Below, piece by piece: positions 1-64,000 of a DNA stretch of 64,000 nucleotides. Numbering within the stretch: the stretch's first letter is position 1; the number at the start of each line of letters is the position of its first letter. The notes beneath the pieces are model-generated. The model had not been told where the DNA came from. It was given only the letters and a program-made list of their open reading frames with translations, and searched no databases. Made by a program: the position numbers and the translations under genes. This stretch comes from Myxococcaceae bacterium (GTDB taxonomy: Bacteria > Myxococcota > Myxococcia > Myxococcales > Myxococcaceae): the NCBI GenBank assembly GCA_016793095.1, contig JAEUJQ010000037.1, positions 12,244 to 76,243 on the forward strand. The letters are read 5' to 3'.

Positions 1-3
1 AAC

Positions 4-981
4 ATGGCCGTCGGCGGCTTCGGTGAGCGCGGCACGGACACGTCGATGCCGGCGAGCGTCTACGCCGAGACCGTCACCAGCCCGAGCCTGTGGCCGCTGG
101 GGCTCGACGGCTCGCGTGGCGTTCGCGGCGCACCGGCCCGCGCCGAGGTGGAGCTCGCCCGGCAGGCCCGCGCCGACCTCGAGGCCTCGTCGGTGTTCGG
201 CGCCACGTTCCAGGACTCCGACGCGCTCAAGCGCTGGAACGCGCAGCGGGCGGAAGGCGCGCGGCTCGAGGCGCAGGACCTCATCACCCGGCTCAACGTC
301 ATCCCCGACCTGCCTCCGCGGGTGCCGCTCAGCCAGTACGGGCTGGCGTCGTCGCCCGACGGAGCGCGCGTCAGGCAGGCCTTCCCCGGTTTCTTCGACG
401 ACCCGTTCCAGGCGCAGGCGGCGCTCGCGTTCCTGCTGCTGAAGTACCGGGTCTCGGTGGCGGTCACCATCGGCCCGGACTTCAACGTCACGCTCGGGGG
501 CGCGAACGGCCTGGCGAACCCGCCGCTCGCCTTCGACTTCAGCCACAACGACCACCGCAGCGGGCAGGCCTTCATGTGGGCGCGCCTCCTCGCGAACCTC
601 GACCAGCTCATCACGCTGCTCAAGGCCGAGCCGTTCGACCCCGCGACCGGTGAGAGCCTGTGGGACCGCACGCTCATCTACGTCGCGACGGACTTCGGCC
701 GCACGCGCCCCCGCCCGGACAACGCGGTGGAGTTCGGCTCGGGGCACGACCTCAACAACGGCTTCTTGATGTTGTCGCCGATGGTGAAGGGGAACACGGT
801 GCTCGGCGGCGTCGAGGCGAGCTCGACGCTCTGCTACGGGTTCGACCCGCGCACCGGCACGCCCCAGCCCGGCAAGCTCGAGAGCAACGAGCCCGACATC
901 TTCTCGGGCGTCCTCACGGCGATGGGCGCCGACCTCTCGGGCAGCGGCCTGCCAGACGCGAGCGCCTTCAAGAATGGGTGA
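4..981 (+). CDS. DUF1501-like protein, 5'-truncated by the window edge
   Basis: Open frame runs from the window edge with no in-window start. The C-terminal segment TDFGRTRPRPDN..GSGHDLNNGFLMLSP..VLGG resembles the conserved DUF1501 C-terminus, and GC3 is high. Confidence 0.45.
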   Translation: MAVGGFGERGTDTSMPASVYAETVTSPSLWPLGLDGSRGVRGAPARAEVELARQARADLEASSVFGATFQDSDALKRWNAQRAEGARLEAQDLITRLNVIPDLPPRVPLSQYGLASSPDGARVRQAFPGFFDDPFQAQAALAFLLLKYRVSVAVTIGPDFNVTLGGANGLANPPLAFDFSHNDHRSGQAFMWARLLANLDQLITLLKAEPFDPATGESLWDRTLIYVATDFGRTRPRPDNAVEFGSGHDLNNGFLMLSPMVKGNTVLGGVEASSTLCYGFDPRTGTPQPGKLESNEPDIFSGVLTAMGADLSGSGLPDASAFKNG

Positions 982-999
982 CGTCGGGGTGAAGACCGC

Positions 1000-1701
1000 T
1001 CACTGACATCGGGGCGGGTCCAGCGCGCAGCCCAGCCTCCTCGGGGGCTGCCGCAGCGACACCTCGAGCGACTCGCCCAGCGGCCACGTGAGGGTGGTCT
1101 CCCGCCGGCACGTCTCACCCCCGCTGGGGAAGCGCCAGATCGCGAACACCGAGACCTCACCGCGCGGCGACGACGACCCTGCGCGCTCGTACACGCGCAG
1201 CCGCTTGCCCTCGACCAGCAGCGCGTCGGGCGGCTGCCAGTCAGGCGGCTCCGCGGGCCCTGTGAAGGCAGGCGTCACGAGGTCGCGCCTGGCGATGACG
1301 CTGGCCGCTGGCAACGCACCGGTGATGGTCCCGAGCACGGCCCCCACGGTGGCGAGGCTCGAGCGCGGCGGCGCGGCGGGCTCCGCTGCCGGCCGCTGGC
1401 CGCCGAGCAGCGCGAGCGCGCGGGACGGTGACCGCACCTCTCTCCAGCCCGGAATCGTCGGCCCGCTCAGCCTGCGGCTGTCACCTGCGACGACGAGCTC
1501 CTCGAGGGTCAGCAGCTCGCCGTCGATGCGCGCAGCGAAGAAGCCTGCGGGGTCGTTGGCCAGGTGGGTGAGCAGGGCCGCGTCGCCGCGAGCGCACGCG
1601 CCCAGCAGGTCACCCCGCGCGATGAGCTCGTCGGTGGTGGCGCAGGCGGAGCCCCACACCAGGAGCGTGATGACGGTCCGCATCGTCTCGTTCATCGGCA
1701 C
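1000..1701 (-). CDS. hypothetical secreted protein
   Basis: N-terminus MNETMRTVITLLVWGSACA reads as a signal peptide. It is convergent with the previous gene. No recognisable domain. Confidence 0.4.
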   Translation of the reverse strand: MPMNETMRTVITLLVWGSACATTDELIARGDLLGACARGDAALLTHLANDPAGFFAARIDGELLTLEELVVAGDSRRLSGPTIPGWREVRSPSRALALLGGQRPAAEPAAPPRSSLATVGAVLGTITGALPAASVIARRDLVTPAFTGPAEPPDWQPPDALLVEGKRLRVYERAGSSSPRGEVSVFAIWRFPSGGETCRRETTLTWPLGESLEVSLRQPPRRLGCALDPPRCQ

Positions 1702-1728
1702 GGTCGTGAGTCTTCTTCAGTCGGGGCG

Positions 1729-2706
1729 TCAGCGCGGCGGCAGCAGCGTCGTCTCGGTCGAGAAGTCGTCACCGAGGAACTCGAGCGTGACGGCGCCTCC
1801 GAGCTTCACCTTCGCGCCAGGCGGCAGCGGGGCCTCTTCACCGCTCTTGATGGCGCGACCGTCGATCTCCGTCGGGCTCTTCGAGACGGGCTTCAGCACG
1901 AAGCCGGTCGCGCGGCGGTGCAGCTCGAAGTGCCAGCGGCTCACCCGGCTCTGCAGCTCGGGGTCGGCGATGGCCAGCACGATGTCGTTCCCGGTGCCGT
2001 CGCCCTGGTCGCGCAGCCGGCCGAAGCGGATCACCTCCTGCTGCGGCAGCTTCAGCTCGGTGCCGTCCTCGAAGCGCACCCGGGTCGGGAAGTCCCGGGC
2101 GTCGAGCCACTCGACGGTGAAGAGGTCGTGCGTGCCGGGCACGCCCTTGAGCTGGACGTCGCGCACCCGGTGCGAGCGCAGCCTGAGCTCGGCGTCGGAG
2201 AGCTCGTGGAACGCCGCCTGGGAGATCCGCAGCTCATCGGCGGCGGCCGAGGCGGCCACCCGGCTCGCGAAGTTCACGGCGTCGCCCGAGACGAGGGTGC
2301 CGTCGGTGAGGGCGTGGCCGAAGTGAAGGCCGACGCGCACGTGGAGCCGATGCTCGACGGGCAGCGACTCGTTGTCGGCGATGATGGCGCGCAGCAGGTC
2401 GAGGAGCGCGCGGAGGGCGGCGGTGACGTCCTCGAAGCAGAGGAAGATGCCGTCGCCTGCGGTGTCGACGATGCGGCCTCCGGCGGGCAGCACGATGCGC
2501 GTCACCAGGTCGGTGTGGCGCTGCTGAAGCTTGCGGCCGGCCTCATCGCCGAACTTCGCGAAGTAGGGCGTCGAGCCCACCACGTCCGAGAACACCAGCG
2601 CGAGGCGCTTCTCGAAGCGGCGGACGAGGGCCCGCGATAGCACGTCCTGCAGGCGGATGAGCTCCGTCATCGACAACTGCTCAGCCAGCTCTTCGAACGA
2701 ACTCAC
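1729..2706 (-). CDS. class III adenylate/guanylate cyclase with C-terminal FHA domain
   Basis: The cyclase core LALVFSDVVGSTPYF..GDGIFLCF..NFASRV is followed by an FHA-like C-terminus (IRFGR....NDIVL). Confidence 0.8.
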   Translation of the reverse strand: MSSFEELAEQLSMTELIRLQDVLSRALVRRFEKRLALVFSDVVGSTPYFAKFGDEAGRKLQQRHTDLVTRIVLPAGGRIVDTAGDGIFLCFEDVTAALRALLDLLRAIIADNESLPVEHRLHVRVGLHFGHALTDGTLVSGDAVNFASRVAASAAADELRISQAAFHELSDAELRLRSHRVRDVQLKGVPGTHDLFTVEWLDARDFPTRVRFEDGTELKLPQQEVIRFGRLRDQGDGTGNDIVLAIADPELQSRVSRWHFELHRRATGFVLKPVSKSPTEIDGRAIKSGEEAPLPPGAKVKLGGAVTLEFLGDDFSTETTLLPPR

Positions 2707-2717
2707 GACAGCGACTC

Positions 2718-4061
2718 CTATCTCGCCGCGGACAGCGCGCGCACCCGCTCGGCGAGGTTGGTGCTGAACAGGCGGTAGATGCGCAGCGCCGCCGTCGGGG
2801 TGTTGGCCATGAACTGGCGGAAGGCCTCGCGCCCGATGAAGAGCGCCCGGGCGTTGGTCCGCGCCGTCACGCGCGCCGAGGTCGGCCCGTCGAGCAGCAG
2901 GGAGATCTCTCCCACCGAGCTCCCGGCGCCCAGGGTGTTGAGCAGCCGCGCGTCCTTGCCTGAGCCGTCGTACACCTCCACCTGGCCCTCGATGATGATG
3001 TAGAGGCCGCGCCCGGGTTCACCGGGCTCGATGAGGTGCGCCCCCGCCTTGAAGGTGTGGTGCACGCAGATGCGGAAGACCGCGCGCATGTCGTCGATGC
3101 TGAGGTCGGCGAAGAAGGGCAGCGCCTTGAGGAACCCGTAGGCCTCGCCGGTGAGCGCGAGCGGCTGCACCGTCTGAAGCACCGGCACGGGCTTGCGCTC
3201 CACCGGCGTCGAGACCGGCAGGCGCGCGCGCACCTTCACCGCCGCCTCGTGGTTGCCCAGGGACTCGAGGAGCGACGCCAGCAGGCTCAACAGCGAGGGG
3301 TCGTCCTTCCCGCTCCCGCTGCGGCCGCAGTTCATCAGCAACTGAACGGCCTTCTCGGCGTGCCCGTGCCCCGCGAGCAGCTCGGCGAGGCGCAGGTTTG
3401 GAGCGACCGCGCCTGGCGCCGCCGCGACCGCCCCGCGCAGGCTCTCGACCTCGCCGTGCAGGTTCCCCAGCGCCCGGTAGAGGTCAGCGGCCTGCTCGAA
3501 GCGACCCGCGCGGACGAGGCACTCTGCCAGCTGCTCGCGGGCGCCGGTCTGCGAGTACAGCGCGATGGCGTCGTCGATCCGGCCCGCGCGCTCGCAGGCG
3601 AACGCCGCCCGGGTCAGCTCGCCACAGCGCCTCCACGCCTCGGCCGCCTTCTGCAGCTCTCCCGCCTGCTCGAAGCAGGGGCCCGCCTCGGCGTCGAGCT
3701 TGAGCGCTTCATAGAGGGCGCCGGCGGCCGAGAAGTCGCGCGCTCGGCGGAACACCTGCGCGAGGTTCTTCCTCGAGTCGAAGGACGCGGTCTGCGCCTC
3801 GGCCAACAGGCTCTGCCGCACCGAGCCACCCGTCTCCTCGTAGAGCTTCACGGCCGCGTCGATGTCGCCCTTCGCCAGGACGGCGCGCAGCTGACCCAGA
3901 GACCCGCCGACCGGCACGAGCTGGCCGTCGCCGCCGTCATCGAGGAACTCGAACTCCATCGCTGAGTGGTTCATCGCCGCCACCATACAAGCGCCCTCCC
4001 GGGCCGCTGCGGGATTCGGCGCGGCGTCCGCTCCCAGTGAAACCGCACGATGGCCCGGCAC
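2718..4061 (-). CDS. cyclic-nucleotide-binding domain protein with TPR-like N-terminal region
   Basis: C-terminal cNMP-binding domain (FFADLSIDDMRAVFR..GEPGRGLYIIIEGQVEV..LGAGSSVGEISLL) and helical-repeat N-terminus. The true start may be the internal Met near 3974. Confidence 0.7.
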   Translation of the reverse strand: MPGHRAVSLGADAAPNPAAAREGACMVAAMNHSAMEFEFLDDGGDGQLVPVGGSLGQLRAVLAKGDIDAAVKLYEETGGSVRQSLLAEAQTASFDSRKNLAQVFRRARDFSAAGALYEALKLDAEAGPCFEQAGELQKAAEAWRRCGELTRAAFACERAGRIDDAIALYSQTGAREQLAECLVRAGRFEQAADLYRALGNLHGEVESLRGAVAAAPGAVAPNLRLAELLAGHGHAEKAVQLLMNCGRSGSGKDDPSLLSLLASLLESLGNHEAAVKVRARLPVSTPVERKPVPVLQTVQPLALTGEAYGFLKALPFFADLSIDDMRAVFRICVHHTFKAGAHLIEPGEPGRGLYIIIEGQVEVYDGSGKDARLLNTLGAGSSVGEISLLLDGPTSARVTARTNARALFIGREAFRQFMANTPTAALRIYRLFSTNLAERVRALSAAR

Positions 4062-4157
4062 CGCCGAGGGCGAGGTGAACGCCGCGGCGACCTGCGGCCG
4101 CTCGCACGCGCCGGTCGGAGCGGCGTCGGTCCCCGGGCACCACGAAGGCGGAGACCT

Positions 4158-4421
4158 CTACTGGGCGCACACCCACCCGGCGTCAGGCTGACACTGCGCG
4201 ACGCCCGCGGCGATGCAGTCGCCAGAGAGGTCGCCAGCCCCCGGGTAGACGCAGCTCAGGCCACTCGACGAGGGGCAGGCAGACGACGCCGTGCAGCGCG
4301 CGCGAGCAGCCGTCCACGTGGACGCGCACAACGGCGAGTTCACCACGGCGGGCGTCGGGCACGCCGGCTTCTGGGCACCACAGCCCGCCAGCGAGAGGAC
4401 GGACAGCAGGAGCAGCCTCAT
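4158..4421 (-). CDS. small Cys-rich lipoprotein
   Basis: MRLLLLSVLSLAGC lipobox followed by about 70 aa containing 8 Cys. The start was chosen at the internal Met of the longer ORF. Confidence 0.35.
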   Translation of the reverse strand: MRLLLLSVLSLAGCGAQKPACPTPAVVNSPLCASTWTAARARCTASSACPSSSGLSCVYPGAGDLSGDCIAAGVAQCQPDAGWVCAQ

Positions 4422-4503
4422 CACGCGGGAACAGACAGCGAAACCGCTGCGCAGGCAAGCGACGCCCTCGCGTTCGCGCGCGCGCTCATGCAACGTTCCA
4501 CGC

Positions 4504-5346
4504 GTGATCACGCCACGTCATCGCGTGCTGCCGTCGTCGGGTTGGCTGCTCGTGAGCACCGACCTGCACGGCAACCTCGAGGACTTCCGCGCCCTCGAGC
4601 GCGTCGCGGAGGACGCCTGGCGCGCCGGCGTGGAGCTCCACTGGGCGGTGCTGGGGGACCTCGTCCACGGCCCCGACGCCGAGGCCGCGGCGCGCACCCC
4701 GCAGCTCCATGGTTTCCCCGATGACAGCCCGGCCCTCATCGACGCGCTCACCGCCGTGATGGCACGGCACCCGGGACGCGTGCACTTCGTCCTCGGCAAC
4801 CACGACGCGGGGCACCTCGGGTTCAAACACACCGGTAAGTTCCACCCCGACGAAGTCGAGGCGCTCGAGGCGCGGCTGACGGTCGGCCAGCGCGACCGGC
4901 TGCAGCGGCTCTGCTCCGAAGCGCTGCTCGCGCTGGTGGCGCCGTGCGGGCTGCTGCTCACCCACGGTGCGCCTGGCGACGCGGTCGAGACGCTGGCGAT
5001 GCTCGACGGTCCGCTGCCGCCTGAGCGACCTGACGACGCCCGCTTCCGCGCCGTGAACGAGCTGTTGTGGAGCTACGGCCAGCCAGGTCCCGTCGCCGCC
5101 CGGCTGCTCGCGCGGGTCAGCGCCGAGACGGGCCATGAGCTGCGCGTGGTGGTGCACGGACACGACCGCGACGAGAGCGGGTGGTTCATCGAAGGCGAGA
5201 ACCAGGTCCAGCCGGTGCTGTTCGGGGCCCCGCGAGAGCAGAAGCGCTACCTCTGGGTGGACCTGTCCCTCCCGGTGAGCTCGTGTCAGGCCCTCGAGCG
5301 AGAGGCGCTTCGACGCCTGTACCCGTTGCGGGACGGGGGCGATTGA
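4504..5346 (+). CDS. metallophosphoesterase (calcineurin-like Ser/Thr phosphatase family)
   Basis: Motifs LVSTDLHGN, GDLVHGPD and GNHD are present. A GTG start at 4504 is inferred and the start is uncertain. Confidence 0.65.
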   Translation: MITPRHRVLPSSGWLLVSTDLHGNLEDFRALERVAEDAWRAGVELHWAVLGDLVHGPDAEAAARTPQLHGFPDDSPALIDALTAVMARHPGRVHFVLGNHDAGHLGFKHTGKFHPDEVEALEARLTVGQRDRLQRLCSEALLALVAPCGLLLTHGAPGDAVETLAMLDGPLPPERPDDARFRAVNELLWSYGQPGPVAARLLARVSAETGHELRVVVHGHDRDESGWFIEGENQVQPVLFGAPREQKRYLWVDLSLPVSSCQALEREALRRLYPLRDGGD

Positions 5347-5364
5347 CTCCACACTGTCGCTCCG

Positions 5365-6447
5365 ATGTTCCCCCGCGTCGCCGTGTGCTGCTTCGTGATG
5401 ACTGCCTGCACGGGCACGGCCATCTCCGAGCTCGGCCCGCCTCCACTCGATGACAGCGATGGGGGAACGGCCGGAGGCGAGGCGGGCGGGGACGCAGGCG
5501 GGGGGGCCGCGGGAGGAGGCTCGACGGCAGGAGGCTCGACGGCAGGGGGCTCGACGGCAGGTGGAGCGAGCGCCGGCGGCGCGGCAGGCGGCATGGTCGT
5601 CACCGGCCCCTGCTCGATGACAGGCGGCACGCGGGTCGAGCAGGTGTGTCGGCGGTGGCGCTGCGACCGCATGGACCTGAGTGAGGGCACGTGGTCGGGA
5701 ACGGTGTCTCCCTGCGCGGCCGGCGCGCTGAATGACACGGGCAGGAACAACGCGCTCAAGCTGATCAACCTGTACCGCTTCCTGGCCGACCTGCCGCCGG
5801 TGACGCTCGACGCCGCGAAGAACCAGTCGGCCCAGGAGTGCGCCCTGATGATGGACGCGAACAACCAGCTCAGCCACAGCCCGCCAGCGTCGTGGACCTG
5901 TTACTCGGCGAGCGGAGCGCAGGCCGCGGGGCGATCGAACATCTGCTCGACGCGCGCGGTCCGCTGCATCGACATGTACATGTCTGACTTCGGCAACGCG
6001 ACGACCATCGGCCACCGCCGATGGTTCCTGTCGAATCAGCTCGGCCCCATCGGCATCGGGGGCACCACCGGCGGCAGCTGCCACCACGTCATCGGCGGCT
6101 CGGGCACGTCGACGAAGCCCTGGCTCGCGTACCCACCACCCGGGCCGGTGCCGCTCGAGGCCATCGCCATCCCCGGCAACCCGTCGGTGGACTCCACGGG
6201 GTGGACGGTGCAGAGCTACGCGTCCACCTGGAGCCTCGTCGGCGCCACCGTCACGGTGACGGAGGGCGGGCAGAATCGCCCCGTGACCGTCACCCAGCTC
6301 GGCGACAACTACGGCAGCCGCTACGCCATCCGCTTCAACCCGGTGGGCTGGACGACCCAGGCTGGCCGCACCTACGACGTGACGGTCAGCGCCCCGGCCC
6401 TCTCCACGCCCATCACCTACTCCGTGCAGGTCGTCTCCTGCCCCTGA
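5365..6447 (+). CDS. CAP/SCP (PR-1-like) domain lipoprotein with Gly-rich linker
   Basis: Lipobox VMTACTG, a (GGxAGG)n linker, then a CAP-like core (LINLYRFLADLPPV..ECALMMDANNQLSH..GHRRWFL). Confidence 0.6.
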   Translation: MFPRVAVCCFVMTACTGTAISELGPPPLDDSDGGTAGGEAGGDAGGGAAGGGSTAGGSTAGGSTAGGASAGGAAGGMVVTGPCSMTGGTRVEQVCRRWRCDRMDLSEGTWSGTVSPCAAGALNDTGRNNALKLINLYRFLADLPPVTLDAAKNQSAQECALMMDANNQLSHSPPASWTCYSASGAQAAGRSNICSTRAVRCIDMYMSDFGNATTIGHRRWFLSNQLGPIGIGGTTGGSCHHVIGGSGTSTKPWLAYPPPGPVPLEAIAIPGNPSVDSTGWTVQSYASTWSLVGATVTVTEGGQNRPVTVTQLGDNYGSRYAIRFNPVGWTTQAGRTYDVTVSAPALSTPITYSVQVVSCP

Positions 6448-6487
6448 TGGTGGTAACGGAAGCGCGGGGGCGAGTGACGAGGACCTG

Positions 6488-8083
6488 ATGGAGCGGCTGC
6501 AGCACCTGCTGGACGAAGGCATCATCGACGAGGTCTTCCAACAGCTGAAGACCGGCAAAGAGGCCGAGGTCTGGCTCGTGAGCCATCGCGGCGAGCCAGT
6601 CGCGGCCAAGCTGTACAAGGAGCGCGAGTTCCGCAGCTTCAAGAACGACGCTGGCTACCTCGAGGGCCGGCAGGTGCGGAACACGCGCACGCAGCGCGCC
6701 ATGGACAAGGGCACCGCGTTCGGGCGTCGCGCCTCCGAGGAGGCGTGGAAGGCGTCCGAGGCCAACGCGCTCTACGCGCTGCACGCGGCAGGCGTCCGGG
6801 TGCCGAGGCCGGTGCTCTTCTACGAAGGCGTGCTGCTGATGGAGGTCATCGGTGACGCCGAAGGGCGTGTGGCGCCGCGGTTGGTGGAGGCCGGCATCAC
6901 GCGCGAGCAGGCACCAGGCCTCTACAGCCGGCTGCGCGGCGAGGTGGTGAAGATGCTCGCCGCCGACCTCATCCACGGCGACCTGTCGGAGTTCAACATC
7001 CTCCTCGGGGCCGATGGGCCCGTCATCATCGACTTCCCGCAGACGGTCGAGGCGGCGCGCAACTCACGCTCGGAGCACTTCTTCCGGCGCGACCTCGGGA
7101 ACCTGGTGCGCTTCTTCTCGGGCATCGACCCGGACCTCGCACGGCATCAGGGCGACGCGGACGAGATCTGGCGCGCCTACACCCGCCGCGAGCTGTCGGC
7201 CGACTTCGTGCCGACGGGCCGGAGCGCGTCGAGGCCACCCCATCCCCCGCGACCAGGCGGTCCCTTCCACGCGGGTCGCGCTGACTCGCCTCCGGGGCGC
7301 CGAGACGAGCGGCGCGGGCCGCCTCCATGGAAGCAGGGACGCGACGGCGGGAAGCCGCGTGGGCCGGGTGAGCAGCGTGGTCCGCGCGGCCCCGAGGTCT
7401 CGTTCAAGGGTCAGGGCCAGACGCCGACGGGAGGCGCGAGCGGGGTCACGACCGCTGCACCGCGCGACGCGAACGGGCCCGGCGCGAGAGGGAGTGGTGG
7501 GCATGCAGAGCACCGCGGGCCGCCATGGAAGCAAGGGCGTGACGGTGGAGCACCCGGGTCGAGTGAGCCGCGCGCGGCGAGAGGCCCCGAGCGCTCGTTC
7601 AACGGTCAGCAGAGTGCGAGCGGACAGGCTGAGCACCGCGGGCCGCCGTGGAAGCAGGGGCGTGACGGCGAAGGACGCGGGACGAGAGGCCCTGAGCGCT
7701 CGTTCAACGGCCAGCCGCAGGGCCCGAGCGGACGTGGAGAGCAACGCGGGTCGAGTGAGCCGCGCGGGACGAGAGGGCCCGAGCGCTCGTTCAACGGTCA
7801 GCCGCGGGGCGCGAGCGGACACGCTGAGCAGCGCGGGCCGAGTGAGCCACGCGAGACGAGAGGCCCCGAGCGCTCGTTCAACGGCCCGCCGCAGGGCGCG
7901 AGCGGACACGCCGAGCACCGCGGGCCGCCGTGGAAGCAGAGCCGTGACGGCGGCAAGCCACGCGGCGCGAACGAGCGCGGGCCCGGAGCTTCGTTCAACC
8001 GGCAGCCGACTGGAGAAGGAGGCTCCGACCGCCGTCCAGCCGGCGGGCGTGATTCGCGCCGACGTCGGCCGCGTCGCTGGTGA
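6488..8083 (+). CDS. RIO-type (PA4780-like) protein kinase with long Arg/Gly-rich repetitive C-terminal tail
   Basis: N-terminal RIO kinase core (EAEVWLV..AAKLYKE..LIHGDLSEFNILL..IIDFPQ). The C-terminal ~270 aa is a repeat of about 32 aa (HAEHRGPPWKQGRDG...RGPERSFNGQP). Confidence 0.7.
   Translation: MERLQHLLDEGIIDEVFQQLKTGKEAEVWLVSHRGEPVAAKLYKEREFRSFKNDAGYLEGRQVRNTRTQRAMDKGTAFGRRASEEAWKASEANALYALHAAGVRVPRPVLFYEGVLLMEVIGDAEGRVAPRLVEAGITREQAPGLYSRLRGEVVKMLAADLIHGDLSEFNILLGADGPVIIDFPQTVEAARNSRSEHFFRRDLGNLVRFFSGIDPDLARHQGDADEIWRAYTRRELSADFVPTGRSASRPPHPPRPGGPFHAGRADSPPGRRDERRGPPPWKQGRDGGKPRGPGEQRGPRGPEVSFKGQGQTPTGGASGVTTAAPRDANGPGARGSGGHAEHRGPPWKQGRDGGAPGSSEPRAARGPERSFNGQQSASGQAEHRGPPWKQGRDGEGRGTRGPERSFNGQPQGPSGRGEQRGSSEPRGTRGPERSFNGQPRGASGHAEQRGPSEPRETRGPERSFNGPPQGASGHAEHRGPPWKQSRDGGKPRGANERGPGASFNRQPTGEGGSDRRPAGGRDSRRRRPRRW
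7290..7990 (+). repeat. in-frame tandem repeat (about 96-99 bp x ~6) encoding the kinase tail
   Basis: Repeated DNA blocks of the form cgcgggccgccatggaagcagggacgcgacgg...cgagcgctcgttcaacggtcag are visible. Confidence 0.7.
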
Positions 8084-8125
8084 CCCAACCCGGTTGACGC
8101 CCTGGATGACGTCCCGTACGGGGAC

Positions 8126-9526
8126 TTGATGCGCTGGCTCGTCAGTCTCACCCTGCTCTCGTCCGCCTGCGGCGTGACGCCGACCGGCGAAGTCCCCACG
8201 ACGTCTTCCTCACAGGGACTCGAGGCGGTGACGGGCTTCGGTTCGAACCCGGGCAACCTGCTGATGTATCGCTTCGTGCCTGTGGGCCTGCCACGGGGTC
8301 GCCCGCTCGTGGTGCTCCTGCACGGGTGCGGAGAGACCGCCACCAGCTTCTCGACGTCGAGCGGCTTCGAGGCGTTGGCGACGCAGCGACAGGTCGCGCT
8401 GCTGCTGCCGCAGCAGCAGTTCATCAACAACGTGCAGACCTGCTTCAACTGGTTCGATGCAGCGAACCAGACCCGGAACGCCGGCGAGATGCTGTCCATC
8501 TCGCAGATGGTGGACCGCATGGTGACTGATCAGGGCTCTGACCCACAGCGCGTCTACGTAGCCGGCTTCTCGGCTGGAGCCGCGGCCGCGGCGAACGTGC
8601 TCGCGACGATGCCGGACCGCTTCCGCGCTGGCGCCATCGCCGCTGGCATCGCGTTCAAGTGCACCGAGTCTCTGGCCGGTTCGACTGCCTGCCTCAACGG
8701 CGCCATGCCGACCAACCCCGATGGCGGCGCGCGAACCCCCGCCGAGCGCGCGGCTCTCGTGCGCGCGGCCTTCCCCTCTTACCCGGGCCCGCCGCCCCGG
8801 GTGTCCCTCTGGCACGGCCTGTCGGACGTCTTCGTCGCTCCCGTCAACTCGCAGCAGTCGATGCAGCAGTGGACGGCGGTGCACGGCATCGACCAGACCG
8901 CCGACGGGACGAGCGTCATCTCGAGTGGCGGGACTCGAAGCGTCTTTCGCGCGGCGGCTGGAAGCGACGCGCTCGTCGAGCTGAACGAGGTGCCCGCGCT
9001 TGGTCACTCCTGGCGCACCGCCTGGGCAGCAGACATCGCCGACTTCTTCGGCCTGCGGGTCGAGTCGGATGGCGGCGCAGGAGGCGGAGGGGCAGGAGGC
9101 GCAGCCGGTGGGACTGGCGGTGCGGCCGGTGGCGGTGCGGCGGGTGGCGGTGCGGCGGGTGGCGGTGCGGCCGGTGGCGGTGCTTCCGGTGGTGGTGCTT
9201 CCGGTGGTGCGGCCGGTGGCAGTGCGGCCGGTGGTGGTGCGGCTGGCGGTGGTGCGGCCGGCGGTGGTGCGGCTGGTGGCGGCGCGTCCGGTGGCGGCGC
9301 GTCCGGTGGCGGCGTGTCTGGTGGCGGCGTGTCCGGTGGCGGCGTGTCCGGTGGCGGCGTGGCTGGTGGCTCGTCCGGCGGCGGCTCGTCGACTCAGCCG
9401 ATGGGGTGTTCGAGCTGCAGCAGCGTGAACGCGCCTGGCCTCTTCGCGCTGGTCCTCCTCCTGAGGCGCAGGCGTTCCTCAGGGCAGGTCAGAGGGGCCA
9501 CGGGCCCGCTTCGATGCGCGCGATGA
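8126..9526 (+). CDS. PHB-depolymerase-family esterase lipoprotein with Gly-rich repeat and MYXO-CTERM-like tail
   Basis: Lipobox LLSSACG, an esterase core (VVLLHGCGE..GFSAGAA), a (AGGG/SGGG)n repeat, then GCSSCSS plus a hydrophobic stretch and RRRR. Confidence 0.7.
   Translation: MMRWLVSLTLLSSACGVTPTGEVPTTSSSQGLEAVTGFGSNPGNLLMYRFVPVGLPRGRPLVVLLHGCGETATSFSTSSGFEALATQRQVALLLPQQQFINNVQTCFNWFDAANQTRNAGEMLSISQMVDRMVTDQGSDPQRVYVAGFSAGAAAAANVLATMPDRFRAGAIAAGIAFKCTESLAGSTACLNGAMPTNPDGGARTPAERAALVRAAFPSYPGPPPRVSLWHGLSDVFVAPVNSQQSMQQWTAVHGIDQTADGTSVISSGGTRSVFRAAAGSDALVELNEVPALGHSWRTAWAADIADFFGLRVESDGGAGGGGAGGAAGGTGGAAGGGAAGGGAAGGGAAGGGASGGGASGGAAGGSAAGGGAAGGGAAGGGAAGGGASGGGASGGGVSGGGVSGGGVSGGGVAGGSSGGGSSTQPMGCSSCSSVNAPGLFALVLLLRRRRSSGQVRGATGPLRCAR
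9060..9400 (+). repeat. (GGN)n / 15-bp tandem repeat encoding Gly-rich linker
   Basis: Repeated ggtggcggtgcggc(c/g)ggt units. Confidence 0.7.
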
Positions 9527-9803
9527 GCTCGTCCAGGCTCGCGGCCTCGTAGACGATGGCGCCGGTCGGCTCGCTCAACTGCTCGGCGTGCTCGGGCATG
9601 AACAGGCCGTGCTCCTTCAGGTAGGCGTCGGCCTTCGCCCGCTCGAGCACGAGGCGCCGCACTCGCAGCTTCCCTTCCTCCAGCACCACGCCGTGCGTCC
9701 AATGATGGGCGCCGAGCCCCACCCGCGCCCCACCGTCCGCACGCCAGGAACGCCGCAGCCGCTGCACGAACTCCGCCTTCGTCTCGAGCGCACGAGGAGC
9801 CAT
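9489..9803 (-). CDS. hypothetical small protein
   Basis: About 105-aa frame from the internal Met MAPRALE. It is divergent from the ceramidase gene. No domain recognised. Confidence 0.3.
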   Translation of the reverse strand: MAPRALETKAEFVQRLRRSWRADGGARVGLGAHHWTHGVVLEEGKLRVRRLVLERAKADAYLKEHGLFMPEHAEQLSEPTGAIVYEAASLDELIARIEAGPWPL

Positions 9804-9882
9804 GGGCACGACGCTCTCGTATTCGCGAACCCGATGCACCGTTCGTTTTCCGGCGGTCACGTTGACGACGCAAACCAGACAG

Positions 9883-10597
9883 ATGACACCGCTCACCATG
9901 GACCTGACCGGCTACCCCGAGCTCACCAACCCCGCCTGTCCGTGGACGCCGCTCCGCGAGTGGGGCGGCCTGCCGAACGTGAAGTGGTGCGAGGAGACGC
10001 TCTGCTCGTGGGTGGCCGAGCCGGCCAACACGTGGTCCAACGTCGCGTTCCTGGTGACGGCGCTGGTCCTCTTCCTGGTGACCCGCAAGGAGACGAGCCG
10101 CACCGAGCGCTTCTGGCCCACCGCCACGTTCTGGGTCGGGGTCTCGTCCCTCGTGTACCACGCGTCGGTCACCTTCGTGCTGCAGGTGTTCGACTTCTTC
10201 GGCATGTATTTCTTCTTCGGGCTGGTGCTGCTCCTCAACCTGGTCCGCCTCGAGGTGCTCGCGAAGGAGCGCCTCTTCAAGGTGCTGTGGATCAGCATCA
10301 TCGGGCTGACCGTCTTCACGGTGGTGGTGGCGAAGGTGGGCCTGCCGGTGCAGGGCATCATCTTCGTCATGCTGCTGGGCGGCGTCGCGACCGAGGTGCT
10401 CGCGACGGTGAAGCGCAAGACGCAGGTGCGCTGGTTCCTGCTGGCCCTCGTCACCATCGTCGTCGCGGCCGGCTTCTCGGGCTCTGACGTCTCGCGGCGC
10501 TGGTGTGACCCGCACGACCACGTCTTTCAGGGCCACGCCATCTGGCACGTGCTCAACGCGGTCGGCATCGGGCTCGCCTTCGTGCACTACCGCCAGT

Positions 10598-10617
<20 letters not shown>
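9883..10617 (+). CDS. ceramidase-family (alkaline ceramidase/CREST-like) integral membrane hydrolase
   Basis: Seven hydrophobic segments and the HAIWH motif near the C-terminus are typical of ceramidase/haemolysin-III-type hydrolases. The exact start is uncertain. Confidence 0.6.
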
Positions 10618-11440
<823 letters not shown>

Positions 11441-11463
11441 GGCTCAGGCTTCTATGCCACGGC

Positions 11464-11937
11464 TCACCAGACCTCGAACGACAAGCTGTCGTCGCTCCCG
11501 AACTCGACGAAGGTGCCGTCCACGCGGAACGCTCCCTCGGCGTCGCTGAGCACCACCACCCGTGCCCGGGTCCCCGTGGGGTAGCGCAGCTCGTAGCGCA
11601 GGTTGAACGTGCGCTCGCTGCTGAAGAGGTTGCGGCTCGACTGGATGATGAGCAGCTCGCGGCCCTGCAGGGGCCCACCCAGCTCGGCGCGGAGGCGGCG
11701 GTGGGCGTCCACGAACTGCTCGAGGCTGAGGCGCTGCCGGTAGGCCGCCGTCACGGAGCGCTCGAACGCCTCGGCAAAGTGCTCCGAGGCCACCAGCCGG
11801 CAGTACTGCTCGACGACGGTGGCGTCGAGCTCCCTCGCGTCAGCCTGCATGCGCCGGTGCCCGCGAACCGCGAGCACGAGCAGGCCGACGACGAGGAGCA
11901 CGACGGCGCCGATGATGACGGGGCGCCAGGAGTCCAT
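11464..11937 (-). CDS. membrane-anchored hypothetical protein
   Basis: N-terminal TM (VIIGAVVLLVVGLLVLAV) then a soluble domain. Confidence 0.45.
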   Translation of the reverse strand: MDSWRPVIIGAVVLLVVGLLVLAVRGHRRMQADARELDATVVEQYCRLVASEHFAEAFERSVTAAYRQRLSLEQFVDAHRRLRAELGGPLQGRELLIIQSSRNLFSSERTFNLRYELRYPTGTRARVVVLSDAEGAFRVDGTFVEFGSDDSLSFEVW

Positions 11938-11946
11938 GGCGAGCGG

Positions 11947-13239
11947 TCACTTCGGCGACTGCGCGCCGAACTCGGGGTGGGCGCCGAAGAGCTTGAGCGC
12001 CTCCTTCCACGGGTACCGGTTGGCGAACATGCTCACCTTCGTCGTGAGCTTGCCCTGCTTGTTGAGCCCCATCGCCTCGCGGAACTGGTTCGCAGCCGAG
12101 TTCGGGTCGTAGTCAGCCTTCTCCGAGTAGCTCGCCGAGAGGTAGCCCTCGAGGTACGCCTTGTCGATGGGCAGCTTCGGGATCAGCTCCTGATTGCCTT
12201 GCGCGCTGGCGAGGCCGAGGTCGCCGAAGTCCTTCACCTTCACGCGCTCGAGCTGCACGTTGCCCGCCTCGCTGAACGTCAGGTCCGACTGCTTGCTGCC
12301 GAAGAAGACGTTCTTGTCGAGCTTGACCCACTCGCCCTTGTTGAACCGCGTGTGGTCCACCGCCGAGAAGACGCTGCCGCCGATGATGTTGTGGTGAATG
12401 TCGTAGCCGAGGTTCGTCATCACCCGCACGCCGTAGCCCATGTCCTGGAAGTCCTTCACGCGGCTCCAGGTGAAGAGGATGGTGTTGTTGGCGACCTCGA
12501 CCTCTCCGTCCTTCTCGGTCGGGCCTTTGGGGCCCTTCTTGCCGCCGGTGCCGTACACCTCGATGGCGGCCATGCGGTTCGCGACGAAGACGTTGTTGAC
12601 GATCTTGAACGTGCCCTGCTTGTGGCCTGCCTGCACCGCGAAGTTCGCGCAGTTCACGAACACGTTGTTCACCAGCTCGACGTCGCCGGCCGAGGCGGCG
12701 GTCTCGACCGTGAGGCACGGCTCGGTGACGGTGGGGGCGTCTTCGCCGGACTTCTCGGGCGGAATGAGCATCAGCCCCGTCTCCACGCCCTCGGGCTTGC
12801 CCTCGGCCTTGTGGTACGAGTTGCGCGCTCCGGCGTCGAAGATGAAGCCATCGACCTTGAGCAGGTTCCCCTTCTTGCTCGAGGTGAGCGTCAGCAGCGG
12901 CTTGCGCGACTTGCCGGCGCTCTCGTTGGTCGGCTGGATGAGCGTCGGCTGACCCAGCACGTCACGCTTGCTGAAGGCGTCGTCGTAGCCTCCGAGCAGG
13001 GTGACGGGCTCCTTGAGCTCGATGTAGCCCTTGCCGCGCACGCCGAAGTAGTTGCCCGCCGCGACGTGCAGCGTGTCGCCTGGCTTCGCCTTGCTGGCCG
13101 CGACGTCGAGGTCCTTGAACGGCGCCTCCTTCGTGCCCGCGGCCCCGTTGTCGCCCCGAGCGGCCGAGACGTACAGGTCAGCGGCGAACACCTGAAGGGG
13201 CAACGTCAGCAGCGCGGTGGTGAGGCTTGCACGGAACAT
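11947..13239 (-). CDS. secreted right-handed beta-helix (pectate-lyase-fold) protein
   Basis: Signal peptide MFRASLTTALLTLPLQVFA. Repetitive N/V/G-rich beta-helix-like segments (VNNVFVNCANF, IVNNVFVAN). Confidence 0.6.
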   Translation of the reverse strand: MFRASLTTALLTLPLQVFAADLYVSAARGDNGAAGTKEAPFKDLDVAASKAKPGDTLHVAAGNYFGVRGKGYIELKEPVTLLGGYDDAFSKRDVLGQPTLIQPTNESAGKSRKPLLTLTSSKKGNLLKVDGFIFDAGARNSYHKAEGKPEGVETGLMLIPPEKSGEDAPTVTEPCLTVETAASAGDVELVNNVFVNCANFAVQAGHKQGTFKIVNNVFVANRMAAIEVYGTGGKKGPKGPTEKDGEVEVANNTILFTWSRVKDFQDMGYGVRVMTNLGYDIHHNIIGGSVFSAVDHTRFNKGEWVKLDKNVFFGSKQSDLTFSEAGNVQLERVKVKDFGDLGLASAQGNQELIPKLPIDKAYLEGYLSASYSEKADYDPNSAANQFREAMGLNKQGKLTTKVSMFANRYPWKEALKLFGAHPEFGAQSPK

Positions 13240-13430
13240 GGAGTCTCCCTGTGCGCGCGGCCATGAGTGGAGCTGCGTGTGCTGAACTCCCCGGCCCGCT
13301 GCCGCGCGTTCCCGGACCGGAGGACTTCAACTCCCGAACACACGCCGTGGCCTTACCGCTGCTTCAGCCGGGTGTCCGCTGACGCGCGAGCGCCGAACCG
13401 CGAGACGACAAGCCGGGCTGATGGCAACCG

Positions 13431-15134
13431 TCAGGCCGCGCCCTCTGCGATGCCACGGTAATGCTCGATGCGGTGGAGCAGCGCCTTGAGCGTCTGCAGG
13501 CTCACCGGCTTCGTCAGGCAGTCGTTCATGCCCGCGCGCTTGCAGGCCTCGAGCTCTTCGGGCATCGCGGAGGCGGTGAGCGCCACGATGGGCAACATCG
13601 CCGCGTCGCTGTCGAGGCCCCGGATTCGCTCGGTCGCCTCGAAGCCGTCCATCACCGGCATGTGGCAGTCCATCAACACCAGCAGGTAGTCCCCGCTCGT
13701 CACCTTCTCGATCGCCTCGGCGCCGTTGGTGGCGCGCTCGGTGCGATAGCCCGCCTTCTCAACGAGGCTGCAGGCCACCTTCAGGTTGATGTGGTTGTCA
13801 TCCACCACCAGCACCGGAAGATCCGTACGCCGGGCCGGCGCCGCGTCTTCGATGGGCTGCTGCGCGAGCGCGAACACGCCGGTCTCGAAGGGCAGCTCGA
13901 ACGAGAACCGGGACCCGACCTGCGGGACCGACTCGACCGCGATCTCCCCGCCCATGAGGCGCACGAGGTTCTGTGAGAGCGCGAGGCCGAGGCCCGTTCC
14001 CCCGTATCGCCGCGTCGTCGAGCTGTCGGCCTGCTCGAAGGGCTTGAACAGCCGGGGCAGCGCGTTCGGGGCGATGCCGACACCCGTGTCGGCGACCACG
14101 AAGCGGATCCAGTGGGCCGCGCCGACCCTGCCGCGCACCTCCTCGACCGACAGCCGCACCTCGCCCCGCTCGGTGAACTTCACGGCGTTCGAGACGAGGT
14201 TCGTCAGCACCTGGCGCAACCGGAAGGCGTCCCCGCGCACCACCGTCGGCAGCGACGAGTCGAAGGTGACCGTCAACCCCAGGCCCTTCAGCTTCGCGGT
14301 GGCCCGCTGCAGACCCGAGGCGTCATCGACCAGCAGCCGCAGGTCGAAGTCCGTGGGCTCGGCCTTGAGGCGACCAGCTTCGATCTTCGAGAAGTCGAGC
14401 AGGTCGTTCACCAGCGAGACCAGCGTGTGCCCGCTCTGCCGCACGAGGGTGAGCTTCTCGCGCGTCTCGAGGTCCAGCGGGCCGGCGAGCAACAGCTCGG
14501 TGATGCCCAGCACGCCGTTCATCGGCGTGCGGATCTCGTGCGACATGGTGGCGAGGAAGGCGGACTTGGCGCGGCTCGCGTTCTCGAGCGTGGCGAGCGA
14601 GATGGAGCGGTCGATGGCGAACCGCAGCCCGAAGAGGAAGACGGTGACGAGGAGCGCCAGCACACGCGCGAACGACACCCACGGGTCGGGCGCCACCACG
14701 GGCAGCCCGGCCCGCGCCCACATCATCAAGGCCGCCGCCGCGACGGAGACGGCCAGCGCTGCCACGGCGTGCCTCGGGTCGAGCACCAGGGCTGCGACGA
14801 AGGGGACGATGACGACCCAGGCCATCACCGCCGGGTCGAACGCCGGCTCGAGGCCCGCGGGCAGTCCGAACAACGCCAGGCACACCAGGATGCCCGCCCA
14901 CGTCACGGGGACGTGAGAGCGCACGAACCGCAGGGACAGCAGGCACAGGCCGAGGCCGAGCGCCCCGGCCGCGGTGATGAGCGCCTCGCGCGGCCGGTCC
15001 AGCAGCCAATACGCGATCGCGAAACCCGTCGCGATGGGGAAGCCGACCGCGAGCTGCTCCACGAGGAACCGCGCCTTCACCTCCTGGGCAGATCCTCTCA
15101 ACGCAGGACTGAGGAAGCGCTCCACCCAACGCAT
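13431..15134 (-). CDS. hybrid sensor histidine kinase/response regulator (multi-TM sensor)
   Basis: HisKA H-box [14 protein letters not shown], HATPase G-boxes and a C-terminal receiver ([22 protein letters not shown]). Confidence 0.85.
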
Positions 15135-15307
15135 GCTCGGGAAACCCTAACAGCCACGGCTTCGCGTGGCAGGGCGGGGCAACAGTGACCCAGGGCCGCT
15201 CACGTGGCGTGGGCGGCGGACACTGGAGGTGAGTCGTCGCTGAGAATGCGAAGGCTGATGGCCAGCCGGCACCGGGGTGCGGCGGCTCGCGATTCGGAGT
15301 GGGGCGC

Positions 15308-15844
15308 TCAGGCGCTGGGCGGCTTCCGTGAGAGGTCGGTGACGAACTGCTGGGCGAGGGCCTGGTGCTTCGCGTCGTCCAGCTTCTCGGCGATGAGCTT
15401 CTCGGCCACCTGGAGCGACAACTGGACGGCCTGGGCCTTGATGTCGGCGACGGCCTTCACGCGCTCCTCTTCGATGGTGCGGCGGGCCTCGGCCTTCAGG
15501 TCGTCGGCCTCCTTGCGCGCCTTGCCCATCAGGTCCTCGCGGAACTTCTCGAGGTCAGCCTGCGTCTTCCGCACCTGCTCGGCGGCCTCCTGACGGGCCT
15601 GCGCGACGGCGCTCTTCTGCTCCCCGAGCAGCTTCTCGGCCTCGCTGCGCTCGCGCTTGGCCGACTCGATGGCGTTGATGATGTTCTTCTCTCGATCCTC
15701 GACGGACTTGAGCAGCGGGCCCCACGCCACGCGCTTGAGGATGAACAGGACCACGATGAAGGTGATCCACGTCCAGATGATCAGGCCGGGCTTGACGTCG
15801 GTGAAGCTGCTGGCGAGCACGAGAGTGTTCATGGGAAGGCTCAA
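15308..15844 (-). CDS. atpF: F0F1 ATP synthase subunit b
   Basis: Single N-terminal TM then a long charged coiled coil. Its position after atpE is as expected. Confidence 0.85.
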   Translation of the reverse strand: MSLPMNTLVLASSFTDVKPGLIIWTWITFIVVLFILKRVAWGPLLKSVEDREKNIINAIESAKRERSEAEKLLGEQKSAVAQARQEAAEQVRKTQADLEKFREDLMGKARKEADDLKAEARRTIEEERVKAVADIKAQAVQLSLQVAEKLIAEKLDDAKHQALAQQFVTDLSRKPPSA

Positions 15845-15944
15845 AGACTCCGGGAGGTGCGGCGGTGCTGCGGGTGCTGCGGTGTTGCCTGCTGCGGCGA
15901 GCTCCGGAGCGCCGTCACCGACGCCCCGGAGTCGTCCCCGACGC

Positions 15945-16175
15945 TTACGACTTGAGCGCGAGGAGGATGCAGATCACGAGGGCGAAGAACGTCGCGCCTT
16001 CGATGAGACCGGCGGCGACGATCATCGCGCCGCGAATGTCACCACCGGCGGACGGCTGGCGGGCGATGCCCTCCATGGCCGAGCCGGCGAGCCGACCGAT
16101 GCCGAGACCTGCGCCGATGATGCAGAGGCCGGCGCCGATGCCAGCCGAGAGGAATGCCAGAGCGATGGACGTCAT
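15945..16175 (-). CDS. atpE: F0F1 ATP synthase subunit c
   Basis: 76-aa hairpin proteolipid with GAGLGIG and the conserved carboxylate helix. Confidence 0.9.
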   Translation of the reverse strand: MTSIALAFLSAGIGAGLCIIGAGLGIGRLAGSAMEGIARQPSAGGDIRGAMIVAAGLIEGATFFALVICILLALKS

Positions 16176-16290
16176 GTGAGTTCAACCTTCTTTCGACTGC
16201 GGGGCTCGCTTCTCGGGGGAGCCAATCAACTGTCCCATCGGTACGACCTCCAGCACGGCACCGTTGCCGTGGGGTGCTGACACGCGCCGC

Positions 16291-17355
16291 TCAGTGGTGA
16301 GCGTCACCGCCCTCGGGGTGGTGATGGTGGCCCAGCGCGACGCCCTGGCCGATGAACAGCGCGGTCAGGAGCGTGAAGATGTACGCCTGCAGCAGCGCGA
16401 CGAAGAGCTCGAGCAGGTAGAGGCCCGTCGCCAGCGGCACGCTCACCACCGCCGCACCGAGGTGCACGACGAAGATGAGCGAGAGGATGAAGAAGAGCAC
16501 CATGTGCCCGGCGAGCATGTTCGCGAAGAGACGAACGAGCAGCGCGAAGGGCTTGGTGAAGAGGCCGAGGAACTCGACCAGGAACATGAGCGGCTTCATC
16601 CACGTCGGCACGTCGCCGAAGAGGTGCGCGAAGAAGCCGACGACGCCCGCCGACCGGATGCCCGCCACCTGCGTCATGATGAAGGTGACGATGGACAGCG
16701 CGATGGTGACGCCCAGCACGCCGGTCGCGGTGAAGAACCCGGGGATGAGGCCCAGGTAGTTGGTGCACATCACGAAGAAGAAGACCGAGGCCAGGTACGG
16801 CGTGTACTTCGGGCCCTCCTCCTTGCCGATGTTCGCGATCGCGATCTCGTCGCGCACGAAGAGCAGCAGCGTCTCGACGATGTTCGCGAACACGCCCCGC
16901 GGCACGCCGTTCTGGTCGCGGGAGCGCCCCAGGAAGAGGATGAGCGCCAGCAGCCCCATCGCGATCCACATGCTGAGCACGGCCTTGGTGGGCCTCAGAT
17001 CCCAGCAGCCGTTCATGAACTTGAAGATGCTGGCGAACGCTTCCTGGCTCTTCTCCACCGGCCGCGTGCAGGCGCCGGGCTCGCGCTCGATGAAGAGGCC
17101 CTGGCCGGGCTCCTTGCCGAACAGCTCGGCGATGTGAATCGGCGGCAGGTGCACGAACGGCAGCTCGAACTCGAACTCGGTGTCGTCGGCGACGTGGTGG
17201 AGGATGAACTCGGACGACTCGCTCGCCTTGTCCTTCGGCTGGCCGTGGGCGTCACCGTGCCCGGCCTCGTCGTGCCCGCCGCTCGAGGCGAACGCCGGCA
17301 ACGCCAGGACCGTGAGGGTGGTGGCCGCGACGACGAGGGTCCACACGCGCTTCAT
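16291..17355 (-). CDS. atpB: F0F1 ATP synthase subunit a
   Basis: C-terminal conserved region LRLFANMLAGH...LQAYIFTLL. Confidence 0.9.
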   Translation of the reverse strand: MKRVWTLVVAATTLTVLALPAFASSGGHDEAGHGDAHGQPKDKASESSEFILHHVADDTEFEFELPFVHLPPIHIAELFGKEPGQGLFIEREPGACTRPVEKSQEAFASIFKFMNGCWDLRPTKAVLSMWIAMGLLALILFLGRSRDQNGVPRGVFANIVETLLLFVRDEIAIANIGKEEGPKYTPYLASVFFFVMCTNYLGLIPGFFTATGVLGVTIALSIVTFIMTQVAGIRSAGVVGFFAHLFGDVPTWMKPLMFLVEFLGLFTKPFALLVRLFANMLAGHMVLFFILSLIFVVHLGAAVVSVPLATGLYLLELFVALLQAYIFTLLTALFIGQGVALGHHHHPEGGDAHH

Positions 17356-17750
17356 GACCGTGCCTCCACTGCGCTCGCGTGCCGGTTGGCCGCGAGCACG
17401 AACCGCATCTCGACGAGCTGCTGCACCACGTAGCAGGCGAAGAAGGCCAGCACGTAAGCGATGGGCTCGAGCCCGAACCGCTTCATCGCGAAGCCGCCCA
17501 CCAGCACCGCGAACAGCCGCAGCAGCAGCGTGACGACCTGCGCCGACAACAACTGCTTCACCCCAGCGGGCCCCGAGGGGAGCGACGCCGACGTGCGGGC
17601 CTTCTGCGCGAGCGCGAGGACTCCGAACACCGTCGACACCGCCGCCCCGGCGAGGGCCGCCAGCTCGAGCTCGCGGGCCAGGTTGAACGCGAAGACAAGG
17701 CCGGCGGCGAACAGGCCGGCCAGCGTCACCATCACCGCGCTCGACGACAT
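17352..17750 (-). CDS. atpI: ATP synthase protein I
   Basis: About 130-aa multi-TM protein immediately upstream of atpB, overlapping its start by 4 bp. The internal Met start was chosen. Confidence 0.55.
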   Translation of the reverse strand: MSSSAVMVTLAGLFAAGLVFAFNLARELELAALAGAAVSTVFGVLALAQKARTSASLPSGPAGVKQLLSAQVVTLLLRLFAVLVGGFAMKRFGLEPIAYVLAFFACYVVQQLVEMRFVLAANRHASAVEARS

Positions 17751-17758
17751 CGAAGGCT

Positions 17759-18004
17759 TCACTGCTTCTTCTCCAGGAGCTTCAGGGCCTGCCGGATGAA
17801 CGCCACGAACCCCAACGTGCTGCCCAGCAACCCACCCACCACCACGCCGTACTGCTTCGCCGACTCCAGCCACCGGTCCACGCCGTAGCCCACCAGCACG
17901 CCCACCAGCGCCGCGCCGACGAACTGCCACGTCGCGCTCAACCAGGGCGCCGCTGCGCGATATGCCCGCGCGACCGCCGACGCCTGATCTGCCGGTCCAC
18001 TCAA
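17759..18004 (-). CDS. atpZ: AtpZ/ATPase-gene-1-family small membrane protein
   Basis: 81 aa with two TM segments, upstream of atpI. Confidence 0.5.
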   Translation of the reverse strand: MSGPADQASAVARAYRAAAPWLSATWQFVGAALVGVLVGYGVDRWLESAKQYGVVVGGLLGSTLGFVAFIRQALKLLEKKQ

Positions 18005-18098
18005 ACCGGGGCGCGCGTACCAGAGTCAGGCAGCGCAGCAAGCGGAAAAGCGAGCCCCTGCCGGTGAGCCCCAAGCGCGGCTTCTCACCCCGTCAACG

Positions 18099-18470
18099 TC
18101 AGCCCAGCATGACGAAGCGGGTGCCGTTGAGGGCGCCGACGAAGAGGGCGCCGAGCACGAACTTCTCCCACCGCCAGCGCTCCTCCTCGTGCCAGCGGCG
18201 CAGCACCGTGAAGCCGGCGATGACGAGGCCACCCAGCAGCGGCCCGAGCCCCAGCCACGCCACCCGCAGCGCTCGCACGCCGATGAAGTGCTCGGGCAAC
18301 ACGAAGGCGCTGGCGACGCCCAGGCCGATGCCGACGAGCACCAGCGCGAACGCCCGCTGCACCACGCGCTCGGTGCGAGCGTCGAGGGCCGGGCTGTCGA
18401 ACAGGCCCACCACCGCGGCGAAGAGCACCTCGACGAGCAGCTCGAGCAGGACCTCGATGATCAGCTCCAT
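18099..18470 (-). CDS. hypothetical membrane protein
   Basis: About 124 aa with 3-4 TM segments, starting MELIIEVLLELLV. Confidence 0.35.
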   Translation of the reverse strand: MELIIEVLLELLVEVLFAAVVGLFDSPALDARTERVVQRAFALVLVGIGLGVASAFVLPEHFIGVRALRVAWLGLGPLLGGLVIAGFTVLRRWHEEERWRWEKFVLGALFVGALNGTRFVMLG

Positions 18471-18671
18471 GACGCTCCTTCTGCCACGAGATCGGTCACA
18501 CCACGTCGTCGAGCACCAGCCCGTCGCGCGTCGACCTCGACGGGACGCCATGACTCGAAGGCACCTGGTTCCAGGTGGCGGGCGGCGAAGACCTCGGGAG
18601 TCCGCGCTCCGCTTCGAGCACCACCTCGAAGAGGGTCCTGTCGCCGCGCTCCGTTGACGGAGCCACCCGTC

Positions 18672-21272
18672 TCAGCGCACGAAGACGGGAGCGCTCGAGA
18701 ACAGCAGCGGAGGCACGCCGCGCTGCGCCTCGCGGTTGTCGCCCCAGCACCAGAGCGCCCCGTCGGCGAGGAGCGCGCAGGTCGTGCCCTCGCGCGCCAC
18801 CAGCTGCGCGACCCGGCCGGGCAACGCCACGGGCACAGGGAGCGCGCTGTGGCTGCCCTCCCGGCCCAGCTCGTTGAACAGGTTGCTGCCCCAGCAGCTC
18901 ACCCCGTTGGAGCCGACGAGCACGCAGCAGTGCGAGCTGCCGCAGGCGAGGTCACGGGCGAAGGGCAGCACACGCGCCAGCGGGCTCGGCGTCATCGGGC
19001 GGCCCGTCGAGACGTCGAGGCCCCAGCACCACGCCTGGCCGGCGACCAGCGCGCAGGCCTGCACCTGCGACATCGCCACCTTCATAGCGGGGCCCGGGAG
19101 CGGCACGGCGGTCTGGCGGAATCGCTCCGTCGTGTCACCGGTGCCGAGCTGGCCGTAGCGGTTGGTGCCGTCGCACACGACGCCGCCGTCACCCACGACC
19201 GAGCAGCGGGCATCGGCGAACCCGCACGCAGCGGGCGCCTCGGCGAGCGGGTTGCAGGTGACGTCGGCGCCGCTCGGCCGGAACGCACAGGGCACGCCCG
19301 TCCGCGAGAGGCCGGCGACGAAGCCCGACCCGCTCACACACGGCAGGAAGCCGACCAGCGGCGGCACCCCGGCGATGCGATGGAGCGCCCCGTCCCAGCA
19401 ATCGGCGCCGCCGTCGGCCTGCACCACGCAGGTGCCGTCGGGCACCGACGCGACTTCCTTCGCCCCGGCGGCGGGCAGCGGCAGAAAGGCGGGCCGCGCC
19501 ACGCCCGCGCCCCAGGTGACGACGCCCCCGTCGCGCAGGACCCCGACCACGGAGCGCACGCCCAGCCCGAAGGCGAGGCGCTCGAGCCTGAGCCCGGGCA
19601 CCTCGGACGGCGACGGCGGCGCGGGGCTCAGGTCGCCCAGCTCGGCGGACCGGTTCGAGCCGATGCACGCGACCTCGTCGGACGTCGTCAGGAAGCACAC
19701 ATGGTCGGTGCCGCCAGCGGCCTTGCGCACCGGAGGCAACCCCGCGTCGTGGGTGACGCAGCTGAGGCCGCCGTCGCTCTCGAAGGCGCAGCGCAGCACG
19801 CCGCCGTCGCGCAGCACCGGCGTCACGTCACCCCACCGGTACGACACCGCGACGTCGTGGACGGTCGCGGGGAGGCGGACGACCGATGCCGGCGGCGGCC
19901 CGGGTTGACCGGCGCCGTCGGTTCGCGTCATGGCGGCCCAGCAGTCGATGCCGTCATCGAGCAGGGCGCAGGTGCCCCGGTCTCCCCGCCTGAGCGCGCG
20001 CACTGGCGCCCGCAGCGCGAACTCCGCGACGCCGACGAAGCCCGCGTCGCCTGGCGGCAGCACGTCGTTCAGGTACCCCCAGCACGCCACACCGCCGTCG
20101 AGCGCGACGCCGCAGAACGAGTTGTCGTCGGCGGTGAGGGAGGTCAGCGCGAGCCCCGTGACAGAGGGCATCCAGGACTGCACCTGACAGCCGACACCCG
20201 CGTCCACGCCGACCCAACACGCACCCGAGCCGTTGTTGACGACGCTGACGACGGTGCCGGCGTCGCGCGGCGGAGCGCTGCCGTCGCCGCACTGAAACCC
20301 GCCCGCCTCGAGGGCGCTGCACGTCGCGACCCCCATCGAGAGGGTGGAGGCTCTTCCCGCGCGGCGCAGGGTGCCAGGTCGCGAGAAGATGTTCCCCGGC
20401 GTGGCGTGCCCCGAGCCCCAGCACCTCAGCGTGCCGGCCCGGGTCAACATGCAGGTCGAGCCGTAGGACGCCGCGAGATCGACGGGTGTACACTCCTCAA
20501 CGGCACCCGGTCGCTGCCGCACGACGCACTGGCCGTTGATGCACACGCGCGCGTCCCGGCACGTCTCCTCGCCACACGCCGTTCCGTCGTCCACCGGTCG
20601 CGTCTGACAACCCATGGCGGGGTCGCAGAAGGCCACCGTGCATGGGTCGGTCACCGCGCACTCGAGCGCGACGTGCACGCACGCCCCCTCGGCCCCGCAG
20701 GCGTCCACGGTGCACGCGTCGCGATCGTCGCAGGCCGCCGAGACCGCGCCGCGGCACTCACCGCTCACGCAGGTGCCGCTCACGAGGCAGGCGTTGCTGC
20801 AGGCGGTGCCGTCAGCCAGCACCGAGGACACGCACGCGCCGCGCTCGAAGTCGAAGCCGTTCGCCTGGCACGCAGTGGGTGAGGCACAGACGGGCACCTC
20901 GAGGCCGACTCCCGTGAGGGCCACCGTCTGCGACGCCGCGCCAGTCAGCGACACCGCGCCCTCGACTGGCCCCGGCGACGACGGTGCGAAGGCGACAAAG
21001 ACCTCGACCGACTCGCCTCCCCCGACGTCGAGCCCGGCCCCGACCTGGAACGGCGCGGCGGTCGCCAGCGTCACCCGCTTCGACGCGCGCCCGGCGTTGG
21101 TGAGCACGAGGGCCCTGGTCGCGGTCCGGCCGACGTACACCGGTCCGAAGTCCAGGCTCGCCGGCTCGACGCGCACCTCGTCAGAGACGTCCGTCACGTC
21201 GGGCCGCGGGCACCGGCAGCCGGCAACGAGCAGCAGAGCGAGCAGCCACCTCACGGCCGCATGACCCTCCAC
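18672..21272 (-). CDS. large Cys-rich lipoprotein with RCC1/BLIP-II-like repeats
   Basis: Lipobox LLLVAGC, a Cys-rich EGF-like region, then repeated C(W/D)GxNxxGQLG motifs (CDGTNRYGQLG, CWGSNLFNELG). Confidence 0.7.
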   Translation of the reverse strand: MEGHAAVRWLLALLLVAGCRCPRPDVTDVSDEVRVEPASLDFGPVYVGRTATRALVLTNAGRASKRVTLATAAPFQVGAGLDVGGGESVEVFVAFAPSSPGPVEGAVSLTGAASQTVALTGVGLEVPVCASPTACQANGFDFERGACVSSVLADGTACSNACLVSGTCVSGECRGAVSAACDDRDACTVDACGAEGACVHVALECAVTDPCTVAFCDPAMGCQTRPVDDGTACGEETCRDARVCINGQCVVRQRPGAVEECTPVDLAASYGSTCMLTRAGTLRCWGSGHATPGNIFSRPGTLRRAGRASTLSMGVATCSALEAGGFQCGDGSAPPRDAGTVVSVVNNGSGACWVGVDAGVGCQVQSWMPSVTGLALTSLTADDNSFCGVALDGGVACWGYLNDVLPPGDAGFVGVAEFALRAPVRALRRGDRGTCALLDDGIDCWAAMTRTDGAGQPGPPPASVVRLPATVHDVAVSYRWGDVTPVLRDGGVLRCAFESDGGLSCVTHDAGLPPVRKAAGGTDHVCFLTTSDEVACIGSNRSAELGDLSPAPPSPSEVPGLRLERLAFGLGVRSVVGVLRDGGVVTWGAGVARPAFLPLPAAGAKEVASVPDGTCVVQADGGADCWDGALHRIAGVPPLVGFLPCVSGSGFVAGLSRTGVPCAFRPSGADVTCNPLAEAPAACGFADARCSVVGDGGVVCDGTNRYGQLGTGDTTERFRQTAVPLPGPAMKVAMSQVQACALVAGQAWCWGLDVSTGRPMTPSPLARVLPFARDLACGSSHCCVLVGSNGVSCWGSNLFNELGREGSHSALPVPVALPGRVAQLVAREGTTCALLADGALWCWGDNREAQRGVPPLLFSSAPVFVR

Positions 21273-21292
21273 GCGCGCTCGACGTGCAACCT

Positions 21293-22018
21293 TCAGGGCG
21301 TGGGCGCCGCGTCGGCGAACGACCAGCCCGCCTGCACGTAGGCGATGATGGCGGCCGAGATCTCATCGACGCCGTGGCGCGCGTTGTTGAAGACGGCGTC
21401 GTACAGCATCGGCGCGGTCGGGTCGGCCTTCAGCATCGACTTGACGAACTCGTCGCGGCGCTGGCTGTTCGCGCGCACGAACTCCTCGGCGTCAGCGCGA
21501 ACGGGCATCTGCAGGCGCTTCGCGATGCTGTCCACCCGCCAGTCGAAGGGCGCGTCCACCCGGAAGTGGAAGCAGTTCTTCATCGCCTGGCACAGCACGG
21601 CGCCACCGCGGCCGACGATGATGGCGTTGCCGCCGCCGGCGATGGACACGATGTGTCGAGCCATGGCGTCGAAGCCGCGCACCTGCTCGTAGTACTCCTT
21701 CGGCGCGAGGCCGAGGCGCTCGAAGCGGCTCGCGGTGAGCCCGAGGTTCTGCATCACCCGCGCCGAGACGCCCTCTTCCTTCTCGACCGCCTCGAGCAGC
21801 GTCTTGTCGTAGATGTTCCAGGGCTCGCCGCTCGCCTGCTCGAGGGCCAGCTTCACCCGCTCGGCGATGGGGAAGCCCTCGCAGCCGAAGGAGCGCGACA
21901 GCGTGACGGTCGCGCGTGGCTTGACGGTGGTCTCCTGGTGCAGGCGCGACTGAATGTCCTCCCAGGCCTGGAGACGAGGCGCGACGCCGGGGACGAGCAC
22001 GTGGAACGGGCGTGACAT
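21293..22018 (-). CDS. cytidylate-kinase-like family protein
   Basis: RATVTLSRSFGCEGFPIAERV... resembles the P-loop-like cytidylate-kinase-like family. Start taken at the internal Met MSRPFHVL. Confidence 0.55.
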   Translation of the reverse strand: MSRPFHVLVPGVAPRLQAWEDIQSRLHQETTVKPRATVTLSRSFGCEGFPIAERVKLALEQASGEPWNIYDKTLLEAVEKEEGVSARVMQNLGLTASRFERLGLAPKEYYEQVRGFDAMARHIVSIAGGGNAIIVGRGGAVLCQAMKNCFHFRVDAPFDWRVDSIAKRLQMPVRADAEEFVRANSQRRDEFVKSMLKADPTAPMLYDAVFNNARHGVDEISAAIIAYVQAGWSFADAAPTP

Positions 22019-22245
22019 GGCGTTCTCTTCGCCCAACTCGCAGCCGTTCGCCAGCGGGTTTGTGCGCGTTCGGGGCCACGAAGACCTGCGCCCGGGCACC
22101 GAGCCCTCTTGATGCCGTCGGGCCCGGCGGGCGACGGAGATCGAATGAAATGGGCGGTCACGGGTGATCAGCCGCCGGGCGGTTGCGCCGCGAGCCGAAG
22201 GAGTGCTCCGATTCGATGTCAGCCCCACCTGTTAGACGCCTGCGC

Positions 22246-22548
22246 ATGGAACCAACCGACCTCAGCATCGAAATCTTGAAGGGCATCCGCGAGGAGGGCC
22301 GCCGCACGAACGAGCGGCTCGACGAGACGAACTCGCGCCTCGACGAGACGAACTCGCGCCTCGATGCGCTCCGTGACGAGCTCTCGCGGCGCATCGTCGA
22401 GTCCGAGATTCGGACCGCGACGGCCATCACCGAGCTCGCCGGCACCGTTCGCGAGATGACGAGCTTCCTCAAGCAGACGAACGACCTGCGGCCCCGCGTC
22501 GAGCAGTGCGAGGACGACATCAAAACCATCAAGCGGCAGCTGGGCTGA
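22246..22548 (+). CDS. small coiled-coil protein
   Basis: About 100-aa heptad-rich sequence containing a direct DNA repeat (cgacgagacgaactcgcgcctcga x2) that encodes RLDETNSRLDETNSRLD. Confidence 0.35.
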   Translation: MEPTDLSIEILKGIREEGRRTNERLDETNSRLDETNSRLDALRDELSRRIVESEIRTATAITELAGTVREMTSFLKQTNDLRPRVEQCEDDIKTIKRQLG

Positions 22549-22581
22549 CTCGCCACGGCCGGTGGGTGTGCGACGGGAGTC

Positions 22582-24144
22582 TCAGGCCGCCCGCGACTGC
22601 ATCCCCTCACTCGTGGGCAGGCTCTCGAGCGCCGGCACGTGCGGCCACCGGGTGAAGGTCCTCCCGACGAGCGGCGCGACGTGGTGCCCGACGATGTTGG
22701 CGCTCTCGATGATGGTGAGCAGCCCCGAGCCCGGGTGCGTGCCGCCGCCCACCCAGTACAGGCCCTTCACGTGCGGTGACTTCACCTTCGGGCGCAGCGG
22801 TCCCAGCTGCAGCCAGGTGTGCGAGAGGTTGAAGACCGCGCCGCGGAAGACGTTGAACTCGTCGCGCCAGGTCTCGGCGGTGAACGCGCGCTGCTCGACG
22901 ATGTGCTTCGCGACGTCCTTCATGCCCACCTTCTCGAGCCAGCCCGGCACCTTGTTCGTCAGCTCGGCCTCGACACGCTTCCAGTCGTGCGGGCCGCCGG
23001 TGTTCGGCGTGGGCACCAGCACGTACGCGACCGAGTGGCCCTTCGGCGCGCCGGCCGGGTCCGTCACCGTCGGGTTCACCACGTAGAACGGCGGGTCGTC
23101 GAGGTCGGGCTCGCGGTCCTCCAGCGCGGCGCGGTCGGTGCGGCGCGCCGCGTTCGACAGGTAAATGAGGTGGTGCGGCAGCTCGCGGTAGACGGTGTCG
23201 AGCCCCAGGTAGAGCATGAAGGTGCTGCACGAGTACTTCGCCTTGCCGAGGCTCGCGTTCGACAGTCGCGTGCCCTCGCGCCACCGCTCGGGGATGAGGC
23301 GCTGCGCCGCGTACGGCAGGTCGGCGTTCACGACGACGAGGTCGGCCTTCAGCACCTCACCGGACGCGAGCCGCACGCCCTTTGCCTCGCCCTGCTCCAC
23401 CAGCACCTCGTCCACCGGCGACGACATGCGGAAGGTGGCGCCGAGGTCCTCCGCGCAGCGCTTCATCCCCGTCGCGAGCGCGCGGAAACCGCCCATCACG
23501 TGCCACACGCCGAAGGCCAGCTCGAGGAATGGAATGACGCCGAACACGCTCGAGCACGTCGTCGGGTGCAGGCCGAGGTACTTCGACGGGTAGCTGAACG
23601 CGTACGACACGCGGTCGTCGTGGAAGTGCTCGTCGAGGTGCGAATAGAGCGTCTGCCACGGCTTGAACCTGAGCGTCGGCAGCAGGCGCAGCGGGTTGTA
23701 GTAGCCGACGTCGTCGGCCGGGTGCGCCATGAACTTCTCGTAGGCGATGGCGTACTTGTCCTTCGAGAGCTCGAACCACTTCTCGTACGCCGGCACGAGC
23801 GCGGGGTTGAGGCGCGCGAGCTCGGCCTTCATCTTCGCCTGGTCCCAGTGGGTGTCGAGGCGCGAGCCGTCCCAGAAGTGCAGGCGCGTGTTCTCGGGCA
23901 GCCGGACGAGCGTGACGTAGTCTTCGATGCGCTTGCCGGCGCGGCGGAAGACCCCCTCGAGCACCTGCGGGAGCTGCATGATGCTGGGCCCGGTGTCGAC
24001 GGAGTACGCCCCCATCGTGAGGCCCCGCATACGGCCGCCGGGGATGGCCTCCTTCTCCACCACCGTGACGTCGAGCCCCAGGCCCGCGAGGTTGATGGCC
24101 GCCGAGAGTCCTCCCGGGCCGGCTCCGACGATGAGCGCCTTCAT
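22582..24144 (-). CDS. phytoene-desaturase-family FAD-dependent oxidoreductase (CrtI/CrtD-like)
   Basis: N-terminal Rossmann KALIVGAGPGGLSAA..VVEKEAIPGGR. A 520-aa CrtI-family length with a conserved C-terminal GGGTHPGSG. Confidence 0.8.
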   Translation of the reverse strand: MKALIVGAGPGGLSAAINLAGLGLDVTVVEKEAIPGGRMRGLTMGAYSVDTGPSIMQLPQVLEGVFRRAGKRIEDYVTLVRLPENTRLHFWDGSRLDTHWDQAKMKAELARLNPALVPAYEKWFELSKDKYAIAYEKFMAHPADDVGYYNPLRLLPTLRFKPWQTLYSHLDEHFHDDRVSYAFSYPSKYLGLHPTTCSSVFGVIPFLELAFGVWHVMGGFRALATGMKRCAEDLGATFRMSSPVDEVLVEQGEAKGVRLASGEVLKADLVVVNADLPYAAQRLIPERWREGTRLSNASLGKAKYSCSTFMLYLGLDTVYRELPHHLIYLSNAARRTDRAALEDREPDLDDPPFYVVNPTVTDPAGAPKGHSVAYVLVPTPNTGGPHDWKRVEAELTNKVPGWLEKVGMKDVAKHIVEQRAFTAETWRDEFNVFRGAVFNLSHTWLQLGPLRPKVKSPHVKGLYWVGGGTHPGSGLLTIIESANIVGHHVAPLVGRTFTRWPHVPALESLPTSEGMQSRAA

Positions 24145-24196
24145 GACGGGGAGCTAACCGGCGGGAGCGCCCGAATGCACGCCAATGTGTGGCGGC

Positions 24197-24763
24197 TCAG
24201 GCGTCTGCGAGCCGGCGCCGTGACGAGACCGAGCGCCCCAGCGTCGACGCGGTCTGCACCAGGTCGGCTGGCGTGAAGAACGTCGACCGCATCGCCAGCA
24301 GCACCTGCACGACGCGCTGCTCGAGCCCTCGACGATGAATCCGCCGCACCTCGATGGGGATCAGCTCGCTCGTCACCGCTGCCTCGGCAAGCACTGCGTT
24401 CACCAGGTGCGAATGCACGACGTCGTCTTCGAGCGCGGTCGCGAAGTCGGCCATGCGGGCGCTCGTCCACTGCGCCCAGGGCTCGGACACCTTGCCGAAG
24501 TCGAGGGACGCGCGGTGAAGCTGGTCGCTCAGGCTGCGCAGCAGGTCGACACAGACGAGCGCGACGGGACCGTCCTCGGCCTCGAGGCTGGTCTTCACTG
24601 CGTCCTCACCGAGACGGGGCATCGCCTGCTCGAGCGCCTGCTTGAGGGAGTCTCCTGCACGGAGCCGCGCCTCGAGCACCTCACCGAACTCGGGCGGAGG
24701 ACGAACCGCCCGCGGAAGGTCTCGAATCCATTGGGTTACTCTGGCGGCGAGGCCGGGCAGCAT
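24197..24763 (-). CDS. hypothetical protein
   Basis: Clean 188-aa frame between the STAND gene and the crtI-like gene. No domain. Confidence 0.35.
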   Translation of the reverse strand: MLPGLAARVTQWIRDLPRAVRPPPEFGEVLEARLRAGDSLKQALEQAMPRLGEDAVKTSLEAEDGPVALVCVDLLRSLSDQLHRASLDFGKVSEPWAQWTSARMADFATALEDDVVHSHLVNAVLAEAAVTSELIPIEVRRIHRRGLEQRVVQVLLAMRSTFFTPADLVQTASTLGRSVSSRRRLADA

Positions 24764-24824
24764 GCCCTATTCTCCGACGGTGGGAGGTGCGGTGCTGTGG
24801 GTGTTCTGTCAGCCGTCTTGACGA

Positions 24825-27800
24825 TCAGCCGAGCGCTCGCAGCGCGGCCGCCCCGTCGTCCCAGCCGAGGGCTTCGGCGAGCCCGAGGGCAACGGCGGCC
24901 ACCTCGCGGGCCTTCGGATCATTCTGGCGGGCGAGCACCTTCGCGAGCGACGCGAGCTGCCGGGCCTGGAAGAGGAAGTCTCCGCCCGTCTCGGCGGTGA
25001 CGGCGGCCTGGTTGAACCACTGCGCGGCGTCCTGAAAGTTCGACAACTGCATCGACAGGGCGCCGAGGTTGGCCATCACGCGCGCGGCGTACAGGGGGGC
25101 GTGGGCGGCCTTGAAGCGCTCGGCCGCCGAGACGAGCCACGTGCGCGCGCGGGACGGCTGCTGCTGAACGATGAAGAGCGCGCCGATGCGGGCCTCGACA
25201 CGACCGCGGAAGTCCACCTCGCCGAACCAGGGCGCGATGGGCAGGAACGGGTCGGCGGCGGCGAGCGCCTGGTGCCACGCGTCTTGAGCCTTCGCGGCGT
25301 CGTTCCTCGCCTCGAGCGTCTGGGCGAGCGACGCGAGCACCGCGGCGCGAACGGGCGCCGTCTTCGACGACGACAGCGCCTCGGCCAGCGCCTCGGCCAG
25401 CTCGTCGGCCTTCCCTTCCGCCTCGCTCACGCGCACGTGCGCCCACGCGAGCTCGGGCTCGGGCGGAGCCAGGCGCGGCTTCGCGTCGAGGCCCTCGTTC
25501 AGCGCGTGGCGGGCGCCGGCGACGTCACCGAGGGCGAGCCGCGCACAGGCTCCGCGCGCCCACAGCTGCAGCCGTGTCGTCAGCACGGGGCCGGTGTCCC
25601 GCTGAGGGTGACGCCGCAGGACGCGCGCCATCCCTTCCTGCCCGAGCGCGAGCAGCTCGAAGGCGCGGGCCCGCACACCCGCCTCCGCCACCTTCTGGAA
25701 CTGCTGACCGGCGGGCTGGGCGTCACCGGCGCGCTCGAGCGCCTGGGCGAGCCGGAGCGTGAGCGCCGTGGACGCCTGTGGGAGCCCTTGCACGAGCGCC
25801 GCGACCCGGGCCGCGAGCCCTGGCCCCGACAGGCCCAGCGACGCGACGTGCCCCTCGAAGGCCGGCGCCACCACCGCCTTGCCACCGCTGCCGACGAGCA
25901 GCCGCGCGGTGGTCGCGCGCGGCCACAGCTCCTGCGCGATGCCGGGCAGCACCTGCGCCACCGACGAGGGTTCGGCGGCATCACCCAGCATCCACACGGC
26001 CTGCAGCAACCGCCCGCACCGCGCGCCCTCCGCAGCGAGGCGCTCGCTGAGCAGCTCGGCGGGACTGAAGGCCGGTACGGAGCCCTCCAGCGTGAGGGAC
26101 TCGCCCCTGGGACGAACCGCGCCCCGCGCCACCGTCAGCAGCAGCAGGTCGACGACGAGGCCGGGCAGCCCACCGGACCGCTGGAGCAGGAGCTCTCTCA
26201 GCTCCGGCACCGCGACGCCCATGGCCGCCACCAGCAGCGCGTCGACCTCGGTCGCGCCGAACGTGGGGAGCGCGGGGCCGGCCTCGACGCCGAGGTGCGC
26301 GACCTGCTCGGGTGCGGTGAGGCAGACGACGAGCTCCCCGGGCGCCGGCGCGGTGAGCAGCACCTTCACCACCTCCACCGTCTCGGCGTCGGCCTGGTCG
26401 AGGCCGTCGAAGATGAGGACGCGGGGGCGCCGCTGGGTGAGGTCGGCGAGCACCAGGCGCAGCGCGTCCACCACCTGACGGGTGGTGAAGGGCGTGGGCG
26501 CCGGGACGAGCTGCAAGGCAGCCAGCATCGCCTCGCGACGAATGGGCGCGACGCCGGCCGACGTGAGCGCTGGTCCCAGCGCGGCGTGGCGCTCCTCCCA
26601 GCTCACCCGGCAGAGAGAGCACACCAGCTCGGCCAGCGATGAGAGCGGAGCCCGGCTCTTCAGCGACGTGGAGAAGCCGACGAAGGCCTTGCCGTGCGCG
26701 CGGCGGGCGATCTCCTGCGCGAGGTGCGTCCGCCCGGAGCGGCGCGCGCCGGCGAGCACGAGGGGGGCGACCGGCCCGCGTTCGAGCGCCGTGACGCGCA
26801 GCTCGAGGAGCCGCGCGAGCGCGTCGAGCCCGAGCGTGGGCCAGGGCGCGAGGGGCGAGGGGCGGCGCGAGGTGAGCTGCACCTCGTCGCCCACGGGCGC
26901 AGTGGCCAGGAGGTCGCTGATGCCGTGAGCGAGGCTGCGCGTCAGCAGGCACTGGCCCGGCTGCGCCTTGCGGAGCAGCGGCCCGAGCGCGTTCACGCCA
27001 TCGCCTTCGACGGGGGAGTCGGGCTCGGCGCGCAGGCGGCTGCCGACGAACGCGAGCTTGAGCGAGGGCGCGTCGGGGCGGCCGTCGGCGAGCGCTTCGA
27101 CGCGTTCGCGGAGCTCCTGCGCAGCAAGCACGCACGCGCCCTGCGAGCCGAGGCCGAAGAAGACGAAGCGCGCTCCGGTGGGGCTGATGTCGTCGATGAC
27201 GCCGCCGAAGTGAGCGCACACATCGGTGGTGAGCGTGACGATGGTGGACAGGCTCGGCACGTCGGAGGCGCGCACCCACTCGACCCCGAGGAGCCAGGCG
27301 ATGGGCATCGTCGCGGGCAACGCGGCGCGCGTGCGCTCGGCTCTGCCGATGCGCTCCACGGTCAACGGGAAGCCGAGCTTGCTGAGCTGCTCGCCGATGC
27401 GTCCGACGTGTCCGTCCGGGGAAGCGGACGGCGCGAGCCCGGGCGTGAGAGCCGGGGTGGAGCCGGTGCTCCCGGGCGGACGAAGCGTGCTGAGTGACGG
27501 CAGCGCCATCGGCGTTGGTGGAGGCGGAGCCGAGGCGACGGGCGCGGGCGGCGGCGCGGTCACGAGCGGACCGACGGGGTTGCGCGCAGGCCACTCTCGC
27601 GTCGCGATGGACGGCGGTGGTAACGACGGTTGCGCGGCGTCGATGCGCACGCGGTTGGGCGTCACCGTCGAGGGCTGTTGTGGTGTGAGGGACTGCGGCC
27701 TCGCCTCGTCGAGGCGCACCGGCGGGGCGACCGGCGCGGCGTCGATGCGCACGCGGTTGGGCGTCACCGTCGAGGGCTGCTGTGGTGTGAGGGACTGCGG

Positions 27801-28415
27801 CCTCGCCTCGTCGAGGCGCACCGGTGGCGCGACGCCGACGGACTGCGCGGTAGTCGGCGCGACCGGCGCGGCGTCGATGCGCACGCGGTTGGGCGTCACC
27901 GTCGAGGGCTGCTGTGGTGTGAGGGACCGCGGCCTCGCCTCGTCGATGCGCACTCCGCCGGACTGTGCAGGTGACTCCGTCAGGTCCTGCCGCGCGCGTG
28001 TCGGGTCGATGACCGTCTTCATCGGAATGCCGGCGGGCGCGGCGGCCGGATCGGTGCGGGGCTCCTCCTCGAGCGTCGAGGCTGGCGCGCTCGCAGGCGT
28101 GTTCACTGACAGGCGCATCGCGACGAGGACACTCGCCCCCGCCTCGCCGTAGCCGACGCGGATGCCGGCCGTCCCGCTCGCGTCGAGTTCCACGCTCTCC
28201 ACCTCGCAGGGCAGCAGGCGCCGCACCGCGCCGACGATGAGCTCGACCTCGACCGGTTCCCCGATGTCGGGCGTGGTGGGCGTCGCGACGAAGAAGCTGC
28301 GCGTCGCCTGCACCTCGCCCCAGAAGCGGAAGAAGTCGCTCGCCGAGGCGAATCTGAAGGGGAGGGACGCCACCGCGCGGCACCTTGCCACAGCGGGCGG
28401 GACCGGGCGCGCCAC
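24825..28415 (-). CDS. PilZ-domain / cyclase-like / AAA(STAND) NTPase / TPR multidomain signalling protein
   Basis: N-terminal PilZ-like segment (FRFASASDFFRFWGEV). A repeat linker (VRIDEARPQSLTPQQPSTVTPNR x3). A degenerate cyclase-like block. P-loop GARRSGRTHLA with Walker B VLIFDGLD. A long TPR-like C-terminus. Confidence 0.7.
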   Translation of the reverse strand: MARPVPPAVARCRAVASLPFRFASASDFFRFWGEVQATRSFFVATPTTPDIGEPVEVELIVGAVRRLLPCEVESVELDASGTAGIRVGYGEAGASVLVAMRLSVNTPASAPASTLEEEPRTDPAAAPAGIPMKTVIDPTRARQDLTESPAQSGGVRIDEARPRSLTPQQPSTVTPNRVRIDAAPVAPTTAQSVGVAPPVRLDEARPQSLTPQQPSTVTPNRVRIDAAPVAPPVRLDEARPQSLTPQQPSTVTPNRVRIDAAQPSLPPPSIATREWPARNPVGPLVTAPPPAPVASAPPPPTPMALPSLSTLRPPGSTGSTPALTPGLAPSASPDGHVGRIGEQLSKLGFPLTVERIGRAERTRAALPATMPIAWLLGVEWVRASDVPSLSTIVTLTTDVCAHFGGVIDDISPTGARFVFFGLGSQGACVLAAQELRERVEALADGRPDAPSLKLAFVGSRLRAEPDSPVEGDGVNALGPLLRKAQPGQCLLTRSLAHGISDLLATAPVGDEVQLTSRRPSPLAPWPTLGLDALARLLELRVTALERGPVAPLVLAGARRSGRTHLAQEIARRAHGKAFVGFSTSLKSRAPLSSLAELVCSLCRVSWEERHAALGPALTSAGVAPIRREAMLAALQLVPAPTPFTTRQVVDALRLVLADLTQRRPRVLIFDGLDQADAETVEVVKVLLTAPAPGELVVCLTAPEQVAHLGVEAGPALPTFGATEVDALLVAAMGVAVPELRELLLQRSGGLPGLVVDLLLLTVARGAVRPRGESLTLEGSVPAFSPAELLSERLAAEGARCGRLLQAVWMLGDAAEPSSVAQVLPGIAQELWPRATTARLLVGSGGKAVVAPAFEGHVASLGLSGPGLAARVAALVQGLPQASTALTLRLAQALERAGDAQPAGQQFQKVAEAGVRARAFELLALGQEGMARVLRRHPQRDTGPVLTTRLQLWARGACARLALGDVAGARHALNEGLDAKPRLAPPEPELAWAHVRVSEAEGKADELAEALAEALSSSKTAPVRAAVLASLAQTLEARNDAAKAQDAWHQALAAADPFLPIAPWFGEVDFRGRVEARIGALFIVQQQPSRARTWLVSAAERFKAAHAPLYAARVMANLGALSMQLSNFQDAAQWFNQAAVTAETGGDFLFQARQLASLAKVLARQNDPKAREVAAVALGLAEALGWDDGAAALRALG
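27634..27960 (-). repeat. in-frame tandem repeat (102/132 bp x3) encoding the Pro/Gln-rich linker
   Basis: Three near-identical DNA copies begin at 27634, 27736 and 27868. Confidence 0.75.
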
Positions 28416-28465
28416 GTGCGCGATGCTCGATGCTCCCCTCGTGCGGTGGCCCCGAACCCCGTGGA

Positions 28466-28690
28466 GGACTCCGCGCTGGCGAAGCGGCTCGCGGGCGGCC
28501 TCATGCCCGTCGGGCCAGGGCGAGCGCGCCAGGACTCCGCGCTGGCGAAGCGGCTCGCGGGCGGCCTCATGCCCGTAGGGCCAGGGCGAGCGCGCCAGGA
28601 CTCCGCGCTGGCGAAGCGGCTCGCGGGCGGCCTCATGCCCGTCGGCCAGGGCGAGCGCGCCAGGACTCCGCGCTGGCGAAGCGCCGTTCG
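28466..28690. repeat. 66-bp tandem direct repeat x3.3 in a divergent intergenic region
   Basis: The unit ggactccgcgctggcgaagcggctcgcgggcggcctcatgcccgtcgggccagggcgagcgcgcca starts at 28466, 28532 and 28598, with a partial copy at 28664. Confidence 0.8.
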
Positions 28691-28738
28691 GCGGGGGGCA
28701 CTGCGACTGCGGGAGCCTCGAGCGGGTAGGTTCGCCAC

Positions 28739-29050
28739 ATGATGACGCAGACCCTCTTCGAGCGGGCCAGAGCGCTCCAGGCGTCTGGGTTGAGCGCCGA
28801 GTCGCTTCACGCGGCCCTCGTGAAGGAGGGCTACGCCGCAGCAGATGTCGTCGTCATCCTCGGCAGCCTCGGCGCTGGGCCTCAACCCAGACCTGATCCG
28901 ACGGCTGACACTGCTCCGCTCACGGTGGTGAGCCGCATCGCCCGCAGTCGCGTGCTGGTCTGGCTGTTCTTCGTGGCAGTGGCGACGATGTGTGGCGGGG
29001 CGTCATGGGTTGCGTACACGCTGATGGCGGCCTTTCAACGCGGCCGCTGA
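28739..29050 (+). CDS. small hypothetical protein with C-terminal TM segment
   Basis: 103 aa with a C-terminal hydrophobic helix VLVWLFFVAVATM. Confidence 0.35.
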   Translation: MMTQTLFERARALQASGLSAESLHAALVKEGYAAADVVVILGSLGAGPQPRPDPTADTAPLTVVSRIARSRVLVWLFFVAVATMCGGASWVAYTLMAAFQRGR

Positions 29051-29109
29051 GGAGCGGGACGTCTGCACCCTGCGGCTGCCGACTCCCTCGTCTCCAGGGA
29101 GGCCCTCGG

Positions 29110-30249
29110 TCACGGTTCGGCATCGACGCGGGTCTCGACCACGTCTTGCACCGCGCGAGGGACGTCAGAGAGGAAGTCGAGCCCCGTCGCCTGCTCGACG
29201 GAGCGGACCGAGACGCGGAACGCCCGCCAGCTCCCGCTGACCGAGGCGGTGTTGGGCACCACCACCGCGATGACGCGAGTCGAGGTGGTGACCGATGGCG
29301 CCGCTCCCACCTGCCCATCGACGATGACCGCGACCTTGAAGGTCGAGGTCGGCACCGGCACACCCGCTCCGATGGACTGCGGGGTGACGCCGAAGAGCGG
29401 CCCAGCGACGAGAAAGACCGTCTTCCCCAGGCGCGCCTGCGCTCGCGCTTCGTCCTCCAGCGTCGCCCAGGTGCCACCGTTGCTGGCGCGGGTCTGCGGC
29501 ACGACGTTGGTGAAGACGAAGGTGGCGTCGTTGTCGGGGTCGGTGTTGGTGCGGTCGGCGCTGGGGCAGAGGTGGCCGCGCTCGAAGCCGCTGTTGCGGA
29601 AGTCCTCGTCGCGGGCCTGCCCGGCGCTGAGCGGAAGCTGGGCATCGCGGCGGAAGCTCGTCGCGCGCGTCGCAGTCCCGAGCCACGTCGTGTCGAGGCG
29701 CCACGACACCCAGCGCGGCGTCTTGCGGACCGTGTCGTAGGAGACGACGAACTGCGGCTTCACGAGGAGCCAGCGGTCGAGCGCGCCCACCGCGGACGTA
29801 TCGGGGAGGCCGAGGGCGGTGTGGGCGCTGAGGGTGGCTCCAGGGCCGGGCGCAGCCGGCGCGACGACGCCCCCATCGGGCTCGCGGCCCGCATCGGCTC
29901 CGGCGAGCGCCGCGCCCGCGTCGACGGGCCTGCCGGCGTCTGCAGGCGCGGTTTGACCTGCATCGACTGTGAGGCCTGGGGTGCCTGCGTCGGTCGGCGT
30001 GTCGGCCCCCGCGTCGGCGGCGAGCTGCGACGGCGCTCCAGCGTCGTGCACCGGCGAGGGTCCGGCGTCGGCGGGCGCGAGGGGACTGGCGTGTCCTGCG
30101 TCGAACGCATCGACCCGGCGGCCGCTGGTCGAGGTCGCGCGAGGCTCGTCGTCCACGCGAACGACCGCGTCGACGTCATCGACGCCACACGACCACCACG
30201 ACGCACATGTGAGGAGCAGGGCGATGAGACGCCGCGGGAAGGACGGCAC
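29110..30249 (-). CDS. secreted DNA/RNA non-specific endonuclease (NUC / beta-beta-alpha-Me family) lipoprotein
   Basis: Lipobox LLTCASWWSCG and a low-complexity (DAG/PAD) linker. Catalytic motif FERGHLCP with downstream N...FVFTNVVPQ. Confidence 0.8.
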   Translation of the reverse strand: MPSFPRRLIALLLTCASWWSCGVDDVDAVVRVDDEPRATSTSGRRVDAFDAGHASPLAPADAGPSPVHDAGAPSQLAADAGADTPTDAGTPGLTVDAGQTAPADAGRPVDAGAALAGADAGREPDGGVVAPAAPGPGATLSAHTALGLPDTSAVGALDRWLLVKPQFVVSYDTVRKTPRWVSWRLDTTWLGTATRATSFRRDAQLPLSAGQARDEDFRNSGFERGHLCPSADRTNTDPDNDATFVFTNVVPQTRASNGGTWATLEDEARAQARLGKTVFLVAGPLFGVTPQSIGAGVPVPTSTFKVAVIVDGQVGAAPSVTTSTRVIAVVVPNTASVSGSWRAFRVSVRSVEQATGLDFLSDVPRAVQDVVETRVDAEP

Positions 30250-30557
30250 GCCTTCAGGCAGAGCACCCCCTGTGCCCGGGGAAGGGCCGCCGAATCACGG
30301 CGATCGCGACGAGTCAGCCTCACGCTCCGGGTCGCGATGACCCTGTGCGCCTTCTGGAGAGGTTTCCCCGCCCTGGACCGCGGAGCGGCGAGCTCGATGA
30401 CCCACGAGGGCGCGGTGGTGGTCATCGGCCTGTGGTCGAACGCCGGCCGAGGTGCCGTTCACGGACAAGACGCACGACGCGGCGACGGCTGGCGAGTACG
30501 AGGTCCACCGAACGGCGCTCGGCGAGCGGGCGCCCAGGTGTCGAGGAGGTGTTGCGC

Positions 30558-31424
30558 ATGAGACCGGTCGTCTTCTTCTCCCATGGGGCGCGGGTCGCTG
30601 GCGTGCTTCGGGTCCCCGAAGGGCAGGGCCCCTTCCCCGCCATCGTGATGTGCGCGGGCATGACGCTGACGAAAGAGGTGTGGCTGCCCGCCAACGCCGA
30701 GTGGTTGTGCGCGCGCGGCTACGCCACGCTCAACTTCGACTACCGCGGGTTCGGTGACTCCGAGGGCCAGCCTCGCTGCCGGCTGGTGCCGCCGATGCAG
30801 GTCGAAGACGTGCGCTCGGCGTTGACCTTCCTCGAGACCCAGCCAGAGGTGGACCGGGCGCGCCTGGGCCTGTTCGGGGTTTCGCTGGGGGCCTCGGTGG
30901 CGGTGGCGACCGCTGGGGTCGATCGACGCGCGAAGGCGACGGTGGCGGTCGCGGGCCCGATGGACCTGGGCCGCGTGTGGCGCGCGTACCCGGGCTTCGA
31001 GCGCTTCGAGGAGAAGGTGTGGGCTGCCCGGCGCAAGGCCGTGAGCACCGGCGAGGTCAGCACCATCCAGTTGACGCGGCTGCTCGCGAGCGACCCTGAC
31101 ACCTGCGCGAAGATCGAGCGTGACGCGGCGGCGATCCCGGCCTGGAGGCCCGAGCTCACGTTCGAGTCGCTGGTCGATCTCTTCGAGTTCCGCCCCGAGC
31201 AGGTGGCCGCCGACATCAGCCCGCGGGCGGTGATGTTCATCGCGCCCGAGCTCGATCGCCTGATCGCCGGCGCGGAGCTGCCCAGCGCCCATGCGCTCGC
31301 CCGAGAGCCGAAGCGGCTCGTCACCCTGCCGGGCATCAAGCACCACGAGATCTACGGCGAGGGCCGAGGCTTTCCGCTCGTCATGGAAGCCGCAGGGGCG
31401 TTCTTCGAAGAACACCTGCGCTGA
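30558..31424 (+). CDS. alpha/beta hydrolase
   Basis: Nucleophile elbow GVSLGAS and a C-terminal His. Start chosen at MRPVVFFSHG. Confidence 0.65.
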   Translation: MRPVVFFSHGARVAGVLRVPEGQGPFPAIVMCAGMTLTKEVWLPANAEWLCARGYATLNFDYRGFGDSEGQPRCRLVPPMQVEDVRSALTFLETQPEVDRARLGLFGVSLGASVAVATAGVDRRAKATVAVAGPMDLGRVWRAYPGFERFEEKVWAARRKAVSTGEVSTIQLTRLLASDPDTCAKIERDAAAIPAWRPELTFESLVDLFEFRPEQVAADISPRAVMFIAPELDRLIAGAELPSAHALAREPKRLVTLPGIKHHEIYGEGRGFPLVMEAAGAFFEEHLR

Positions 31425-31477
31425 GCGTCGCTGCAGCTGGCGTGGGTCAATCGCCAGAGGTCGGGCATGATGCCCAC

Positions 31478-32725
31478 ATGAGCGACGTCTTCGTGATTGG
31501 AGTGGCGACGACCCCGTTTCGGCGTTGGCCCGAGGCGACCCATCGGCAGCTCGCCCAACAGGCGCTCGACGCCCTCGAACGCGACGCGCAGGTTCCCGCG
31601 AGTCGAGCCGACGCCGTCTGGTTCGGAAACTGCGCGCTGCACGTGTTTGGCCAGGCGACCGCGCGCGGGCAGGTGGTGCTCTCGGGCCCGTTGGCCTCGG
31701 GCCAACTGGAGCCGTCGACGCCGATCATCAACGTCGAGGCGGGGTGCGCGACGGGCAGCTTCGCGCTGCATGGCGCGATTCAAGCGATCGCGAGCGGCGG
31801 CGCGTCGGTCGCCCTCGCCATCGGTGTCGAGAAGACGTTCCTCCCCAACCTGCTCGAGAAGACGAAGGAGCTGTTCGACGGCGCGATGGATCGTCTCACC
31901 CCTGACGCGCCCATGGCCTTCTACGCGCAGGCGGCGGCCCAGCATGGGCTCGAGTTCGCGCCCACGCCCGATCGCATCGCCCTGCTCGACGTGTGCGCGC
32001 TCCAGGCGCGGTGGCACATGAAGACGTATGGAACGACGGCCGAGCACCTCGCGGCCTCGGCCTCGAAGAACCACACGCACGGAGCGCTCAACCCGAACGC
32101 TCAGCACCAGAAGCCGCGCTCCATCGCCGAGGTGCTGGCGGACAAGCCAGTGCTGTCCCCGCTGACGCGCTCGATGTGCGCACCCATCTCCGACGGCGCC
32201 GCAGCGGTGATGGTGGCCTCGGCCGACACCGTGAAGGGCCTGCCAGACGCCGTCCGTGCGCGCGCGGTGAAGGTGGTCGGGCTCGAGCTCGCCACCGGGC
32301 GCTACCGCGCGCTGGGCGAGCCGTCGGTCACGTCCCGCTGCGCCCAGCGGCTCTTCGCCAGGACCCACCGCAGGCCCGACCAGGTCGACGTCGCCGAGGT
32401 GCACGACGCCACCAGCTTCTCGGAGATCAGCACGGTGGAGGCGCTGGGGTTCTGCGGCCCGGGTGAAGGTGGGCCCTGGGTCGCGAGCGGCCGGGCGAGC
32501 CTCGGAGGCGAGCGGCCCATCAACCTCTCGGGCGGGTTGGTCTCGAAGGGCCACCCGCTGGCGGCGAGCGGCCTCGCGATGGTCCACGAGCTGGTGACTC
32601 AGCTCCGCCAGGAGGCGGGCAATCGCCAGGCGCGCTCGACCCGACTCGCGCTCTGGCAGAACGCGGGAGGGCTGACGGGCTTCGACGAGGCGGCCTGCGC
32701 GGTGGGCCTGCTCGAGCGGGCCTGA
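31478..32725 (+). CDS. thiolase-family protein (SCP-x/lipid-transfer-type thiolase)
   Basis: Active-site region NVEAGCATGS, a C-terminal GHPLAASG, and a 416-aa length. Confidence 0.8.
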   Translation: MSDVFVIGVATTPFRRWPEATHRQLAQQALDALERDAQVPASRADAVWFGNCALHVFGQATARGQVVLSGPLASGQLEPSTPIINVEAGCATGSFALHGAIQAIASGGASVALAIGVEKTFLPNLLEKTKELFDGAMDRLTPDAPMAFYAQAAAQHGLEFAPTPDRIALLDVCALQARWHMKTYGTTAEHLAASASKNHTHGALNPNAQHQKPRSIAEVLADKPVLSPLTRSMCAPISDGAAAVMVASADTVKGLPDAVRARAVKVVGLELATGRYRALGEPSVTSRCAQRLFARTHRRPDQVDVAEVHDATSFSEISTVEALGFCGPGEGGPWVASGRASLGGERPINLSGGLVSKGHPLAASGLAMVHELVTQLRQEAGNRQARSTRLALWQNAGGLTGFDEAACAVGLLERA

Positions 32726-32750
32726 CTCCCGGCTTCCGCCTCTGCCGGGC

Positions 32751-34361
32751 GTGCCTGTTGTCGTCGAGAAGACGGCCCTCGTCTGCGATGCTCGCCCGGT
32801 GGCCGACCCCGTTCAGCTGGTCCTCGAGAGCCGCCGCTCCCACGCGCTTCGTCTCGCCGACGCAGCCGACTACGGCACCTTCCCGAAGACGCTCCCGCCG
32901 GTCGCCGCTGCGATGGGCTTCGCCGACCACGCCTCGTACCTCTCCATCCTCATCGAGGCGGGCAACGAGCTGACGCGCGGCGCGGGGAACAAGCGGCCGT
33001 ACGCGATGCTGGCGCTCCTCGACGGCTACGCGCTCGCGAAGCACGTCCACGGCGTTCCAGTCGCGAAGGGCAAGGCGCTCGCGCCGAAGGCCACGCTCAC
33101 CCGGTTCCTCCGCGCCTCGGCGCGCTCCGGCCCGGCGCTGCTGGCGAGCCCCCACGCCGCCACCGCCCGCGCGCTCATCGAGTCGCTCGGCCCCGACGAC
33201 GACACCGCGCGCGAGGTGATGGCCAACGCGTTCGCCTGCGGCGTGCTGCTGTTCCAGTACGAGCACGGCGCCGCGCTGCCCGGCTTCGAGGCGCTCGCTC
33301 CCGCGCGGGCGAAGCAGCAGAAGGGCGCGGCGAAGACGGTGGTGAAGCACGTCGCCGCGCTCCCGAAGGAGCTCATCGGCGGAGTGATGGCGGCGCCCCA
33401 TGACGACGCGCCCAGGCTCGTCCTGGCCGACTGGCTCACCGAGCAGGCAGACCCCCGGGGAGAGTTCATCCAGGTGCAGTGCGCGCTCGGCCGCGCCCTC
33501 TTCGGCGCCGAAGGGAAGTGGGTGCTCGGCGGCCGCAAGGCGCTGCCGTTCGAGACGCGCGAACAGCTCGAGGCACGCGAGCAGGAGCTGCTCAAGGCGC
33601 ACGAGAAGCAGTGGATCGCGCCCATTCGCAAGGTGGTGCGGCAGTGGGGCTTCAGGCGCGGCTTCGTGAACCACGTCATCACCGACCTCGCGACGTTCGC
33701 GGCCGCCACTGACAGCGCCCTGGCCGAGACGCCGCTCGAGTCCGCGAAGCTCACCGGCTTCAAGGCGACGCACCTGCGGGCGCTGTGCAAGGCCGCGCCC
33801 CACGCGACGTTGGAGACGCTCAACCTCGGCATGAACCGCCTCAATGACGGCGCCGCGGCGCTCTTCGCGTCGCCGTTCCTCTCGAAGGTGACGGGCCTCA
33901 ACCTCGAGGGCAACCCGTTGGGCGACGCGTGCCTGCGCGCGCTCGCCTCGCCGCGCTCCATCCTGCGCCTCGGGCTGTACAACGGCGAGTTCGACGACAC
34001 CGCGTTCTCGTCGCTCGCAAAGGCGCCGTGGTGGGGGTCGCTCACCGGCCTCTCGCTCGCCCGCTGCCAGGCGCTGACGCCGCGAGCGCTCGAGACGGTG
34101 AACGCCGCGGCGGAGCTCGACTGGCTCGTCCTCGACCTCCCCGGCCTGACGGACGCGGACGTCGTGGGCGTCGCGAAGGCGCACCCGAAGCTGAAGCAGC
34201 TCTCCTTCTCCCGCGCGCAGGTCAGCGAGCGCGCTGTCGAGGCCGTCATCGCCGCGCTGCCGACGCTCGGCTTCCTCGAGGTACCGCGCTCGCTCCCGGA
34301 GGCCGCACAGGAACGCCTCCGAGCGCGCTTCGCCGGCACGCGGTGGACGCAGCTCATGTGA
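32751..34361 (+). CDS. TIGR02996-type repeat-companion domain protein with leucine-rich repeats
   Basis: PRLVLADWLTEQADPRGEFIQVQCAL motif, then RNI-like LRRs (LNLGMNRLND..LNLEGNPLGD). GTG start. Confidence 0.65.
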   Translation: MPVVVEKTALVCDARPVADPVQLVLESRRSHALRLADAADYGTFPKTLPPVAAAMGFADHASYLSILIEAGNELTRGAGNKRPYAMLALLDGYALAKHVHGVPVAKGKALAPKATLTRFLRASARSGPALLASPHAATARALIESLGPDDDTAREVMANAFACGVLLFQYEHGAALPGFEALAPARAKQQKGAAKTVVKHVAALPKELIGGVMAAPHDDAPRLVLADWLTEQADPRGEFIQVQCALGRALFGAEGKWVLGGRKALPFETREQLEAREQELLKAHEKQWIAPIRKVVRQWGFRRGFVNHVITDLATFAAATDSALAETPLESAKLTGFKATHLRALCKAAPHATLETLNLGMNRLNDGAAALFASPFLSKVTGLNLEGNPLGDACLRALASPRSILRLGLYNGEFDDTAFSSLAKAPWWGSLTGLSLARCQALTPRALETVNAAAELDWLVLDLPGLTDADVVGVAKAHPKLKQLSFSRAQVSERAVEAVIAALPTLGFLEVPRSLPEAAQERLRARFAGTRWTQLM

Positions 34362-34581
34362 GGGTGAGCGCGCAGCACTCGGGCGGGACGGGTGCCAGCC
34401 CCGGACGAGCCGCCTGACGTGAAAGACAACACGCTGGGACGCCAATCGGTGATGCAGTTCGCCGACACCGTCATGGGCAAGGCCACGCTCACGGCGGCCA
34501 GGGTGTTCGGCGGCCCGGCGGTCGTGGCGACGTCGGTTTCCGCAGCGGGGAGGTCCCCGGGTCGGGCAGAGTCGCTCCTGG

Positions 34582-35316
34582 ATGCGCCGCGTGCTTCCCC
34601 TCCTCGTGACCCTGACTGCCTGCAGCGGAGGAATGGTCGCGCCCGACTCCGGGGCGCCGGATGCGGGTGCTTCCCCGATGGATGCAGGCGCTGGAGCCGT
34701 TGACGCAGGCGTGGTGGACGCTGGGACCGTTGACGCAGGCGCGGTGGACGCTGGGACCGTCGACGCTGGCGCGCTGGATGCTGGCGCCGTCGATGCCGGC
34801 GCTGTCGATGCTGGCGCCGTGGACGCCGGCGTGATGGGCCCGTCCTGCTCCGGTCTGCCCGACGTCGTCACCTTCGACTTCACGTGGAGCGACTCGAGCA
34901 GCGTGCTCACGATGCAAGCAGGTGGCGTGCGCGCCGACACCATCGCCGTGGGCCGCATCACGGTGCCCACCACCGCTGCCATGCCGTTGGCGCAACCGGG
35001 GCAGGTGCGCTTCGTCGAGTACATCGACGGCCAGGCGCAGCGGCAGATGACGCTCTCACGGTTCCCGTGCGACTTCCGCGGCTTCGTGCCCGGTGGCGTC
35101 AGCCGCACCGACCCGACCGGCGTGAGCTTCCCCGTCGTCTGGTCCAACGACATCAACACGCAGCTCATCTTCCGGCTCTCACCGCCCGGCGCCGTCGTCC
35201 TTCCGCCGGGCACCACCTGGTACGTCAGCCTGCGCAACGTCGACTGGGTCACTGGCGCGCCCTCGTGCGGCACGGCCACCTGCAACGGGCTCTTCAACTT
35301 CTTCGCCCCGCGATGA
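34582..35316 (+). CDS. lipoprotein with (VDAGx)n repeat linker
   Basis: Lipobox LVTLTACSGG. Pentapeptide repeats AVDAG/TVDAG x~12 from a 15-bp tandem DNA repeat at 34690-34850. Cys-containing C-terminal domain. Confidence 0.55.
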   Translation: MRRVLPLLVTLTACSGGMVAPDSGAPDAGASPMDAGAGAVDAGVVDAGTVDAGAVDAGTVDAGALDAGAVDAGAVDAGAVDAGVMGPSCSGLPDVVTFDFTWSDSSSVLTMQAGGVRADTIAVGRITVPTTAAMPLAQPGQVRFVEYIDGQAQRQMTLSRFPCDFRGFVPGGVSRTDPTGVSFPVVWSNDINTQLIFRLSPPGAVVLPPGTTWYVSLRNVDWVTGAPSCGTATCNGLFNFFAPR

Positions 35317-35319
35317 CGC

Positions 35320-36621
35320 TCACCCTTCGAGGGTGACGGCGAAGCGCAGCACCAGGCCGGGCAGGGGCTCGATGAGGTCGCCCACCTCGAGCGTTGCGCG
35401 CGGCGTCGCCCGGCCGTTCACCCGCAGCAGCGCGACGCCGAGGTCGTCGAACACCACCCAGCCTTCGTCGCGACGCACGATGCGGCACAGCTGCTCGGGC
35501 ACCTTCGGGCCACGCACGATGACCTGGCTCGCCGTCGCCGCGCCGAGCCGCGTGTCTGCCGCGAGCCGCATGCGGAACCCGGGGTACACCGAGACGCCTT
35601 CAGGGCACGACACCAGCTCCAGGCACGCGCTGCGGGTGCGCTCGACGAAGCCGCTCCACTCGAGCCGGGGCAGCCGCTCACGCGCCCGTGCCGCCACGGC
35701 CTTCGGCAGCTCGAGGTCGTTCACCGCGAGGCCCAGCGACAGGTGCTCGAGCGTGTTCGCGAAGGCGGCCTCTCCCACCAGCTCGACGACGGCCGGCACC
35801 ACGAGCTCGGGCGGCGGCTCCTTCGGCCAGCCCGGCGTCCCGCGCGGCGCCAGCACGCGCTTCGCCGGTGTGCCCACCACGTAGTCGATGGTGAGGGACG
35901 AGAGCGTGCGCGCCACGGGCAGCGTGCCCAGCTGCGCGAGGTGCCAGAAGAGCCCCGGAGCGCCGACGACGGCGTGACGCGCGACCCGCACCGAGGTCAG
36001 CAGGCCCGCGGCGCTGAAGCTCGGCTGCACCGCCTGCGTGCGCGCACTCTCGGAGAGCGGGCCGAGCACCTTGAACCTCTCGGCCTCGACCGAGCGCCGG
36101 TCACTCGCCAGCCAGTCGCCGAGTGGGTCGCCGTGCTCCTTCAGGAAGTCCATGTAGACCGCCAGCGTGGCGGCGTCGTCCGGCCGCACGGCCAGCGCTG
36201 CCTCGAGCCCCTCGTGCCGCGCGGTCTGGAGCGGCCGCTCCCGCACCGCCAACACCAGGCCTGTCGAGAAGACGAGGTGGTCGCCGTCGGCGAGCGCGTA
36301 CGAGAGGGCGAGGTCGAGCGTCTGCCCGTTGAGCGAGCAGGCCACCGGCAGACCCTTCTCGGTCCATGCCTTCGGTTCGCCACGCAGGCGCCCGATGAGC
36401 AGGTCGGCGCCCTGGAGCACGTCGACCTGCAGCCGGCAGCGCGACGAGCGGCCCACCCGCAGGGGCGCCTCCTCCGTCAACTGGAAGCGCGCCCCCGGGC
36501 GCATGGCGTCGGGAGCATCGGGAGGCAACGCGACGACCTCTGCGAACACCGGGGAATGGTGGCACGGATCGGGCTCGACGGGCGTCGGCGACGCGGCGGC
36601 GTCCGTGCACGACCAGGGCAT
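35320..36621 (-). CDS. FHA-domain protein containing a TIGR02996-like motif
   Basis: Only the 3' ~1.3 kb of the 787-aa ORF looks genuine. It has FHA-like segments at both ends and VYMDFLKEHGDPLGDWL in the middle. The start is within a few bp of 36621. Confidence 0.5.
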   Translation of the reverse strand: MPWSCTDAAASPTPVEPDPCHHSPVFAEVVALPPDAPDAMRPGARFQLTEEAPLRVGRSSRCRLQVDVLQGADLLIGRLRGEPKAWTEKGLPVACSLNGQTLDLALSYALADGDHLVFSTGLVLAVRERPLQTARHEGLEAALAVRPDDAATLAVYMDFLKEHGDPLGDWLASDRRSVEAERFKVLGPLSESARTQAVQPSFSAAGLLTSVRVARHAVVGAPGLFWHLAQLGTLPVARTLSSLTIDYVVGTPAKRVLAPRGTPGWPKEPPPELVVPAVVELVGEAAFANTLEHLSLGLAVNDLELPKAVAARARERLPRLEWSGFVERTRSACLELVSCPEGVSVYPGFRMRLAADTRLGAATASQVIVRGPKVPEQLCRIVRRDEGWVVFDDLGVALLRVNGRATPRATLEVGDLIEPLPGLVLRFAVTLEG

Positions 36622-36732
36622 GCGCACCCACGGTTGTCTGCCGTACCTCGGGGGGTGTCGCGAGCGAGGTGCCGTCGCACGCACTCCTGACGTATGAGGC
36701 TGCGCCGCAAGCTCTTTCCTGAAGGGGGACCG

Positions 36733-37794
36733 ATGACCCGCTCCGTGGCCGTGTGGCTCCTGCTGTTTCCCGTGGTGGCGTTGGCGCAAGCGCGGACGCT
36801 GGCGCGCGTGGTGTCGGTCGAGGGCGCGACCTTCACGCTCGAGGTGCTGGAAGGCGGCGTCTCGGACACTGAGGCGCTCGAGCTGTGGACACCCGCGGGC
36901 AAGAAGCCGGTGACGATGACGGTGCCAGGCAGCGGGTGGATCGAGCGGGGGAGAAGCGCGAGTGGGCTGTCGTGTCGCGGAGGAACCCCCACGCCGCGCG
37001 CGGTGCTGACGAAGCCTGGCCAGGTGACGTCGTGGGTCGCGGCCCAGGCAGCGGTCGCCGCGTTTCCGCCGAAGACGCTGGCGCGCGTGGTGTCCGTCGA
37101 GGGCGCGACCGTGACGCTCGAGGCCGTGGTGGGGTCGCTCACCAACGGCATGGCGCTGGACCTGGTGACGGCCGAGGGTGCGTCGCCCGTCACCGTCACG
37201 CTCCCGTCGAACCTCGACCTGGTGCTGAAAGGCGACCGCGTGAAGGGCGTCACCATCGCGGGAGGTCGGGTCACCGCCGGAGCCATCGTCGCGGACCGGG
37301 CGCGCTTCACCACCCTCGCCGAGGCCTCGGGCGTCGCGGGTCCACCGGCGCCCCCGCCTTCCGCCGCAGCGCCGGGGCTCGTGCCGAACCCGGCCGCGTG
37401 TGTCTTCGCGCCGGCTGAGCTCAAGGCGGCGCTCGGCTTCGAAGTGGGAGCAGGTGAAGGCACCGAAGCGACGTTCTCGACGGGCACCAGGCTGTCGTGC
37501 CTCTACAAGGGCTCGACCGGCGGCGTCTGGGTCAACCGGACGGTGATGTCGACGGGCGCTCCGGCCACCAACGCCGAGAGCTCGCGGAAGCTGCTGGCCG
37601 GCCGGCTCGAGCCCATTGCCGGAGATGCCGACGGGGCCGCGTGGCAGGTCGGCCAGGGCGACAACACCGACGTCACCCTGCACTACTGGCGGGGCAACAC
37701 CGGCACCGAGGTGCGCGTCAGCGGCGTCGACCAGAAGAACCGAGCGGCCGTCTCGGCGATGCGGCGCAACGTGCTGAAGCTGCGTCGGCCGTGA
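36733..37794 (+). CDS. secreted protein with internal duplication
   Basis: Signal peptide MTRSVAVWLLLFPVVALAQA. TLARVVSVEGAT(F/V)TLE...TVTLPS appears twice. Confidence 0.5.
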   Translation: MTRSVAVWLLLFPVVALAQARTLARVVSVEGATFTLEVLEGGVSDTEALELWTPAGKKPVTMTVPGSGWIERGRSASGLSCRGGTPTPRAVLTKPGQVTSWVAAQAAVAAFPPKTLARVVSVEGATVTLEAVVGSLTNGMALDLVTAEGASPVTVTLPSNLDLVLKGDRVKGVTIAGGRVTAGAIVADRARFTTLAEASGVAGPPAPPPSAAAPGLVPNPAACVFAPAELKAALGFEVGAGEGTEATFSTGTRLSCLYKGSTGGVWVNRTVMSTGAPATNAESSRKLLAGRLEPIAGDADGAAWQVGQGDNTDVTLHYWRGNTGTEVRVSGVDQKNRAAVSAMRRNVLKLRRP

Positions 37795-37837
37795 TCGACC
37801 GGCCCAGACGCGACGACGTCGCCGAACAGCTGTCGGA

Positions 37838-38653
37838 TCAGGACGCGACGGGCGTCGGTGGAGTGCTCACCGCCGCCTCGGGCGACGGCGTCACCGTGGG
37901 GGTCGCGGCGGGCAGCGGGCGCTGGTCTTCCTTCAGCGTCGCCACGAAGGCGTCGTGCACCTGCTGCGCGTGTTCGGCCGCCGTCTCCTCCGTCCACCCC
38001 TTCGTGTCGATGGGCGGCAGCACGTCCACCTCGAGCGTCATCGGCTTGAACTCGAGCATCGAGCCCTTCTCCCAGTTCTTGTGCGCGCCGTGCACCACCA
38101 CGGGCACCACGGGGAAGCCGGTGGCGATGGCCATGTGCACGAAGCCCTTCTTGAAGGGCAGCAGGCGCCCGTCACGGCTGCGCGTGCCCTCGGGGAAGAT
38201 CCAGATGCCGAGCCGGTGCTTGTTCATGAAGACCGCCATGTCCTTCAGGGTCTCGACGGCCTTGCCGGTGTTGGAGCGGTCGATGAGCAGGTGCCCCGAC
38301 ATCCACGCGAGCTGCCCGTAGAAGGGCACCTTGACGATCTCCTTCTTGAAGACGCCGCAGCCGCCGTACGGGCACATCCAGATGCCCGAGAAGGCGTCGA
38401 GCGTGGACGCGTGGTTCATCACGAAGATGGCAGGCATCGAGCCCTTGAGGCGCTCCCAGCCGCGCACCACCGGCGTCACGCCCGCGAGGAAGACGATGGT
38501 GCGGCCGACCACGTGGCCCCACCAGTTGCAGACGTAGATGCGGCCCACGCGCCACGGCAGCAGCACGATGACGGCCACCATCACGATGAGGGTCATCACC
38601 ACCATCACGGTGAAGCCGATGACGAAACGGAGAATCGAGACGACCTTGGACAT
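37838..38653 (-). CDS. plsC: 1-acyl-sn-glycerol-3-phosphate acyltransferase (lysophospholipid acyltransferase)
   Basis: N-terminal TM, HX4D motif VMNHASTLD, and FPEGTRS. Confidence 0.8.
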   Translation of the reverse strand: MSKVVSILRFVIGFTVMVVMTLIVMVAVIVLLPWRVGRIYVCNWWGHVVGRTIVFLAGVTPVVRGWERLKGSMPAIFVMNHASTLDAFSGIWMCPYGGCGVFKKEIVKVPFYGQLAWMSGHLLIDRSNTGKAVETLKDMAVFMNKHRLGIWIFPEGTRSRDGRLLPFKKGFVHMAIATGFPVVPVVVHGAHKNWEKGSMLEFKPMTLEVDVLPPIDTKGWTEETAAEHAQQVHDAFVATLKEDQRPLPAATPTVTPSPEAAVSTPPTPVAS

Positions 38654-38724
38654 TGCGAGGCACTGTCCTCGCCCTTCGTCATGGCCGCGTCACGGAGTTT
38701 CGGTGAGCGCCCTGCCGCGTCGCG

Positions 38725-39471
38725 CTACTCGCCCAGGTACGCCTTGCGAATGTCTTCGCTGGCGAGCAGCTCCTGCCCGGTGCCCTGCATGACGAGCGTG
38801 CCGGTCTCGAGCACGTAGGCCCAGGCCGCGAGCCCGAGCGCGAGGTGCGCGTTCTGCTCGACGAGGAGGATGGAGGTGCCCGTCGCGTTCACGTCACGCA
38901 GGATGCGGAAGATGGTCTGCGTCACCTGCGGCGCGAGGCCCAGCGAGGGCTCGTCGAGGAGCAGCAGCGTCGGCCGCGACATGAGCGCGCGCGAGATGGC
39001 CAGCATCTGCTGCTCTCCGCCCGACAGTGTGCCCGCATACTGGTCGCGGCGCTCCTTCAGCCGAGGGAAGAGGCCGAAGCACTTCTCGAGGTCCTTCGCG
39101 ATGTCGTCGCGATCCCTCCGCAGCCAGGCGCCGAGGTCGAGGTTCTCCTGCACGGTGAGGTTCGGGAAGATGCCGCGGCCCTCGGGCGCGTGGGCCAGGC
39201 CCTTCGCCACCACGAGGTTGGCCTTGAGGCCGGTGATGTCCGCCCCGCCGAGCCTGATGGAGCCCTTCGCGGGCTTCACGAGCCCGCTCACCGCGCGCAG
39301 CGTCGACGTCTTGCCCGCGCCGTTCGCGCCGATGAGGGCCACCACCTCGCCCTTGCCCACCGACAGGCTGATGCCCTTGAGCGCGCCGATGGCGCCGTAG
39401 CTGACGACGAGGTCGTTCACCTCGAGCAGCGCCTCGCGGGGCGGCCGGGTGCCGCGCGCCTCAGGCTGCAT
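38725..39471 (-). CDS. livF: branched-chain amino acid ABC transporter ATP-binding protein LivF
   Basis: GANGAGKTS, LSGGEQQMLAI, LLLLDEPSLGLAP, and a C-terminal AYLGE. Confidence 0.9.
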   Translation of the reverse strand: MQPEARGTRPPREALLEVNDLVVSYGAIGALKGISLSVGKGEVVALIGANGAGKTSTLRAVSGLVKPAKGSIRLGGADITGLKANLVVAKGLAHAPEGRGIFPNLTVQENLDLGAWLRRDRDDIAKDLEKCFGLFPRLKERRDQYAGTLSGGEQQMLAISRALMSRPTLLLLDEPSLGLAPQVTQTIFRILRDVNATGTSILLVEQNAHLALGLAAWAYVLETGTLVMQGTGQELLASEDIRKAYLGE

Positions 39472-40339
39472 GGACGGGTGCCTCTCCGAGGTAGGCCTCG
39501 ACGACCTTCGGGTCCTTCCGCACGCTGGCCGGGTCGCCCACCGCGATGGTCTCGCCGTGGTCGAGCACGGTGAGGTGCTCGCAGATGCCCATCACCAGCT
39601 TCATGTCGTGCTCGATGACGAGGATGCCGAGCGAGAAGCGGTCTCTCAGCTGGCGGATGAGCACCATGAGGTCGGCCTTCTCGCGGGTGTTCATGCCGGC
39701 GGCCGGCTCGTCGAGCAGCAGCACGTTCGGCCTGGTACCGAGGGCGCGCGCCACCTCGAGGCGGCGCTGCTCGCCGTAGGGCAGGCTCGAGGCCAGCTCC
39801 TCGCGACGGTGCGAGAGGCCCATCACGCCGAGCAGCTCGTCGGCCTTCGCGGTGAGCTCGGCCTCCTCTTCGAGGAACCCGCTCGTGCGCAGGAACGCGC
39901 GCCACCAGTCGCGGTAGTTGTTGGTGGCGTCGAGGGCCGCGCCGGCCGCCCGCTGCACCGCGCCGCCCCGCTTGAGCGCCTGCACCCGCGCCGCGTCGAA
40001 CCACGGCTTCGTCGTGGGCAGAATCGCGATGCGCACGTTGTCGAGGGCGGTGAGCTGCTTGAAGAGGCGGATGTTCTGGAACGTGCGCGCCACCCCGAGG
40101 CGGTTGATCTGGAACGGGCGCTTGCCGTTGACGCGCTCCGAGCCGATCAGCACGTCGCCTTCGGTGGGCGGGTAGACGCCGGTGAGGGCGTTGAAGGCCG
40201 TCGTCTTGCCCGCGCCGTTGGGGCCGATGAGGCCCTTCAGGTCGCCGCGCGAGAGGGTGAGCGAGAAGTCGGTGAGCGCCTTCAGCCCGCCGAAGCGGAT
40301 GGAGACCTTCTTCGCCTCGAGCAAGGGGCCGCCCGTCAT
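39461..40339 (-). CDS. livG: branched-chain amino acid ABC transporter ATP-binding protein LivG
   Basis: GPNGAGKTT, LPYGEQRRLEVARAL, LLLDEPAAGMN, IEHDMKLVMGI, AYLGE. Overlaps livF by 11 bp. Confidence 0.9.
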   Translation of the reverse strand: MTGGPLLEAKKVSIRFGGLKALTDFSLTLSRGDLKGLIGPNGAGKTTAFNALTGVYPPTEGDVLIGSERVNGKRPFQINRLGVARTFQNIRLFKQLTALDNVRIAILPTTKPWFDAARVQALKRGGAVQRAAGAALDATNNYRDWWRAFLRTSGFLEEEAELTAKADELLGVMGLSHRREELASSLPYGEQRRLEVARALGTRPNVLLLDEPAAGMNTREKADLMVLIRQLRDRFSLGILVIEHDMKLVMGICEHLTVLDHGETIAVGDPASVRKDPKVVEAYLGEAPVHAA

Positions 40340-40370
40340 CGGGAGCGGACTCCTACACCAGAAGCCGCCC

Positions 40371-41399
40371 TCACAGCCTGCGAAACGCAGCGGCGTCGGC
40401 GCACTCGGAGTGAGACCGGCCGGCGGCGCTCCAGTCGAGGTCCACGTGCGCGGCGGTGCCGGCCTCGAGCGAGAACTCGCCCAGCTTCACCCAGGCGGTG
40501 TCGCCCCACTCGGTGCCGAGGTACTGGCTCACCACGAAGGGCCCGAGCCGCTCGCCGTCGCGCGAGGTGACGAAGTACTCGGCGTGGTCGTCGCGGTTCT
40601 CCGAGCGGTAGAAGCTGACCCACACCTCGTAGCGGCCCGCACGGGTGATGGTGGGCGTCCAGCGCGCGGCCTCGGCGCCGTCGCGGGGCAGGGGCGCGTG
40701 GTTGCTGACGTACCAGTAGTGGCCCTGGTGGCCCTTGTTCGGGTCGGTGGTGTCGAGCCAGCCGGCGCCGGCGCGGGTGAAGGCGCCGTTGGCGCGCACC
40801 ACGTCGTCGACGGTGAAGGCGTCGGCCCCGAGAGGGAAAGGCGGGGCGTTGGGGCCACGGTAGCCGACGCTGACGTAGGTGGGCTTGAAGGACGCCTCGA
40901 GCACCTTCGCCTCGACGTTCGAGAAGGGCCCGCGGCCGGCGGCCGTGACGGTGCGCACCCGGTAGTAGCGCGTCAGGCGCTCCGCCGCGCCGAAGGAGAG
41001 GCTCTGGTGCACGCGGTCGAGACGCGTCGAGGGCGCCGCGACGCGAAACGTGCGCACGCCAGCGTCGAAGGCGGGGTCGGCGCTCTCCTGCACCTCGTAG
41101 CGCAGGGCCACGGCGCCGCGCACCGGGTCCGACGCGCTGGGACGCCAGTCGACGCCGAACGGCTGCGCGCGGAAGACGGGGGCGCCGAGGGGCTCGAGCA
41201 CCGGCGCGCCAGGGAGCGACCCTGCGTCACGCTCCAGAGGACCAGCGTCTGGCTCGTCTTCGTCACCGGCGTCGCCGTCATCGAGCCCGCCCGCGTCGAG
41301 GCCGCCGTCGCGAGGCGGGTCATCGACGTCGAGCGCACCCAGGCCGCAGGCCGACAGGGCGAGGAGGAGCAGCAGCAGTCCACGGAGGAGCGGCGTCAT
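40371..41399 (-). CDS. hypothetical lipoprotein
   Basis: MTPLLRGLLLLLLALSACG lipobox, an Asp/Gly-rich linker, and a C-terminal domain with GHQGHYWYV. Confidence 0.5.
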   Translation of the reverse strand: MTPLLRGLLLLLLALSACGLGALDVDDPPRDGGLDAGGLDDGDAGDEDEPDAGPLERDAGSLPGAPVLEPLGAPVFRAQPFGVDWRPSASDPVRGAVALRYEVQESADPAFDAGVRTFRVAAPSTRLDRVHQSLSFGAAERLTRYYRVRTVTAAGRGPFSNVEAKVLEASFKPTYVSVGYRGPNAPPFPLGADAFTVDDVVRANGAFTRAGAGWLDTTDPNKGHQGHYWYVSNHAPLPRDGAEAARWTPTITRAGRYEVWVSFYRSENRDDHAEYFVTSRDGERLGPFVVSQYLGTEWGDTAWVKLGEFSLEAGTAAHVDLDWSAAGRSHSECADAAAFRRL

Positions 41400-41650
41400 G
41401 TCCAGGTTGTCGCGCCCGCAGCGCGCCTGGTGACGCCCTTCTCGGCGCGCGACAAGCGACTGCCACCCGCCGTGCTCCTCGGGAATCTGAGGGCGGTGTA
41501 ACCCCAGGCCGTCGCTGCTGATTGCGCCAGCGCAAGTCGTGCCCGACGCCGTCGCACGACACACGACAGCCGCTGGACGACTCTGCCGAGGTCCCCGCCC
41601 CCGCGCAGATTCAGTTGCCGACCGCGAGCGACTCTCCCAGTGTCGCGCTG

Positions 41651-42778
41651 ATGAACCTCTCCCAGACGGCCGCGAGCCCGGCCGACCTCGAGCGCCTGCG
41701 CGCAGCCCTGCGACGCGCGAACGGCACGCGGCAGGTGCGGCTCCTGACCGAGGCGCAGGTGGAAGAGACGGTCGCGCGTGCGCTCACCTCGTCAGACGGC
41801 CTCGCCGTGCTGCACGGAGGCGAGGCGAACGATGGGACCCAACGCACGACGTTGTGTCTGGCGGTGAGAGAGGGCGACTTCGTGACGGTGGGCATCGGCC
41901 TGTCCGGCGCGGCCGGCGCGGGTCCCGGGCGCACGTGGAAGACGTTGCAGCCGTGGAGCCGCACGGACGCCTCGAAGAACACGCCTCGCCTGCAGGCCTG
42001 GGCCCGCGCGAAGGCACCTGACCGCGTTCGGCTCCGCGTGGTTGCAGGCGGTCGCGCCCGACCCGCAGCGCCCGACGACTCCGCGCGACTCCTCGCGGCT
42101 GTCCTCGCCTCGCCGGCCGACGACGCGCCGCGCGCGGTGTACGCCGACTGGCTGCTGGAGCGGGGGGACCCGCACGGCGAGTTCATCTCGCTGCAGCTCG
42201 CCCTCGCCCGCCGGGCCAACGCGGCGAAGCAGGCGCGCGCGGACGCGCTCCTCGCTCAGCACCGCCTCGCCTGGACCGAGGCGCTGCGCCAGGTGTCGCT
42301 GAAGCAGCGCTTCGAGCGGGGCTTCGTCTTCGAGCTCGAGCTGAAGGCCACGACGTTCGTGCTCGAGGCCGCGCGGCTCTTCTCGCTGGCCCCGCTCACC
42401 TCCGTCATTCTCCGAGCGGCCGAGCTGCCGGTGCTGAGGAAGGTGGTCGCCCTGCCCCAGCTCGCCCGACTGACGCACCTCGGGCTCGACCGCACGGTTG
42501 GTGACGCAGGCGCGCGGCTGCTCGCGGGCGCGCCGGGCCTGCGGCAGCTCGAGGCGCTGAGCTGCGCCGGCTGCGGCTTCACCGCCGAGGGGTACGAGGC
42601 CGTCTTGAGCGCGATGCCTGCGCTGAAGACGCTGAGGGTGCGGGCCGTCGACGACGCGCTGGCTGCGCTGGTGTTGCCTCGCCGGAAGCTGGTGCTCCAG
42701 GCGGCGCGCCCGGCCGCCACCCCACTGGTGCGCCAGCTCGCCCGCGAAGGCCGCCTCGAGCTCCAGCCCCGCGCCTGA
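41651..42778 (+). CDS. TIGR02996-type repeat-companion domain protein with LRRs
   Basis: PRAVYADWLLERGDPHGEFISLQLAL motif followed by LRR-like segments. Start chosen at the internal Met. Confidence 0.6.
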   Translation: MNLSQTAASPADLERLRAALRRANGTRQVRLLTEAQVEETVARALTSSDGLAVLHGGEANDGTQRTTLCLAVREGDFVTVGIGLSGAAGAGPGRTWKTLQPWSRTDASKNTPRLQAWARAKAPDRVRLRVVAGGRARPAAPDDSARLLAAVLASPADDAPRAVYADWLLERGDPHGEFISLQLALARRANAAKQARADALLAQHRLAWTEALRQVSLKQRFERGFVFELELKATTFVLEAARLFSLAPLTSVILRAAELPVLRKVVALPQLARLTHLGLDRTVGDAGARLLAGAPGLRQLEALSCAGCGFTAEGYEAVLSAMPALKTLRVRAVDDALAALVLPRRKLVLQAARPAATPLVRQLAREGRLELQPRA

Positions 42779-42781
42779 CGG

Positions 42782-42991
42782 TCACAGCGCGAGCAGCAGG
42801 CCCGCCGTCAGCAGCCCCACGAAGCCGGTGAAGGCCCAGCGGTGGACCCGCGCGGCGTGGCGCAGCTCCATGAACTCGAGGCCGACGGCGACGGCCTTGA
42901 GCGCCGCGAGCACGAGCGCCAGCCACAGGCGGCCGCTCGCCACGGACGCGCAGGTGAGGCCAACGAGGAGGGCCCAGGTCGCCGCGCGCAT
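42782..42991 (-). CDS. norF: small 2-TM membrane protein, NorF / bacterial CoxIV-like
   Basis: About 70 aa with two hydrophobic helices. Start ATG overlaps the norE stop (ATGA), and it is last in the nor operon. Confidence 0.45.
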   Translation of the reverse strand: MRAATWALLVGLTCASVASGRLWLALVLAALKAVAVGLEFMELRHAARVHRWAFTGFVGLLTAGLLLAL

Positions 42992-43557
42992 CACGCCCTC
43001 ACGAAGAACAACGGGAAGAGGAAGAACCACACCACGTCACACAGGTGCCAGAAGAGGGCCGCGCCGGCATAGGCGGTCTCGACGTCGTCGAAGACGGCGC
43101 GCCGCAGCGAGACGAAGAGCAACAGCGCCACACCCACCACCACGTGGACGAAGTGGAAGCCGGTGGCCAGCAGGTACGCGTCCCAGAAGTCCGAGGAGCC
43201 GAGCCGGTGACCAGCGCCGAGGTGCGCGCTGCAGTCGACGGCCTTCACCACGAGGAACGCGGCGCCCACGCCCGCGGCGGCCAGCAGCCACCGGCGCGTG
43301 TCGTCCAGCCGCGTCTGGCGGAGCCGGTGCACCCCCTGAGCGGCGAGCGCCCCGCTCGTGATGAGCAGCAGCGTCAACGTGAGCCCGAGCGCCGGGCTCA
43401 GCGCCCCCTGGCCGGCCGCGAATTCGTCAGGCTGGGCGCGTCGCACGCCCGCCACCAGCGCGAAGACGATCGCGAAGGTGACGAGCTCGAGGCCGACGAT
43501 GAGCCAGAGCAGAACGCCTCCCGGTGGGTCGTCGAGCGCGCGCGCCTTCATCGTCAT
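42991..43557 (-). CDS. norE: cytochrome oxidase subunit III-like protein NorE
   Basis: 188 aa with 5 TM segments, CoxIII-like (HLGAGHRLG..FHFVHVV). Overlaps norD by 4 bp. Confidence 0.65.
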   Translation of the reverse strand: MTMKARALDDPPGGVLLWLIVGLELVTFAIVFALVAGVRRAQPDEFAAGQGALSPALGLTLTLLLITSGALAAQGVHRLRQTRLDDTRRWLLAAAGVGAAFLVVKAVDCSAHLGAGHRLGSSDFWDAYLLATGFHFVHVVVGVALLLFVSLRRAVFDDVETAYAGAALFWHLCDVVWFFLFPLFFVRA

Positions 43558-45458
43558 CGGCGCAGCGCGGTGCTCGTCACCTTCGCGAGCGCGTTCACCA
43601 GGTCATCGGGCCTCGACACCACCGACGCGCGGCCGTGCCCGAACATCGACGGCAGCCAGGCCCGCGCGGCGGGGTCCACCGCGAGCGCGTGCGTCACCAC
43701 CCCCGCGCCCTGCGCGTCCAGCACGGCCCGGTGCACGTCGGCCACCCCGTAGCGGCCCTCGTAGCGGTCGACGTCGCTGGGCTTGCCGTCCGAGACGAGC
43801 AGCAGCAGCTTCTGCTTCGCCCCGCACGCCAGCAGCTCGCTCGTCGCGTGGCGGATGGCGGGCCCGATGCGCGTGAAGCCGTGCGGCTCGAGGCTGGCGA
43901 GGCGCTGGGCGCCGACGCTCCACGGCTCGGGGAAGCCCTTGACGACGAGGAAGCGGCAGTCGCGGCGCGTCTGGCTGCAGAAGGCCGCCACCGCCACCTC
44001 GTCGAAGAGCCCCTCGAGCGCGTCGCCGAGCGCGAGCACCGCTTCCTTCTCGACGTCGAGCACCCGGCGGTTGGCGACCCACGCGTCGGTGGACAGCGAG
44101 GCGTCGAGCAGCACCAGCACTGCGGTGTCGCGCGAGTGGCGGCGGCGCGTCGCGTACAGGCGGCTCTCGTTGCACTCACCGGCCCGCAGCGCACCGTAGC
44201 GCGCCACCAGCGCGTCGAGGTCGACGTCGGTGCCGGTGCGCTGCCGCAGCTTCCACGCGCGCGAGGCCTCGAGCTGCTCGAAGACGGCCCGCAGGCCCTG
44301 GGTGGTGCGGGTGAGGCGCGCGCGCAGGGCGCTCACCTGGGCGTCCGCGCCGGGCACCACGTCCACCGCGCGGGTCGTCAGCCGGCACCACGCCCGCTTC
44401 CACGAGCGCGTCGTCTCGTCCCACTCGTCGTAGAGCGCCTCGGCCGGGCCGGCGAGCGAGTCGTCCACCTCGCCCACGGCGCCGTCGAGCAGCACGTCAG
44501 CCTGGTAGAGGCTGCCCGCGCGCTGGTGGCTGCGCACCACCTGCCGCAGGTCGAGCTCGTCGAGCGCCTTCTGGTGCGCCGCCAGCTCGTCGTCGCCGTC
44601 GATGCGCTTGCTGCCGCCCTTGTACTCCTCGAGCGTGTGCACCTTCTCGAAGCTGTGCACGAGCGGGTTCTCCTGCAGCTGCTGCTCGGGCTCCTGCACG
44701 CGCTCGGCGCGGGTGGCCTTCTTCTTCTTCAGCTCGGTGCCGCCGGGGAGCGCGCGCTCGTCGTCCGTCGCGGGCTTCACCGAGGCGGGCTTCTGGGGCG
44801 GCGGCAGCAGGGCGCTCCAGAAGGGCACCGGCGGCACGGTGAAGGCCCTCGAGAACCAGCCCCGGCGCGCGGACGGGAGGTCGACCACGCCGCGCTCGAG
44901 CGCACTCCGGGCCCAGCTCCACGCGTCGGCGGCGAGCGTCGCGTCTTCGGTGACACCCAGCGTCCGGCGCACCAGCGCTTCGAGGGCGTGGGCGCGGGCG
45001 TCGTCTGGCGGAGGCGCGCGGCGGGCGCTCGCGGCGGCGCGCTCGAGGGCCGTCAGGGTCTTCTCGAGCGGGGGGAAGGACTCGACGACGGCCGCGCGGA
45101 CGCGAGGCGCGAGCAGGGCGAGGCCGGCGAGCGAGGTCTCGGCCCGGTCGGGCACCAGCCGCGCTGCGGTGACGGCCCAGACGACGTGCACCACGAGGGC
45201 GTCGCGGTTGAGGACCTGCGTCGGGGCGAAGTCGACGACGCGCGGGAGGAACAGCGCCTCTCCAGCGACGGCGGGTGCGTCGTCGGTGAGGGTGACGGTG
45301 ACGGCGCGGCCGGTGAGGAGCCGCGCGAGGGCCTCGAGGCGGGCGCGCTCGGGTTCGACCTCGACGCGCCGGGCGAGCACCTCGTCGGGAGGCGCGCGCG
45401 AGAGGAGCCGGCGGGTGCCGCTCCACGCGACGCCGAAGAGCGCCTCATCCCACGACAT
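43554..45458 (-). CDS. norD: nitric oxide reductase activation protein NorD (VWA domain)
   Basis: 634 aa with a C-terminal von Willebrand A domain (VLVLLDASLS..LLLLVSDGKPSD). Confidence 0.75.
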   Translation of the reverse strand: MSWDEALFGVAWSGTRRLLSRAPPDEVLARRVEVEPERARLEALARLLTGRAVTVTLTDDAPAVAGEALFLPRVVDFAPTQVLNRDALVVHVVWAVTAARLVPDRAETSLAGLALLAPRVRAAVVESFPPLEKTLTALERAAASARRAPPPDDARAHALEALVRRTLGVTEDATLAADAWSWARSALERGVVDLPSARRGWFSRAFTVPPVPFWSALLPPPQKPASVKPATDDERALPGGTELKKKKATRAERVQEPEQQLQENPLVHSFEKVHTLEEYKGGSKRIDGDDELAAHQKALDELDLRQVVRSHQRAGSLYQADVLLDGAVGEVDDSLAGPAEALYDEWDETTRSWKRAWCRLTTRAVDVVPGADAQVSALRARLTRTTQGLRAVFEQLEASRAWKLRQRTGTDVDLDALVARYGALRAGECNESRLYATRRRHSRDTAVLVLLDASLSTDAWVANRRVLDVEKEAVLALGDALEGLFDEVAVAAFCSQTRRDCRFLVVKGFPEPWSVGAQRLASLEPHGFTRIGPAIRHATSELLACGAKQKLLLLVSDGKPSDVDRYEGRYGVADVHRAVLDAQGAGVVTHALAVDPAARAWLPSMFGHGRASVVSRPDDLVNALAKVTSTALRR

Positions 45459-45717
45459 GAGCGCCTCGTCGGTCCTCAGGCAGGGCCGGCCTCACCGCAC
45501 TGCGGCTGTCACGCTGGGTGGGGCGGTGTGCCGACGACAGCCTGCCGTCCACGCCCGTCACTCCGGAGCTCGAGCAGGCAGAGCGAAGGCTCGTCGGCGG
45601 GCAGGCCACCCGTGACGGTCCGCACTTCGAGGAGCGTCGGCGCGACGCCGCCTGCCCGCACGAGCCCGGGCTGGAGGAGGCGAGCCGTCGCGTCGTCGAA
45701 GCGGCCGGTCGCATGAC

Positions 45718-46488
45718 TCAGAAGCTCAAGTCGACGAGGTCCTGCAGGGCGCGCGCGGTGGGCGCGTCGTCGGTCAGCGGCTGCACGAGCGCTGCGCCGC
45801 AGGCCACCCGTGGAGGCAGCCCCGCCGCCATCAGCCGCGCGGCCATCACCAGCAGGCGCGTCGAGACGGTCTCGGCCAGCGCGAGCGCCTCCTGCCCGCG
45901 CACCTTGTTCGCCCACGCCACGAGCCGCTTCGCCAGCTTCACGTCGAGGCCCGTCTCACCGTGCAGCACCTCGACCTCGACGTCCTCGGGCGGGTAGCCG
46001 AACTGGAGCGAGACGAAGCGCTGACGCGTCGACGGCTTCAGCTCCTTGAGCCCGCGCCGGTAGCCGGGGTTGAACGAGGCCACCACCATGAAGCCGGGCG
46101 GCGCGTCGAGCACCTCGTCGTTGCGGTCGAGGTACAGCCTGCGCCGGTGGTCCGTCAGCGGGTGCAGCAGCACCACCACGTCCTCGCGCGCCTCGGCCAC
46201 CTCGTCGAGGTAGAGGATGGCGCCCTGCTTCACCGCGCGCGTCGCGGGGCCGTCCTGCCAGACGGTGTCACCGCCGCGCACCAGCCAGCGCCCCACGAGG
46301 TCGGCCGCGCTCGTCTCGTCGTTGCACGCGACGGTGATGAGCGGGCGCGCGAGTCGCTCGGCCATGAACTCGACGAAGCGCGTCTTGCCACAGCCGGTGG
46401 GGCCCTTGAGCAGCACCGGCAGCCGCTGGGCGAAGGCGCGCTCGAAGACGCTCACCTCATCGCCAACGGGCCGGTACCAGGCAGGCAT
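45718..46488 (-). CDS. norQ: MoxR-type AAA ATPase NorQ/CbbQ
   Basis: LLKGPTGCGKTRFVEF Walker A, ILYLDEV Walker B, and a 256-aa length. Confidence 0.85.
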   Translation of the reverse strand: MPAWYRPVGDEVSVFERAFAQRLPVLLKGPTGCGKTRFVEFMAERLARPLITVACNDETSAADLVGRWLVRGGDTVWQDGPATRAVKQGAILYLDEVAEAREDVVVLLHPLTDHRRRLYLDRNDEVLDAPPGFMVVASFNPGYRRGLKELKPSTRQRFVSLQFGYPPEDVEVEVLHGETGLDVKLAKRLVAWANKVRGQEALALAETVSTRLLVMAARLMAAGLPPRVACGAALVQPLTDDAPTARALQDLVDLSF

Positions 46489-46491
46489 GGC

Positions 46492-47877
46492 TCAGCCCCT
46501 CGCGACGGCGGGCGCTCCCGGGGGCACCTCGGCTGGTGGCTCCGGCGTCGCCTGCTTCAGGGGCGCGTTGGGCATGCCGTAGCGGATGAAGTCCCACACG
46601 AAGGCGATGATGCCACACGAGAAGAGGCTCGCCGCGAGGATGAGGCCCCAGAAGTGCACCTCGAGCTCCTTCTGCACCGTGAGGAACTCCATGCCCGCGC
46701 GCCGCTCGAGCACCACCTGCGAGACCCCGGCGACCGCGAAGGCCAGCGTCATCGCCGTCATGCCGATGTTCGAGGTCCAGAAGGCGAAGCCCGCCGACGC
46801 CTGCTCGTACACCTTGCGGCCGGTGAGCAGCGGCATCGCGTAGGCGATGATGGCGAGCACCAGCATCGCGTAGGCACCCCAGAAGGCCATGTGCCCGTGC
46901 ATCGCGGTCACCAGCGTGCCGTGGGTGTACATGTTCACCTGCGGCAGCGTGTGCGCGAACCCGAGGAAGCCGGCGCCCACGAAGCTCATCAGCGCGCAGC
47001 CGATGGTCCACAGCAGCGCGACCCGGTTCGGGTGCGTACGGCCACCCTTCTTCGCCATCGCGAACGCGTAGATGGCCATGCCCAGGAACGCGAGCGGCTC
47101 GAGCGCGCTGAACACGCCGCCCACCATGAGCCAGTACCGGGGCGTGCCGATGAAGTAGTAGTGGTGGCCGGTGCCCAGCACGCCCGAGAGGAACGTGAAG
47201 CCGACGATGACGTAGAGCCACTTCTCGATGATCTCCCGGTCGACGCCGGTGAGCTTGATGAGCAGGTACGAGAGGATCGCGCCCATGATCAGCTCCCACA
47301 CGCCCTCGACCCACAGGTGCACCACCCACCACCGCCAGAAGCTGTCCACCGTCTGGTTGTCGGTGGGGATCATGCCCGGCAGGTAGAGCAGCGCGGCGGC
47401 GAGCAGGCCGAAGAAGAGCACCATCGAGGTGGTGGACTTCTTCTCGCTCTTCCACACCGTCCACCCGATGTTGCCGATGAAGAGCAGCACGTCGATGACG
47501 ACGAGGAAGTCGAGGGGCCGGGGGATCTCGAGGAACTTGCGGCCCTCCCACCAGTTCAGGTGGAAGCCGATGATGGCCGTGACGCCCGTGACGACGAGGG
47601 CGATGAGCTGCACCCAGGCCAGCTTCGGCCACGCGAGCTCGCGATCGCACTCGTCGGGGATGATCCAGTACGCGGCGCCCATGAAGCCGGCGAGCAGCCA
47701 CATCACCAGCAGGTTGGTGTGCGTCGCGCGGGCGGCGTTGAAGGGAATCCACTCGTGCAGGCCGTCCATGCCCACGCGGGCGAAGCCCATGATGAAGCCG
47801 TAGACGAGCTGCAGGGACAGCAACAGCATGCACGTCGCGAAGAAGCCCCACGCGACCTTCTGGCTCTGGAACTTCAC
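46492..47877 (-). CDS. norB: nitric oxide reductase subunit B (cNOR catalytic subunit)
   Basis: 12-TM haem-copper-oxidase fold with conserved His ligands (GTGHHYY, MHGHMAFWGAY) and a 461-aa length. Confidence 0.9.
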   Translation of the reverse strand: MKFQSQKVAWGFFATCMLLLSLQLVYGFIMGFARVGMDGLHEWIPFNAARATHTNLLVMWLLAGFMGAAYWIIPDECDRELAWPKLAWVQLIALVVTGVTAIIGFHLNWWEGRKFLEIPRPLDFLVVIDVLLFIGNIGWTVWKSEKKSTTSMVLFFGLLAAALLYLPGMIPTDNQTVDSFWRWWVVHLWVEGVWELIMGAILSYLLIKLTGVDREIIEKWLYVIVGFTFLSGVLGTGHHYYFIGTPRYWLMVGGVFSALEPLAFLGMAIYAFAMAKKGGRTHPNRVALLWTIGCALMSFVGAGFLGFAHTLPQVNMYTHGTLVTAMHGHMAFWGAYAMLVLAIIAYAMPLLTGRKVYEQASAGFAFWTSNIGMTAMTLAFAVAGVSQVVLERRAGMEFLTVQKELEVHFWGLILAASLFSCGIIAFVWDFIRYGMPNAPLKQATPEPPAEVPPGAPAVARG

Positions 47878-48575
47878 TGGGCGACCTCCTTCTTGGTCTT
47901 CTGCGACGAGAGGAACGTGACGAGCTCACCGAGCTGCGCGTCGTCGAGCGGCAGCTTCGGCATGGTGGTTCCGGGCTTCACGCCAGCAGGGTCCTTCAGC
48001 CACCGCTCGAGGTACGCGGAGTCGAAGCGGTCACCCACGCCGTCGAGGGCGGGGCCGACGGTGCCTCCTGCTCCACCGAGCGCATGACAGGTGACGCAGA
48101 TCTGCGTGAAGACCTGGGGACGGGTCGGTGCGTTGGCGACCGCCTGCTGCGCCGCGGCCCCCAGCGTGGGCTTCGCGGGGAAGCCGTTGAGGTCCACCTT
48201 CCCCACCCACTCGAAGAAGGCGATCAGGTCTTCGATCTCCTCGTCCTTGAAGTGGTAGTTCGTCATCTTCCGCTCGCCGGGGTACATGGCCTGCGGGTCT
48301 TTGATCTGCGCACGGATGAAGGCTGGCCCACGGCGCTCGTAGACCTTCGTCAGCTCGGGCGCGTAGTAGGCGCCTTCACCAAACAACGTGTGGCAGCCCA
48401 TGCAGTTGTTCCGCTCCCACAGGTCCTTGCCCCGCTTCACCGGCTCGGTGAGCGCTGACGCGCGGGTCCGCTCGGGGATCTGCTGAAACGTGTCCCACGT
48501 GAGCGCGAGGAACACCGAGGCTGTCACCGCCGTGCCTCCCAGGAAGAAGGCCTTCGCTGCCGATTTCGAGAGCAT
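47874..48575 (-). CDS. norC: nitric oxide reductase subunit C with an extra C-terminal cytochrome c domain (di-haem)
   Basis: N-terminal TM anchor and two CXXCH motifs (CMGCH, CVTCH). Overlaps the norB start by 4 bp. Start taken at the internal Met MLSKSA. Confidence 0.8.
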
Positions 48576-48647
48576 GGGCGGCGCCCTCTTCAGGCCGCGT
48601 GCCAGCGCGCCGTCCCCGGTCACCACGCCGCGCCCCTGCGACAATCT

Positions 48648-48672
48648 GTTCCACGTCGTTTCACTCTGGAAC
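48648..48672. promoter_or_regulatory. perfect inverted repeat GTTCCA-N13-TGGAAC in the norC/nirK divergent promoter region
   Basis: Seen directly in the 193-bp intergenic region. Candidate operator, regulator unknown. Confidence 0.2.
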
Positions 48673-48768
48673 CAGAATCAGAAACACTCATGCCGCATCG
48701 GGCGGCCGTTACGTGGTCTTTCGTTTGCAGAGCCGTCGCGTCCACTCGTCGTCTCGAACCGAGGCTCC

Positions 48769-50163
48769 ATGCACGTCATCGTTCTCGCCGCGTTGTTGGG
48801 CGCGTTGCCCGAAGAGAAGGCCGTTCTGACCGACCCGCCGAACGTGCCGCCGCCCATCACGCGCACGACGCCGGCGAAGGTGCTCATCGAGCTCGAGGTG
48901 GTCGAGAAGGTGATGCAGCTGGCCGACGGCGTGGACTACACGTTCTGGACGTTCGGCGGCTCGGTGCCGGGCAAGTTCATCCGCATTCGCGAGGGAGACA
49001 CGGTCGAGTTCTGGCTCGCGAACCACCAGAACAACAAGCTGCCGCACAACATCGACCTGCACGCGGTGACGGGCCCTGGCGGAGGCGCGGCGAGCACCTT
49101 CACGGCGCCGGGCCACAAGAGCCGCTTCACCTTCATGGCGCTCAACCCGGGCCTCTACATCTACCACTGCGCGACGGCGCCGGTCGGCATGCATGTGGCG
49201 AACGGCATGTACGGCCTCATCTACGTACAGCCGAAGAAGCCGCTGCCGAAGGTGGACCGCGAGTACTACGTGGTGCAGGGCGACTTCTACACCGACGCGG
49301 ACTTCGGCCAGAAAGGGCTGCAGCCGTTCTCGATGAAGCGCGCCATCGACGAGCGCCCGTCCTACGTCGTCTTCAACGGCAGCGCGCTCTCGCTGGTCGG
49401 TGAGCGGGCGCTCAAGGGCAAGGTGGGCGAGACGGTGCGCATCTTCGTCGGCAACGGCGGCCCCAACCTCGTCTCGAGCTTCCACGTCATCGGCGAGATC
49501 TTCGACCGCGTGTACTTCGAAGGCGGCACCAAGACGCAGGAGCACGTGCAGACCACGCTCGTGCCCGCGGGCGGCAGCGCCATCGTCGAGTTCAAGCTCG
49601 ACACCGACGGCACCTACATCCTGGTGGACCACTCCATCTTCCGCACCTTCAACAAGGGCTCGCTGGGCATGATGAAGGTCGAGGGCCCCGGCCGGAAGGA
49701 CATCTACTCGGGCAAGGAGGTCGACGAGGTGTACCTGGGCGACGAGTCGGTCGCGACGTCGGTGAAGGCGACCCCCTCGGCCGCCGCGACCCCGGCCGGG
49801 AAGCCCGACGGCAAGGCGCTGTACCTGACGAGCTGCGCGATGTGCCACCAGGCCGAAGGCCAGGGCGTGCCCGGCGCGTTCCCGCCGCTCGCGAAGAGCG
49901 ACTACCTGGCGAACCTCGCGAACGGCAAGCGGGGCGAGCTCGTCGAGATCGTGCTGCGCGGCAAGACGGGCAAGATCACCGTCAACGGCCAGGAGTACAA
50001 CGGCGTGATGACGGCGGTGGCGGGCCTCGACGACGAGAAGCTGGCGACGCTGCTGACGTACGTGACGAGCACCTGGGGCAACAAGGCGCCGGCCTTCACC
50101 ACCGACGAGGTGAAGAAGCTGCGAGAGGCGTTGCCCGAGGTGAAGCCGGCAGGCGGGCACTGA
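48769..50163 (+). CDS. nirK: copper-containing nitrite reductase with C-terminal cytochrome c domain
   Basis: Cupredoxin type-1 and type-2 Cu ligands ([19 protein letters not shown]) and a C-terminal CAMCH haem motif. Confidence 0.9.
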
Positions 50164-50181
50164 GGCAGCGCGGAGGCGGTC

Positions 50182-50919
50182 GTGACGGTCACCGTGTTGC
50201 TCACGTCCGCGCTCCTCGGCCAGCCGATGGTGGCCATCCCCAAGGGGCGGTTCGCGCCGCTCTTCGGGCTCGATGTGGGGCAGACGTCGTTCGTGGTGGG
50301 GGCGTTCCACATCGACCCGCGGCCGGTGACGCGCGCGCAGTTCGCCGCGTTCCTCGAGGCGAACCCGCAGTGGGCGAAGGGCCGGGCGCCGCGCGCGGTC
50401 GCGGACGAGAAGTACCTCGACGGGGTGGGCGCGACGCCGCCGTCGCTGCCGGTGACGCAGGTCTCGTACTTCTCGGCGCGCGCGTACTGCGAGTGGAGGG
50501 GCGGGCGCCTGCCGACGACGCTCGAGTGGGAGTACGTGGCCGCAGCCGACGAGACGCGCCACGACGCCTCCCGCGAGGCCGACTTCGCCCAGCGCATCCT
50601 CGACTGGTACGGCAAGCCCAACCGCCCCGACGACCTCGCCCAGCCCGGCAGCCCGAGGAACGTGTACGGCGTCGAGGCGCTGCACGGGCTCGTCTGGGAG
50701 TGGACCGACGACTTCAACGCGCTCTTCGTCTCGGGGGACAACCGGCAGGACGGTGACAAGAGCGCGAAGCTGATGTGCGGCTCGGGCGCGACCGGCAGCG
50801 CCCGCCGCGAGGACTACGCGGCCTTCATGCGCTACGCGATGCGCTCGAGCCTCACCCCACGCACGACGCTGCCGCGGCTGGGGTTCCGCTGCGCTGCCAC
50901 CGAGAAGAGGTCGCCATGA
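50182..50919 (+). CDS. nirV: formylglycine-generating-enzyme-family protein NirV
   Basis: FGE-sulfatase signature (RGG..LPTTLEWEYVA, GLVWEWTDD, RLGFRC) directly downstream of nirK. Confidence 0.75.
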   Translation: MTVTVLLTSALLGQPMVAIPKGRFAPLFGLDVGQTSFVVGAFHIDPRPVTRAQFAAFLEANPQWAKGRAPRAVADEKYLDGVGATPPSLPVTQVSYFSARAYCEWRGGRLPTTLEWEYVAAADETRHDASREADFAQRILDWYGKPNRPDDLAQPGSPRNVYGVEALHGLVWEWTDDFNALFVSGDNRQDGDKSAKLMCGSGATGSARREDYAAFMRYAMRSSLTPRTTLPRLGFRCAATEKRSP

Positions 50920-51488
50920 GGACGACGCTGGTGTGCTGGCTCGTCTCGCTGTCGGCGATGGCCGCGCCCGACGAGAAGAACGTGCTCGCGCTGAGAACGT
51001 CCTGGGTCGCGGAAGACGGCAAGAAGCAGTCGCTCGAGGCCTTCAAGGGGCGTTGGTACGCGCTCACCTTCATCTACACCTCGTGCGCCGGCAGCTGTCC
51101 GCTCACCACGAAGAAGCTCAAGCGCCTCGACGCGGCCCTCGAGAAGGCTGGCAAGCCGCTGGAGCTCGCGGTGGTGAGCCTCGACCCGACCCACGACACC
51201 CCGGAGCAGGTGAAGCAGTACCGCGCGCGCTACCAGCTCGAGCAGGCCTCGCGCTGGCGCATCCTCGTGGGCGACGACGCGCAGGTGCGCACCCTCACCA
51301 TGCTGCTCGAGTTCAAGTACACGAAGAACCCCGAGTCTGGCGTCATCCTGCACGACAACACCGTCTACCTCGTCGCGCCCGATGGCGCGGTGAAGGCATC
51401 GATGTCGTCGCTGGACGAGCCGATGGAGGACTTCATCGCGAAAGTCCCCGCACGCCCTGCACCAGCAGCCCGAGCGCCTTCTCGATGA
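50916..51488 (+). CDS. SCO1/SenC copper chaperone
   Basis: Signal or TM N-terminus and thioredoxin-like CAGSCP metal-binding motif. Overlaps the nirV stop by 4 bp. Confidence 0.75.
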   Translation: MRTTLVCWLVSLSAMAAPDEKNVLALRTSWVAEDGKKQSLEAFKGRWYALTFIYTSCAGSCPLTTKKLKRLDAALEKAGKPLELAVVSLDPTHDTPEQVKQYRARYQLEQASRWRILVGDDAQVRTLTMLLEFKYTKNPESGVILHDNTVYLVAPDGAVKASMSSLDEPMEDFIAKVPARPAPAARAPSR

Positions 51489-52848
51489 AGGCCGGGTACG
51501 GCGGCGCCATCAACGTGCGCGCGGGCGCGAGGCGGCTCGCCACCACCACCGAGCGGGCGTGGGAGAACGCCTCGAAGCCCTCACGCCCGTGGTACGCGCC
51601 CATGCCGCTCATCCCGACGCCGCCGAAGGGCAGCGCTTCCTGGGCGAAGTGCACCAGCGTGTCGTTGACGCACGCGCCACCCGAGGTGACCCGCGAGAGC
51701 ACGTCGTCGACCCGGCGGCCGTCGTCGTCGAAGTAGTAGAAGGCCAGCGGGTGCGGTCGCGAGGTGATGCGGGCGAGGGCCTCGTCGAGGGTGCCGAACG
51801 TCTCGATGGGCAGCACCGGGCCGAACAGCTCCTCCTGCATCGCCGTCATCGACTCGTTCACGCCGAGGAGCGCGACCGGCGGCAGCACCCGCGCGCCGGG
51901 GCTCACGTCGCTCAGCGGCTCCACCTGCGCGCCCTTCGCTCTCGCGTCGGCGACGTGGGCCTCGAGCCGGTGCAGCGCCTTCTCATTGATGACCGACGTG
52001 AAGCCCTCGAGGCGCGGGTAGAAGCGCTCGACGGCGCGCCGCAGCTCGACCAGCAGGCGCTGCTCGCTGCCCCGCTCCACCAGCACGTAGTCAGGGGCGA
52101 TGCACGTCTGGCCGCCGTTGAAGAGCTTGCCGACGATGATGCGCTCGGCCGCCTGCGCGAGGTCGTACGACGGGTGAATCAACGTGGGCGACTTCCCGCC
52201 CAGCTCGAGCGTCACCGGCGTGAGGCTCTTCGCGGCGGCCTGGGCGACGAGCTTGCCGACGGCGGTGGAGCCGGTGAAGAGGAGATGGTCGAGGGGCAGC
52301 GCCGTGAGCGCGCGGGCCACCTCGGGGCCACCGGTGACGACGGCCACCTCGTCGCCGCTGAACCGCCCTGCCACCGCGCTGGCGAGCACCTCGCTGGTCG
52401 CAGGCGTCAGCTCTGACGGCTTCACGAGCGCGCGGTTGCCCGCGGCGAGCGCGGCGGCCAGCGGCGAGAGGGCGAGGTTCACCGGGTAGTTCCACGGCGC
52501 GATGATGCCGACGACGCCGAGCGGCAGGAACTCGACGAAGGCCTTCGACGGCAGGAAGAACGGGTGCGCGCGCTCGGGGCGTCGCGTCATCCACGCCTTC
52601 ACGTGTTTGCGGGCGTAGCGGACGCCGTCGAGGGTGAGGAAGACGTCGGCGATGAGCGTCTCAGCCCGGGTGCGCCGGCCGAAGTCCGACGCGGCCGCTC
52701 TGGCGAAGTCGTCCCGGTGCTCGACCAGCAGCGCGTCGAGGCGCTCGAGGCGGTCTTCCCGCTCGGCGAGCGACGGGTTGGGCGCGGCGCGCTGGGCGGC
52801 GCGAAGCCTGTCATAGGCACGCTGCACGGGGTCGAACGGGGCCTGCAT
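51433..52848 (-). CDS. aldehyde dehydrogenase (ALDH3/coniferyl-aldehyde-dehydrogenase-like)
   Basis: LELGGKSP, catalytic Cys in FNGGQTCIAPDY, and EELFGPVLPI. Only the 3' 471 aa of the long ORF is used. Confidence 0.85.
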   Translation of the reverse strand: MQAPFDPVQRAYDRLRAAQRAAPNPSLAEREDRLERLDALLVEHRDDFARAAASDFGRRTRAETLIADVFLTLDGVRYARKHVKAWMTRRPERAHPFFLPSKAFVEFLPLGVVGIIAPWNYPVNLALSPLAAALAAGNRALVKPSELTPATSEVLASAVAGRFSGDEVAVVTGGPEVARALTALPLDHLLFTGSTAVGKLVAQAAAKSLTPVTLELGGKSPTLIHPSYDLAQAAERIIVGKLFNGGQTCIAPDYVLVERGSEQRLLVELRRAVERFYPRLEGFTSVINEKALHRLEAHVADARAKGAQVEPLSDVSPGARVLPPVALLGVNESMTAMQEELFGPVLPIETFGTLDEALARITSRPHPLAFYYFDDDGRRVDDVLSRVTSGGACVNDTLVHFAQEALPFGGVGMSGMGAYHGREGFEAFSHARSVVVASRLAPARTLMAPPYPAFIEKALGLLVQGVRGLSR

Positions 52849-52989
52849 GGCGCTCCTCCTCCGGGCGAGGTGACGCCCGACTGGTCGGGCCACTTCTTCA
52901 TCCAGGACGTACCCGGCGGTCAACCTCTCCCGGAGCGCCCGCCAGTGTTTGCCCCGCCCGCCTGCTCGTGCTAACTGGTCGGACCAGTC

Positions 52990-53688
52990 ATGAGCCCCAT
53001 TCCCCGCCGGAACGTCGCCGAGAAGCTCGCCACGACGCTGCGCGCCGCCATCGTCAAGGGCCGGTTCCAGCCCGGCGACCCGCTGCCGTCCGAGCGCGAG
53101 CTGGCCGAGAAGTACGCGGTCAACCGCTCGAGCGTTCGCGAGGCGATGAAGCGGCTCGAGGCCTGGGGGCTGGTGAAGATCCGTCACGGCGGCGCGACGC
53201 GGGTCGCCGACCTGCTGCTCGACGCGGGCCTGGGGCTGGTGCCGGCGCTCATCGAGTCGGGCGGAGAGATGGGCCGCTCCATCTTGCGCGACCTGCACGA
53301 GGTGCGCGGGCTCTTGCTGGGCTGGGGCGCGGCGCAGGCGGCGAAGAAGGCCGACCCGGCGTCGATGGCGCGCCTCGACGAGCTCGCCCGCCAGCTCGCC
53401 GAGCCGAAGACGAAGCCGGGGCAGCTGCAGCAGCTCGACTACGACTTCTTCCACGAGCTGATGCTCATCTCGGGCAACCAGCTCTTGAGCCTGCTCTCGC
53501 GCGTGGTGCGTGACGTGTACTTCCAGAGCGCCGAGCGTTTCCTGCCGCTCTACCGCGCTGACGTCTTCGACCCCCGGCACCACCGCCGCGCCGTCGCCGC
53601 CATCAGGGCCCGTGACGCCGCCGCCGCCGCCGAGGCGATGCAGGCCCACGCCGCCTCGGCCCTCGCCCTCCTGGAGGAACGCGTATGA
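52990..53688 (+). CDS. GntR/FadR-family transcriptional regulator
   Basis: N-terminal winged HTH (LPSERELAEKYAVNRSSVREAMKRLE) plus an FCD-like C-terminal domain. Confidence 0.8.
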   Translation: MSPIPRRNVAEKLATTLRAAIVKGRFQPGDPLPSERELAEKYAVNRSSVREAMKRLEAWGLVKIRHGGATRVADLLLDAGLGLVPALIESGGEMGRSILRDLHEVRGLLLGWGAAQAAKKADPASMARLDELARQLAEPKTKPGQLQQLDYDFFHELMLISGNQLLSLLSRVVRDVYFQSAERFLPLYRADVFDPRHHRRAVAAIRARDAAAAAEAMQAHAASALALLEERV

Positions 53689-54707
53689 CCGCCCGCCCCC
53701 GCCTCGCCTCGCTGCTGGGCCCCGAGCCGACCGACAACGCGCTCCGCTATGCGGGCGCGCCGCACGTCGAGAGCTACTTCCTGCGCGCGAACGACCCCGA
53801 GCGGCCGCGGGCCTTCTGGTTGAAGCAGTGCATCCTCGCGCCGGTGAAGGGCCCCGCGGTCGCCGAGAGCTGGTTCATCTGGTTCGACGGAGAACGCAAC
53901 CGCACCATCGCCCAGCGCCACCAGGAGCCGCTCGAGGGCGCCCGCTTCGCGCCCGATGACGTGCTCACCAACGCCATGACGCTGCGGCTGGGCGCCGAGG
54001 GCTTCGTGAAGGGCGAGGTGAACGCCCCTGAAGGCCGCGCGCGCTTCGACCTGACGTTCCGGAAGGACGCGTCGCCTGCCGCCCGGCCGCTCTCCATCTT
54101 CCCGTGGAGGCTCCTGCGCAGCGGGCCGTTCCCACGCGCGAAGCCGCTCACGCCCTTCCCCTTCCTCCGCTTCTCGGGCGCGCTCGAGCTGCCCGGCGAG
54201 ACGGTGCAGGTAAAGGGCTGGCCGGGCATGCAGGGCCACAACTGGGGCAACGAGCACACCTTCGAGTACGCGTGGGGCCAGTGCCTGTTCCCCGAGGCGG
54301 ACGCGATGGTCGAGGGCTTCTCGGCGCGCGTGAAGGTGGCCGGCCGGCTGACGCCGCGGCTCTCGGCGCTCGTGGTGCAGAAGGGCCCACGGGTCTACCG
54401 CTTCGACGCCATCTTCGACGGCTGGCGGCAGCGGGCGACGGTGGACCAGGACACCTGGACGGTGGCGCTGCGCGGCGACGACGGCGACGTCTCGCTCTCG
54501 ATGGACGCGCGGAGGCAGCCGATGGTGTGCCTCGGCTACGACAACCCCGACGGCGAGCGCACGTACTGCTTCAACAGCAAGCTGGCGGCCGTCGAGCTGA
54601 CGGTGCGGCCCAGCGACGGCGCCTCGTTCACGCTCACCAGCAGCCACGGGGGCGCGCTCGAGTTCCTGAGGCGGCAACCAGACCCGCGCTTCAGCCGCGT
54701 GGTGTGA
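53685..54707 (+). CDS. hypothetical protein
   Basis: 340-aa clean frame, translationally coupled to the GntR gene. Confidence 0.45.
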   Translation: MTARPRLASLLGPEPTDNALRYAGAPHVESYFLRANDPERPRAFWLKQCILAPVKGPAVAESWFIWFDGERNRTIAQRHQEPLEGARFAPDDVLTNAMTLRLGAEGFVKGEVNAPEGRARFDLTFRKDASPAARPLSIFPWRLLRSGPFPRAKPLTPFPFLRFSGALELPGETVQVKGWPGMQGHNWGNEHTFEYAWGQCLFPEADAMVEGFSARVKVAGRLTPRLSALVVQKGPRVYRFDAIFDGWRQRATVDQDTWTVALRGDDGDVSLSMDARRQPMVCLGYDNPDGERTYCFNSKLAAVELTVRPSDGASFTLTSSHGGALEFLRRQPDPRFSRVV

Positions 54708-54719
54708 TGAGGAGACGAC

Positions 54720-55199
54720 ATGAAGCTCTCGTTCGTGGAGACGATGCGGGGTGAGGTGACGGACGGCGCGGGCCGGGTTCACCCGGTGGACTTCCAGATC
54801 CGCACGACGCAGCAACGCGCTGGCCACTTCCTCGTCGAGGGCGTCGTGCACGCAGGGACGTTCGGTGACGAGGCGCCGTGCACGGGCACGTTGACCATCA
54901 CCGTCGCCCCGCCGTCCATCGCCTACGACGTGCGGTGGGCGACGACGGCCGGCGCGTTCTCGTTGAAGGGCGCGAAGTCGCCGAGCCCGCTGTCGCCGCT
55001 GCGGTCGATGACGGTGCTGCCGGTGGCGCTGCTCGACGCCGCCGGCGCAGCGCTGGCGAAGGGCACGATGACGTTCGACCTCTTCGACCTGCCGGGCTTC
55101 CTCGCCTCGTGGCTACCCGTGAAGCTCGGTGGGCGGCGACGGTTCGACGCGCGGCTCGCGGCCGTGACGCGCAGCCACCTGCTCGAGGGGCAGTCGTGA
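54720..55199 (+). CDS. hypothetical protein
   Basis: 159-aa frame. Its stop overlaps the GTG start of the next gene. Confidence 0.4.
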   Translation: MKLSFVETMRGEVTDGAGRVHPVDFQIRTTQQRAGHFLVEGVVHAGTFGDEAPCTGTLTITVAPPSIAYDVRWATTAGAFSLKGAKSPSPLSPLRSMTVLPVALLDAAGAALAKGTMTFDLFDLPGFLASWLPVKLGGRRRFDARLAAVTRSHLLEGQS

Positions 55200-57127
55200 G
55201 CCTCTCGCCCGCCGAGCTGGCGCAGCTCGAGGTGTTCGCGTCGACCGTCCTCCCAGCGGGGCAGGTGCTGCCCGCCGCGGGCCGGGCCGCGACGCTGCGG
55301 GCCGCCGACCTGGTGGAGCAGCTCCCCGGCCCGGCGCAGGCCGGCTTCCGCGCGCTCCTGAAGGCCCTCGACGCCCGCGCGCTGCTGTCTTTCGGGAGCC
55401 GCTTCCGCGCGCTGCCCCTTGGCCGCCGGGTGGCCGTCCTCGAGGCGCTCGACGCGTCCGAGGCGACGCACCTGCTGCTGCGCGCCCTGCTGGCGCCGGT
55501 GAAGCTCGGCTACTTCGGCGACCGGGCGGTCTGGGAGCAGCTCGGCTGCCGCTTCGAGGTCCAGCCCCCGAAGGTGCTCGAGCACGCCCGGTGGAGAGAC
55601 CAGCACCTCGAGGCTGTGTCGCTGGCTGACGGCGAGACCCTCGAGTGCGACGTCGTCATCGTCGGCACCGGCGCCGGCGGCGCTCCCCTGGCGCACTCGC
55701 TCGCGCGCAACGGCCACGCGGTGCTGCTGCTCGAAGAAGGGCCCTTCTTCTCCCGCAAGGACTTCACCGGCCGCTCGATGGAGACGATGCGCCGCATGTA
55801 CCGCAACGCCGGCGTCACGGTGGCGTTCGGGAACACGGCCATCCCCGTGCCCATCGGGCGCGGCGTCGGCGGCACCACGCTCATCAACTCGGGCACCTGC
55901 TTCCGCGTGCCGTCGAAGGTGCTGGCCGACTGGCGCGAGGCGGGGCTCCAGGCCTTCACCGACGACGCGCTCTCGGCGCACTACGAGGAGGTCGAGCGTT
56001 TCCTCGAGGTGGGGCCGTCGTCGAAGGCCGCGCTGGGCAAGCCGGCCCAGCTCATCGCGAAGGGCTGCGACGCGCTCGGCTACGCGCACCACCCGCTCCG
56101 CCGCAACGCGCCCGGCTGCGACGGTCAGGGCCTGTGCTGCTTCGGCTGCCCGACGGACGCGAAGCGCTCGATGAACGTCTCGTACGTGCCGGCGGCGCTC
56201 GACCGCGGCGCGCAGTTGCTGACCGGCTTCAAGGTGGAGCGGCTGCTCGTCGAGGGCGGGGCCGCGGTGGGCGTCGAGGGTCTGGCAGGCGGCGGCCCCT
56301 CGAAGCTGACGGTGCGCGCGAAGGTGGTGGTGCTGGCCTGCGGCACGCTCATGACCCCCGTGCTGCTGCAGCGGAACGGGCTGTGTGGCACGTCGGGCGA
56401 GCTGGGAAGGAACCTGTCCATTCACCCCGCGTCGGCGGCCATCGGCGTGTTCGGCGAGTCCCTCGACCCCTCGCGCACGGTGCCGCAGGGCTACGCCATC
56501 GACGAGTTCGCGGCCGAGGGCCTGTACTTCGAGGGTGGGCAGGCGCCGCTCGACCTGACCGCCGTCTCGCTGGCCGGCTTCGGGCCGTCGTTCACGGCGC
56601 TGATGGAGCAGTTCGACCGGGCGTTCGGCTTCGGCTTCATGGTGAAGGACTCGTCGCGTGGCCGGGTGACGGGCGCGAGCGACGGCTCGCCGCGCCTCAC
56701 CTACTGGCTCAACGACAGGGACCTCGCCCAGGTGCGGCGCGGCTTCGGAATCCTCTCGCGCGTGTACTTCGCGGCGGGCGCGAAGGAGGTGCGGGTGCCG
56801 GTGCGCGGCCACGAGCGCCTGCGAACGATGGAGGACGTCGAGCGGCTCGAGCGCTCGGCGTTCCCGGCGAGGCACGTGGACCTGACGGCGTACCACCCGC
56901 TCGGCACCGCGCGCATGGGAGTGGACCCGCTGCGCTCGGTGGTGGACGGCACGCACGAGACCCACGACGTGACGAACCTCTTCATCTGTGACGGGTCGGC
57001 GGTGCCTTCGTCGCTCGGCGTGAACCCGCAGCTCACCATCATGGCGATGTCGCTGAGAGCGGCGGAGTTCGTCAGCCGGCGCCTCGAGACGCTGCACGCA
57101 CGGGGCGCGCGGCGCCTGGCCGGGTAG
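55196..57127 (+). CDS. GMC-family FAD-dependent oxidoreductase
   Basis: VVIVGTGAGGAPLA Rossmann motif, a C-terminal GMC signature (HPLGTARMG) and an N-terminal ~150-aa extension. Confidence 0.8.
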   Translation: MSLSPAELAQLEVFASTVLPAGQVLPAAGRAATLRAADLVEQLPGPAQAGFRALLKALDARALLSFGSRFRALPLGRRVAVLEALDASEATHLLLRALLAPVKLGYFGDRAVWEQLGCRFEVQPPKVLEHARWRDQHLEAVSLADGETLECDVVIVGTGAGGAPLAHSLARNGHAVLLLEEGPFFSRKDFTGRSMETMRRMYRNAGVTVAFGNTAIPVPIGRGVGGTTLINSGTCFRVPSKVLADWREAGLQAFTDDALSAHYEEVERFLEVGPSSKAALGKPAQLIAKGCDALGYAHHPLRRNAPGCDGQGLCCFGCPTDAKRSMNVSYVPAALDRGAQLLTGFKVERLLVEGGAAVGVEGLAGGGPSKLTVRAKVVVLACGTLMTPVLLQRNGLCGTSGELGRNLSIHPASAAIGVFGESLDPSRTVPQGYAIDEFAAEGLYFEGGQAPLDLTAVSLAGFGPSFTALMEQFDRAFGFGFMVKDSSRGRVTGASDGSPRLTYWLNDRDLAQVRRGFGILSRVYFAAGAKEVRVPVRGHERLRTMEDVERLERSAFPARHVDLTAYHPLGTARMGVDPLRSVVDGTHETHDVTNLFICDGSAVPSSLGVNPQLTIMAMSLRAAEFVSRRLETLHARGARRLAG

Positions 57128-57197
57128 CGGTCGTGGCGCGGCATGCGGGGTTGCGGCCGAGCTCGGGCCGGTCGCGGTTCGTCGGGAGTCGTCGAGG

Positions 57198-57722
57198 GTG
57201 ACGCGGTACGCCTCCCGGCCAGTGCCTCACCCCCGTCTTCAGCCTGTGCCTGCGTACCTGGTCGCGCGCGACGTGTGCCTGCTGTCGCTCACCGCGGCTG
57301 CCTGGTGGCTCGACGCGTCGCTGGGCCGACAGAGCCTCCCCGTGGGCGTCTTCGCCGGGGTGATGACGGCGGTGACGGGCTTCCTCGTGCACGAGTACGG
57401 GCACCTCACCGCGAGCCTCGCGTCGGGCGCGCAGGTGACGTACCCGCCGAGCGCGCTCAGCACGCTGCTCTTTCACTTCGACTCCGTGCGCAGCACTCGC
57501 CGGCAGTTCGTGTGGATGTCCCTCGGAGGGTACGCGGCGACGCTCGTGGCGGTGGCGCTCATCGCCGCGCTCGCGCCCCTCGAGACGGTCTCGGGCCGGA
57601 CAGCGCTCCTGCTCGCCGGGGCCGGCATGGTGGTGACGTTCGTGCTCGAGGTGCCGATCACCGTCGGCGTCCTCCGCGGCGGCCCGCTGCCGCTCGGCGC
57701 GGCCTACCGCCCCCACGAGTGA
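57198..57722 (+). CDS. membrane protein with HExxH motif
   Basis: 4 TM segments and LVHEYGHL. Confidence 0.35.
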   Translation: MTRYASRPVPHPRLQPVPAYLVARDVCLLSLTAAAWWLDASLGRQSLPVGVFAGVMTAVTGFLVHEYGHLTASLASGAQVTYPPSALSTLLFHFDSVRSTRRQFVWMSLGGYAATLVAVALIAALAPLETVSGRTALLLAGAGMVVTFVLEVPITVGVLRGGPLPLGAAYRPHE

Positions 57723-57842
57723 GTCGTCGCGAGGTGAGGCTTCAGCGGGCCCGCGGCCACGTGGCGCGAGGGCCGCGCAGCGTCAGGAAACCCGGGTGCG
57801 CGTGCTGGTGTCGAGCGCGGCGTCCCCTCTCCAGGAGCTGCG

Positions 57843-58445
57843 ATGAAGACCGTTCGTCTGCTGCTGTGCCTCGCTGTCGCGTTGAGCGCCGGGCTCGCCC
57901 TCGCGTGCATGAACGGGCTCGAAGAGGAGCGTCGCGTTCCCGACACGCTGCTCGCGCAGGCGCGCAGGGCCTTCAAGGCGGGCCGCTTCACCGAGGCCGC
58001 GTCGAAGTCGGCGCTCGCCTTGTCGGCGCCGGGCTCCGACGCCGAGCAGCGCGCGCTGTGGCGGCTGCACGGGCTGTCGTGCCTGAAGATCGGCAACCTG
58101 CCGCGCGCGGTGGAGTCCCTCACCTCGCTCTCGCAGCACACGAAGGAGCCGCTCATTCACGTGAAGCTCGCCGAGGCGAGGGTGCGGCTCGCCGCGAGGG
58201 AGGACCGCGCCGAGCCCGCCGCGAAGGACGCGCTCGAGGGCTTCGCGTCGCGGGAGCAACTCACCGACGCGGACGCGTGGACGGCGCTGGCCCTCGCGCG
58301 GCGCCAGGCTGGCGAGCCGGACCTGGCGAGGCGGGCCTGTCAGACGGCGCTCGGCCTTCAGCCCCGCCACGAGGAAGCGTCGACGCTGCTCACGGCGCTG
58401 CCTGCGCTGCAGGTCCTGGCGACGAAGACCCGGGTGAAGAGGTGA
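57843..58445 (+). CDS. secreted TPR-like protein
   Basis: Signal peptide MKTVRLLLCLAVALSAGLALA and helical repeats. Confidence 0.5.
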   Translation: MKTVRLLLCLAVALSAGLALACMNGLEEERRVPDTLLAQARRAFKAGRFTEAASKSALALSAPGSDAEQRALWRLHGLSCLKIGNLPRAVESLTSLSQHTKEPLIHVKLAEARVRLAAREDRAEPAAKDALEGFASREQLTDADAWTALALARRQAGEPDLARRACQTALGLQPRHEEASTLLTALPALQVLATKTRVKR

Positions 58446-58659
58446 CGCTGGCCCGCCGGGCGTCAGGTCGCCGCGCGCTCTTCGCGGGCGCGCCGCCACG
58501 AGTCGTCGACACCCGGTCGCTTCAGCGCCACCGCCTCCACCTGCGAAACGGCGGGCCCACGCGCGCTTCCTGCAGAGATGCTCCCGCGCGGCGAGGGCGT
58601 ACAGCTCGATGAGCTCCTCGCGCACCTCCTCGTCGCTGGCTGCCGGATTCCTCAGCCGA

Positions 58660-58800
58660 GTGCCTGCCTCCGCCAGCAGCGGGTGCACCCCGCGCCAGAG
58701 CTCGGGGATGCGCAGGGTCGCCTGGGCTGCGGTGGCCGCGTACACGCGCACGTGGGGGCGCATGCGGCCGGTCGTCGCGCCGACGAGCTTCATCCCTGCG
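58660..58800 (-). pseudogene. remnant fragment (about 40 codons) of the lipid-kinase gene at 61216-62220
   Basis: 58676-58775 is near-identical to 61385-61480. It would encode GMK..HVRVYAATAAQATLRIPELWRGVHPL. Confidence 0.4.
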
Positions 58801-58878
58801 CGGGGCTCAGCCGTCGAGGCAGCTCCAGGTCCCCCCTCCTGACGTCGCTCAGTGTCCAGCGGCCGCGTCAGCCAGCGT

Positions 58879-59991
<1,113 letters not shown>

Positions 59992-60012
59992 GGAACGATG
60001 TGGCGAACCGCG

Positions 60013-61095
60013 TCACGCCACCGCAGGCGCGACGACCGGCGCCGCGACGGGCTGCCGGCCGAGCTGGAAGAGGAACCTCGCGTGCGACCACAGCGCCGCG
60101 CCAACCCCCGGCAAGACCCGGTACGGCACGCCGTGCTGCTCGCACACCGCCCGCACGATGGGCGCGAGCTTCGGGTAGTGCACGTGACAGACCCGCGGGA
60201 AGAGGTGGTGCTCGAGCTGGTAGTTGAGGCCGCCGAGGTACCAGGTCCACAGCGGGTGCGCCGGCGCGAAGTCCACGGCGGTGATGGCCTGGTGCTCGGC
60301 CCACTCCCGCTGCGCGTCGGCCTTCGGGAACGACGCACCAGGGACGCAGTGCGCACACTGGAAGGTGAGCGCGAGCGACAGGCTCAGCACCACCGACGCC
60401 ACGAGGTAGCCGAGCAGCACGTGCGCCAGAGGATGGAAGAGCGCGGGCACCACGAAGGCCCAGGTGAAGAAGAAGAGCTTGCCGAAGACGAAGGCCGCGA
60501 GGTCGAAGCCTCTCGGGCGGGGGAACGGGCGGGTGCCGATGCGGCCGCTCACCACGTCCTTGAAGTCGTCGACGAAGTGCCACTTCACCGCGAGCAGCGC
60601 GTAGAGCAGCCAGGTGTACAGGTGCTGGTAGCGGTGCCATGGCCGCCACCTCTGCTCCGGCGAGAGGCGTACGAGCGGCTCGATGTCGATGTCCACGTCG
60701 AGCCCAGCCACGTTCGGCGTCGAGTGGTGCTGCACGTTGTGCTTCCAGTGCCAGAGGTACGAGCTGCCGCCGAGCACGTCGAGCGTCAGGGCCATCGCGC
60801 GGTTCCAGCCCTGCCGGGCCGAGGTGGCCCGATGCCCGCCGTCGTGCTGCACGTTGAAGCCGATGCCTGCCATCGCGAGGCCCAGCGAGATGGCGGCGAG
60901 GCCGGCCTGCCACCACGTCGCCGCGACGAAGACGAGCACCGCCCAGGACGCGACGAACCACCCGAGGATGAAGGCCGTCTTGAGCCACAGGCTCCCCGTC
61001 GCCGACCTCGGCAGGCGCGCCGCGGCGAAGTAGCCGTCGGCCCCGAGCTGCAGGTCGCGGAAGAAGGGCCCGTGTGGCAGGAAGCGACTCGTCAT
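60013..61095 (-). CDS. membrane fatty-acid/lipid desaturase
   Basis: Three His boxes HDGGH, HNVQHH and QLEHHLF, with 4 TM segments. Confidence 0.8.
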   Translation of the reverse strand: MTSRFLPHGPFFRDLQLGADGYFAAARLPRSATGSLWLKTAFILGWFVASWAVLVFVAATWWQAGLAAISLGLAMAGIGFNVQHDGGHRATSARQGWNRAMALTLDVLGGSSYLWHWKHNVQHHSTPNVAGLDVDIDIEPLVRLSPEQRWRPWHRYQHLYTWLLYALLAVKWHFVDDFKDVVSGRIGTRPFPRPRGFDLAAFVFGKLFFFTWAFVVPALFHPLAHVLLGYLVASVVLSLSLALTFQCAHCVPGASFPKADAQREWAEHQAITAVDFAPAHPLWTWYLGGLNYQLEHHLFPRVCHVHYPKLAPIVRAVCEQHGVPYRVLPGVGAALWSHARFLFQLGRQPVAAPVVAPAVA

Positions 61096-61215
61096 GATGG
61101 CTCCAACGAGGCGATTCGGTGACCACCACCAAGGCGAACTCGTACCGCTACGGTAGCACCGGCGCTGCCGCGCAGGTCACGCCCTCGTCAGCGTGAGCGG
61201 CTTCGGGCCTCGTCG

Positions 61216-62220
61216 TCAGGCGTGCGCGAGGCGGCTCCACTCGAGCACCGACACCACCTGCGGCGCGATGCGGTACTCCACCTGCGAGCGCAGGCCGATG
61301 ATGTCGCCGCCCACCTCGACGGGGACCTCGCGGTCGAACTCCATGCGGCAGTGAGTGGTGAGGAAGTCGTGGCTGTGGGGCAGCGGGTGCACTCCGCGCC
61401 AGAGCTCGGGGATGCGCAGGGTCGCCTGGGCCGCGGTGGCCGCGTACACGCGCACGTGCATGTGGCCGGGCATCCTGCGGGCAAAGTGCAGCGCCTTCAT
61501 GCCAAAGCCCAGCTCCATCGTGGTGCCAGCGCCGGCGACGCCGTAGGGCCCTTCGTACAGCACCGCGCCAGGGCCCGCGTCCACGACCTCGACGACCTTG
61601 CCGTGGGGGTCGAAGGTGAAGGCGCGCTCGGCGAGGTTGACGACGCGCACCTGCGGCCGGCGCCGCTGCAGCACGTTGCGCGGAATCGTGCGGCCGAAGA
61701 GCGAGGTGAAGTAGCCGACCTGCCCCTCGACGAGCTTCTTGAACACCGACGCCTGCTGCCGCTGCACCTTGTAGTCGTGGAGGATCTCCGCGCCCCAGCC
61801 CGCGTCCGCGAACGGCGTCAGCCGGCCCTCGACCTCGAGCAGCGAGAAGTCACTGGTCGGCACGCTCGTGTCCCCGCGCGCCACCACCTGCTGCATGGCC
61901 GCGAGCGCGCGCCTCGGCGAAGGCGCCTTCGTGCTGAAGGCCCACGCGTTCCCGGTGCCCAGCGGCACGAGCCCGACCGCAGGAAAGGGGACGCCCTTCG
62001 CGCGCATCGCGTCGAGGATGCCGATGGCCGTGCCGTCGCCGCCACCCGAGAGCACCAGCCCTGGCGCTGCCCCGGTCGCGGCGTCGTCGACGAAGCGATG
62101 GAGGTCCTCCACCGACTTCGTCGCCACCACCTTCGAGCGCGGCAGCGTCTTGCGCGCCCACTCTGCGAACCGCTCGGAGCCCTTGCGGGCGTTCAGGTTC
62201 ACCACGACGGCGATGTCCAT
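61216..62220 (-). CDS. DAGK-catalytic-domain lipid kinase (YegS/sphingosine-kinase-like)
   Basis: LSGGGDGT and GTGNAW motifs. Confidence 0.75.
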   Translation of the reverse strand: MDIAVVVNLNARKGSERFAEWARKTLPRSKVVATKSVEDLHRFVDDAATGAAPGLVLSGGGDGTAIGILDAMRAKGVPFPAVGLVPLGTGNAWAFSTKAPSPRRALAAMQQVVARGDTSVPTSDFSLLEVEGRLTPFADAGWGAEILHDYKVQRQQASVFKKLVEGQVGYFTSLFGRTIPRNVLQRRRPQVRVVNLAERAFTFDPHGKVVEVVDAGPGAVLYEGPYGVAGAGTTMELGFGMKALHFARRMPGHMHVRVYAATAAQATLRIPELWRGVHPLPHSHDFLTTHCRMEFDREVPVEVGGDIIGLRSQVEYRIAPQVVSVLEWSRLAHA

Positions 62221-62342
62221 GGCCGCAGTCGTAAGGCGGTGCTGTCACGCGTTCGTCATCGCGGGTCCGCCAAACGGACTGCCACCGCCGCTTCGCACCT
62301 CACGTTTTGCCGCCGACGTCCTCGCGCGTCGCCCCACGCCGC

Positions 62343-63305
62343 TCACGGGCCGGCGGCCGCCTTGCCTGCGAAGCACGACGGGAGCCTGTCGACGCCCCCG
62401 AAGTACCGGTCCTTCAGCTTCGCCCACGCGCGCGCGTTCTCGGGCGCGCTGCACTTGAACGGCTTCTTCACCGGCCGGCCCTGCATCACCTCGCGCTGCT
62501 CCTTGAAGTAGCGCAGGGCGAGGTCCGCCGCGTACTCGCGCACGCCGTTCCCGGGCATGAAGGAGTAGTAGGTGCCGCCCTTCACGATGAGCGGCTCGGG
62601 CACGTAGCGCGTCAGGCACTCGATGCCGGTGCCGCACTTCTTGACGATGGCGTCGTAGTCCGCGCTCAGCTCGCGCACCGACCAGTCGTCGTCGTTCAGG
62701 TGGAAGATCTCGTGGAACAAGAGGCCGCGCACCACGGGCAGCGAACCGTTGAGCGTGCCGTTCACGTTGTACGAGACGGTCCAGTCGATGGCGAAGGCGG
62801 CGGGAGTGCGCTTCTTGAGGCTGCGAAAGAAGCGCAGCTCGAGCGCGCGCCAGCGGTAGGGCACCGGGGCGCCCGCGACCTGCTCGGTGTCCATGAGGAA
62901 CGCGTCGATGTCGGTGAGCGCGCCTGCGGCGAACTCGAGGTGCCGACGCTCGGGCCCGATGGGCAGCTGCGGCACGAGGTGAATGACGCCGCGGTAGCCG
63001 CCCTCGAAGTCCTCCTCGGGCAGCACGCCGACGACGTGGCCGGTCTTCTCGAAGAGGTCGAGCGCGAGCTTCACGGCCTGCGGGTCCTCGGCGAGGCGGC
63101 GGCGCATGAGGCAGCGGATCTGCTCGTCGTTGGAGCCGTCGTCGCACCCCTCGATGTCGCCGGCGATGAGCGCCCTCGCCCGCGTCGCGGTGATGGGCGG
63201 CGGTCTGACACCGGTGAGCAACTGCTTCAGCTCGGTCTGCCCGTCCGCGAGCGCGAGGCCCGCGCTCAGCACCAGCGTCGTGGTCACGGCGCGCATGGAG
63301 CCCAT
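62343..63305 (-). CDS. secreted hypothetical protein with HExxH motif
   Basis: Signal peptide MRAVTTTLVLSAGLALA and FHEIFHL. Confidence 0.45.
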   Translation of the reverse strand: MGSMRAVTTTLVLSAGLALADGQTELKQLLTGVRPPPITATRARALIAGDIEGCDDGSNDEQIRCLMRRRLAEDPQAVKLALDLFEKTGHVVGVLPEEDFEGGYRGVIHLVPQLPIGPERRHLEFAAGALTDIDAFLMDTEQVAGAPVPYRWRALELRFFRSLKKRTPAAFAIDWTVSYNVNGTLNGSLPVVRGLLFHEIFHLNDDDWSVRELSADYDAIVKKCGTGIECLTRYVPEPLIVKGGTYYSFMPGNGVREYAADLALRYFKEQREVMQGRPVKKPFKCSAPENARAWAKLKDRYFGGVDRLPSCFAGKAAAGP

Positions 63306-63430
63306 TGGGTGACGAAGGACACCGCCGCGTCAACCCCGGTTCCCCGTGCCTCCGCGAGACAGGCGGCGGTTCGCGCGCTGTCACCGTCCGCCGGGCGCGG
63401 GTAGGGTCGCCGCCTCATCGTGGAGGGGCC

Positions 63431-64000
63431 ATGAAACCGACGACCACCATCGAGCAGTACTTCGCGACCGCTTCCAGGCGAGGGACCCGCACCGCGTTTC
63501 GCTGGCACGAGGGTGGGAGCTGGCGCGAATCGACCTGGGAGGCGAACGCCCGCACGGTGCGCCGGATCGCCCGCGCGCTCATCGCGCTCGGCCTTCAGCC
63601 GAAGGGGTGCCTCGTCGTGCTCGCGCCCAACCGGCCGGAGTGGGTGCTCGCTGCGTTCGGGGCGCAGGCGGCGGGCGGGGTGCCCGTCGGCATCTACACC
63701 ACGAGCACGGCCGAGCAGTGCGCGTACATCGTCGGTCACTCCGAGGCGAAGGTCGCGGTGGTGCACGACCGCGCGCTGGCCGCGAAGCTGCTCTCTCAGA
63801 AGGCGGCGCTGCCCGCGCTCGAGACCATCGTGCTCATGAGCGGCGCGACCGAGGGGCCCGGCGTGCTCTCGTGGGCCGACTTCCTCGCGAAGGGCGACGC
63901 GACGCCCGAGGCCGAGGTGGACGCGCGGAGGAACTCCCTGCAACGCGACGACACGGCCACCCTCATCTACACCTCGGGCACCACCGGCACGCCGAAGGCC
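63431..64000 (+). CDS. AMP-dependent acyl-CoA synthetase, 3'-truncated by the window edge
   Basis: AMP-binding motif IYTSGTTGTPKA at the window edge. Confidence 0.8.
   Translation, partial: MKPTTTIEQYFATASRRGTRTAFRWHEGGSWRESTWEANARTVRRIARALIALGLQPKGCLVVLAPNRPEWVLAAFGAQAAGGVPVGIYTTSTAEQCAYIVGHSEAKVAVVHDRALAAKLLSQKAALPALETIVLMSGATEGPGVLSWADFLAKGDATPEAEVDARRNSLQRDDTATLIYTSGTTGTPKA

Follow-up and report, generated by a model that had tools for sequence, protein, structure and literature searches.

What is the role of the long arginine- and glycine-rich tail, built of tandem repeats, that extends a bacterial RIO kinase? [quoted passage not shown] The gene that raises this question lies in a 64-kb stretch of DNA, here called the window. 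The original prediction placed a RIO-type kinase and an Arg/Gly-rich repeat tail on one open reading frame, and this was borne out by a single plus-strand ORF of 531 codons ending in TGA. Its product is identical to the NCBI protein JNJ54_14380, a 'hypothetical protein' from a metagenome-assembled genome (MAG) of a Myxococcaceae bacterium with a GC content of 71%, and the exact 531 aa protein occurs on one contig only. The JNJ54_14380 annotation is one codon longer, with a CTG start at 6485. A check of positions 6000–8600 for non-coding RNA, promoter and terminator features found none.

The ORF is a genuine, intact bacterial gene for a RIO-type kinase or ATPase. It is also an ordinary member of an uncharacterized family, and the architectural observation is modestly new. 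Our literature search returned no account of a tail on bacterial RIO kinases and no mention of 'PA4780'. The anatomy and the evolutionary description given below are very probably right. Our overall explanation, in which an intact RIO kinase/ATPase would use its tail as a tether, we rate at a probability of about one half.

The kinase domain

The gene and its catalytic features are as follows.

6488–8083, plus strand: complete ORF, 531 aa followed by TGA (JNJ54_14380)
6488–7228, plus strand: RIO-type kinase/ATPase domain, aa 1–247 (Pfam, NCBIfam and PDB matches; GC3)
6548–6571, plus strand: P-loop KTGKEAEV, aa 21–28, aligned to STGKEANV of Rio1
6608–6610, plus strand: ATP-binding lysine K41, within VAAKLYK (alignment to homologues)
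6968–7003, plus strand: catalytic loop LIHGDLSEFNIL, aa 161–172, with H163, catalytic D165 and N170 (alignment)
7022–7045, plus strand: metal-binding loop VIIDFPQT, aa 179–186, with D182 (alignment)

A search with the Pfam RIO1 model (PF01163) matched aa 32–212 at 123.1 bits (cut-off 22, E = 1.3e-35). The nearest NCBIfam model is that of the PA4780 family, NF041645 (293.7 bits, aa 2–247, profile positions 5–249 of 274), in agreement with the earlier description of the domain as a RIO/PA4780-like kinase. Rio1 structures in the PDB also match the kinase domain (E about 1e-17 to 1e-18), and GC3 in this region is 0.93. The strings first used to recognize the kinase, those of the catalytic and metal-binding loops, are both present where listed.

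Alignment likewise located the catalytic Lys and Asp whose presence had been in question, and both are invariant across homologues. The P-loop segment TGKEAEV (aa 22–28) and K41 align to afRio1 and fungal Rio1, and neither K41 nor the P-loop residues G23, K24, E25 and A26 vary in alignments of 54 and of 100 homologues. The same invariance across 54 and 100 homologues holds for H163, D165, N170 and D182, the last of which corresponds to the aspartate that binds Mg and becomes phosphorylated in RIO enzymes (PMC4117770). With every catalytic residue present, the RIO domain is, as judged from its sequence, catalytically intact.

The fold was examined on a homologue, P0031, that is 66% identical overall to the 531 aa protein (alignment A1). 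Its AF2 model has a kinase pLDDT above 90 and places a helix (residues 2–9) ahead of strands at 15–43. Foldseek matched this model to RIOK1 and afRio1 (E = 1.9e-16, TM up to 0.71), and its top matches were all RIOK1, Rio1 or RIOK3. Read from this homologue, the protein is predicted to adopt a RIO1-like fold, with the N-terminal RIO-specific helix ahead of a beta-sheet N-lobe and a shortened C-lobe that has no activation loop.

Family placement

The closest curated family is PA4780 (NF041645), the 'RioB' group of LaRonde-LeBlanc and Wlodawer. The protein belongs to the RioB lineage and resembles its members in being bacterial, in carrying a stand-alone RIO domain that begins at about residue 2, and in having an uncharacterized function. 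It falls short of the 350 bits required of a PA4780 equivalog, and some 25 positions at the end of the profile (250–274) find no match; it represents a subfamily related to the PA4780 family, not an equivalog. Whereas short-tailed PA4780-like relatives (278–298 aa) end in ...EIxxAxxEE...RR, this protein carries a long cationic repeat tail. As the tails of true PA4780-like members are short and not cationic, a long cationic tail would be dispensable for the family's core activity.

The Rio1/RIOK1 proteins (A. fulgidus 1ZP9/1ZTH; human 4OTP, 6ZXG) have the same P-loop and Lys, share the HxDLSExN catalytic loop and the IDxxQ metal loop, and are the best fold matches of the P0031 model, but identity to them is only about 25–28%, and the NCBIfam Rio1 equivalog model NF041310 gives 94.4 bits, below its threshold of 480. 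Unlike Rio1/RIOK1, the protein is bacterial and has no partners from the eukaryotic pathway such as 40S or Nob1. Its extension is also unrelated to theirs, being repetitive, polycationic, predicted to be disordered and hypervariable in length, whereas the C-terminal domain of Rio1/RIOK1 is conserved and either helical or acidic-basic. Rio2 proteins are marked by an N-terminal winged-helix domain ahead of the RIO domain. We rejected a Rio2 identity, as no such domain precedes the RIO domain here; matches to Rio2 are also weaker (E about 1e-10) than those to Rio1. A weak TCAD9 match raised the possibility of a defence system, which was rejected as well, since PADLOC gave no match and no defence genes lie nearby.

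An RG-rich tail in frame with the kinase

The remainder of the protein is divided as follows.

7229–8080, plus strand: polycationic tail, predicted to be disordered, aa 248–531 (284 aa) (composition, homologue model)
7298–7423, plus strand: unit 1, aa 271–312, RRGPPPWKQGRDGG then the canonical family motif; ancestral-type unit
7385–7411, plus strand: canonical copy of the family motif, RGPEVSFKG, aa 300–308 (homologue comparison)
7424–7495, plus strand: non-repeat spacer after unit 1, aa 313–336 (24 aa)
7496–7723, plus strand: units 2 and 3, aa 337–377 (41 aa) and 378–412 (35 aa)
7724–7897, plus strand: units 4 and 5, aa 413–441 and 442–470, 29 aa (87 nt) each
7898–8014, plus strand: unit 6, aa 471–509 (39 aa)
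8015–8080, plus strand: C-terminal segment, aa 510–531, ending in the family-conserved terminus RRRRPRRW (8057–8080)

The tail is rich in Gly, Arg and Pro (62, 47 and 43 residues; 22%, 17% and 15%), has 10% acidic residues, and carries a net charge of +26 with a pI of 11.8. The disorder originally proposed for it agrees with a charge-hydropathy plot, in which it lies in the disordered zone (mean hydropathy 0.303; boundary 0.446), and with the AF2 model of the well-modelled homologue P0031, whose tail has no secondary structure and a pLDDT of about 48–59. The model of the 531 aa protein itself, built with 54 close homologues, is poor (mean pLDDT 51.8); most of its tail is below 50 and lacks secondary structure, which lends weak support to disorder. 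From the charge-hydropathy plot and the low pLDDT, the tail is predicted to be intrinsically disordered.

The description of the tail as RGG-box-like did not hold. By the definitions of RGG and RG boxes that Thandapani et al. reportedly gave in 2013, it resembles such regions in being Arg/Gly-rich, disordered by prediction and enriched in RG dipeptides (20 against 10.2 expected, with 3 tri-RG and 7 di-RG arrangements). Unlike RGG-box proteins, it has no RGG triplet and hence no di- or tri-RGG arrangement, most of its Arg residues belong to RGP, ERS or RRD strings, and its acidic content is as given above. The tail is RG-rich, not an RGG box.

GC content by codon position in the tail is flat (0.78/0.73/0.75) and hence uninformative on frame. 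That the tail shares the reading frame of the kinase, the point on which the original prediction had been open to refutation, is shown by the family-conserved motif and the terminus RRRRPRRW, which are both read in that frame. The source is a MAG, the exact protein is known from one contig, and tandem repeats are apt to be mis-assembled, so the array or its copy number could be an assembly artefact that hides a shorter or frameshifted gene. This is barely credible: the repeat copies are 7–37% diverged and so resolvable by short reads, the frame stays open up to the family-conserved terminus, and comparable tails are present in hundreds of independent assemblies, those of isolates included.

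Repeat units of the tail

The tail repeats exceed chance by far, as seen from a TRF score of 394 (2.9 copies of an 87-nt period, 87% match) and from direct-repeat families of 5–6 copies. The expected number of about six copies proved correct, with six RGPE[V/R]SF[K/N]G modules (aa 305, 370, 405, 434, 463 and 502), and four RGPPWKQGRDG-type modules (RGPPWKQ.RDG) are found at aa 280, 346, 387 and 481. The unit itself is neither uniform nor near-identical at the DNA level, as had been supposed. In place of a ~32-aa unit of 96–99 bp, the lengths are 42, 41, 35, 29, 29 and 39 aa in order (87–126 nt; the four central units 123, 105, 87 and 87 nt and the last 117 nt), a 24-aa spacer intervenes, and the copies are 63–93% identical.

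Unit 1 aligns with a single-copy equivalent in the nearest relative, P0002. Units 2 and 3 each consist of HAEHRGPPWKQGRDG plus RGPERSFNGQ, units 4 and 5 carry RGPERSFNG without the PPWKQ half and form the core of the TRF array, and unit 6 combines HAEHRGPPWKQSRDG with a degenerate motif copy, RGPGASFNR. The amplified copies carry V-to-R and K-to-N changes relative to the family consensus and so might not be interchangeable with the canonical one. Synonymous to non-synonymous differences between whole units (15:33, 27:39 and 44:128) are near neutral. The motif cores of the copies differ only at synonymous third positions, but these cores were picked for being conserved and, with whole units near neutral, no purifying selection is claimed.

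Tails across the family

We surveyed 119 close homologues and 124 representatives clustered at 50% identity, among which tails range from 11 to 539 aa and are almost always strongly cationic. All 119 close homologues have tails of 60–302 aa with a net charge above +5. Of the representatives, 93% have cationic tails (median length 216 aa, maximum 539 aa). A separate pattern scan of genome contigs, built on one sequence alone, returned just 7 loci. Comparable tails are not confined to draft metagenomes, and the repeat units differ from lineage to lineage, to the point that tail sequence is unalignable between lineages. The tail is real, as predicted, but the idea that it was fused to the kinase in a special event is not upheld: in myxobacteria this family normally carries a long, cationic tail of low complexity that evolves quickly, and the present tail is no one-off fusion.

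Comparison of copy number across relatives, which had been proposed as a check, reveals clean insertions and deletions of repeat units between the tails of proteins whose kinase domains are identical or 99% identical. In P0013 and P0015 the difference is a 36-aa insertion of four 9-aa units, and in two Corallococcus isolates it is a 33-aa insertion inside an array of ~11-aa repeats. P0002, with 93% kinase identity, has both tail ends in common with the present protein and has expanded a different 9-aa unit. The claim of hypervariable copy number thus stands at the level of the family, but not the claim of slippage in this gene; because its units are long (87–126 nt) and already 7–37% diverged, the data favour older unequal recombination over ongoing slippage.

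Such turnover might mean that the tail is essentially neutral low-complexity DNA, a tolerated repeat expansion in which at most a short terminal signal is functional. The unalignable sequence, the 11–539 aa length range, the unit indels between identical kinases and the near-neutral ratios of whole units would all fit, as would a tail GC3 below the kinase GC3 in 9 of 9 loci and the Gly/Ala-rich repeats of adjoining genes. Nevertheless, positive charge is kept in 100% of close and 93% of distant homologues despite complete sequence turnover, and no close homologue is tail-less (minimum 60 aa). Moreover, conservation of a motif and a terminus at the far end means that the frame has been kept open through every repeat array. 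We consider full neutrality improbable.

Two conserved elements

Within the variable tail two elements are conserved, R-[RK]-G-P-E-V-[SV]-[FY]-[RK]-G and a C-terminal RRRPxRR[F/W]. The motif was counted 94 times, compared with 1.8 expected from shuffled tails. Among close homologues, at least four of the final 10 residues are basic in 91%, and the ending RR..[FWY] is found in 61%. The amplified unit of the present gene contains the motif, and its six copies are the most among the 277 family proteins examined. A search of 5.8 billion proteins with a profile of the C-terminal module (A3) gave no match at E ≤ 0.01, RIO proteins included, this 40-residue, low-complexity profile being without power, such that it missed the RIO proteins themselves.

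The central residue of the motif is Ser in 52 of 70 instances, and an upstream Arg is present in all copies. Autophosphorylation on Ser/Thr is a property of RIO kinases (PMC1262709; PMC4117770), so the copies could be substrates or pseudo-substrates of their own kinase, with phosphorylation of RGPE-x-S-F tuning charge and releasing a partner, and six copies acting as a graded switch. This is distinctly improbable. Val takes this position in 15 of 70, and Leu or Thr is also found there, which rules out phosphorylation as the conserved role, and AF2 leaves the motif outside the active site. In addition, Rio proteins are chiefly ATPases, and autophosphorylation by Rio1 accounts for less than 0.1% of hydrolysis events (PMC4117770). 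The AF2 model of the homologue suggests no folded or docked state for the RGPE motif.

A possible tether

The ancestral layout was very probably a kinase, a linker, one motif, about 20–35 variable residues and a basic-aromatic RRRPxRR[F/W] C-terminus. In different lineages the linker has grown through unit-wise insertion and deletion of tandem repeats that are unrelated to one another, and in this gene the amplified 29–42-aa unit includes the motif, giving six copies. We propose that the RIO domain would act as a conformational switch driven by ATP hydrolysis, like archaeal and eukaryotic Rio proteins. The cationic tail, the motif and the terminus would bind the protein to a polyanion, for which rRNA or a ribosomal particle is the likeliest candidate, and the six-motif array would add multivalency. 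The tether is proposed by analogy with yeast Rio1, for which a catalytic switch domain and a C-terminal extension that gives ribosome binding are established (PMC4117770).

Most family members near this gene combine an intact ATPase core with a strongly cationic, fast-changing disordered tail and the two conserved elements in it, which suggests tethering to RNA or the ribosome through the tail. By analogy with Rio1, a tether to RNA or another polyanion is plausible, if tentative; the ribosome as the specific partner is doubtful. It is unlikely that the motif and RRRPxRR[F/W] form an undescribed bipartite module by which bacterial RioB kinases would dock on rRNA or the ribosome, with the variable polycationic spacer as a tunable tether or condensate driver and the sixfold array as a multivalent scaffold. 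Such a module, if true, would open the function of bacterial RIO kinases to experiment for the first time, and the conserved motif and terminus already pinpoint residues open to mutation.

The tail might instead target another polyanion, such as nucleoid DNA, polyphosphate or condensate mRNA, and the kinase have a role unrelated to ribosome maturation. Charge and disorder alone fail to tell polyanions apart, and in bacterial helicases, disordered regions with a comparable composition bring about phase separation that depends on RNA (PMC13462270). Nor is there synteny with translation genes: the seven divergent contexts are all different and include no conserved translation-linked neighbourhood, with a co-oriented prfC neighbour in one of the seven. 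Against this, all characterized RIO-domain proteins work on small-subunit precursors, and inspection of the tail revealed no AT-hook or HMGA-like DNA-binding motif. We judge this alternative rather unlikely and retain the tether to RNA as the preferred reading.

The combination of a catalytic core with a long disordered, biased, repeat-rich region has parallels in the non-catalytic region of RNase E and in the cationic extensions of bacterial DEAD-box helicases such as type II RhlB. The RNase E region combines rapid turnover and conserved disorder with tandem repeats and embedded short conserved microdomains, of which the repeats are proposed to be progenitors (PMC4435900), and the RhlB extension drives RNA-dependent phase separation and raises helicase activity (PMC13462270). 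These are different enzyme classes with no homology to the RIO protein, and RNA binding is demonstrated for them whereas here it is inferred. The present gene is a clear bacterial case of a disordered region remodelled by the turnover of its tandem repeats, in which short linear motifs have survived and, here, have multiplied.

Synteny of the Metallophos-CAP-RIO type is confined to the nearest relatives. Neighbouring genes in the window also carry Gly/Ala-rich repeats.

Reading frame of the RIO gene

A single ORF on the + strand, from ATG 6488 to TGA 8083, encodes a 531-aa protein in which a RIO-type kinase (aa 1-247) is followed by a tail (aa 248-531); the window has a GC content of 71%. The identical protein is already public as JNJ54_14380, a 'hypothetical protein' of a Myxococcaceae MAG, whose annotation starts one codon earlier at CTG 6485 and yields 532 aa beginning MMERLQ. 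The sequence GAGGA (6479-6483) precedes ATG 6488 and, as homologs begin with MERLQ or MDLQQ, the ATG is the more plausible of the two and likely the true start.

Composition cannot settle the frame of the tail, since its GC is flat across codon positions (0.78/0.73/0.75; GC3 is 0.93 in the kinase part) and further frames are open there besides that of the kinase. We therefore relied on comparative conservation. Two stretches, RGPEVSFKG (nt 7385-7411) and the C-terminal octapeptide RRRRPRRW (nt 8057-8080), lie in the kinase frame and are kept in homologs with unrelated tail sequence in between, which we regard as decisive for a predicted tail frame identical to that of the kinase. An out-of-frame tail, named in the original prediction as an outcome that would count against it, was thus not found. 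From one repeat copy to the next, the cores of the motif vary at synonymous third positions only. These cores were picked for being conserved and the synonymous to non-synonymous ratio of whole units is near neutral, so the pattern is best described as consistent with coding constraint. GC3 is lower in tail-coding than in kinase-coding DNA of the same gene at 9/9 loci (0.60-0.78 versus 0.78-0.97; window 7229-8080 and the tail parts of homologous loci L002, L003, L004, L006, L007, L008, L009 and L011); selection on codons may be relaxed, mutation may be biased in repeats, or stable mRNA structure may be avoided.

An intact RIO catalytic core

The kinase assignment held. Pfam RIO1 matches the protein with E=1.3e-35, the kinase strings originally quoted are present, and so is every defining feature of the RIO superfamily tested. 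A sequence search of solved structures gave eukaryotic/archaeal Rio1 as best match (E about 1e-17 to 1e-18), and the GKEA P-loop, K41, H163-x-D165-LSE-x-N170 and D182 all align to Rio1 structures. The P-loop, K41, H163/D165/N170 and D182 are invariant in sets of 54 and 100 homologs; loss of the catalytic Lys or Asp, looked for because it too had been named as counting against the prediction, is not seen at K41 or D165. The catalytic core is therefore intact.

An AF2 model of a short-tailed homolog (residues 1-245 at pLDDT >90, pTM 0.75) was used for Foldseek, with human RIOK1 on pre-40S particles and A. fulgidus Rio1 as best matches (E=1.9e-16, TM up to 0.71). All RIO-family structures among the matches are eukaryotic or archaeal, which suggests that no bacterial RIO structure has been solved. 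The best NCBIfam model, the PA4780-family RIO1-like kinase, scores 293.7 bits against an equivalog cut-off of 350 bits, with its last ~25 profile positions unmatched. Equivalence to PA4780, Rio1 or Rio2 is ruled out by cut-offs or architecture.

A disordered, polycationic repeat tail

The C-terminal 284 residues are disordered and polycationic (Gly 22%, Arg 17%, Pro 15%; net charge +26, pI 11.8), and are built on two modules:

Module A, (H)AEHRGPPWKQGRDG, four copies in the tail
Module B, RGPE[V/R]SF[K/N]G, six copies in the tail

Of the module B copies, the first is canonical, the four central ones are RGPERSFNG, and the last has degenerated to RGPGASFNR. The repeats originally described are thus real but less regular than claimed, with units of 42, 41, 35, 29, 29 and 39 aa rather than ~32 aa, a 24-aa spacer behind the first, and no PPWKQ half in the two 29-aa units. 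Nor are the DNA repeats near-identical units of 96-99 bp: copies are 63-93% identical with start-to-start spacings of 195, 105, 87, 87 and 117 nt, and TRF reports a sole period of 87 nt (2.9 copies, 87% match). The tail contains 0 RGG triplets, so the RGG-box description was rejected. The anatomy of the protein as set out here is very probably correct.

The tail as a family trait

Rather than a fusion peculiar to one gene, the tail is a family trait. Among 119 close homologs (all Myxococcota where named), tails span 60-302 aa with a hydrophobic content of ~4%, half are visibly repetitive, and the net charge exceeds +5 in 119/119. When the kinase domain by itself was searched exhaustively against 1.84 billion cluster representatives, 269 proteins matched at E<1e-30; of the 150 best-scoring, 124 have a complete kinase C-end, and in these the tail has a median length of 216 aa (range 11-539) and is cationic in 93%. 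Corallococcus isolate genomes carry versions of 788 and 813 aa, known in RefSeq only as 'RIO1 family regulatory kinase/ATPase'. Short-tailed relatives (278-298 aa), presumably the true PA4780 type, have instead a short end segment whose sequence looks helical.

The repeat unit differs in nearly every lineage (for example QQQGQGRP, NEGQNRRDGRPPQQTGAP, RDERGGHP and RPPRGPNEQ), and charge is retained despite this total turnover of sequence. Two short elements in the distal part of the tail also stay in frame. The first, R-[RK]-G-P-E-V-[SV]-[FY]-[RK]-G, usually lies 27-45 residues before the C-terminus; among 70 instances, G occurs 68 times, E 63, V 67, S 52 (V 15 at that position), F 54 (Y 10) and then G 65. 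In relaxed form it occurs 94 times in tails, with 1.8 expected after shuffling. The second is the terminus: 91% of close homologs have at least four basic residues in the last ten, and 61% end in RR..[F/W/Y], typically RRRPPRRF or RRRPPRRW. In six-frame translations of about 230 kb of the sequence analysed, both elements are confined to RIO genes apart from a single spurious out-of-frame match that L009 and L010 share. On one less likely rival explanation, a tail of largely neutral repeats, these data bear from both sides, the near-neutral whole units and changing repeat sequence agreeing with it and the retained charge, motif and terminus speaking for constraint.

Only 10/277 proteins have more than one motif copy, and of these the window protein, with six, is the most motif-rich; the gene itself is an ordinary family member. 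In P0134 and P0271, from Corallococcus isolates, tails of >500 aa consist of ~11-aa QQNGEPRMNGR-type repeats with a short acidic segment, APVELEEGVSAEEAELRALEALVL, helical-looking from sequence, near the start; a PQVSY motif is kept and the basic terminus is missing, which shows that some lineages can lose this element.

Catalogues of RIO homologs in bacteria date back to 2002-2005 (PMC1262709), and the 'RioB' group was explicitly called functionally uncharacterised (PMC5815136). PA4780, the tail, its motif and its terminus were not found in the literature searched, the coverage of which was incomplete; within that scope, this is a known enzyme family with a family-wide yet undescribed tail architecture. 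The family-level pattern offers a modest, testable lead on bacterial RIO kinase function.

Change in tail length

Tail length changes by whole units. Proteins with 100% identical kinase domains have tails of 155 versus 191 aa and 202 versus 229 aa, and in many pairs with 98-99.6% identical kinases the tails are tens of residues apart; the differences in compared pairs are clean repeat-unit indels. One substitution and a 36-aa insertion (four 9-aa units) separate homologs P0013 and P0015; between two Corallococcus isolates there are seven substitutions, a 33-aa insertion in an ~11-aa repeat array (roughly three units) and, in addition, an 8-aa indel. Repeat counts in MAG assemblies can be wrong, and an assembly artefact is a rival, though very unlikely, explanation of the array; comparable tails in isolate genomes, and the divergence among the copies themselves, speak against it.

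The nearest relative, P0002 (93% kinase identity), shares the first ~50 tail residues with the window protein, among them a single PPAWKQ and a single RGPEVSFKG, as well as the terminus; its expansion uses the 9-aa RPPRGPNEQ unit instead. The hypervariability originally proposed therefore stands for the family, and for the window gene it is extrapolated. There, the long units have already diverged from one another, a state that points to unequal recombination in the past rather than slippage still under way. Overall, the original observation was confirmed in part and its interpretation partly supported.

Possible function of the tail

By analogy with Rio1, RNase E and RhlB, we favour a tail that serves as an RNA or ribosome tether; this is tentative for a polyanion or RNA in general (probability about 0.45) and more so for the ribosome specifically, and a polyanion other than the ribosome is a rival target. 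The RIO domain would act as a switch driven by ATP hydrolysis, as in Rio1/Rio2, the tail would supply affinity for a polyanionic partner, and the six-motif array would add multivalency. Rio1 and Rio2 are ATP-hydrolysis-driven switches with a phospho-aspartate intermediate, autophosphorylation accounting for <0.1% of turnover (PMC4117770). Yeast Rio1 is the best precedent for tail-borne partner affinity; in earlier work as cited there, C-terminal mutations impaired growth and left in vitro enzymatic activity unaffected (PMC4117770). The non-catalytic region of RNase E has a matching pattern of conserved disorder, composition bias, tandem repeats and embedded microdomains, which may arise from repeats (PMC4435900), and type II RhlB helicase owes its RNA-dependent condensation to a disordered extension (PMC13462270).

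Alternatively, and less probably, the tail could be an autophosphorylation or pseudo-substrate array; the motif carries Ser in most instances. In a good AF2 homolog model, motif and terminus are unstructured and undocked, which fits elements that would act in trans rather than fold back on the kinase.

Genomic neighbourhood

Genes near the RIO gene are:

1729-2706, - strand, adenylate/guanylate cyclase with FHA domain, upstream
2718-4061, - strand, TPR protein with cyclic-nucleotide-binding domain, upstream, adjoining the cyclase gene
4291-5346, + strand, calcineurin-like phosphoesterase (metallophosphoesterase), two genes upstream
5365-6447, + strand, CAP/SCP-domain protein, upstream flank
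8126-9526, + strand, PHB-depolymerase-type esterase, downstream flank
9802-10617, ceramidase-like membrane protein, downstream flank

Flanking gene order is retained in the nearest relatives only; seven more divergent homologs lie in seven different neighbourhoods, and PADLOC, Rfam, promoter and terminator searches around the RIO gene gave no matches. The gene behaves as a stand-alone unit. The sole translation-linked neighbour in the seven contexts is an RF3-type GTPase (4350-5975) in L008, a locus of a Myxococcota MAG, 26 bp upstream of the co-oriented RIO gene P0067 (6001-7215), which has three PEVSFSG copies; it does not recur.

The metallophosphoesterase keeps its position upstream of RIO in L002, L003, L004 and L005 (65-70% identity) and not in distant relatives. 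A kinase-phosphatase pairing is possible; the proximity looks more like shared ancestry. The CAP/SCP-domain protein also has an N-terminal low-complexity repeat, GGSTAGGSTAGGSTAGG, so such repeats are common in this genome and not kinase-specific. In the esterase, the N-terminus (MRWLVSLTLLSSAC) is lipoprotein-like and there is a long run of Gly/Ala repeats (GGAAGGG...). At its C-terminus, Cys residues and a hydrophobic stretch precede RRRR, an arrangement similar to a C-terminal sorting signal of myxobacteria.

Follow-up and report, generated by a model that had tools for sequence, protein, structure and literature searches.

The locus examined here raises the question of whether a long bacterial protein that combines PilZ-like, nucleotidyl-cyclase-like, P-loop NTPase and TPR parts acts as a c-di-GMP receptor, as an antiphage sensor or in some other capacity. 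In the 64,000-nucleotide stretch of DNA that was analyzed (the window), an open reading frame of 1196 codons occupies 24825..28415 on the minus strand, counted from the first in-frame GTG at 28415, and its GC content at the three codon positions (0.77/0.56/0.91) is typical for genes of this 72% GC window. An identical protein of 1182 aa has been deposited (P0001, 'MAG: AAA family ATPase [Myxococcaceae bacterium]'). Because P0001 and all homologues begin at codon 15, with MASLPFRF, and starting at 28415 would extend the protein by 14 residues present in no homologue, the gene is likely 24825..28373 (minus strand, stop codon included), with the GTG at 28373 as the likely start. The preliminary description had reported a 1196-aa protein; an ORF of that length does exist, but its likely product has 1182 residues. 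Residue numbers below are those of the 1196-codon ORF, so that the first domain starts at residue 15. Relatives comprise 15 homologues and 15 GTDB loci, every one from Myxococcaceae/Myxococcota MAGs, which confirms the ORF as a genuine, conserved gene. No second copy was found within the window, and scans for Rfam families, promoters and terminators (24000-30400 and 24000-29300) gave nothing useful, the single terminator-like site in the scanned region falling within coding sequence and being no stronger than expected by chance.

At the level of folds, the domain order first proposed for this protein, namely PilZ-like, repeat linker, degenerate cyclase-like, P-loop STAND-type NTPase and TPR, is correct. 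The HMM searches that had been proposed as a check (Pfam and NCBIfam, run with the full-length protein as well as with segments cut from it) recovered only part of it, returning AAA_16 and weak TPR matches while PilZ and Guanylate_cyc stayed silent. When the PDB was searched by sequence and by profile, no significant match emerged for the PilZ or cyclase block, for the NTPase-TPR part or for the full family profile.

The N-terminal domain (residues 15-104; 28104..28373, minus strand) is nonetheless a PilZ-fold domain by both fold and profile homology. Its predicted secondary structure consists of five strands and two helices, one following strand 1 and the other at the C-terminus, and the AF2 model, whose input alignment included canonical PilZ sequences, has a pLDDT of 93.9. 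PilZ proteins head the PDB structure matches of this model, the XAC1133 class (3cnr) being the best by a wide margin. The family profile of the N-terminus matches P0024 (E 2.1e-7) and P0025 (E 1e-5), both of which carry strong Pfam PilZ domains, and hhalign relates the family to PilZ at 98% (E 1.8e-13) over an alignment that begins after the RxxxR motif. This link came from an exhaustive search of representatives; word-indexed homologue searches with the PilZ and cyclase domain alignments returned one fragment and nothing, respectively. By sequence, the domain lies nearer to canonical myxobacterial PilZ domains than to the XAC1133 type.

Structure prediction, also proposed at the outset, bore out the PilZ barrel, so that the refuting outcome named there, an N-terminus that fails to fold as PilZ, did not arise; neither of the c-di-GMP motifs expected with the barrel is present. 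The RxxxR loop is absent because only five residues of the protein precede strand 1, and all family members begin 4-5 residues ahead of that strand. At the position of the (D/N)xSxxG motif the alignment places VQATRS, which keeps 0/3 of the signature residues, and Pfam PilZ (PF07238) finds no match in the protein even at E 10. The N-terminus is therefore a divergent PilZ-fold domain without c-di-GMP motifs, and the combination of a PilZ-like fold, the loss of both motifs and 3cnr as closest structure is that by which xPilZ domains of the XAC1133/PA2960 type are recognized. A c-di-GMP-controlled STAND hub, with the nucleotide bound by the N-terminal PilZ domain and the NTPase/TPR module gated by that domain, could draw on the true homology of this domain to PilZ domains with full binding motifs, and on the many PilZ proteins that serve motility and development in Myxococcus (PMC8316039). 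We consider it highly improbable, however, given that the RxxxR loop is missing, that the profile alignment starts past it, that no signature residue of the second motif is kept, that the Pfam model is silent and that the closest structural class does not bind the nucleotide (10.1101/814665). The label of c-di-GMP receptor is accordingly not supported.

Proteins of the XAC1133 class that lack c-di-GMP motifs act by binding FimX and PilB (10.1101/814665), and binding of the PilB N-terminus and the FimX EAL domain is the hallmark of the XAC1133/PA2960 type. XAC1133, the closest structure, is a pure protein-protein adaptor. The comparison has its limits, in that XAC1133, XC1028 and PA2960 are stand-alone gammaproteobacterial proteins of ~115 aa involved in type IV pilus biogenesis, whereas the domain described here is fused to a STAND protein of 1100 aa and shares only 17-21% identity with them over full-length alignments. 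Neither pilB nor fimX was found adjoining the locus.

A presumably disordered linker rich in Pro, Ala, Thr and Ser follows (residues 105-332; 27420..28103, minus strand), framed by a conserved 'EEP(T/R)T(N/D)P' directly behind the PilZ helix and by 'GPLVTAPPP' ahead of the cyclase-like domain. Within it lie three tandem units of the form 'VR(I/L)DEARP..LTPQQPSTVTPNRVRIDAA..' (27630..27953, minus strand; residues 155-198, 199-232 and 233-262), a variable pattern that can also be written "RIDAAKP…TPQQPS..TP". TRF reports 2.0 copies of a 102 bp unit with 97% match at 27632..27833; units 2 and 3 are 97% identical in DNA, and unit 1 contains a 10-aa insertion (TTAQSVGVAP). Orthologues differ widely in repeat copy number and sequence, which shows the tandem-repeat linker to be fast-evolving. 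Of the triplicated Pro/Gln-rich linker originally described, the three units and the abundance of Pro (22%) hold, but Gln is not among the six commonest residues.

The next domain (residues 333-492; 26940..27419, minus strand) adopts the class III nucleotidyl-cyclase fold according to AF2 and Foldseek. Its model is of moderate confidence overall (pLDDT 75) and reaches 85-93 in the core, and the best 50 PDB matches are all class III cyclases, whether adenylyl, guanylyl or uridylyl (probability 1.0, E 4e-8 to 2e-6). Sequence models are far less responsive: the Pfam cyclase model (PF00211) gives no match at E 10, and the best PDB sequence match to a cyclase is Cya2 (2w01) at E 0.71, with a partial HMMER alignment. 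From this partial alignment, the fold pattern and the family alignment we assigned the positions of the metal-binding Asp residues. Strand 1 reads GVEW here, GVTW in P0010 and AAAW in P0021, so that the Glu is not conserved, and ahead of strand 3, where 'GD' is expected, the protein has 'TGA' and the family (T/S)(G/S)A, with an acidic residue in no member. As read from these alignments, both metal-binding Asp are lost and no conserved acidic residue stands at the expected positions, in keeping with the degenerate cyclase-like block first described. The same backbone, a cyclase-homology domain directly N-terminal to an AAA_16/MalT-type NTPase and then TPR, is found in proteins of the Rv0386 type (10.1101/2024.03.06.583649). 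Rv0386 of M. tuberculosis, which runs from a class III adenylyl cyclase through a MalT-like ATPase and TPR to a LuxR HTH, differs in that its cyclase is active, its Walker A is the canonical GxxxxGK[ST] and its C-terminus is a DNA-binding domain; the protein described here has lost the metal Asp, carries Arg in its Walker A, has no HTH, and possesses an extra PilZ-fold domain and a repeat linker.

The NTPase domain (residues 542-696; 26328..26792, minus strand) is the only part that Pfam recognizes above its cutoff, as AAA_16 (PF13191, E 2.9e-8), albeit barely (34.8 bits against 32.6), and AAA_16 was also called in all 15 homologues. Both motifs named in the preliminary description are present, although the replacement in the first had gone unnoticed: Walker A, GARRSGRT (residues 556-563; 26727..26750, minus strand), has Arg for the canonical Lys. 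In Walker B, VLIFDGLDQAD (26388..26420, minus strand; VLIFDGLD at 666-673), the Asp is kept and the next acidic residue is replaced by Gly, with a further Asp two residues past this position. These changes are fixed in the family, GxxxxGR[ST] occurring in 21/21 relatives and hhhhD[G/A]LD in every relative with a detectable motif (21 examined; none found in L014), with Ala in some kinase paralogues. Their constancy down to 38% identity points to selection rather than decay. About 75 residues past Walker B lies 'SGGLPG' (26160..26177, minus strand), a GxP-type motif whose G748, P750 and G751 do not vary among family members and whose position we take to be that of the GLPL/GxP motif of STAND helical domains, as in NB-ARC and MalT-type STANDs.

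Exchange of the Walker A Lys for Arg is a classical way of inactivating P-loop NTPases, though an Arg-type Walker A could still allow nucleotide binding and a slow switch. The protein might then be a functional nucleotide-driven STAND switch, in which the P-loop binds and slowly hydrolyzes ATP or another NTP, a ligand of the TPR region triggers MalT-like ATP-dependent oligomerization, and the PilZ-like and cyclase-like domains serve as outputs. The AAA_16 match above cutoff, the STAND logic (PMC4381067), and the invariance of the Walker A Gly residues, of the Ser/Thr that follows the Arg, of the Asp in Walker B and of the GxP motif, which together resemble a maintained rather than a decayed pocket, make this worth entertaining. 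We nevertheless regard it as unlikely, since the Lys that is exchanged is strictly conserved in P-loop NTPases (10.1101/2022.06.23.497301) and Gly or Ala follows the Walker B Asp in all relatives with a detectable motif. MalT, other STAND regulators and the Avs antiphage STANDs share the arrangement of NOD, arm and repeat sensor with N-terminal accessory domains (PMC4381067), yet in all of these the Walker motifs are canonical and the output is defined (an HTH in MalT; a nuclease, protease or similar in Avs), neither of which is seen here.

The remainder of the protein (residues 701-1196; 24828..26315, minus strand) forms a presumably helical arm/sensor region with TPR units. Its own TPR matches in Pfam are below threshold (TPR_2 E 0.0054 and TPR_12 E 0.014, residues 1076-1138), but TPR_12 is significant in kinase-bearing paralogues (E about 1e-12) at a matching distance from the C-terminus. 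The extreme C-terminal block is conserved at least as well as any other domain (43-80% identity).

These paralogues (P0015, P0018 and P0023; loci L007-L009, L012 and L015) form a clade in which an intact Ser/Thr kinase (Pkinase, E about 1e-47) sits exactly in place of the tandem repeats, giving the order PilZ-like, Ser/Thr kinase, cyclase-like, AAA_16 and TPR. Their identity to the protein is 43-44% (P0015, P0018, L007-L009) or 34-41% (P0023, L012) in the PilZ-like domain, 43-51% in the cyclase-like domain and 47-58% in the C-terminal TPR block, and they share the Arg-type Walker A and the D[G/A]LD Walker B. Two MAGs, both incomplete, encode the kinase form and the repeat form together. A tie between the two forms may exist, as suggested by common ancestry and by this co-occurrence in two incomplete MAGs. 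A precedent for a motif-poor PilZ domain on eukaryotic-like kinase signaling exists in the same family in Pkn1 of Myxococcus xanthus, a Ser/Thr kinase with a PilZ domain predicted not to bind c-di-GMP (PMC8316039); the description of Pkn1 mentions no NTPase, cyclase-like or TPR part. More speculatively, the three altered modules may be repurposed rather than dead, the invariant P-loop with its several Arg (G-x-R-R-x-G-R-[ST]) and the cyclase pocket devoid of metal ligands serving as receptor sites for a nucleotide second messenger or another polyanion, the TP-rich repeats as a multi-site phospho-acceptor or docking array, and the pairing with the kinase paralogue through a cyclase-like heterodimer as a new ligand-gated STAND that controls Ser/Thr phosphorylation, a proposal that we hold to be quite improbable.

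Downstream on the same strand, as had been described, are a 188-aa ORF (24197..24763, minus strand), which begins 61 nt past the stop codon and could be assigned to no family, and a FAD amine-oxidase/CrtI-like gene (22582..24144, minus strand). The 188-aa gene is kept near the orthologue in 7/15 GTDB loci, even where other neighbors have changed, though this synteny could in part reflect relatedness of the loci; unlike here, it does not adjoin the kinase paralogues. Against the PDB the 188-aa protein has a borderline match to 2z99 (E 9e-4 alone, 0.02 with a profile). An Avs/NLR-like antiphage sensor, in which the TPR region recognizes a phage protein and the 188-aa neighbor or the nearby non-specific endonuclease is a separate effector, had been suggested by the STAND NTPase and TPR architecture. 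It finds some encouragement in the conserved small neighbor, 4/8 of whose orthologues show sub-threshold TIR_2 matches (best E 0.0085), and in the Endonuclease_NS gene upstream. On the other hand, the 188-aa family profile found no TIR structure in the PDB, Pfam detected no effector domain fused to the protein, and PADLOC matched neither the protein nor the 188-aa ORF nor the nuclease to Avs or any other defense model, its only hit on the protein being a weak generic TPR match (E 0.0018). Genes around this and the orthologous loci are mostly of metabolic or transport type, no mobile or defense genes were found near the orthologous loci, and the nearest relatives are Ser/Thr-kinase signaling proteins. 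The Avs idea was dropped after the PADLOC result; with no effector, such neighbors and degenerate motifs, it is very unlikely to be correct and, like the c-di-GMP-receptor reading, is not supported.

The retention of PilZ-like, cyclase-like and ATPase-like folds from which key ligand and catalytic residues have been lost suggests that the protein is most likely a protein-binding scaffold, and most likely not a c-di-GMP receptor, enzyme or phage sensor, the loss of function being read from motifs. We favor, at a probability of roughly 55%, a cytoplasmic and largely non-catalytic signaling scaffold that belongs to the cyclase/kinase-AAA_16-TPR branch of STAND proteins and is specific to a group of so far uncultured Myxococcaceae. 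With the sensor-arm-NOD-effector logic of STANDs (PMC4381067) as a general model, the TPR/arm region of such a scaffold would bind a protein or small-molecule cue, while the NOD may still bind nucleotide with poor or no hydrolysis. Together with the cyclase-like domain, an obligate dimerizer in its fold family, the NOD would keep the protein as a dimer or oligomer, and partners would be recruited through the xPilZ domain together with the multivalent repeats rich in Ser/Thr-Pro, on a flexible tether. Candidates include the conserved 188-aa neighbor and the paralogous kinase, of which the protein might be a substrate, a decoy or a heterodimer partner via the cyclase-like domains.

Part of this architecture is already known, in that the cyclase-ATPase-TPR backbone is represented by Rv0386 (10.1101/2024.03.06.583649) and PilZ-Ser/Thr kinase fusions by Pkn1 in Myxococcus (PMC8316039). 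The suggestion that a PilZ fusion to a STAND NTPase is undescribed is therefore weakly upheld, no account of a STAND protein that bears a PilZ-type domain having been found in the searchable literature. The family carries a warning for annotation, since 'PilZ' here does not equate to 'c-di-GMP receptor', nor 'STAND + TPR' to 'antiphage Avs'. Its practical value is limited because no cultured host is known. In bacteria with complex life cycles, STAND proteins that combine several domains and carry a cyclase or kinase head are common yet have received hardly any study. This family offers a clean natural example, its PilZ, class III cyclase and P-loop NOD folds remaining under selection with their textbook residues replaced. 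If the scaffold reading is true, it would show how pseudo-enzymes are assembled into bacterial signaling hubs, and the kinase-bearing and kinase-free forms would serve as a matched pair in tests of the way Ser/Thr kinases are regulated by such hubs.

The gene considered here lies on the minus strand of a window with a GC content of 66-75% throughout, in an open reading frame (ORF) of 1196 codons that runs from a GTG at 28415 to a stop at 24825 and whose GC by codon position (0.77/0.56/0.91) has the pattern of the window's real genes. The deposited copy, P0001 (1182 aa, 'MAG: AAA family ATPase [Myxococcaceae bacterium]'), is identical across 99% of the ORF, at all residues from codon 15. Because P0001 and the other full-length homologues share a start at this codon ('MAS(L/F)..(R/K)F'), we take the gene as 24825..28373 (-); residues are numbered here from the GTG. 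Fifteen homologues were found at 46-100% identity, the closest non-identical ones at 66-67%, all from Myxococcaceae/Myxococcales metagenome bins, and a pattern scan of 185,579 GTDB species genomes returned 15 loci, all in Myxococcota MAGs and none in a cultured isolate. Its members thus far come only from uncultured Myxococcaceae. Our favored reading, to which we assign a probability of roughly 0.55, is that the protein is a scaffold.

The evidence from the N-terminus begins with a discrepancy, as Pfam does not call PilZ in the full protein or in the 122 excised residues even at E 10. A profile built from six family N-termini only (A3) and scored against 1.84 billion proteins nevertheless matched, outside the family, P0024 (E 2.1e-7) and P0025 (E 1e-5), both strong Pfam PilZ proteins (E 3.6e-35 and 6.4e-20, respectively), with the matched stretches inside their PilZ domains. 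Alignment of this profile to four canonical PilZ domains with hhalign gave 98% probability (E 1.8e-13, 87 columns), and PilZ proteins were the best Foldseek PDB matches of an AlphaFold2 model with a mean pLDDT of 93.9; the alignment behind this model included four canonical PilZ sequences, which may have biased the fold, and the profile evidence is independent of them. Together these results show that the N-terminus is a PilZ-fold domain. The preliminary description had placed this segment in the c-di-GMP receptor family; a receptor role is contradicted by a direct test. Canonical PilZ relatives carry 'RRxxxR' ahead of strand 1 together with '(N/D)(L/I)SxGG', whereas the target family begins 4-5 residues ahead of strand 1, the hhalign match begins past the RxxxR loop, and the second motif site reads 'VQATRS'. 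Judged from sequence, the family lacks both of the motifs by which PilZ acts as a c-di-GMP receptor, and we consider such a role very unlikely. The 'divergent' PilZ proteins XAC1133, XC1028 and PA2960, which also lack both motifs, work by binding FimX and PilB (10.1101/814665). In the kinase paralogues of the target (P0015, P0018, P0023 and loci L007-L009, L012 and L015), the PilZ-like domain is a little closer to canonical at the two motif sites ('RRVGH', 'SLHLG'), which fits descent of this domain from canonical PilZ. A representative search also returned P0027 (251 aa). Over its first ~66 residues it is near-identical to the kinase paralogue P0015, in the PilZ-like N-terminus, and a T2SSE domain (PilB-type secretion ATPase) comes next. 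P0027 is either an assembly chimera or a true fusion of this PilZ-like domain to a pilus-type ATPase; if real, the fusion would echo the XAC1133-PilB interaction.

The two central domains likewise retain their folds with altered motifs. Residues 333-492 have no Pfam match, and their best PDB sequence match to a cyclase, Cya2, is non-significant (E 0.71). Modeled with AlphaFold2 on the basis of ten family sequences (pLDDT 75 overall, 85-93 in the core), the domain has the beta-alpha-beta-beta-alpha-beta order of the cyclase fold, and the 50 best PDB matches of the model (E 4e-8 to 2e-6, probability 1.0) are all class III adenylyl, guanylyl or uridylyl cyclases. Metal-binding positions were placed by partial HMMER alignment to Cya2 and by strand pattern, not by full structural superposition. 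So placed, the strand-1 position is 'GVEW' in the target, with Glu replaced by Thr in the homologue P0010 and by Ala in P0021, and the 'GD' ahead of strand 3 is replaced by '(T/S)(G/S)A' in every family member. As neither metal site has a conserved acidic residue, we regard the domain as a pseudo-cyclase, its putative catalytic positions being assigned by pattern.

The AAA_16 match follows at residues 542-696 and narrowly clears the Pfam cutoff (34.8 versus 32.6 bits), and AAA_16 is a precomputed Pfam domain in all homologues. The string 'GARRSGRT', originally read as a Walker A motif, is present; it is not the canonical motif, as Arg stands in place of the canonical Lys. Lys-to-Arg exchange is the standard inactivating mutation of Walker A. 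GxxxxGR[ST] occurs in every one of the 21 relatives, among them the kinase paralogues and a locus of 30% identity, and the fuller G-x-R-R-x-G-R-[ST] in 18 of them, the exceptions being L012 and P0023 (GPRLSGR[ST]) and the locus L014 (GAPGSGRS). Walker B could be detected in 20 of the relatives (none was found in L014) and reads hhhhD(G/A)LD in each, so that the residue past the Asp is never acidic. That these deviant residues stay invariant in sequences this far apart points to selection of an altered site in the NOD, and not to decay. In the main rival to the scaffold reading, the protein would be a slow nucleotide switch that still works, a possibility that we hold to be less likely. An invariant 'SGGLPG' lies ~75 residues past Walker B, presumably where STAND helical domains have their GxP motif. 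Toward the C-terminus, the long TPR array expected initially is verified in part: TPR_12 is significant in the kinase paralogues (E about 1e-12), equally far from the C-terminus as the target's own TPR matches (residues 1076-1138), which are sub-threshold. Identity in the C-terminal block (43-80%) equals or exceeds that of any other domain, compared with 34-48% for the PilZ-like domain.

The PilZ-fold domain is tethered to this backbone by a Pro/Ala/Thr/Ser-rich linker (residues 105-332, 22% Pro) with three units, 'VR(I/L)DEARP(R/Q)SLTPQQPSTVTPNRVRIDAA..', beginning at residues 155, 199 and 233; units 2 and 3 share 97% DNA identity (102 bp x 2.0). Orthologue linkers have the same core, '(L/V)RIDAA(K/R)P..(S/T)P.QPS..TP', in widely different copy number, with ~10 copies counted from the sequence of L005. 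Other lineage-specific repeats have expanded in L001 (at least three unit types, approximately 8300-9650) and in L006 (a 'GPGAHRSDAGAAGQRAAFAHGDAARPS' unit, approximately 3830-4830). Two short segments are conserved, 'EEP(T/R)T(N/D)P' directly after the PilZ helix and 'GPL(V/I)TAPPP' ahead of the cyclase-like domain. Since different repeat families expanded among the orthologues, the tether is a hotspot of independent tandem duplication between two fixed flanking motifs. In the kinase paralogues, ordered PilZ-like, Pkinase, cyclase-like, AAA_16 and TPR, the Pkinase domain (E about 1e-47) occupies exactly the position of the target's repeats, and the Pro-rich segment ahead of the cyclase-like domain can be aligned between the two forms. 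Two MAGs have one gene of each form (L001 with L015, L004 with L009); the window holds no second copy.

Downstream of the target, all on the minus strand, are an ORF of 188 aa without a family (24197..24763), 61 nt past the target stop, an FAD amine-oxidase/CrtI-like gene (22582..24144), a cytidylate-kinase-like gene (21293..22228) and a gene for an 866-aa RCC1-repeat protein (18672..21272). Beside its RCC1 repeats, the last has a Dictyostelium-type CTDC repeat and an ASH/Cep192-like Ig domain, repeat domains that are eukaryote-flavored in a myxobacterial gene. The 188-aa gene lies near the orthologue in seven loci and directly downstream in L003, L006, L010 and L011; in L003, L006 and L010 it keeps this place, yet the other neighbors are unlike those of the window and the CrtI-like gene is missing. 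It is absent beside the kinase paralogues. Its product matched PDB 2z99 at borderline significance (E 9e-4 for the single sequence, 0.02 with a family profile), which we take to be M. tuberculosis ScpB, a tandem winged-helix protein, and four of its eight orthologues matched TIR_2 below threshold (best E 0.0085); we find neither match convincing. Further neighbors at related loci encode an acyltransferase, an ABC ATPase, an amidase, a folate enzyme, a GH44 hydrolase and a TonB-like protein. An Avs-type sensor, the other role proposed at the outset, is contradicted directly, as PADLOC gave the target only a weak match to a generic TPR model and had no match for either the 188-aa ORF or the nuclease upstream. 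No mobile-element or defense genes were seen nearby, and we judge this role very unlikely. That nuclease gene, a DNA/RNA non-specific endonuclease (29110..30249, minus strand; Endonuclease_NS, E 1.5e-46), has a homologue of 64% identity in L010, which lies ~6 kb from the orthologue there and on the other strand. The 736-bp gap before the target (28374..29109) contains a 66-bp unit repeated 3.3 times at 98% match (28465..28683), 92 bp upstream of the likely start; overlapping ORFs lack coding-like codon-position GC, and the repeat was found in no related locus. A divergent 103-aa ORF (28739..29050, plus strand) with a hydrophobic C-terminal stretch, possibly a membrane anchor, has a GC3 of only 0.78, no Pfam family and no homologue in related loci.

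Everything in the scaffold model beyond fold and motif state we infer. The TPR/arm region would bind a cue, the cyclase-like domain and NOD would dimerize or oligomerize with little or no hydrolysis, and the tethered PilZ-fold domain and multivalent repeats would recruit partners, with the 188-aa protein and the kinase of the paralogues as obvious candidates. Proteins with this backbone, in which a cyclase or kinase head leads into an AAA_16 NOD and then a TPR sensor, form a class that is already known: M. tuberculosis Rv0386 is a cyclase-ATPase-TPR-LuxR protein (10.1101/2024.03.06.583649), the way STAND proteins operate has been well described for MalT (PMC4381067), and PilZ domains without binding residues are joined to kinase signaling in M. 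xanthus, as in Pkn1 (PMC8316039). P-loop NTPases are held to conserve the Walker A Lys strictly (10.1101/2022.06.23.497301). In the open-access literature we found neither a natural Arg-type Walker A described for this class nor a STAND protein described as carrying a PilZ-type domain. Nothing in the target family overturns current understanding; it differs from the known class in its added XAC1133-like PilZ-fold domain and in the family-wide replacement of key residues in all three nucleotide-handling modules.

Follow-up and report, generated by a model that had tools for sequence, protein, structure and literature searches.

Three neighbouring genes of a Myxococcaceae bacterium share a TIGR02996-type module and lie in separate transcription units

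We analysed a 64,000-nucleotide stretch of DNA from an uncultured Myxococcaceae bacterium (the window) in which three genes, here called A, B and C, carry a TIGR02996-type module within 10 kb. We found that A and C belong to the TIGR02996 family and that B carries a degenerate copy, that each protein joins the module to different terminal domains, that the genes do not form an operon, and that their clustering is not conserved. The reading we favour, and hold to be probable though well short of certain, is that the three genes are independent of one another and came together by insertion of blocks, and that they encode modular binding proteins, cytoplasmic and non-enzymatic, which share one module and act as adaptors. 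As things stand this carries little weight: A and C are routine examples of a very large domain family that has already been catalogued, and the cluster appears to be a lineage-specific juxtaposition. Of use beyond this are a mostly unannotated subfamily with FHA-fold domains around a TIGR02996-like core, the truncation of the GenBank gene A by 156 codons, and a conserved unit of about 110 residues.

TIGR02996 membership of the three genes

The three genes are as follows.

32751..34361, + strand: gene A, 536 aa, with an N-terminal helical domain, the TIGR02996 module and eight LRRs
35320..36621, - strand: gene B, 433 aa, with a beta-sandwich, TIGR02996-like helices, a hairpin, a short alpha/beta region and an FHA domain
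41651..42778, + strand: gene C, 375 aa, with an N-terminal alpha/beta domain, the TIGR02996 module and about four LRRs

An earlier note on this DNA had proposed that all three carry the motif, B in degenerate form, and had called for a profile search. Using the NCBIfam model TIGR02996 (rpt_mate_G_obs, 'repeat-companion domain'; 45 positions, curated cut-off 29.05 bits) we found that A (57.9 bits, E 6e-16) and C (57.6 bits, E 7.5e-16) score above the cut-off, while B scores 21.2 bits (E 1.8e-4) over profile positions 2-32 of 45 only and falls below it. Although below the cut-off, the copy in B is real: 22 of 23 B orthologues match TIGR02996 at E<0.1 (best 9.8e-7), a profile built without B-family sequences recovers B at E 1.2e-5, and BLASTP aligns C with B over 165 residues (29% identity, E 9e-6). 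The three-gene observation is thereby borne out. When the same B-free profile was run against the six-frame translation of the 64-kb window at E<=10, nothing apart from A, B and C was found. GenBank already labels both A and C "TIGR02996 domain-containing protein".

The 'repeat companion' name implies a C-terminal repeat region, and one was found: A has eight LRRs in its model, and the homology of C with A extends through the first LRRs. This agrees with the earlier description, in which the signature of A and C precedes ribonuclease-inhibitor-like LRRs, here of RNI/CC type. With scores of about 58 bits and LRRs after the domain, A and C resemble most members of the family. They differ in the position of the domain, which in most members is at the extreme N-terminus (its start lies in the first 30 residues of 102 of the 189 family proteins collected, and of 85 of the 89 single-copy proteins among the top 148 representatives) but here follows lineage-specific domains of 140-200 residues. 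B differs further in holding just the first two-thirds of the signature. The term paralogous is correct for the shared module only; the N-terminal domains of A and C are unrelated. A and C are 32% identical to each other, against 45-53% for the orthologues of each in other families, so the duplication is old.

Gene A and the extent of the conserved unit

The features of gene A are listed below.

32808..33266, + strand: N-terminal all-helical domain, residues 20-172 (helices in the model)
33366..33707, + strand: extended conserved module, residues 206-319
33369..33488, + strand: TIGR02996 match, residues 207-246, 57.9 bits
33735..34340, + strand: eight LRR units of 24-27 residues each, CC/GALA/RNI-like

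The GenBank model of this gene (P0002, 380 aa) starts 156 codons too late. The longer model of 536 aa is supported by a GC3 (third-codon-position GC) of 0.94 across the whole ORF, by orthologues P0001 and P0003-P0014, which cover 94-100% of the 536 aa, and by an AlphaFold model with pLDDT >90 for most of residues 20-180. Searches of Pfam and NCBIfam with the N-terminal domain gave no match and no family assignment, and an orthologue profile run against PDB sequences gave nothing convincing, the best match being an unrelated protein at E 0.0045.

In the AlphaFold model a helix and a beta-hairpin come after the motif, and the LRRs after these. Residues 206-319 begin with three short helices and a disordered loop; a long helix comes next, then the FRRGF beta-hairpin and, at 313-319, another short helix. 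Near-invariant family columns fall within the signature (P216, D218, D219, R222, A226, D227, L229, I240 and Q243) and also beyond it (L280, W288, F301, R303, G304 and F305). Since the conserved columns reach W288 and F301-F305, the conserved unit is about 110 residues long, made of a TPR-like hairpin, a helix and an FxRGF hairpin, and not the 45 residues of the model.

The repeats of A form an LRR solenoid, as judged by beta-strand/helix units in the range of 24-29 residues and by the match to solved LRR folds. The nearest solved folds are F-box/LRR and GALA proteins; Foldseek against the PDB gave generic LRR matches and nothing further. With Pfam LRR_6 (PF13516) A scores 18.2 bits, below the cut-off of 23.4, and the same family is present in many homologues of A and C.

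Gene B and its FHA-fold and FHA-like domains

Gene B, whose minus strand was absent from the earlier note, is identical to GenBank P0114 (433 aa), labelled "hypothetical protein JNJ54_14510". The call at 35320-36621 is backed by GC3. An alternative GTG start at 36549 would give a protein of 409 aa, and the sequence MFAEVVA, with which most B orthologues start, aligns to this GTG. The AlphaFold model has a pLDDT of 87 and a domain order equivalent to the helices, hairpin and LRRs of A; no Pfam family spans the whole protein.

36241..36546, - strand: N-terminal beta-sandwich, residues 26-127 (model strands)
35983..36213, - strand: TIGR02996-like helices, helix and beta-hairpin, residues 137-213 (HMM match at residues 136-166)
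35674..35979, - strand: short alpha/beta region in place of the LRRs, residues 215-316, alternating strands and helices in the model
35329..35643, - strand: C-terminal FHA-fold domain, residues 327-431, with non-canonical pocket residues

The degenerate copy had been described as flanked by FHA-like domains. We found that the C-terminal flank does have the FHA beta-sandwich fold. Pfam FHA (PF00498) scores 14.3 bits over residues 358-417, below the cut-off of 20.7, and matches 11 of 23 B orthologues at E<0.1 (best 7.3e-6). The N-terminal flank is not proven to be FHA. Its GRS motif and its topology in the model make it FHA-like; the Pfam FHA family matches this domain in 2 of 15 members (best E 0.09), and a PDB sequence search with it found no FHA protein.

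The canonical phosphothreonine-binding set (Arg of GR, Ser and His of SxxH, Asn of NG) was not found in B. Alignment of the C-terminal domain with the Slr1951 FHA domain shows GR replaced by G-S/A, S by P and H by L, with NG retained. Because the pocket Arg, Ser and His are lost, this domain probably binds independently of phosphorylation. From our reading of the alignment, the N-terminal domain seems to retain GR and to lack SxxH. B thus differs from FHA proteins such as GarA, EmbR and FhaA (PF00498) in scoring below the Pfam cut-off and in having lost these residues; it also differs in carrying domains of FHA type, the N-terminal one by likeness, at both ends of a TIGR02996/LRR-like core, an arrangement of which we found no description. 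The alpha/beta region at residues 215-316 is presumed from the model to be LRR-like, and the BLASTP alignment with C reaches into its first part, to about residue 264.

Gene C

GC3 (0.90 for the gene) backs C within 41522-42778 on the plus strand. The start at 41651 given earlier is also that of GenBank, whose P0142 (375 aa) is 100% identical to C; C orthologues are 360-404 aa long.

41651..42055, + strand: N-terminal domain with the conserved motif HGGEANDGTQRTTLCLA...GAGPGRTW..LQPWS (orthologue alignment)
42077..42208, + strand: TIGR02996 match, 57.6 bits
42383..42685, + strand: LRR region, approximate limits, from alignment with the hairpin and first LRRs of A

Neither Pfam nor NCBIfam gave a match or family assignment for the N-terminal domain of C, and a search against PDB sequences gave nothing better than E 0.27. 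The alignment with the A hairpin and first LRRs covers 180 residues (32% identity, E 7e-17). Pfam LRR_6 gave no match in C itself and is carried by the more distant C-branch relatives P0153-P0156.

Locus context

By gene layout A, B and C lie in three separate transcription units. A starts 25 bp after a thiolase gene, B is convergent with a lipoprotein gene, and C is transcribed away from a Golvesin_C gene and towards a COX4-like gene. Between them lie unrelated genes for ABC ATPases, an acyltransferase and putative secreted proteins. Judged by co-orientation, short gaps and retention of A-B-C across lineages, the three are neither a conserved cluster nor an operon. A scan of 30000-43200 for promoters and terminators was uninformative: it gave none of the former and 2 terminator-like sites where 3.5 were expected.

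Two further features bear on the origin of the locus.

24825..28415, - strand: AAA_16 (STAND-like) ATPase, 1196 aa, with a C-terminal TPR-like region (Pfam AAA_16)
28416..35319, no strand given: lineage-specific block between the AAA_16 gene and B, not present between B and AAA_16 in locus L004

A and the lipoprotein gene lie in this block, along with a 66-bp tandem repeat, a small ORF and genes for a non-specific endonuclease, an alpha/beta hydrolase and a thiolase-like protein. L004, from a more distant genome, has the same backbone (COX4/nor, ABC2, ABC1, acyltransferase, B, AAA_16, amine oxidase) at 55-90% identity, without A and C. There a gene beginning 33 bp past the B orthologue encodes a protein that matches the AAA_16 protein of the window along its full length, at 59% identity. 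AAA_16 is also near B in L012 and L024. From these comparisons AAA_16 is the ancestral neighbour of B.

This neighbour raises the possibility that B and the ATPase are a signalling pair, in which B recruits targets to the ATPase or regulates it and A and C are bystanders. We regard this as a doubtful but real contender. The two genes are on the same strand in L004, are separated by one small ClpP-like gene in L012 and L024, and in the window share the minus strand at a distance of about 6.9 kb. Against the pairing, the AAA_16 gene is not beside B in L010, L014 and L025/L026, and in the window and its lineage the two are split by the 6.9-kb block.

The earlier note had taken the clustering as a hint that A, B and C are one signalling or protein-interaction system. 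The grouping of three copies within 10 kb, with none elsewhere in the window, agrees with such a system, as does the same order in L006. However, that close relative (78-87% identity) is the only one in which the trio was found, and unrelated genes separate the three transcription units. The backbone lacks A and C in L004, B is present without A or C in L010, L012, L018 and L024, and orthologues of A (L002) and of C (L007 and L009) stand alone in unrelated neighbourhoods. We therefore consider one co-functional system unlikely. The cluster appears instead to be a lineage-specific juxtaposition of old paralogues joined by lineage-specific insertions, in which an A-bearing block and a C-bearing block would have come to flank the ancestral B locus. 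Retention of the trio in the one close relative at hand stands against this preferred reading, since it makes co-selection within the lineage possible.

It is quite improbable that the three serve a conflict or defence system as diversifying intracellular LRR sensors, comparable to the LRRs of NLRs, and we dropped this reading as PADLOC gave no match for A, B, C or four neighbours, other than a weak TPR match in the AAA_16 protein. The family is very large and rich in paralogues, the LRR fold resembles NLR and RNI LRRs, and the block that carries A also holds the endonuclease. Yet A, B and C contain no effector or NTPase domain, their architecture is stable across orthologues at 50-87% identity, and they have no phage or plasmid homologues.

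An origin from a mobile element was considered separately and rejected: searches for plasmid or phage homologues of A, B and C found none, and the window contains no tRNA genes. A scan of the genome collection with A gave one distant locus only, and a metagenome scan with the B family only 8 loci, mostly short.

Nature of the module and a possible adaptor role

We found that the signature region gives only weak matches, all of TPR type: PA4667 at E 0.004 in a PDB profile search, and Pfam TPR_19/15/20/16 in 1 to 7 of 57 members. It differs from TPR repeats in being a single hairpin with its own conserved acidic motif and in lacking a match at curated threshold. No F-box family (PF00646 / PF12937) was among the Pfam matches of the 57 signature segments at E<=10, nor was any F-box protein found by the PDB profile search at E<=10. 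The motif thus looks like a TPR hairpin and unlike an F-box, and the whole-model matches of A to FBXL proteins are due to the LRRs. The nearest LRR subfamily is the CC-LRR / GALA-LRR type, found in the FBXL proteins SKP2 and FBXL2 and in the Ralstonia GALA/RipG effectors. In contrast to these, the proteins described here lack both an F-box and a secretion signal and are not linked to a eukaryotic host, and the LRR domain of A has just eight units.

Our literature search found no paper naming TIGR02996 or the 'repeat-companion domain' and no assigned function, as had been stated earlier; the domains of A, B and C are indeed protein-interaction modules. Since no experiment or publication assigns a function to TIGR02996, we infer a mechanism from the domain types. 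A, B and C share one ancient module of about 110 residues. Its 45-residue signature forms a TPR-like helical hairpin, to which a long helix and an FxRGF beta-hairpin are joined; the module then runs straight into a CC/GALA-type LRR solenoid, of which it is probably the N-terminal neck or cap. To this each protein adds recognition domains of its own, helical in A and alpha/beta with an HGGEANDG motif in C, while B has a beta-sandwich domain at either end, of which at least the C-terminal one is of FHA fold. Each protein may then be a bivalent adaptor, with the concave LRR face holding one protein and the terminal domain or domains another. No signal-peptide-like hydrophobic segment was seen in any of the three N-termini when the sequences were read. 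By analogy with these domain types, cytoplasmic protein-binding adaptors are the most likely function.

The acidic motif of the family, DDD..R..ADW..GDPRGEF, is very strongly conserved across the approximately 40,000 protein clusters (50% identity) in which TIGR02996 occurs. This is more conservation than a passive cap needs, which argues against the adaptor reading as it stands and may point to a specific ligand or partner in common. One form of such a partner would be a common hub for which the module is a docking domain, F-box-like in logic and not in ancestry, with thousands of planctomycete and myxobacterial LRR, WD40 and HEAT proteins, A and C included, as interchangeable substrate receptors and B as an FHA-gated one; we see a slim chance of this. 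That TIGR02996 is the bacterial F-box counterpart, an N-terminal docking domain plugging variable LRR, WD40 and HEAT receptors into that hub, is very improbable. Family size and the invariant acidic motif make TIGR02996 a reasonable target for a first biochemical study. As to range, the earlier note had placed the family largely in Myxococcota, Planctomycetota and Gemmata, and what stands of this is that the named family matches come from Myxococcota and Planctomycetota.

Gene models of A, B and C

Because the G+C content of the window is 72%, lists of its open reading frames are crowded with spurious frames, and genes were chosen by GC at the third codon position (GC3).

Genes A, B and C and the lipoprotein-like gene
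32751-34361 (+), gene A, 536 aa, by GC3
34582-35316 (+), lipoprotein-like gene, by GC3
35320-36621 (-), gene B, 433 aa, by GC3
within 41522-42778 (+) by GC3, start 41651 by the GenBank record, gene C, 375 aa

B is identical to the GenBank 'hypothetical protein JNJ54_14510' (433 aa). The GenBank counterpart of C is a 375-aa 'TIGR02996 domain-containing protein' of identical sequence, which places the start of C at 41651, in agreement with an earlier note made from the sequence alone. A is identical to a 380-aa GenBank 'TIGR02996 domain-containing protein' over that model's length. We found that this model is too short and misses 156 N-terminal codons (window 32751-33218), since GC3 is 0.94 across the full 536-codon ORF, orthologues (46-79% identical) span 94-100% of the 536-aa protein, and residues 20-180 fold confidently (AlphaFold pLDDT > 90). 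The start of A is uncertain within the first ~19 codons, the annotated GTG lying at 32751 and orthologues starting near residue 19. In B, a GTG at 36547-36549 (minus strand) would give (M)FAEVVALPP, the N-terminus common to most orthologues; the annotated ATG at 36621 adds 24 unconserved residues of low pLDDT.

A and C are TIGR02996/LRR proteins and B is a divergent relative

The earlier note had assigned TIGR02996, LRR and FHA domains to these proteins; what it observed was right, and its domain calls were good. Using the NCBIfam TIGR02996 HMM (cut-off 29.05 bits), A scored 57.9 and C 57.6 bits, while B scored 21.2 bits (E 1.8e-4), below the cut-off and over the first two-thirds of the model only. 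However, 22 of 23 B orthologues match the model, and an independent profile of 57 family members, none of them B-type, finds B at E 1.2e-5 and gives no further match at E<=10 across all six translated frames of the window. C also aligns with B over 165 residues (E 9e-6). The copy in B is thus degenerate but real. A and C align at 32% identity over 180 residues (E 7e-17) beginning at the motif, and their N-terminal regions are unrelated; the term 'paralogous' thus holds from the motif onward and not for the A and C N-terminal regions. A and C are bona fide TIGR02996/LRR proteins, and B is a divergent relative with FHA-fold ends. The TIGR02996 family is already catalogued, and GenBank already lists A and C under it.

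B carries a predicted FHA domain at its C-terminus, where Pfam matches residues 357-418 and the FHA domain of Slr1951 (PDB) matches at E 8.7e-4. Among the B orthologues, 11/23 match Pfam FHA and 14/23 match Yop-YscD_cpl. The alignment to Slr1951 shows G-S/A in place of the canonical GR, with Pro and Leu replacing the Ser and His of SxxH, respectively; of the canonical residues, NG alone is kept. FHA sequence support for the N-terminal sandwich is marginal.

Architecture of A and nature of the signature

Features of the AlphaFold model of A (pLDDT 89.4)
residues 20-172, helical N-terminal domain
residues 206-250, three short helices, the TIGR02996 signature
between the signature helices and the long helix, disordered loop
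residues 270-292, long helix
residues 298-312, beta-hairpin
residues 329-530, eight strand/helix units with a 24-27 residue period

Near-invariant family positions extend past the 45-residue signature (L280, W288, F301, R303, G304 and F305), and thus the conserved unit is ~110 residues, ending in an FxRGF hairpin against the first LRR.

Since FBXL proteins led the fold search, an F-box relationship was tested, and neither profile nor Pfam gave an F-box match. A profile of the signature alone found no F-box protein in the PDB at E<=10; the sole PDB protein found was a TPR protein (E 0.004). Similarly, several TPR families, but none of the F-box type, came up in Pfam scans of 57 signature segments. 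The description that best fits the signature is a solitary TPR-like hairpin bearing a motif of its own, PDDDxPRLVYADWLxExGDPRGEFI.

A search of 1.84 billion representative proteins with the signature profile gave 40,676 matching clusters at E<=1e-3, and 21,217 at the stricter E<=1e-10. The signature lies at residues 1-55 in 85/89 single-copy proteins among the top matches, and a few proteins of at least 3,000 aa hold up to 13 irregularly spaced matched copies (12 in the homologue P0190). The giant proteins P0190-P0204 of the representative library, outside the window, are 1,600-3,700 aa with 5 to 13 TIGR02996-like hairpins spaced irregularly at 100-1,200 residues. Such many-copy use is unusual, the domain being otherwise single and N-terminal.

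The N-terminal domain of C (41651-42055) has a motif, HGGEANDGTQRTTLCLA...G(A/S)GPGRTW..LQPWS, that is very strongly conserved in orthologues of 45-85% identity. The domain has no Pfam, NCBIfam or PDB relative and may be a novel small domain.

Comparison with related loci

A begins 25 bp past a thiolase-like gene, itself preceded by an alpha/beta hydrolase gene. B and the lipoprotein gene are convergent, whereas C points away from a Golvesin_C gene and towards the first gene of a nitric-oxide-reductase cluster, with which it converges. Separating B from C are genes for a putative secreted protein, an acyltransferase and two ABC ATPases.

Only one close relative was found, locus L006, with identical gene order (A 78%, B 87%, C 85% identity). 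Locus L004 retains the backbone at 55-90% identity (COX4-like, ABC2, ABC1, acyltransferase, B, AAA_16 ATPase, amine oxidase), its AAA_16 gene beginning 33 bp after B, but A and C are absent. The window therefore differs from L004 at two places.

Differences from L004
28416-35319, 6.9-kb block between AAA_16 and B (endonuclease, hydrolase, thiolase, A, lipoprotein), not between them in L004
between ABC2 and COX4, Golvesin_C and C

B without A or C is also found in loci L010, L012, L018 and L024. The loci examined with an A orthologue (in Archangiaceae) or a C orthologue (in other MAGs) span 12-21 kb; none of them has a second TIGR02996 gene, and the surroundings are unrelated. The identity of A to C (32%) is below that of either to orthologues in other families (45-53%), which makes them old paralogues rather than products of a local duplication. 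The clustering had been taken as a hint of a signalling or interaction system. With A, B and C in different transcription units, and A and C missing from related B loci, that argument does not survive the comparison.

The left edge of the 6.9-kb block is an intergenic 66-bp tandem repeat (28465-28683, 3.3 copies, 98% identity) directly upstream of the AAA_16 gene, followed by a small ORF (28739-29050, +, 103 aa) with a hydrophobic C-terminus. The block includes a DNA/RNA non-specific endonuclease (29110-30249, -; PF01223, E 1.5e-46), missing at the L004 position, as is the Golvesin_C-domain protein (40371-41564, -) adjoining C.

The only recurrent neighbour of B is the AAA_16 ATPase, immediately downstream in L004 and close in L012 and L024; it is not next to B in L010, L014 or L025/L026. 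The window protein (24825-28415, -, 1196 aa) is STAND-like, with AAA_16 and a C-terminal TPR-like region, and its proline-rich N-terminal half holds a 102-bp x2 tandem repeat (27632-27833). Only the architecture of B and its sporadic association with this STAND-like ATPase are mildly new.

Possible roles and neighbouring genes

A, B and C have no enzymatic domain, match no known defence system and, judging from their N-termini, are not secreted. We infer that they are protein-protein adaptors, in which the TIGR02996 module would form the neck of the LRR solenoid and lineage-specific terminal domains might add a second specificity. The acidic motif is conserved strongly enough to allow for a specific partner or ligand.

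The lipoprotein-like gene (34582-35316) has no family match, carries the sequence MRRVLPLLVTLTACSGG... and is kept beside A in L006; an imperfect 15/30-bp tandem repeat in it (34689-34831) encodes (V/A)DAGA units. The nitric-oxide-reductase-like cluster (42782-48644, -) encodes COX4_pro and COX3-like subunits, a VWA (NorD-like) protein, a CbbQ/NorQ ATPase, a COX1-family NorB-like subunit and a dihaem cytochrome c, and is followed on the opposite strand by a multicopper oxidase/cytochrome c fusion (48490-50163). An 866-aa protein (18672-21272, -) combines RCC1-like repeats, ASH/Cep192-type Ig domains and a Dictyostelium-type repeat, a eukaryote-like repeat architecture.

Follow-up and report, generated by a model that had tools for sequence, protein, structure and literature searches.

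A probable cNOR operon of variant architecture in a Myxococcaceae genome, with a two-haem NorC and a lysine at the calcium-ligand position of NorB

Six ORFs on the minus strand, at positions 42782-48575 of the window (the whole 64-kb stretch of DNA analysed here), encode norC, norB, norQ, norD, norE and a probable norF, in that order (Table 1). Their third-position GC content of 0.88-0.98 is typical for real genes in a genome of 72% GC. With the starts chosen here, the six proteins are identical to MBL8920081-MBL8920086 of an NCBI Myxococcaceae MAG (norF product, MBL8920081.1; norC product, MBL8920086.1), in agreement with the Myxococcota-like host proposed in the initial annotation. That annotation had also described six minus-strand genes in the norCBQDEF order of Paracoccus; all ORFs and their order were confirmed, and the families were assigned by profile and sequence matches. 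The same order occurs in the related loci L001 and L006.

Table 1. Positions of the genes, motifs and intergenic regions discussed in the text.
Feature	Position	Strand	Remarks
norF	42782-42991	-	69 aa, stop codon included
norE	42991-43557	-	188 aa, stop codon included
norD	43554-45458	-	634 aa, stop codon included
norQ-norD spacer	45459-45717	-	259 nt, intergenic
norQ	45718-46488	-	256 aa, stop codon included
norB	46492-47877	-	461 aa, stop codon included
Lys114 codon AAG of norB	47536-47538	-	column of the Ca2+-ligand Glu135 of P. aeruginosa NorB
norC	47874-48575	-	233 aa, stop codon included
Extra C-terminal cytochrome c domain, NorC ~140-233	47877-48158	-	class-I type
Second haem motif CVTCH, NorC from residue 160	48084-48098	-	in the extra C-terminal domain
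First haem c motif CMGCH, NorC residues 58-62	48390-48404	-	aligns to C61-H65 of P. aeruginosa NorC; canonical NorC haem
norC-nirK divergent intergenic region	48576-48768	.	193 bp; carries motif TGGCACGCGGCCTGAA
nirK	48769-50163	+	464 aa, three-domain copper nitrite reductase, C-terminal cytochrome c fused
FGE-sulfatase family gene	50182-50919	+	downstream of nirK; Pfam FGE-sulfatase E = 4e-29
SCO1/SenC copper chaperone-like gene	50913-51488	+	start uncertain; Pfam SCO1-SenC E = 1e-22

The 4-bp start/stop overlaps initially read as a sign of translational coupling exist at two of the five junctions, norC/norB (GTGA) and norD/norE (ATGA), but not at the other three: norE and norF overlap by 1 bp (TGATG), norB and norQ are 3 nt apart, and norQ and norD are separated by 259 nt. 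A norQ-norD spacer of this length was found in the window genome alone, compared to 6-18 nt in L001, L003 and L006. We rejected a hidden gene or a frameshifted NorD N-terminus in the spacer, as its six-frame translation yielded no clear coding frame, NorD aligns to its relatives from its own ATG, and PGAP called no gene there, since the accessions of the flanking proteins are consecutive. We likewise discarded that the spacer is a repeat, a mobile element or a structured RNA, because no similar sequence occurs elsewhere in the window or in 81 loci and the RNA fold z-score is -0.02. An Rfam scan of 40-53 kb returned nothing except a chance snoRNA match (E = 0.11), and a search for sigma-70 promoters and intrinsic terminators gave none that were meaningful. 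The spacer could uncouple or reduce the expression of norDEF.

As initially noted, nirK diverges from the nor genes. Within the intergenic region, the motif TGGCACGCGGCCTGAA occupies 48589-48604 on the minus strand and ends 13 nt before the norC ATG; the window has a single copy of it, against 0 expected by chance. Related loci conserve the motif: it precedes the first nor gene in L001, L002, L004 and L005, and in L003, where the gene order is norEFCBQD, it lies upstream of norE. NirK scores 350 bits against TIGR02376 (cut-off 296) and aligns over its full length with RpNiR of R. pickettii (3ziy_A, E = 4e-187), the alignment showing the copper-ligand motifs HNIDLH, HC, MH, GM and DHS as well as the haem motif CAMCH. 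Judged by these matches, it is an ordinary member of the known cytochrome-fused three-domain type. The FGE-sulfatase family gene after nirK, which we take to be 'nirV-like', adjoins a cytochrome-fused nirK in 19 of the 80 related loci. The product of the SCO1-like gene contains a CAGSCP motif, and the exact start used here is absent from the public protein collection. Both genes probably aid NirK maturation.

Among proteins of known structure, NorB matches the P. aeruginosa cNOR subunit 3o0r_B best (E = 3.4e-117, 396 bits, aligned from residue 1) and 4xyd_A with E = 4e-114, compared to E = 1e-44 and 156 bits for the qNOR 3ayf_A. In the matches to qNORs, which are 750-800 aa long, NorB covers the C-terminal part alone (E = 1e-44 or weaker). 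With 461 residues it has no fused N-terminal domain, and a separate membrane-anchored haem c subunit, NorC, is encoded, which is a trait of cNOR and not of qNOR. NorB is ~45-50% identical to proteobacterial cNORs. In the alignment, its histidines H53, H187, H238, H239, H327 and H329 correspond to H60, H207, H258, H259, H347 and H349 of the P. aeruginosa enzyme, so that the His ligands are conserved as initially claimed. These are the six invariant histidines of the haem-copper-oxidase fold, two for haem b, one for haem b3 and three for FeB. The FeB and neighbouring glutamates E191, E195 and E260 (P. aeruginosa E211, E215 and E280) are present in NorB and in 80 of 80 relatives; an active-site 'E' signature is listed in Table A4 of PMC8756737. 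E117 is conserved, the equivalents of P. aeruginosa D198 and E138 are found in all 80 relatives, and the residues of periplasmic proton pathway 1 (K53c, E57c, D198 and E138, P. aeruginosa numbering) are all kept. NorB also bears the surface motif VDRE, at which NorD docks (PMC9976466). By these alignments it clearly belongs to the cNORs, in line with the earlier assignment to cNOR and not to qNOR or oxidase. Identities as a qNOR, a cbb3 oxidase or an eNOR, sNOR or gNOR were ruled out by the best matches and the active-site residues.

NorQ is a MoxR-class AAA+ ATPase (Pfam AAA_5, E = 5e-37; CbbQ_C, E = 2e-27) with 55% identity to S. meliloti NorQ, a Walker A motif GPTGCGKT at residue 29 and a Walker B motif LYLDE at residue 92; a single AAA+ module, Walker A and B motifs and the CbbQ C-terminal domain define this protein (PMC9976466). 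NorD aligns over its full length with S. meliloti NorD (31% identity, E = 1e-54), and its MIDAS residues D452-A-S-L-S, T529 and D557 were all found, in keeping with a NorD built of an N-terminal domain, a linker and a C-terminal VWA domain with the MIDAS motif DxSxS-T-D. NorE scores 52.9 bits against Pfam COX3 (E = 6e-14, cut-off 23.8), shares 33% identity with S. meliloti NorE (E = 1e-21) and has five hydrophobic helices in a TM scan; a tblastn search with NorE against plasmids returned nothing at 1e-5, and the S. meliloti NorE and NorF were located by way of NorB. The gene directly after norE encodes the NorF candidate, which reaches 37.0 bits against Pfam COX4_pro (cut-off 28.9); the product of the gene that takes the place of norF in S. 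meliloti matches this family at 33.7 bits, and the direct match between the two proteins is weak (E = 0.006). NorF had been described as a two-TM protein, which is uncertain given two or three hydrophobic stretches in 69 aa. The profile searches per ORF otherwise agree with the proposed families, with NorE above its cut-off and NorD, at 22.3 bits for Pfam VWA, just below the value of 23.8. NorQ and NorD would form a chaperone pair of AAA+ ATPase and VWA protein that inserts FeB, while NorE and NorF would be accessory membrane proteins resembling subunits III and IV.

In the public MAG, NorB carries the name "cbb3-type oxidase subunit I" and NorD that of "hypothetical protein". If the PGAP name were correct, the cluster would be an oxidase operon built around the subunit I of a cbb3-type oxygen reductase, and NorB does match Pfam COX1 and is followed by COX3-like and COX4-like genes. 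However, the best solved relatives of NorB are cNORs (E of the order of 1e-117), the NCBIfam cbb3 and CtaD models give 15-30 bits against cut-offs of 670-1080, and Glu191 (P. aeruginosa E211) at the FeB position is a signature of cNOR and qNOR and not of the oxidases with their cross-linked Tyr. The FeB-insertion chaperones NorQ and NorD are encoded, whereas CcoO, CcoP and a CuA subunit are absent. An oxidase is thus extremely improbable. The public names hide the nor genes, so that name-based surveys of N2O potential in Myxococcota or predatory bacteria would miss them.

The first gene had been described as encoding a cytochrome-c subunit. Its identity as NorC holds: residues 26-157 of the 256-aa translation, or ~3-134 of the 233-aa protein (numbering of the translation minus 23), match 3o0r_C with E = 8e-33. 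A fusion to a second haem domain had, however, been overlooked. The protein is membrane-anchored by a single TM segment (residues 9-27 of the 233-aa protein) and consists of a NorC domain and a C-terminal class-I cytochrome c domain; it deviates from the one-haem, ~150-aa NorC that is the norm of cNORs in its length of 233 aa and its two CxxCH motifs (residues 58 and 160). Pfam Cytochrom_C accordingly matched two stretches. The N-terminal domain keeps K53c, E57c, G71c and Y73c, and its motif GKDLWE aligns to GKLVWE of 3o0r_C. The CMGCH motif is invariant in 53 homologues, as are C160, C163, H164, M205 and P206, with M205 being the candidate Met ligand of the second haem. The extra domain scores 60 bits against NCBIfam SoxX (cut-off 61), c550 and c551 models match residues 166-249 of the 256-aa translation, which shows a resemblance to these soluble cytochromes, and Foldseek returned weak class-I cytochrome c matches only, for example caa3 subunit II (2yev_B). 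The AlphaFold model calculated with the 53-sequence alignment has a pLDDT of 75, with low values at both haem sites and the linker, and prediction from the single sequence (pLDDT 42) was of no use. A common origin of the extra NorC domain and the cytochrome domain of NirK was not supported (BLASTP E = 0.05). It seems reasonably likely that the second haem serves electron entry, as a built-in module like caa3 oxidase subunit II or CcoP of cbb3 oxidases, and electrons would then pass from the donor via haem c2, haem c1 and haem b to haem b3/FeB.

The Ca2+ site of cNORs involves Glu135 of NorB and G71 and Y73 of NorC (P. aeruginosa numbering). In the window the NorB ligand is gone, its column being occupied by Lys114, and the Gly and Tyr of NorC are retained. 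A lysine stands in this column in 80 of 80 related loci. Among cNORs in general, the residue at the E135 position, a Ca2+ ligand, has been tabulated as '88%E, 9%K', the same site in other oxidases holds two arginines, and debate continues over what the Ca2+ site does and which group near the haem b3 propionates donates protons (PMC4816578). Here Lys114 would stand in for the Glu that, in the characterised enzymes, binds the Ca2+ bridging the propionates of the two b haems, and its ammonium group may take the Ca2+ place in the manner of the paired arginines of A- and B-type oxidases. Whether Lys114 replaces Ca2+ appears evenly balanced to us; with the NorC ligands G71c and Y73c kept, Ca2+ might still bind via a different ligand set. 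The presence of Lys114 in place of the Ca2+-ligand Glu was not mentioned in the initial annotation.

This exchange and the 259 nt inserted between norQ and norD might also be viewed as lesions of a decaying or non-functional operon, since the spacer is unique to the window genome and mutating the corresponding E122 of P. denitrificans to Gln or Ala leaves 1-35% of the activity (PMC4816578). Such decay is very unlikely, however: all six ORFs are intact and have the high third-position GC content given above, NorD has its full length and an intact MIDAS, and the Lys is fixed in all 80 relatives, which comprise at least six named groups with NorB identities of 70-92%. This fixation indicates purifying selection and not decay.

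The two unusual traits co-occur widely. Next to a Lys-type NorB, a two-haem NorC is encoded in 75 of the 80 related loci, and seven of seven Glu-type cNORs have a one-haem NorC. Five loci combine the Lys NorB with a one-haem NorC, so that the traits are separable. The lineage was seen in Myxococcota, Bdellovibrionota, Verrucomicrobiota, Planctomycetota, Leptospira and some Burkholderiales, and the combination of Lys and two-haem NorC also in two cultured Betaproteobacteria, Aquabacterium olei and Eleftheria terrae. The Lys-type NorB proteins form one clade in an NJ tree, which is crude and without bootstrap. On this sequence evidence we are dealing with a distinct and widespread cNOR lineage; of the members compared, none has been purified or structurally solved. 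In the literature searched, the coverage of which was not exhaustive, we found neither a biochemical or structural study of the Lys-type branch nor any discussion of a two-haem NorC or of Lys at E135 beyond the '9%K' table entry (PMC4816578). Tentatively, and with the balance of our judgement on the side of caution, the lineage may be a deep cNOR branch in which the Ca2+ site common to cNOR, qNOR and cbb3 was replaced by a Lys, a fifth redox centre was gained as the second haem c on NorC, and pairing with a cytochrome-fused NirK became habitual. It could thereby form a self-wired nitrite-to-N2O module with other electron-donor needs and possibly other proton-donor chemistry.

Taken together, the cluster is very probably a working cNOR operon of variant architecture. 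NirK, with its own fused cytochrome c, would reduce nitrite to NO in the periplasm, and NorCB would catalyse 2 NO + 2 e- + 2 H+ -> N2O + H2O at the haem b3/FeB centre of NorB. We infer this activity, and with it a physiological role, either in NO detoxification or in the respiration of nitrite to N2O. In a myxobacterium with an essentially aerobic life, the same enzyme might detoxify NO or reduce nitrite only partially, to N2O, without driving energy-conserving denitrification. Consistent with this, Pfam scans of ~48 ORFs detected no nos, nar or nap families in the 64 kb, which agrees with the initial statement on nos. No NO-responsive regulator was found in the window either, so that respiratory denitrification by this organism is a proposed role only. 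Furthermore, the window and the closest locus, L001, have nothing in common outside the nirK-nor cassette (42842-51439), and the related loci contain variable subsets of it (norCBQD alone in L004, nirK in 24 of 80), which fits a modular, horizontally shuffled trait. In A. olei, the neighbours of the Lys-type nor genes are norR and ytfE, both typical of NO stress. However, a cNOR next to a dedicated nitrite reductase that makes its own NO is a respiratory arrangement, cNORs are found in denitrifiers and qNORs serve detoxification (PMC8756737), and nos or nar genes may sit in the genome beyond the 64-kb window. We regard the detoxifying or partial role as rather unlikely.

As a gene cluster, the locus is ordinary: it is one more module for partial denitrification, and the MAG that carries it is already public and was annotated automatically. 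Its cNOR type, however, spans many non-proteobacterial phyla, compared to the earlier figure of 9% Lys at the Ca2+-ligand position, and a large share of environmental cNORs differs from the enzymes behind all mechanistic work. A natural Lys-for-Glu enzyme offers a ready-made test case for the debate on the Ca2+ site and the proton donor (PMC4816578).

Comparison with known systems places these features in context. NirK aligns throughout with RpNiR (3ZIY), including the C-terminal cytochrome c domain, with no notable difference. The Paracoccus denitrificans norCBQDEF operon (PMC9976466) has the same six families in the same order, and the NorQ Walker A and B motifs, the NorD MIDAS and the NorB VDRE motif are shared. 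The window differs from it in the 259-nt norQ-norD spacer and, as compared by description, in the Lys of NorB where the Paracoccus enzyme has E122; its NorC has two haem c domains, unlike the classical type of 150 aa with one haem. In S. meliloti the same six families occur as norE-norF-norCBQD, and the norF place is likewise taken by a COX4_pro gene, but norEF come first, NorC has one haem and NorB a Glu. The best solved relative of both window subunits is the P. aeruginosa cNOR (3O0R). All haem and FeB ligands, E138, D198, K53c, E57c, G71c and Y73c are common to the two, whereas E135 is a Lys in the window, the preceding loop is ~18 residues shorter, and NorC has ~95 extra C-terminal residues with the second CxxCH. 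For this extra domain, a parallel within the haem-copper superfamily is provided by caa3 subunit II (2YEV chain B) and CcoP of cbb3, in which a class-I cytochrome c is likewise fused to the electron-accepting subunit. Chain B of 2YEV is the top non-NorC match by sequence and fold, although a weak one (E = 6e-6; Foldseek E = 0.4), and since caa3 and CcoP belong to another enzyme family with another substrate, the parallel would be a functional one. The closest counterparts in architecture are annotated plasmid genes of A. olei (pTB101) and E. terrae, for which no biochemical study was found in the literature searched. They encode a NorB with Lys at E135 and a two-CxxCH NorC, followed by norQ and norD. 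Their NorC, with 290 aa, has a longer linker than the window NorC, R134 and D198 are also changed, and the flanks retrieved for these two loci showed neither nirK nor norEF. Their NorB is ~51% identical to the window NorB and groups with the window clade in the NJ tree.

The six minus-strand reading frames that the initial annotation had read as norC, norB, norQ, norD, norE and norF are all present in that order (see the table of features), and each has a third-position GC content of 0.88–0.98, as expected of real genes in a window of about 72% GC. With the chosen start codons, the products from NorC to NorF are letter-for-letter identical to MBL8920086 down to MBL8920081 of a metagenome-assembled “Myxococcaceae bacterium” at NCBI, which bears out the gene models as well as the earlier guess of a Myxococcota-like host. 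The 4-bp start/stop overlaps claimed for the cluster hold for norC/norB (GTGA) and norD/norE (ATGA) but not for the other three junctions: norE and norF overlap by 1 bp (TGATG), norB and norQ are separated by 3 nt, and norQ and norD by 259 nt. This last spacer is GC-rich and shows no clear coding frame and no Rfam match, and nothing similar to it turned up in the window or among the related loci. Its predicted RNA stability is ordinary (fold z −0.02), and the spacer measures only 6–18 nt in the close relatives L001, L003 and L006 (L numbers denote loci related by NorB).

A search with NorB returned the catalytic subunits of the cNORs from Pseudomonas aeruginosa (3o0r_B, E = 3.4e-117) and Roseobacter denitrificans (4xyd_A, E = 4e-114), while qNOR matches were far weaker (E = 1e-44 or worse) and involved only the C-terminal parts of those enzymes. 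NorB retains the six histidine ligands, the FeB glutamate and its neighbours (E191, E195, E260), as well as the equivalents of P. aeruginosa E138 and D198. Clustering with qNOR or CoxI, or loss of the histidines, had been named as grounds against a cNOR; both were looked for, and neither was found, the best matches being to cNORs and the ligands being conserved. Among the accessory proteins, NorQ carries AAA_5 and CbbQ_C domains with Walker A and B motifs and is 55% identical to Sinorhizobium meliloti NorQ. NorD aligns over its full length with the S. meliloti protein (E = 1e-54). It has the MIDAS motif DxSxS-T-D, without which FeB is not inserted in Paracoccus (PMC9976466). NorE belongs to the COX3 family, has five hydrophobic helices and shares 33% identity with its S. 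meliloti counterpart. NorF scores above the curated cut-off of Pfam COX4_pro, and so does the S. meliloti gene at the norF position; compared directly, the two are only weakly similar, and the membership of NorF therefore rests on family and position.

These results support the interpretation of the cluster as a genuine cNOR operon of known kind and, since the genome is already public, its basic identity is not surprising. The nor identity of the proteins is not visible in the public record. The public names of NorB (MBL8920085, “cbb3-type oxidase subunit I”) and NorD (MBL8920083, “hypothetical protein”) recur in many relatives, so that name-based surveys would miss such NORs. What takes the cluster beyond routine is that it belongs to a widespread cNOR branch, of which we found no biochemical or structural study, with two structural departures from the textbook enzyme.

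The first departure lies in NorB, where Lys114 occupies the alignment column of P. aeruginosa Glu135 (E122 in P. denitrificans). This glutamate supplies the protein carboxylate that binds the Ca2+ linking the propionates of the two haems, b and b3 (PMC4816578, PMC3431322). The position has been tabulated as “88%E, 9%K”, with no discussion of the lysine form in the text (PMC4816578).

The second departure is in NorC. Residues ~3–134 show homology to P. aeruginosa NorC over its entire length, which takes in the haem motif, the region of the Met ligand, the Gly and Tyr of the Ca2+ loop and the proton-entry Lys and Glu. Residues ~140–233 form an added class-I cytochrome c domain with a CVTCH and a Met-Pro motif. 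This domain is closest to small soluble cytochromes, namely SoxX (60 bits, just under the cut-off of 61), c550 and c551. Across 53 homologues, neither the two CxxCH motifs nor M205-P206 vary. In an AlphaFold model built from this 53-sequence alignment (pLDDT 75), the N-terminal domain matched NorC in a Foldseek search (3o0r_C, 4xyd_B); the other matches were weak and fell on class-I cytochromes c, the top one being the fused cytochrome domain of caa3 oxidase subunit II. A protein search returned 5295 relatives at E ≤ 1e-10, and nearly all of the best 120 are full-length two-haem forms, named variously “cytochrome c” or “nitric oxide reductase subunit C”. The literature searched contained no account of a two-haem NorC, although one may still exist.

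The 80 closest NorB loci (70–92% identity) in a species-level genome collection come mostly from Myxococcota metagenome-assembled genomes, followed by Bdellovibrionota, Verrucomicrobiota, Planctomycetota, Leptospira and a few others. Lysine is found at the Ca2+-ligand position in every one of them (motif EGRKFLEIPR), and 75 of the 80 encode a two-haem NorC. The remaining five (L028, L069, L076, L078 and L079) combine the lysine with a one-haem NorC of ~145 aa, and no separate extra cytochrome domain lies within 8 kb; as they are nested inside the two-haem clade, secondary loss is suggested. Lysine and two-haem NorC also occur together in the cultured Betaproteobacteria Aquabacterium olei and Eleftheria terrae, whose NorB proteins are only ~51% identical to that of the window. 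By comparison, NorC has one haem in all seven Glu-type cNORs considered (P. aeruginosa, R. denitrificans, S. meliloti, Roseibium, Azospirillum, Thiothrix and T. thermophilus). In a neighbour-joining tree rooted on Thermus, which is indicative only as it carries no bootstrap support, the Lys-type NorB proteins group together as a single clade whose sister group comprises the classical proteobacterial enzymes. At the level of sequence, the lysine and the two-haem NorC together define a lineage. On the A. olei plasmid pTB101 the nor cluster, of the Lys-type two-haem form, adjoins norR, encoding a sigma-54-dependent NO sensor, and ytfE, which serves iron-sulfur repair; this neighbourhood is a hint that in some hosts the lineage may serve under NO stress.

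The divergent nirK reported initially is confirmed and encodes a three-domain, cytochrome c-fused copper nitrite reductase, which aligns over its full length with Ralstonia pickettii RpNiR (3ziy_A, E = 4e-187); its ligand motifs for copper and haem are intact. Downstream of nirK lie a gene of the FGE-sulfatase family and a SCO1/SenC gene. In 24 of the 80 related loci a nirK is found no more than 8 kb from the nor genes; complete copies are nearly always cytochrome-fused and likewise followed by FGE-like and SCO1 genes. Nucleotide similarity between the window and its closest relative, L001, is confined to the block that holds the SCO1, FGE, nirK and nor genes (42842–51439) and ends abruptly on both sides, so that SCO1, FGE, nirK and norCBQDEF behave as one cassette of ~8.6 kb. 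It sits in different genomic contexts, which suggests a transferable or rearranged unit. Within it the position of norEF varies, after norD in L001 and L006 and before norC in L003 and L064, and norEF is absent from the flanks of most related loci. Pfam scans of ~48 ORFs across the 64 kb agreed with the earlier remark that the window holds no nos genes; nar and nap were not found either, nor was an obvious NO-responsive regulator.

The norC ATG is preceded, at a distance of 13 nt, by the 16-nt element TGGCAC-N5-CTGAA, which is unique in the window, with 0 occurrences expected by chance. It is kept upstream of norC in L001, L002, L004 and L005, and in L003, whose cluster begins with norE, it precedes that gene instead; its distance to the first nor gene is 13–16 nt in most of these loci. 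The element resembles the −24 part of a sigma-54 promoter; its −12 part is poor (GA instead of GC), and it is put forward as a lead only. An upstream motif, TGAAAC-N4-GTGGAACAGAT, is common to the window and L005.

Elsewhere in the window, a pair of ATPase genes for a branched-chain-type ABC transporter is separated by ~18 kb from a single permease gene of matching type on the same strand. The nir/nor cassette is among the genes that intervene, and the arrangement may represent a split transporter operon or a coincidence. An ORF of 496 codons, counted from the preceding stop, contains an ATP synthase subunit a domain at residues 268–477 only; either its start lies far downstream or its N-terminus is unusually extended. 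The gene for subunit b follows. Three eukaryote-like domain proteins, typical of myxobacteria, are also encoded, one of them two genes from the nor cluster.

Coordinates of the features described (nor products are given from the chosen start codons)
Feature	Sequence	Position	Strand	Remark
norC	window	from 48575	minus	233 aa
norB	window	46492-47877	minus	461 aa
norQ	window		minus	256 aa
norQ-norD spacer	window	45459-45717
norD	window	43554-45458	minus	634 aa
norE	window		minus	188 aa
norF	window	from 42991	minus	69 aa
nirK	window	48769-50163	plus
Similarity block	window	42842-51439
Similarity block	L001	4425-12876
TGGCAC-N5-CTGAA	window	48589-48604	minus
TGGCAC-N5-CTGAA	L001	7273-7288
TGGCAC-N5-CTGAA	L002	10-25
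TGGCAC-N5-CTGAA	L003	6396-6411
TGGCAC-N5-CTGAA	L004	7263-7278
TGGCAC-N5-CTGAA	L005	1438-1453
nor cluster (next to norR and ytfE)	L082 (A. olei pTB101)	2271-4629
ABC ATPase pair; permease	window	38725-40486; 58879-60012	minus; minus
ATP synthase subunit a ORF	window	16291-17781	minus
ATP synthase subunit b	window	15308-15973
RIO1 kinase-domain protein	window	6383-8083
RCC1-repeat protein	window	18672-21362		large, Dictyostelium-type repeat
Golvesin_C-domain protein	window	40371-41564		near nor cluster

As read from its sequence, the locus encodes a complete catalytic and maturation set for cNOR and NirK with intact catalytic ligands, and the second conserved haem c site on NorC co-occurs with the lysine at the Ca2+-ligand position. 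The organism would reduce nitrite to N2O, as respiration or as NO detoxification, with NorQD probably inserting FeB as in Paracoccus (PMC9976466). Electrons may enter at the extra haem c domain, a putative built-in donor-docking module by analogy with caa3 subunit II and CcoP, and would then pass through the canonical NorC haem to haem b and the haem b3/FeB site. By a rough geometric estimate, an extended lysine side chain reaches about as far from the backbone as a glutamate carboxylate with its bound Ca2+, and its ammonium group might replace the Ca2+ as the bridge between the propionates. In known systems, qNOR and the cbb3 oxidases have Ca2+ at this same place, and other oxidases have two arginines (PMC4816578, PMC3431322).
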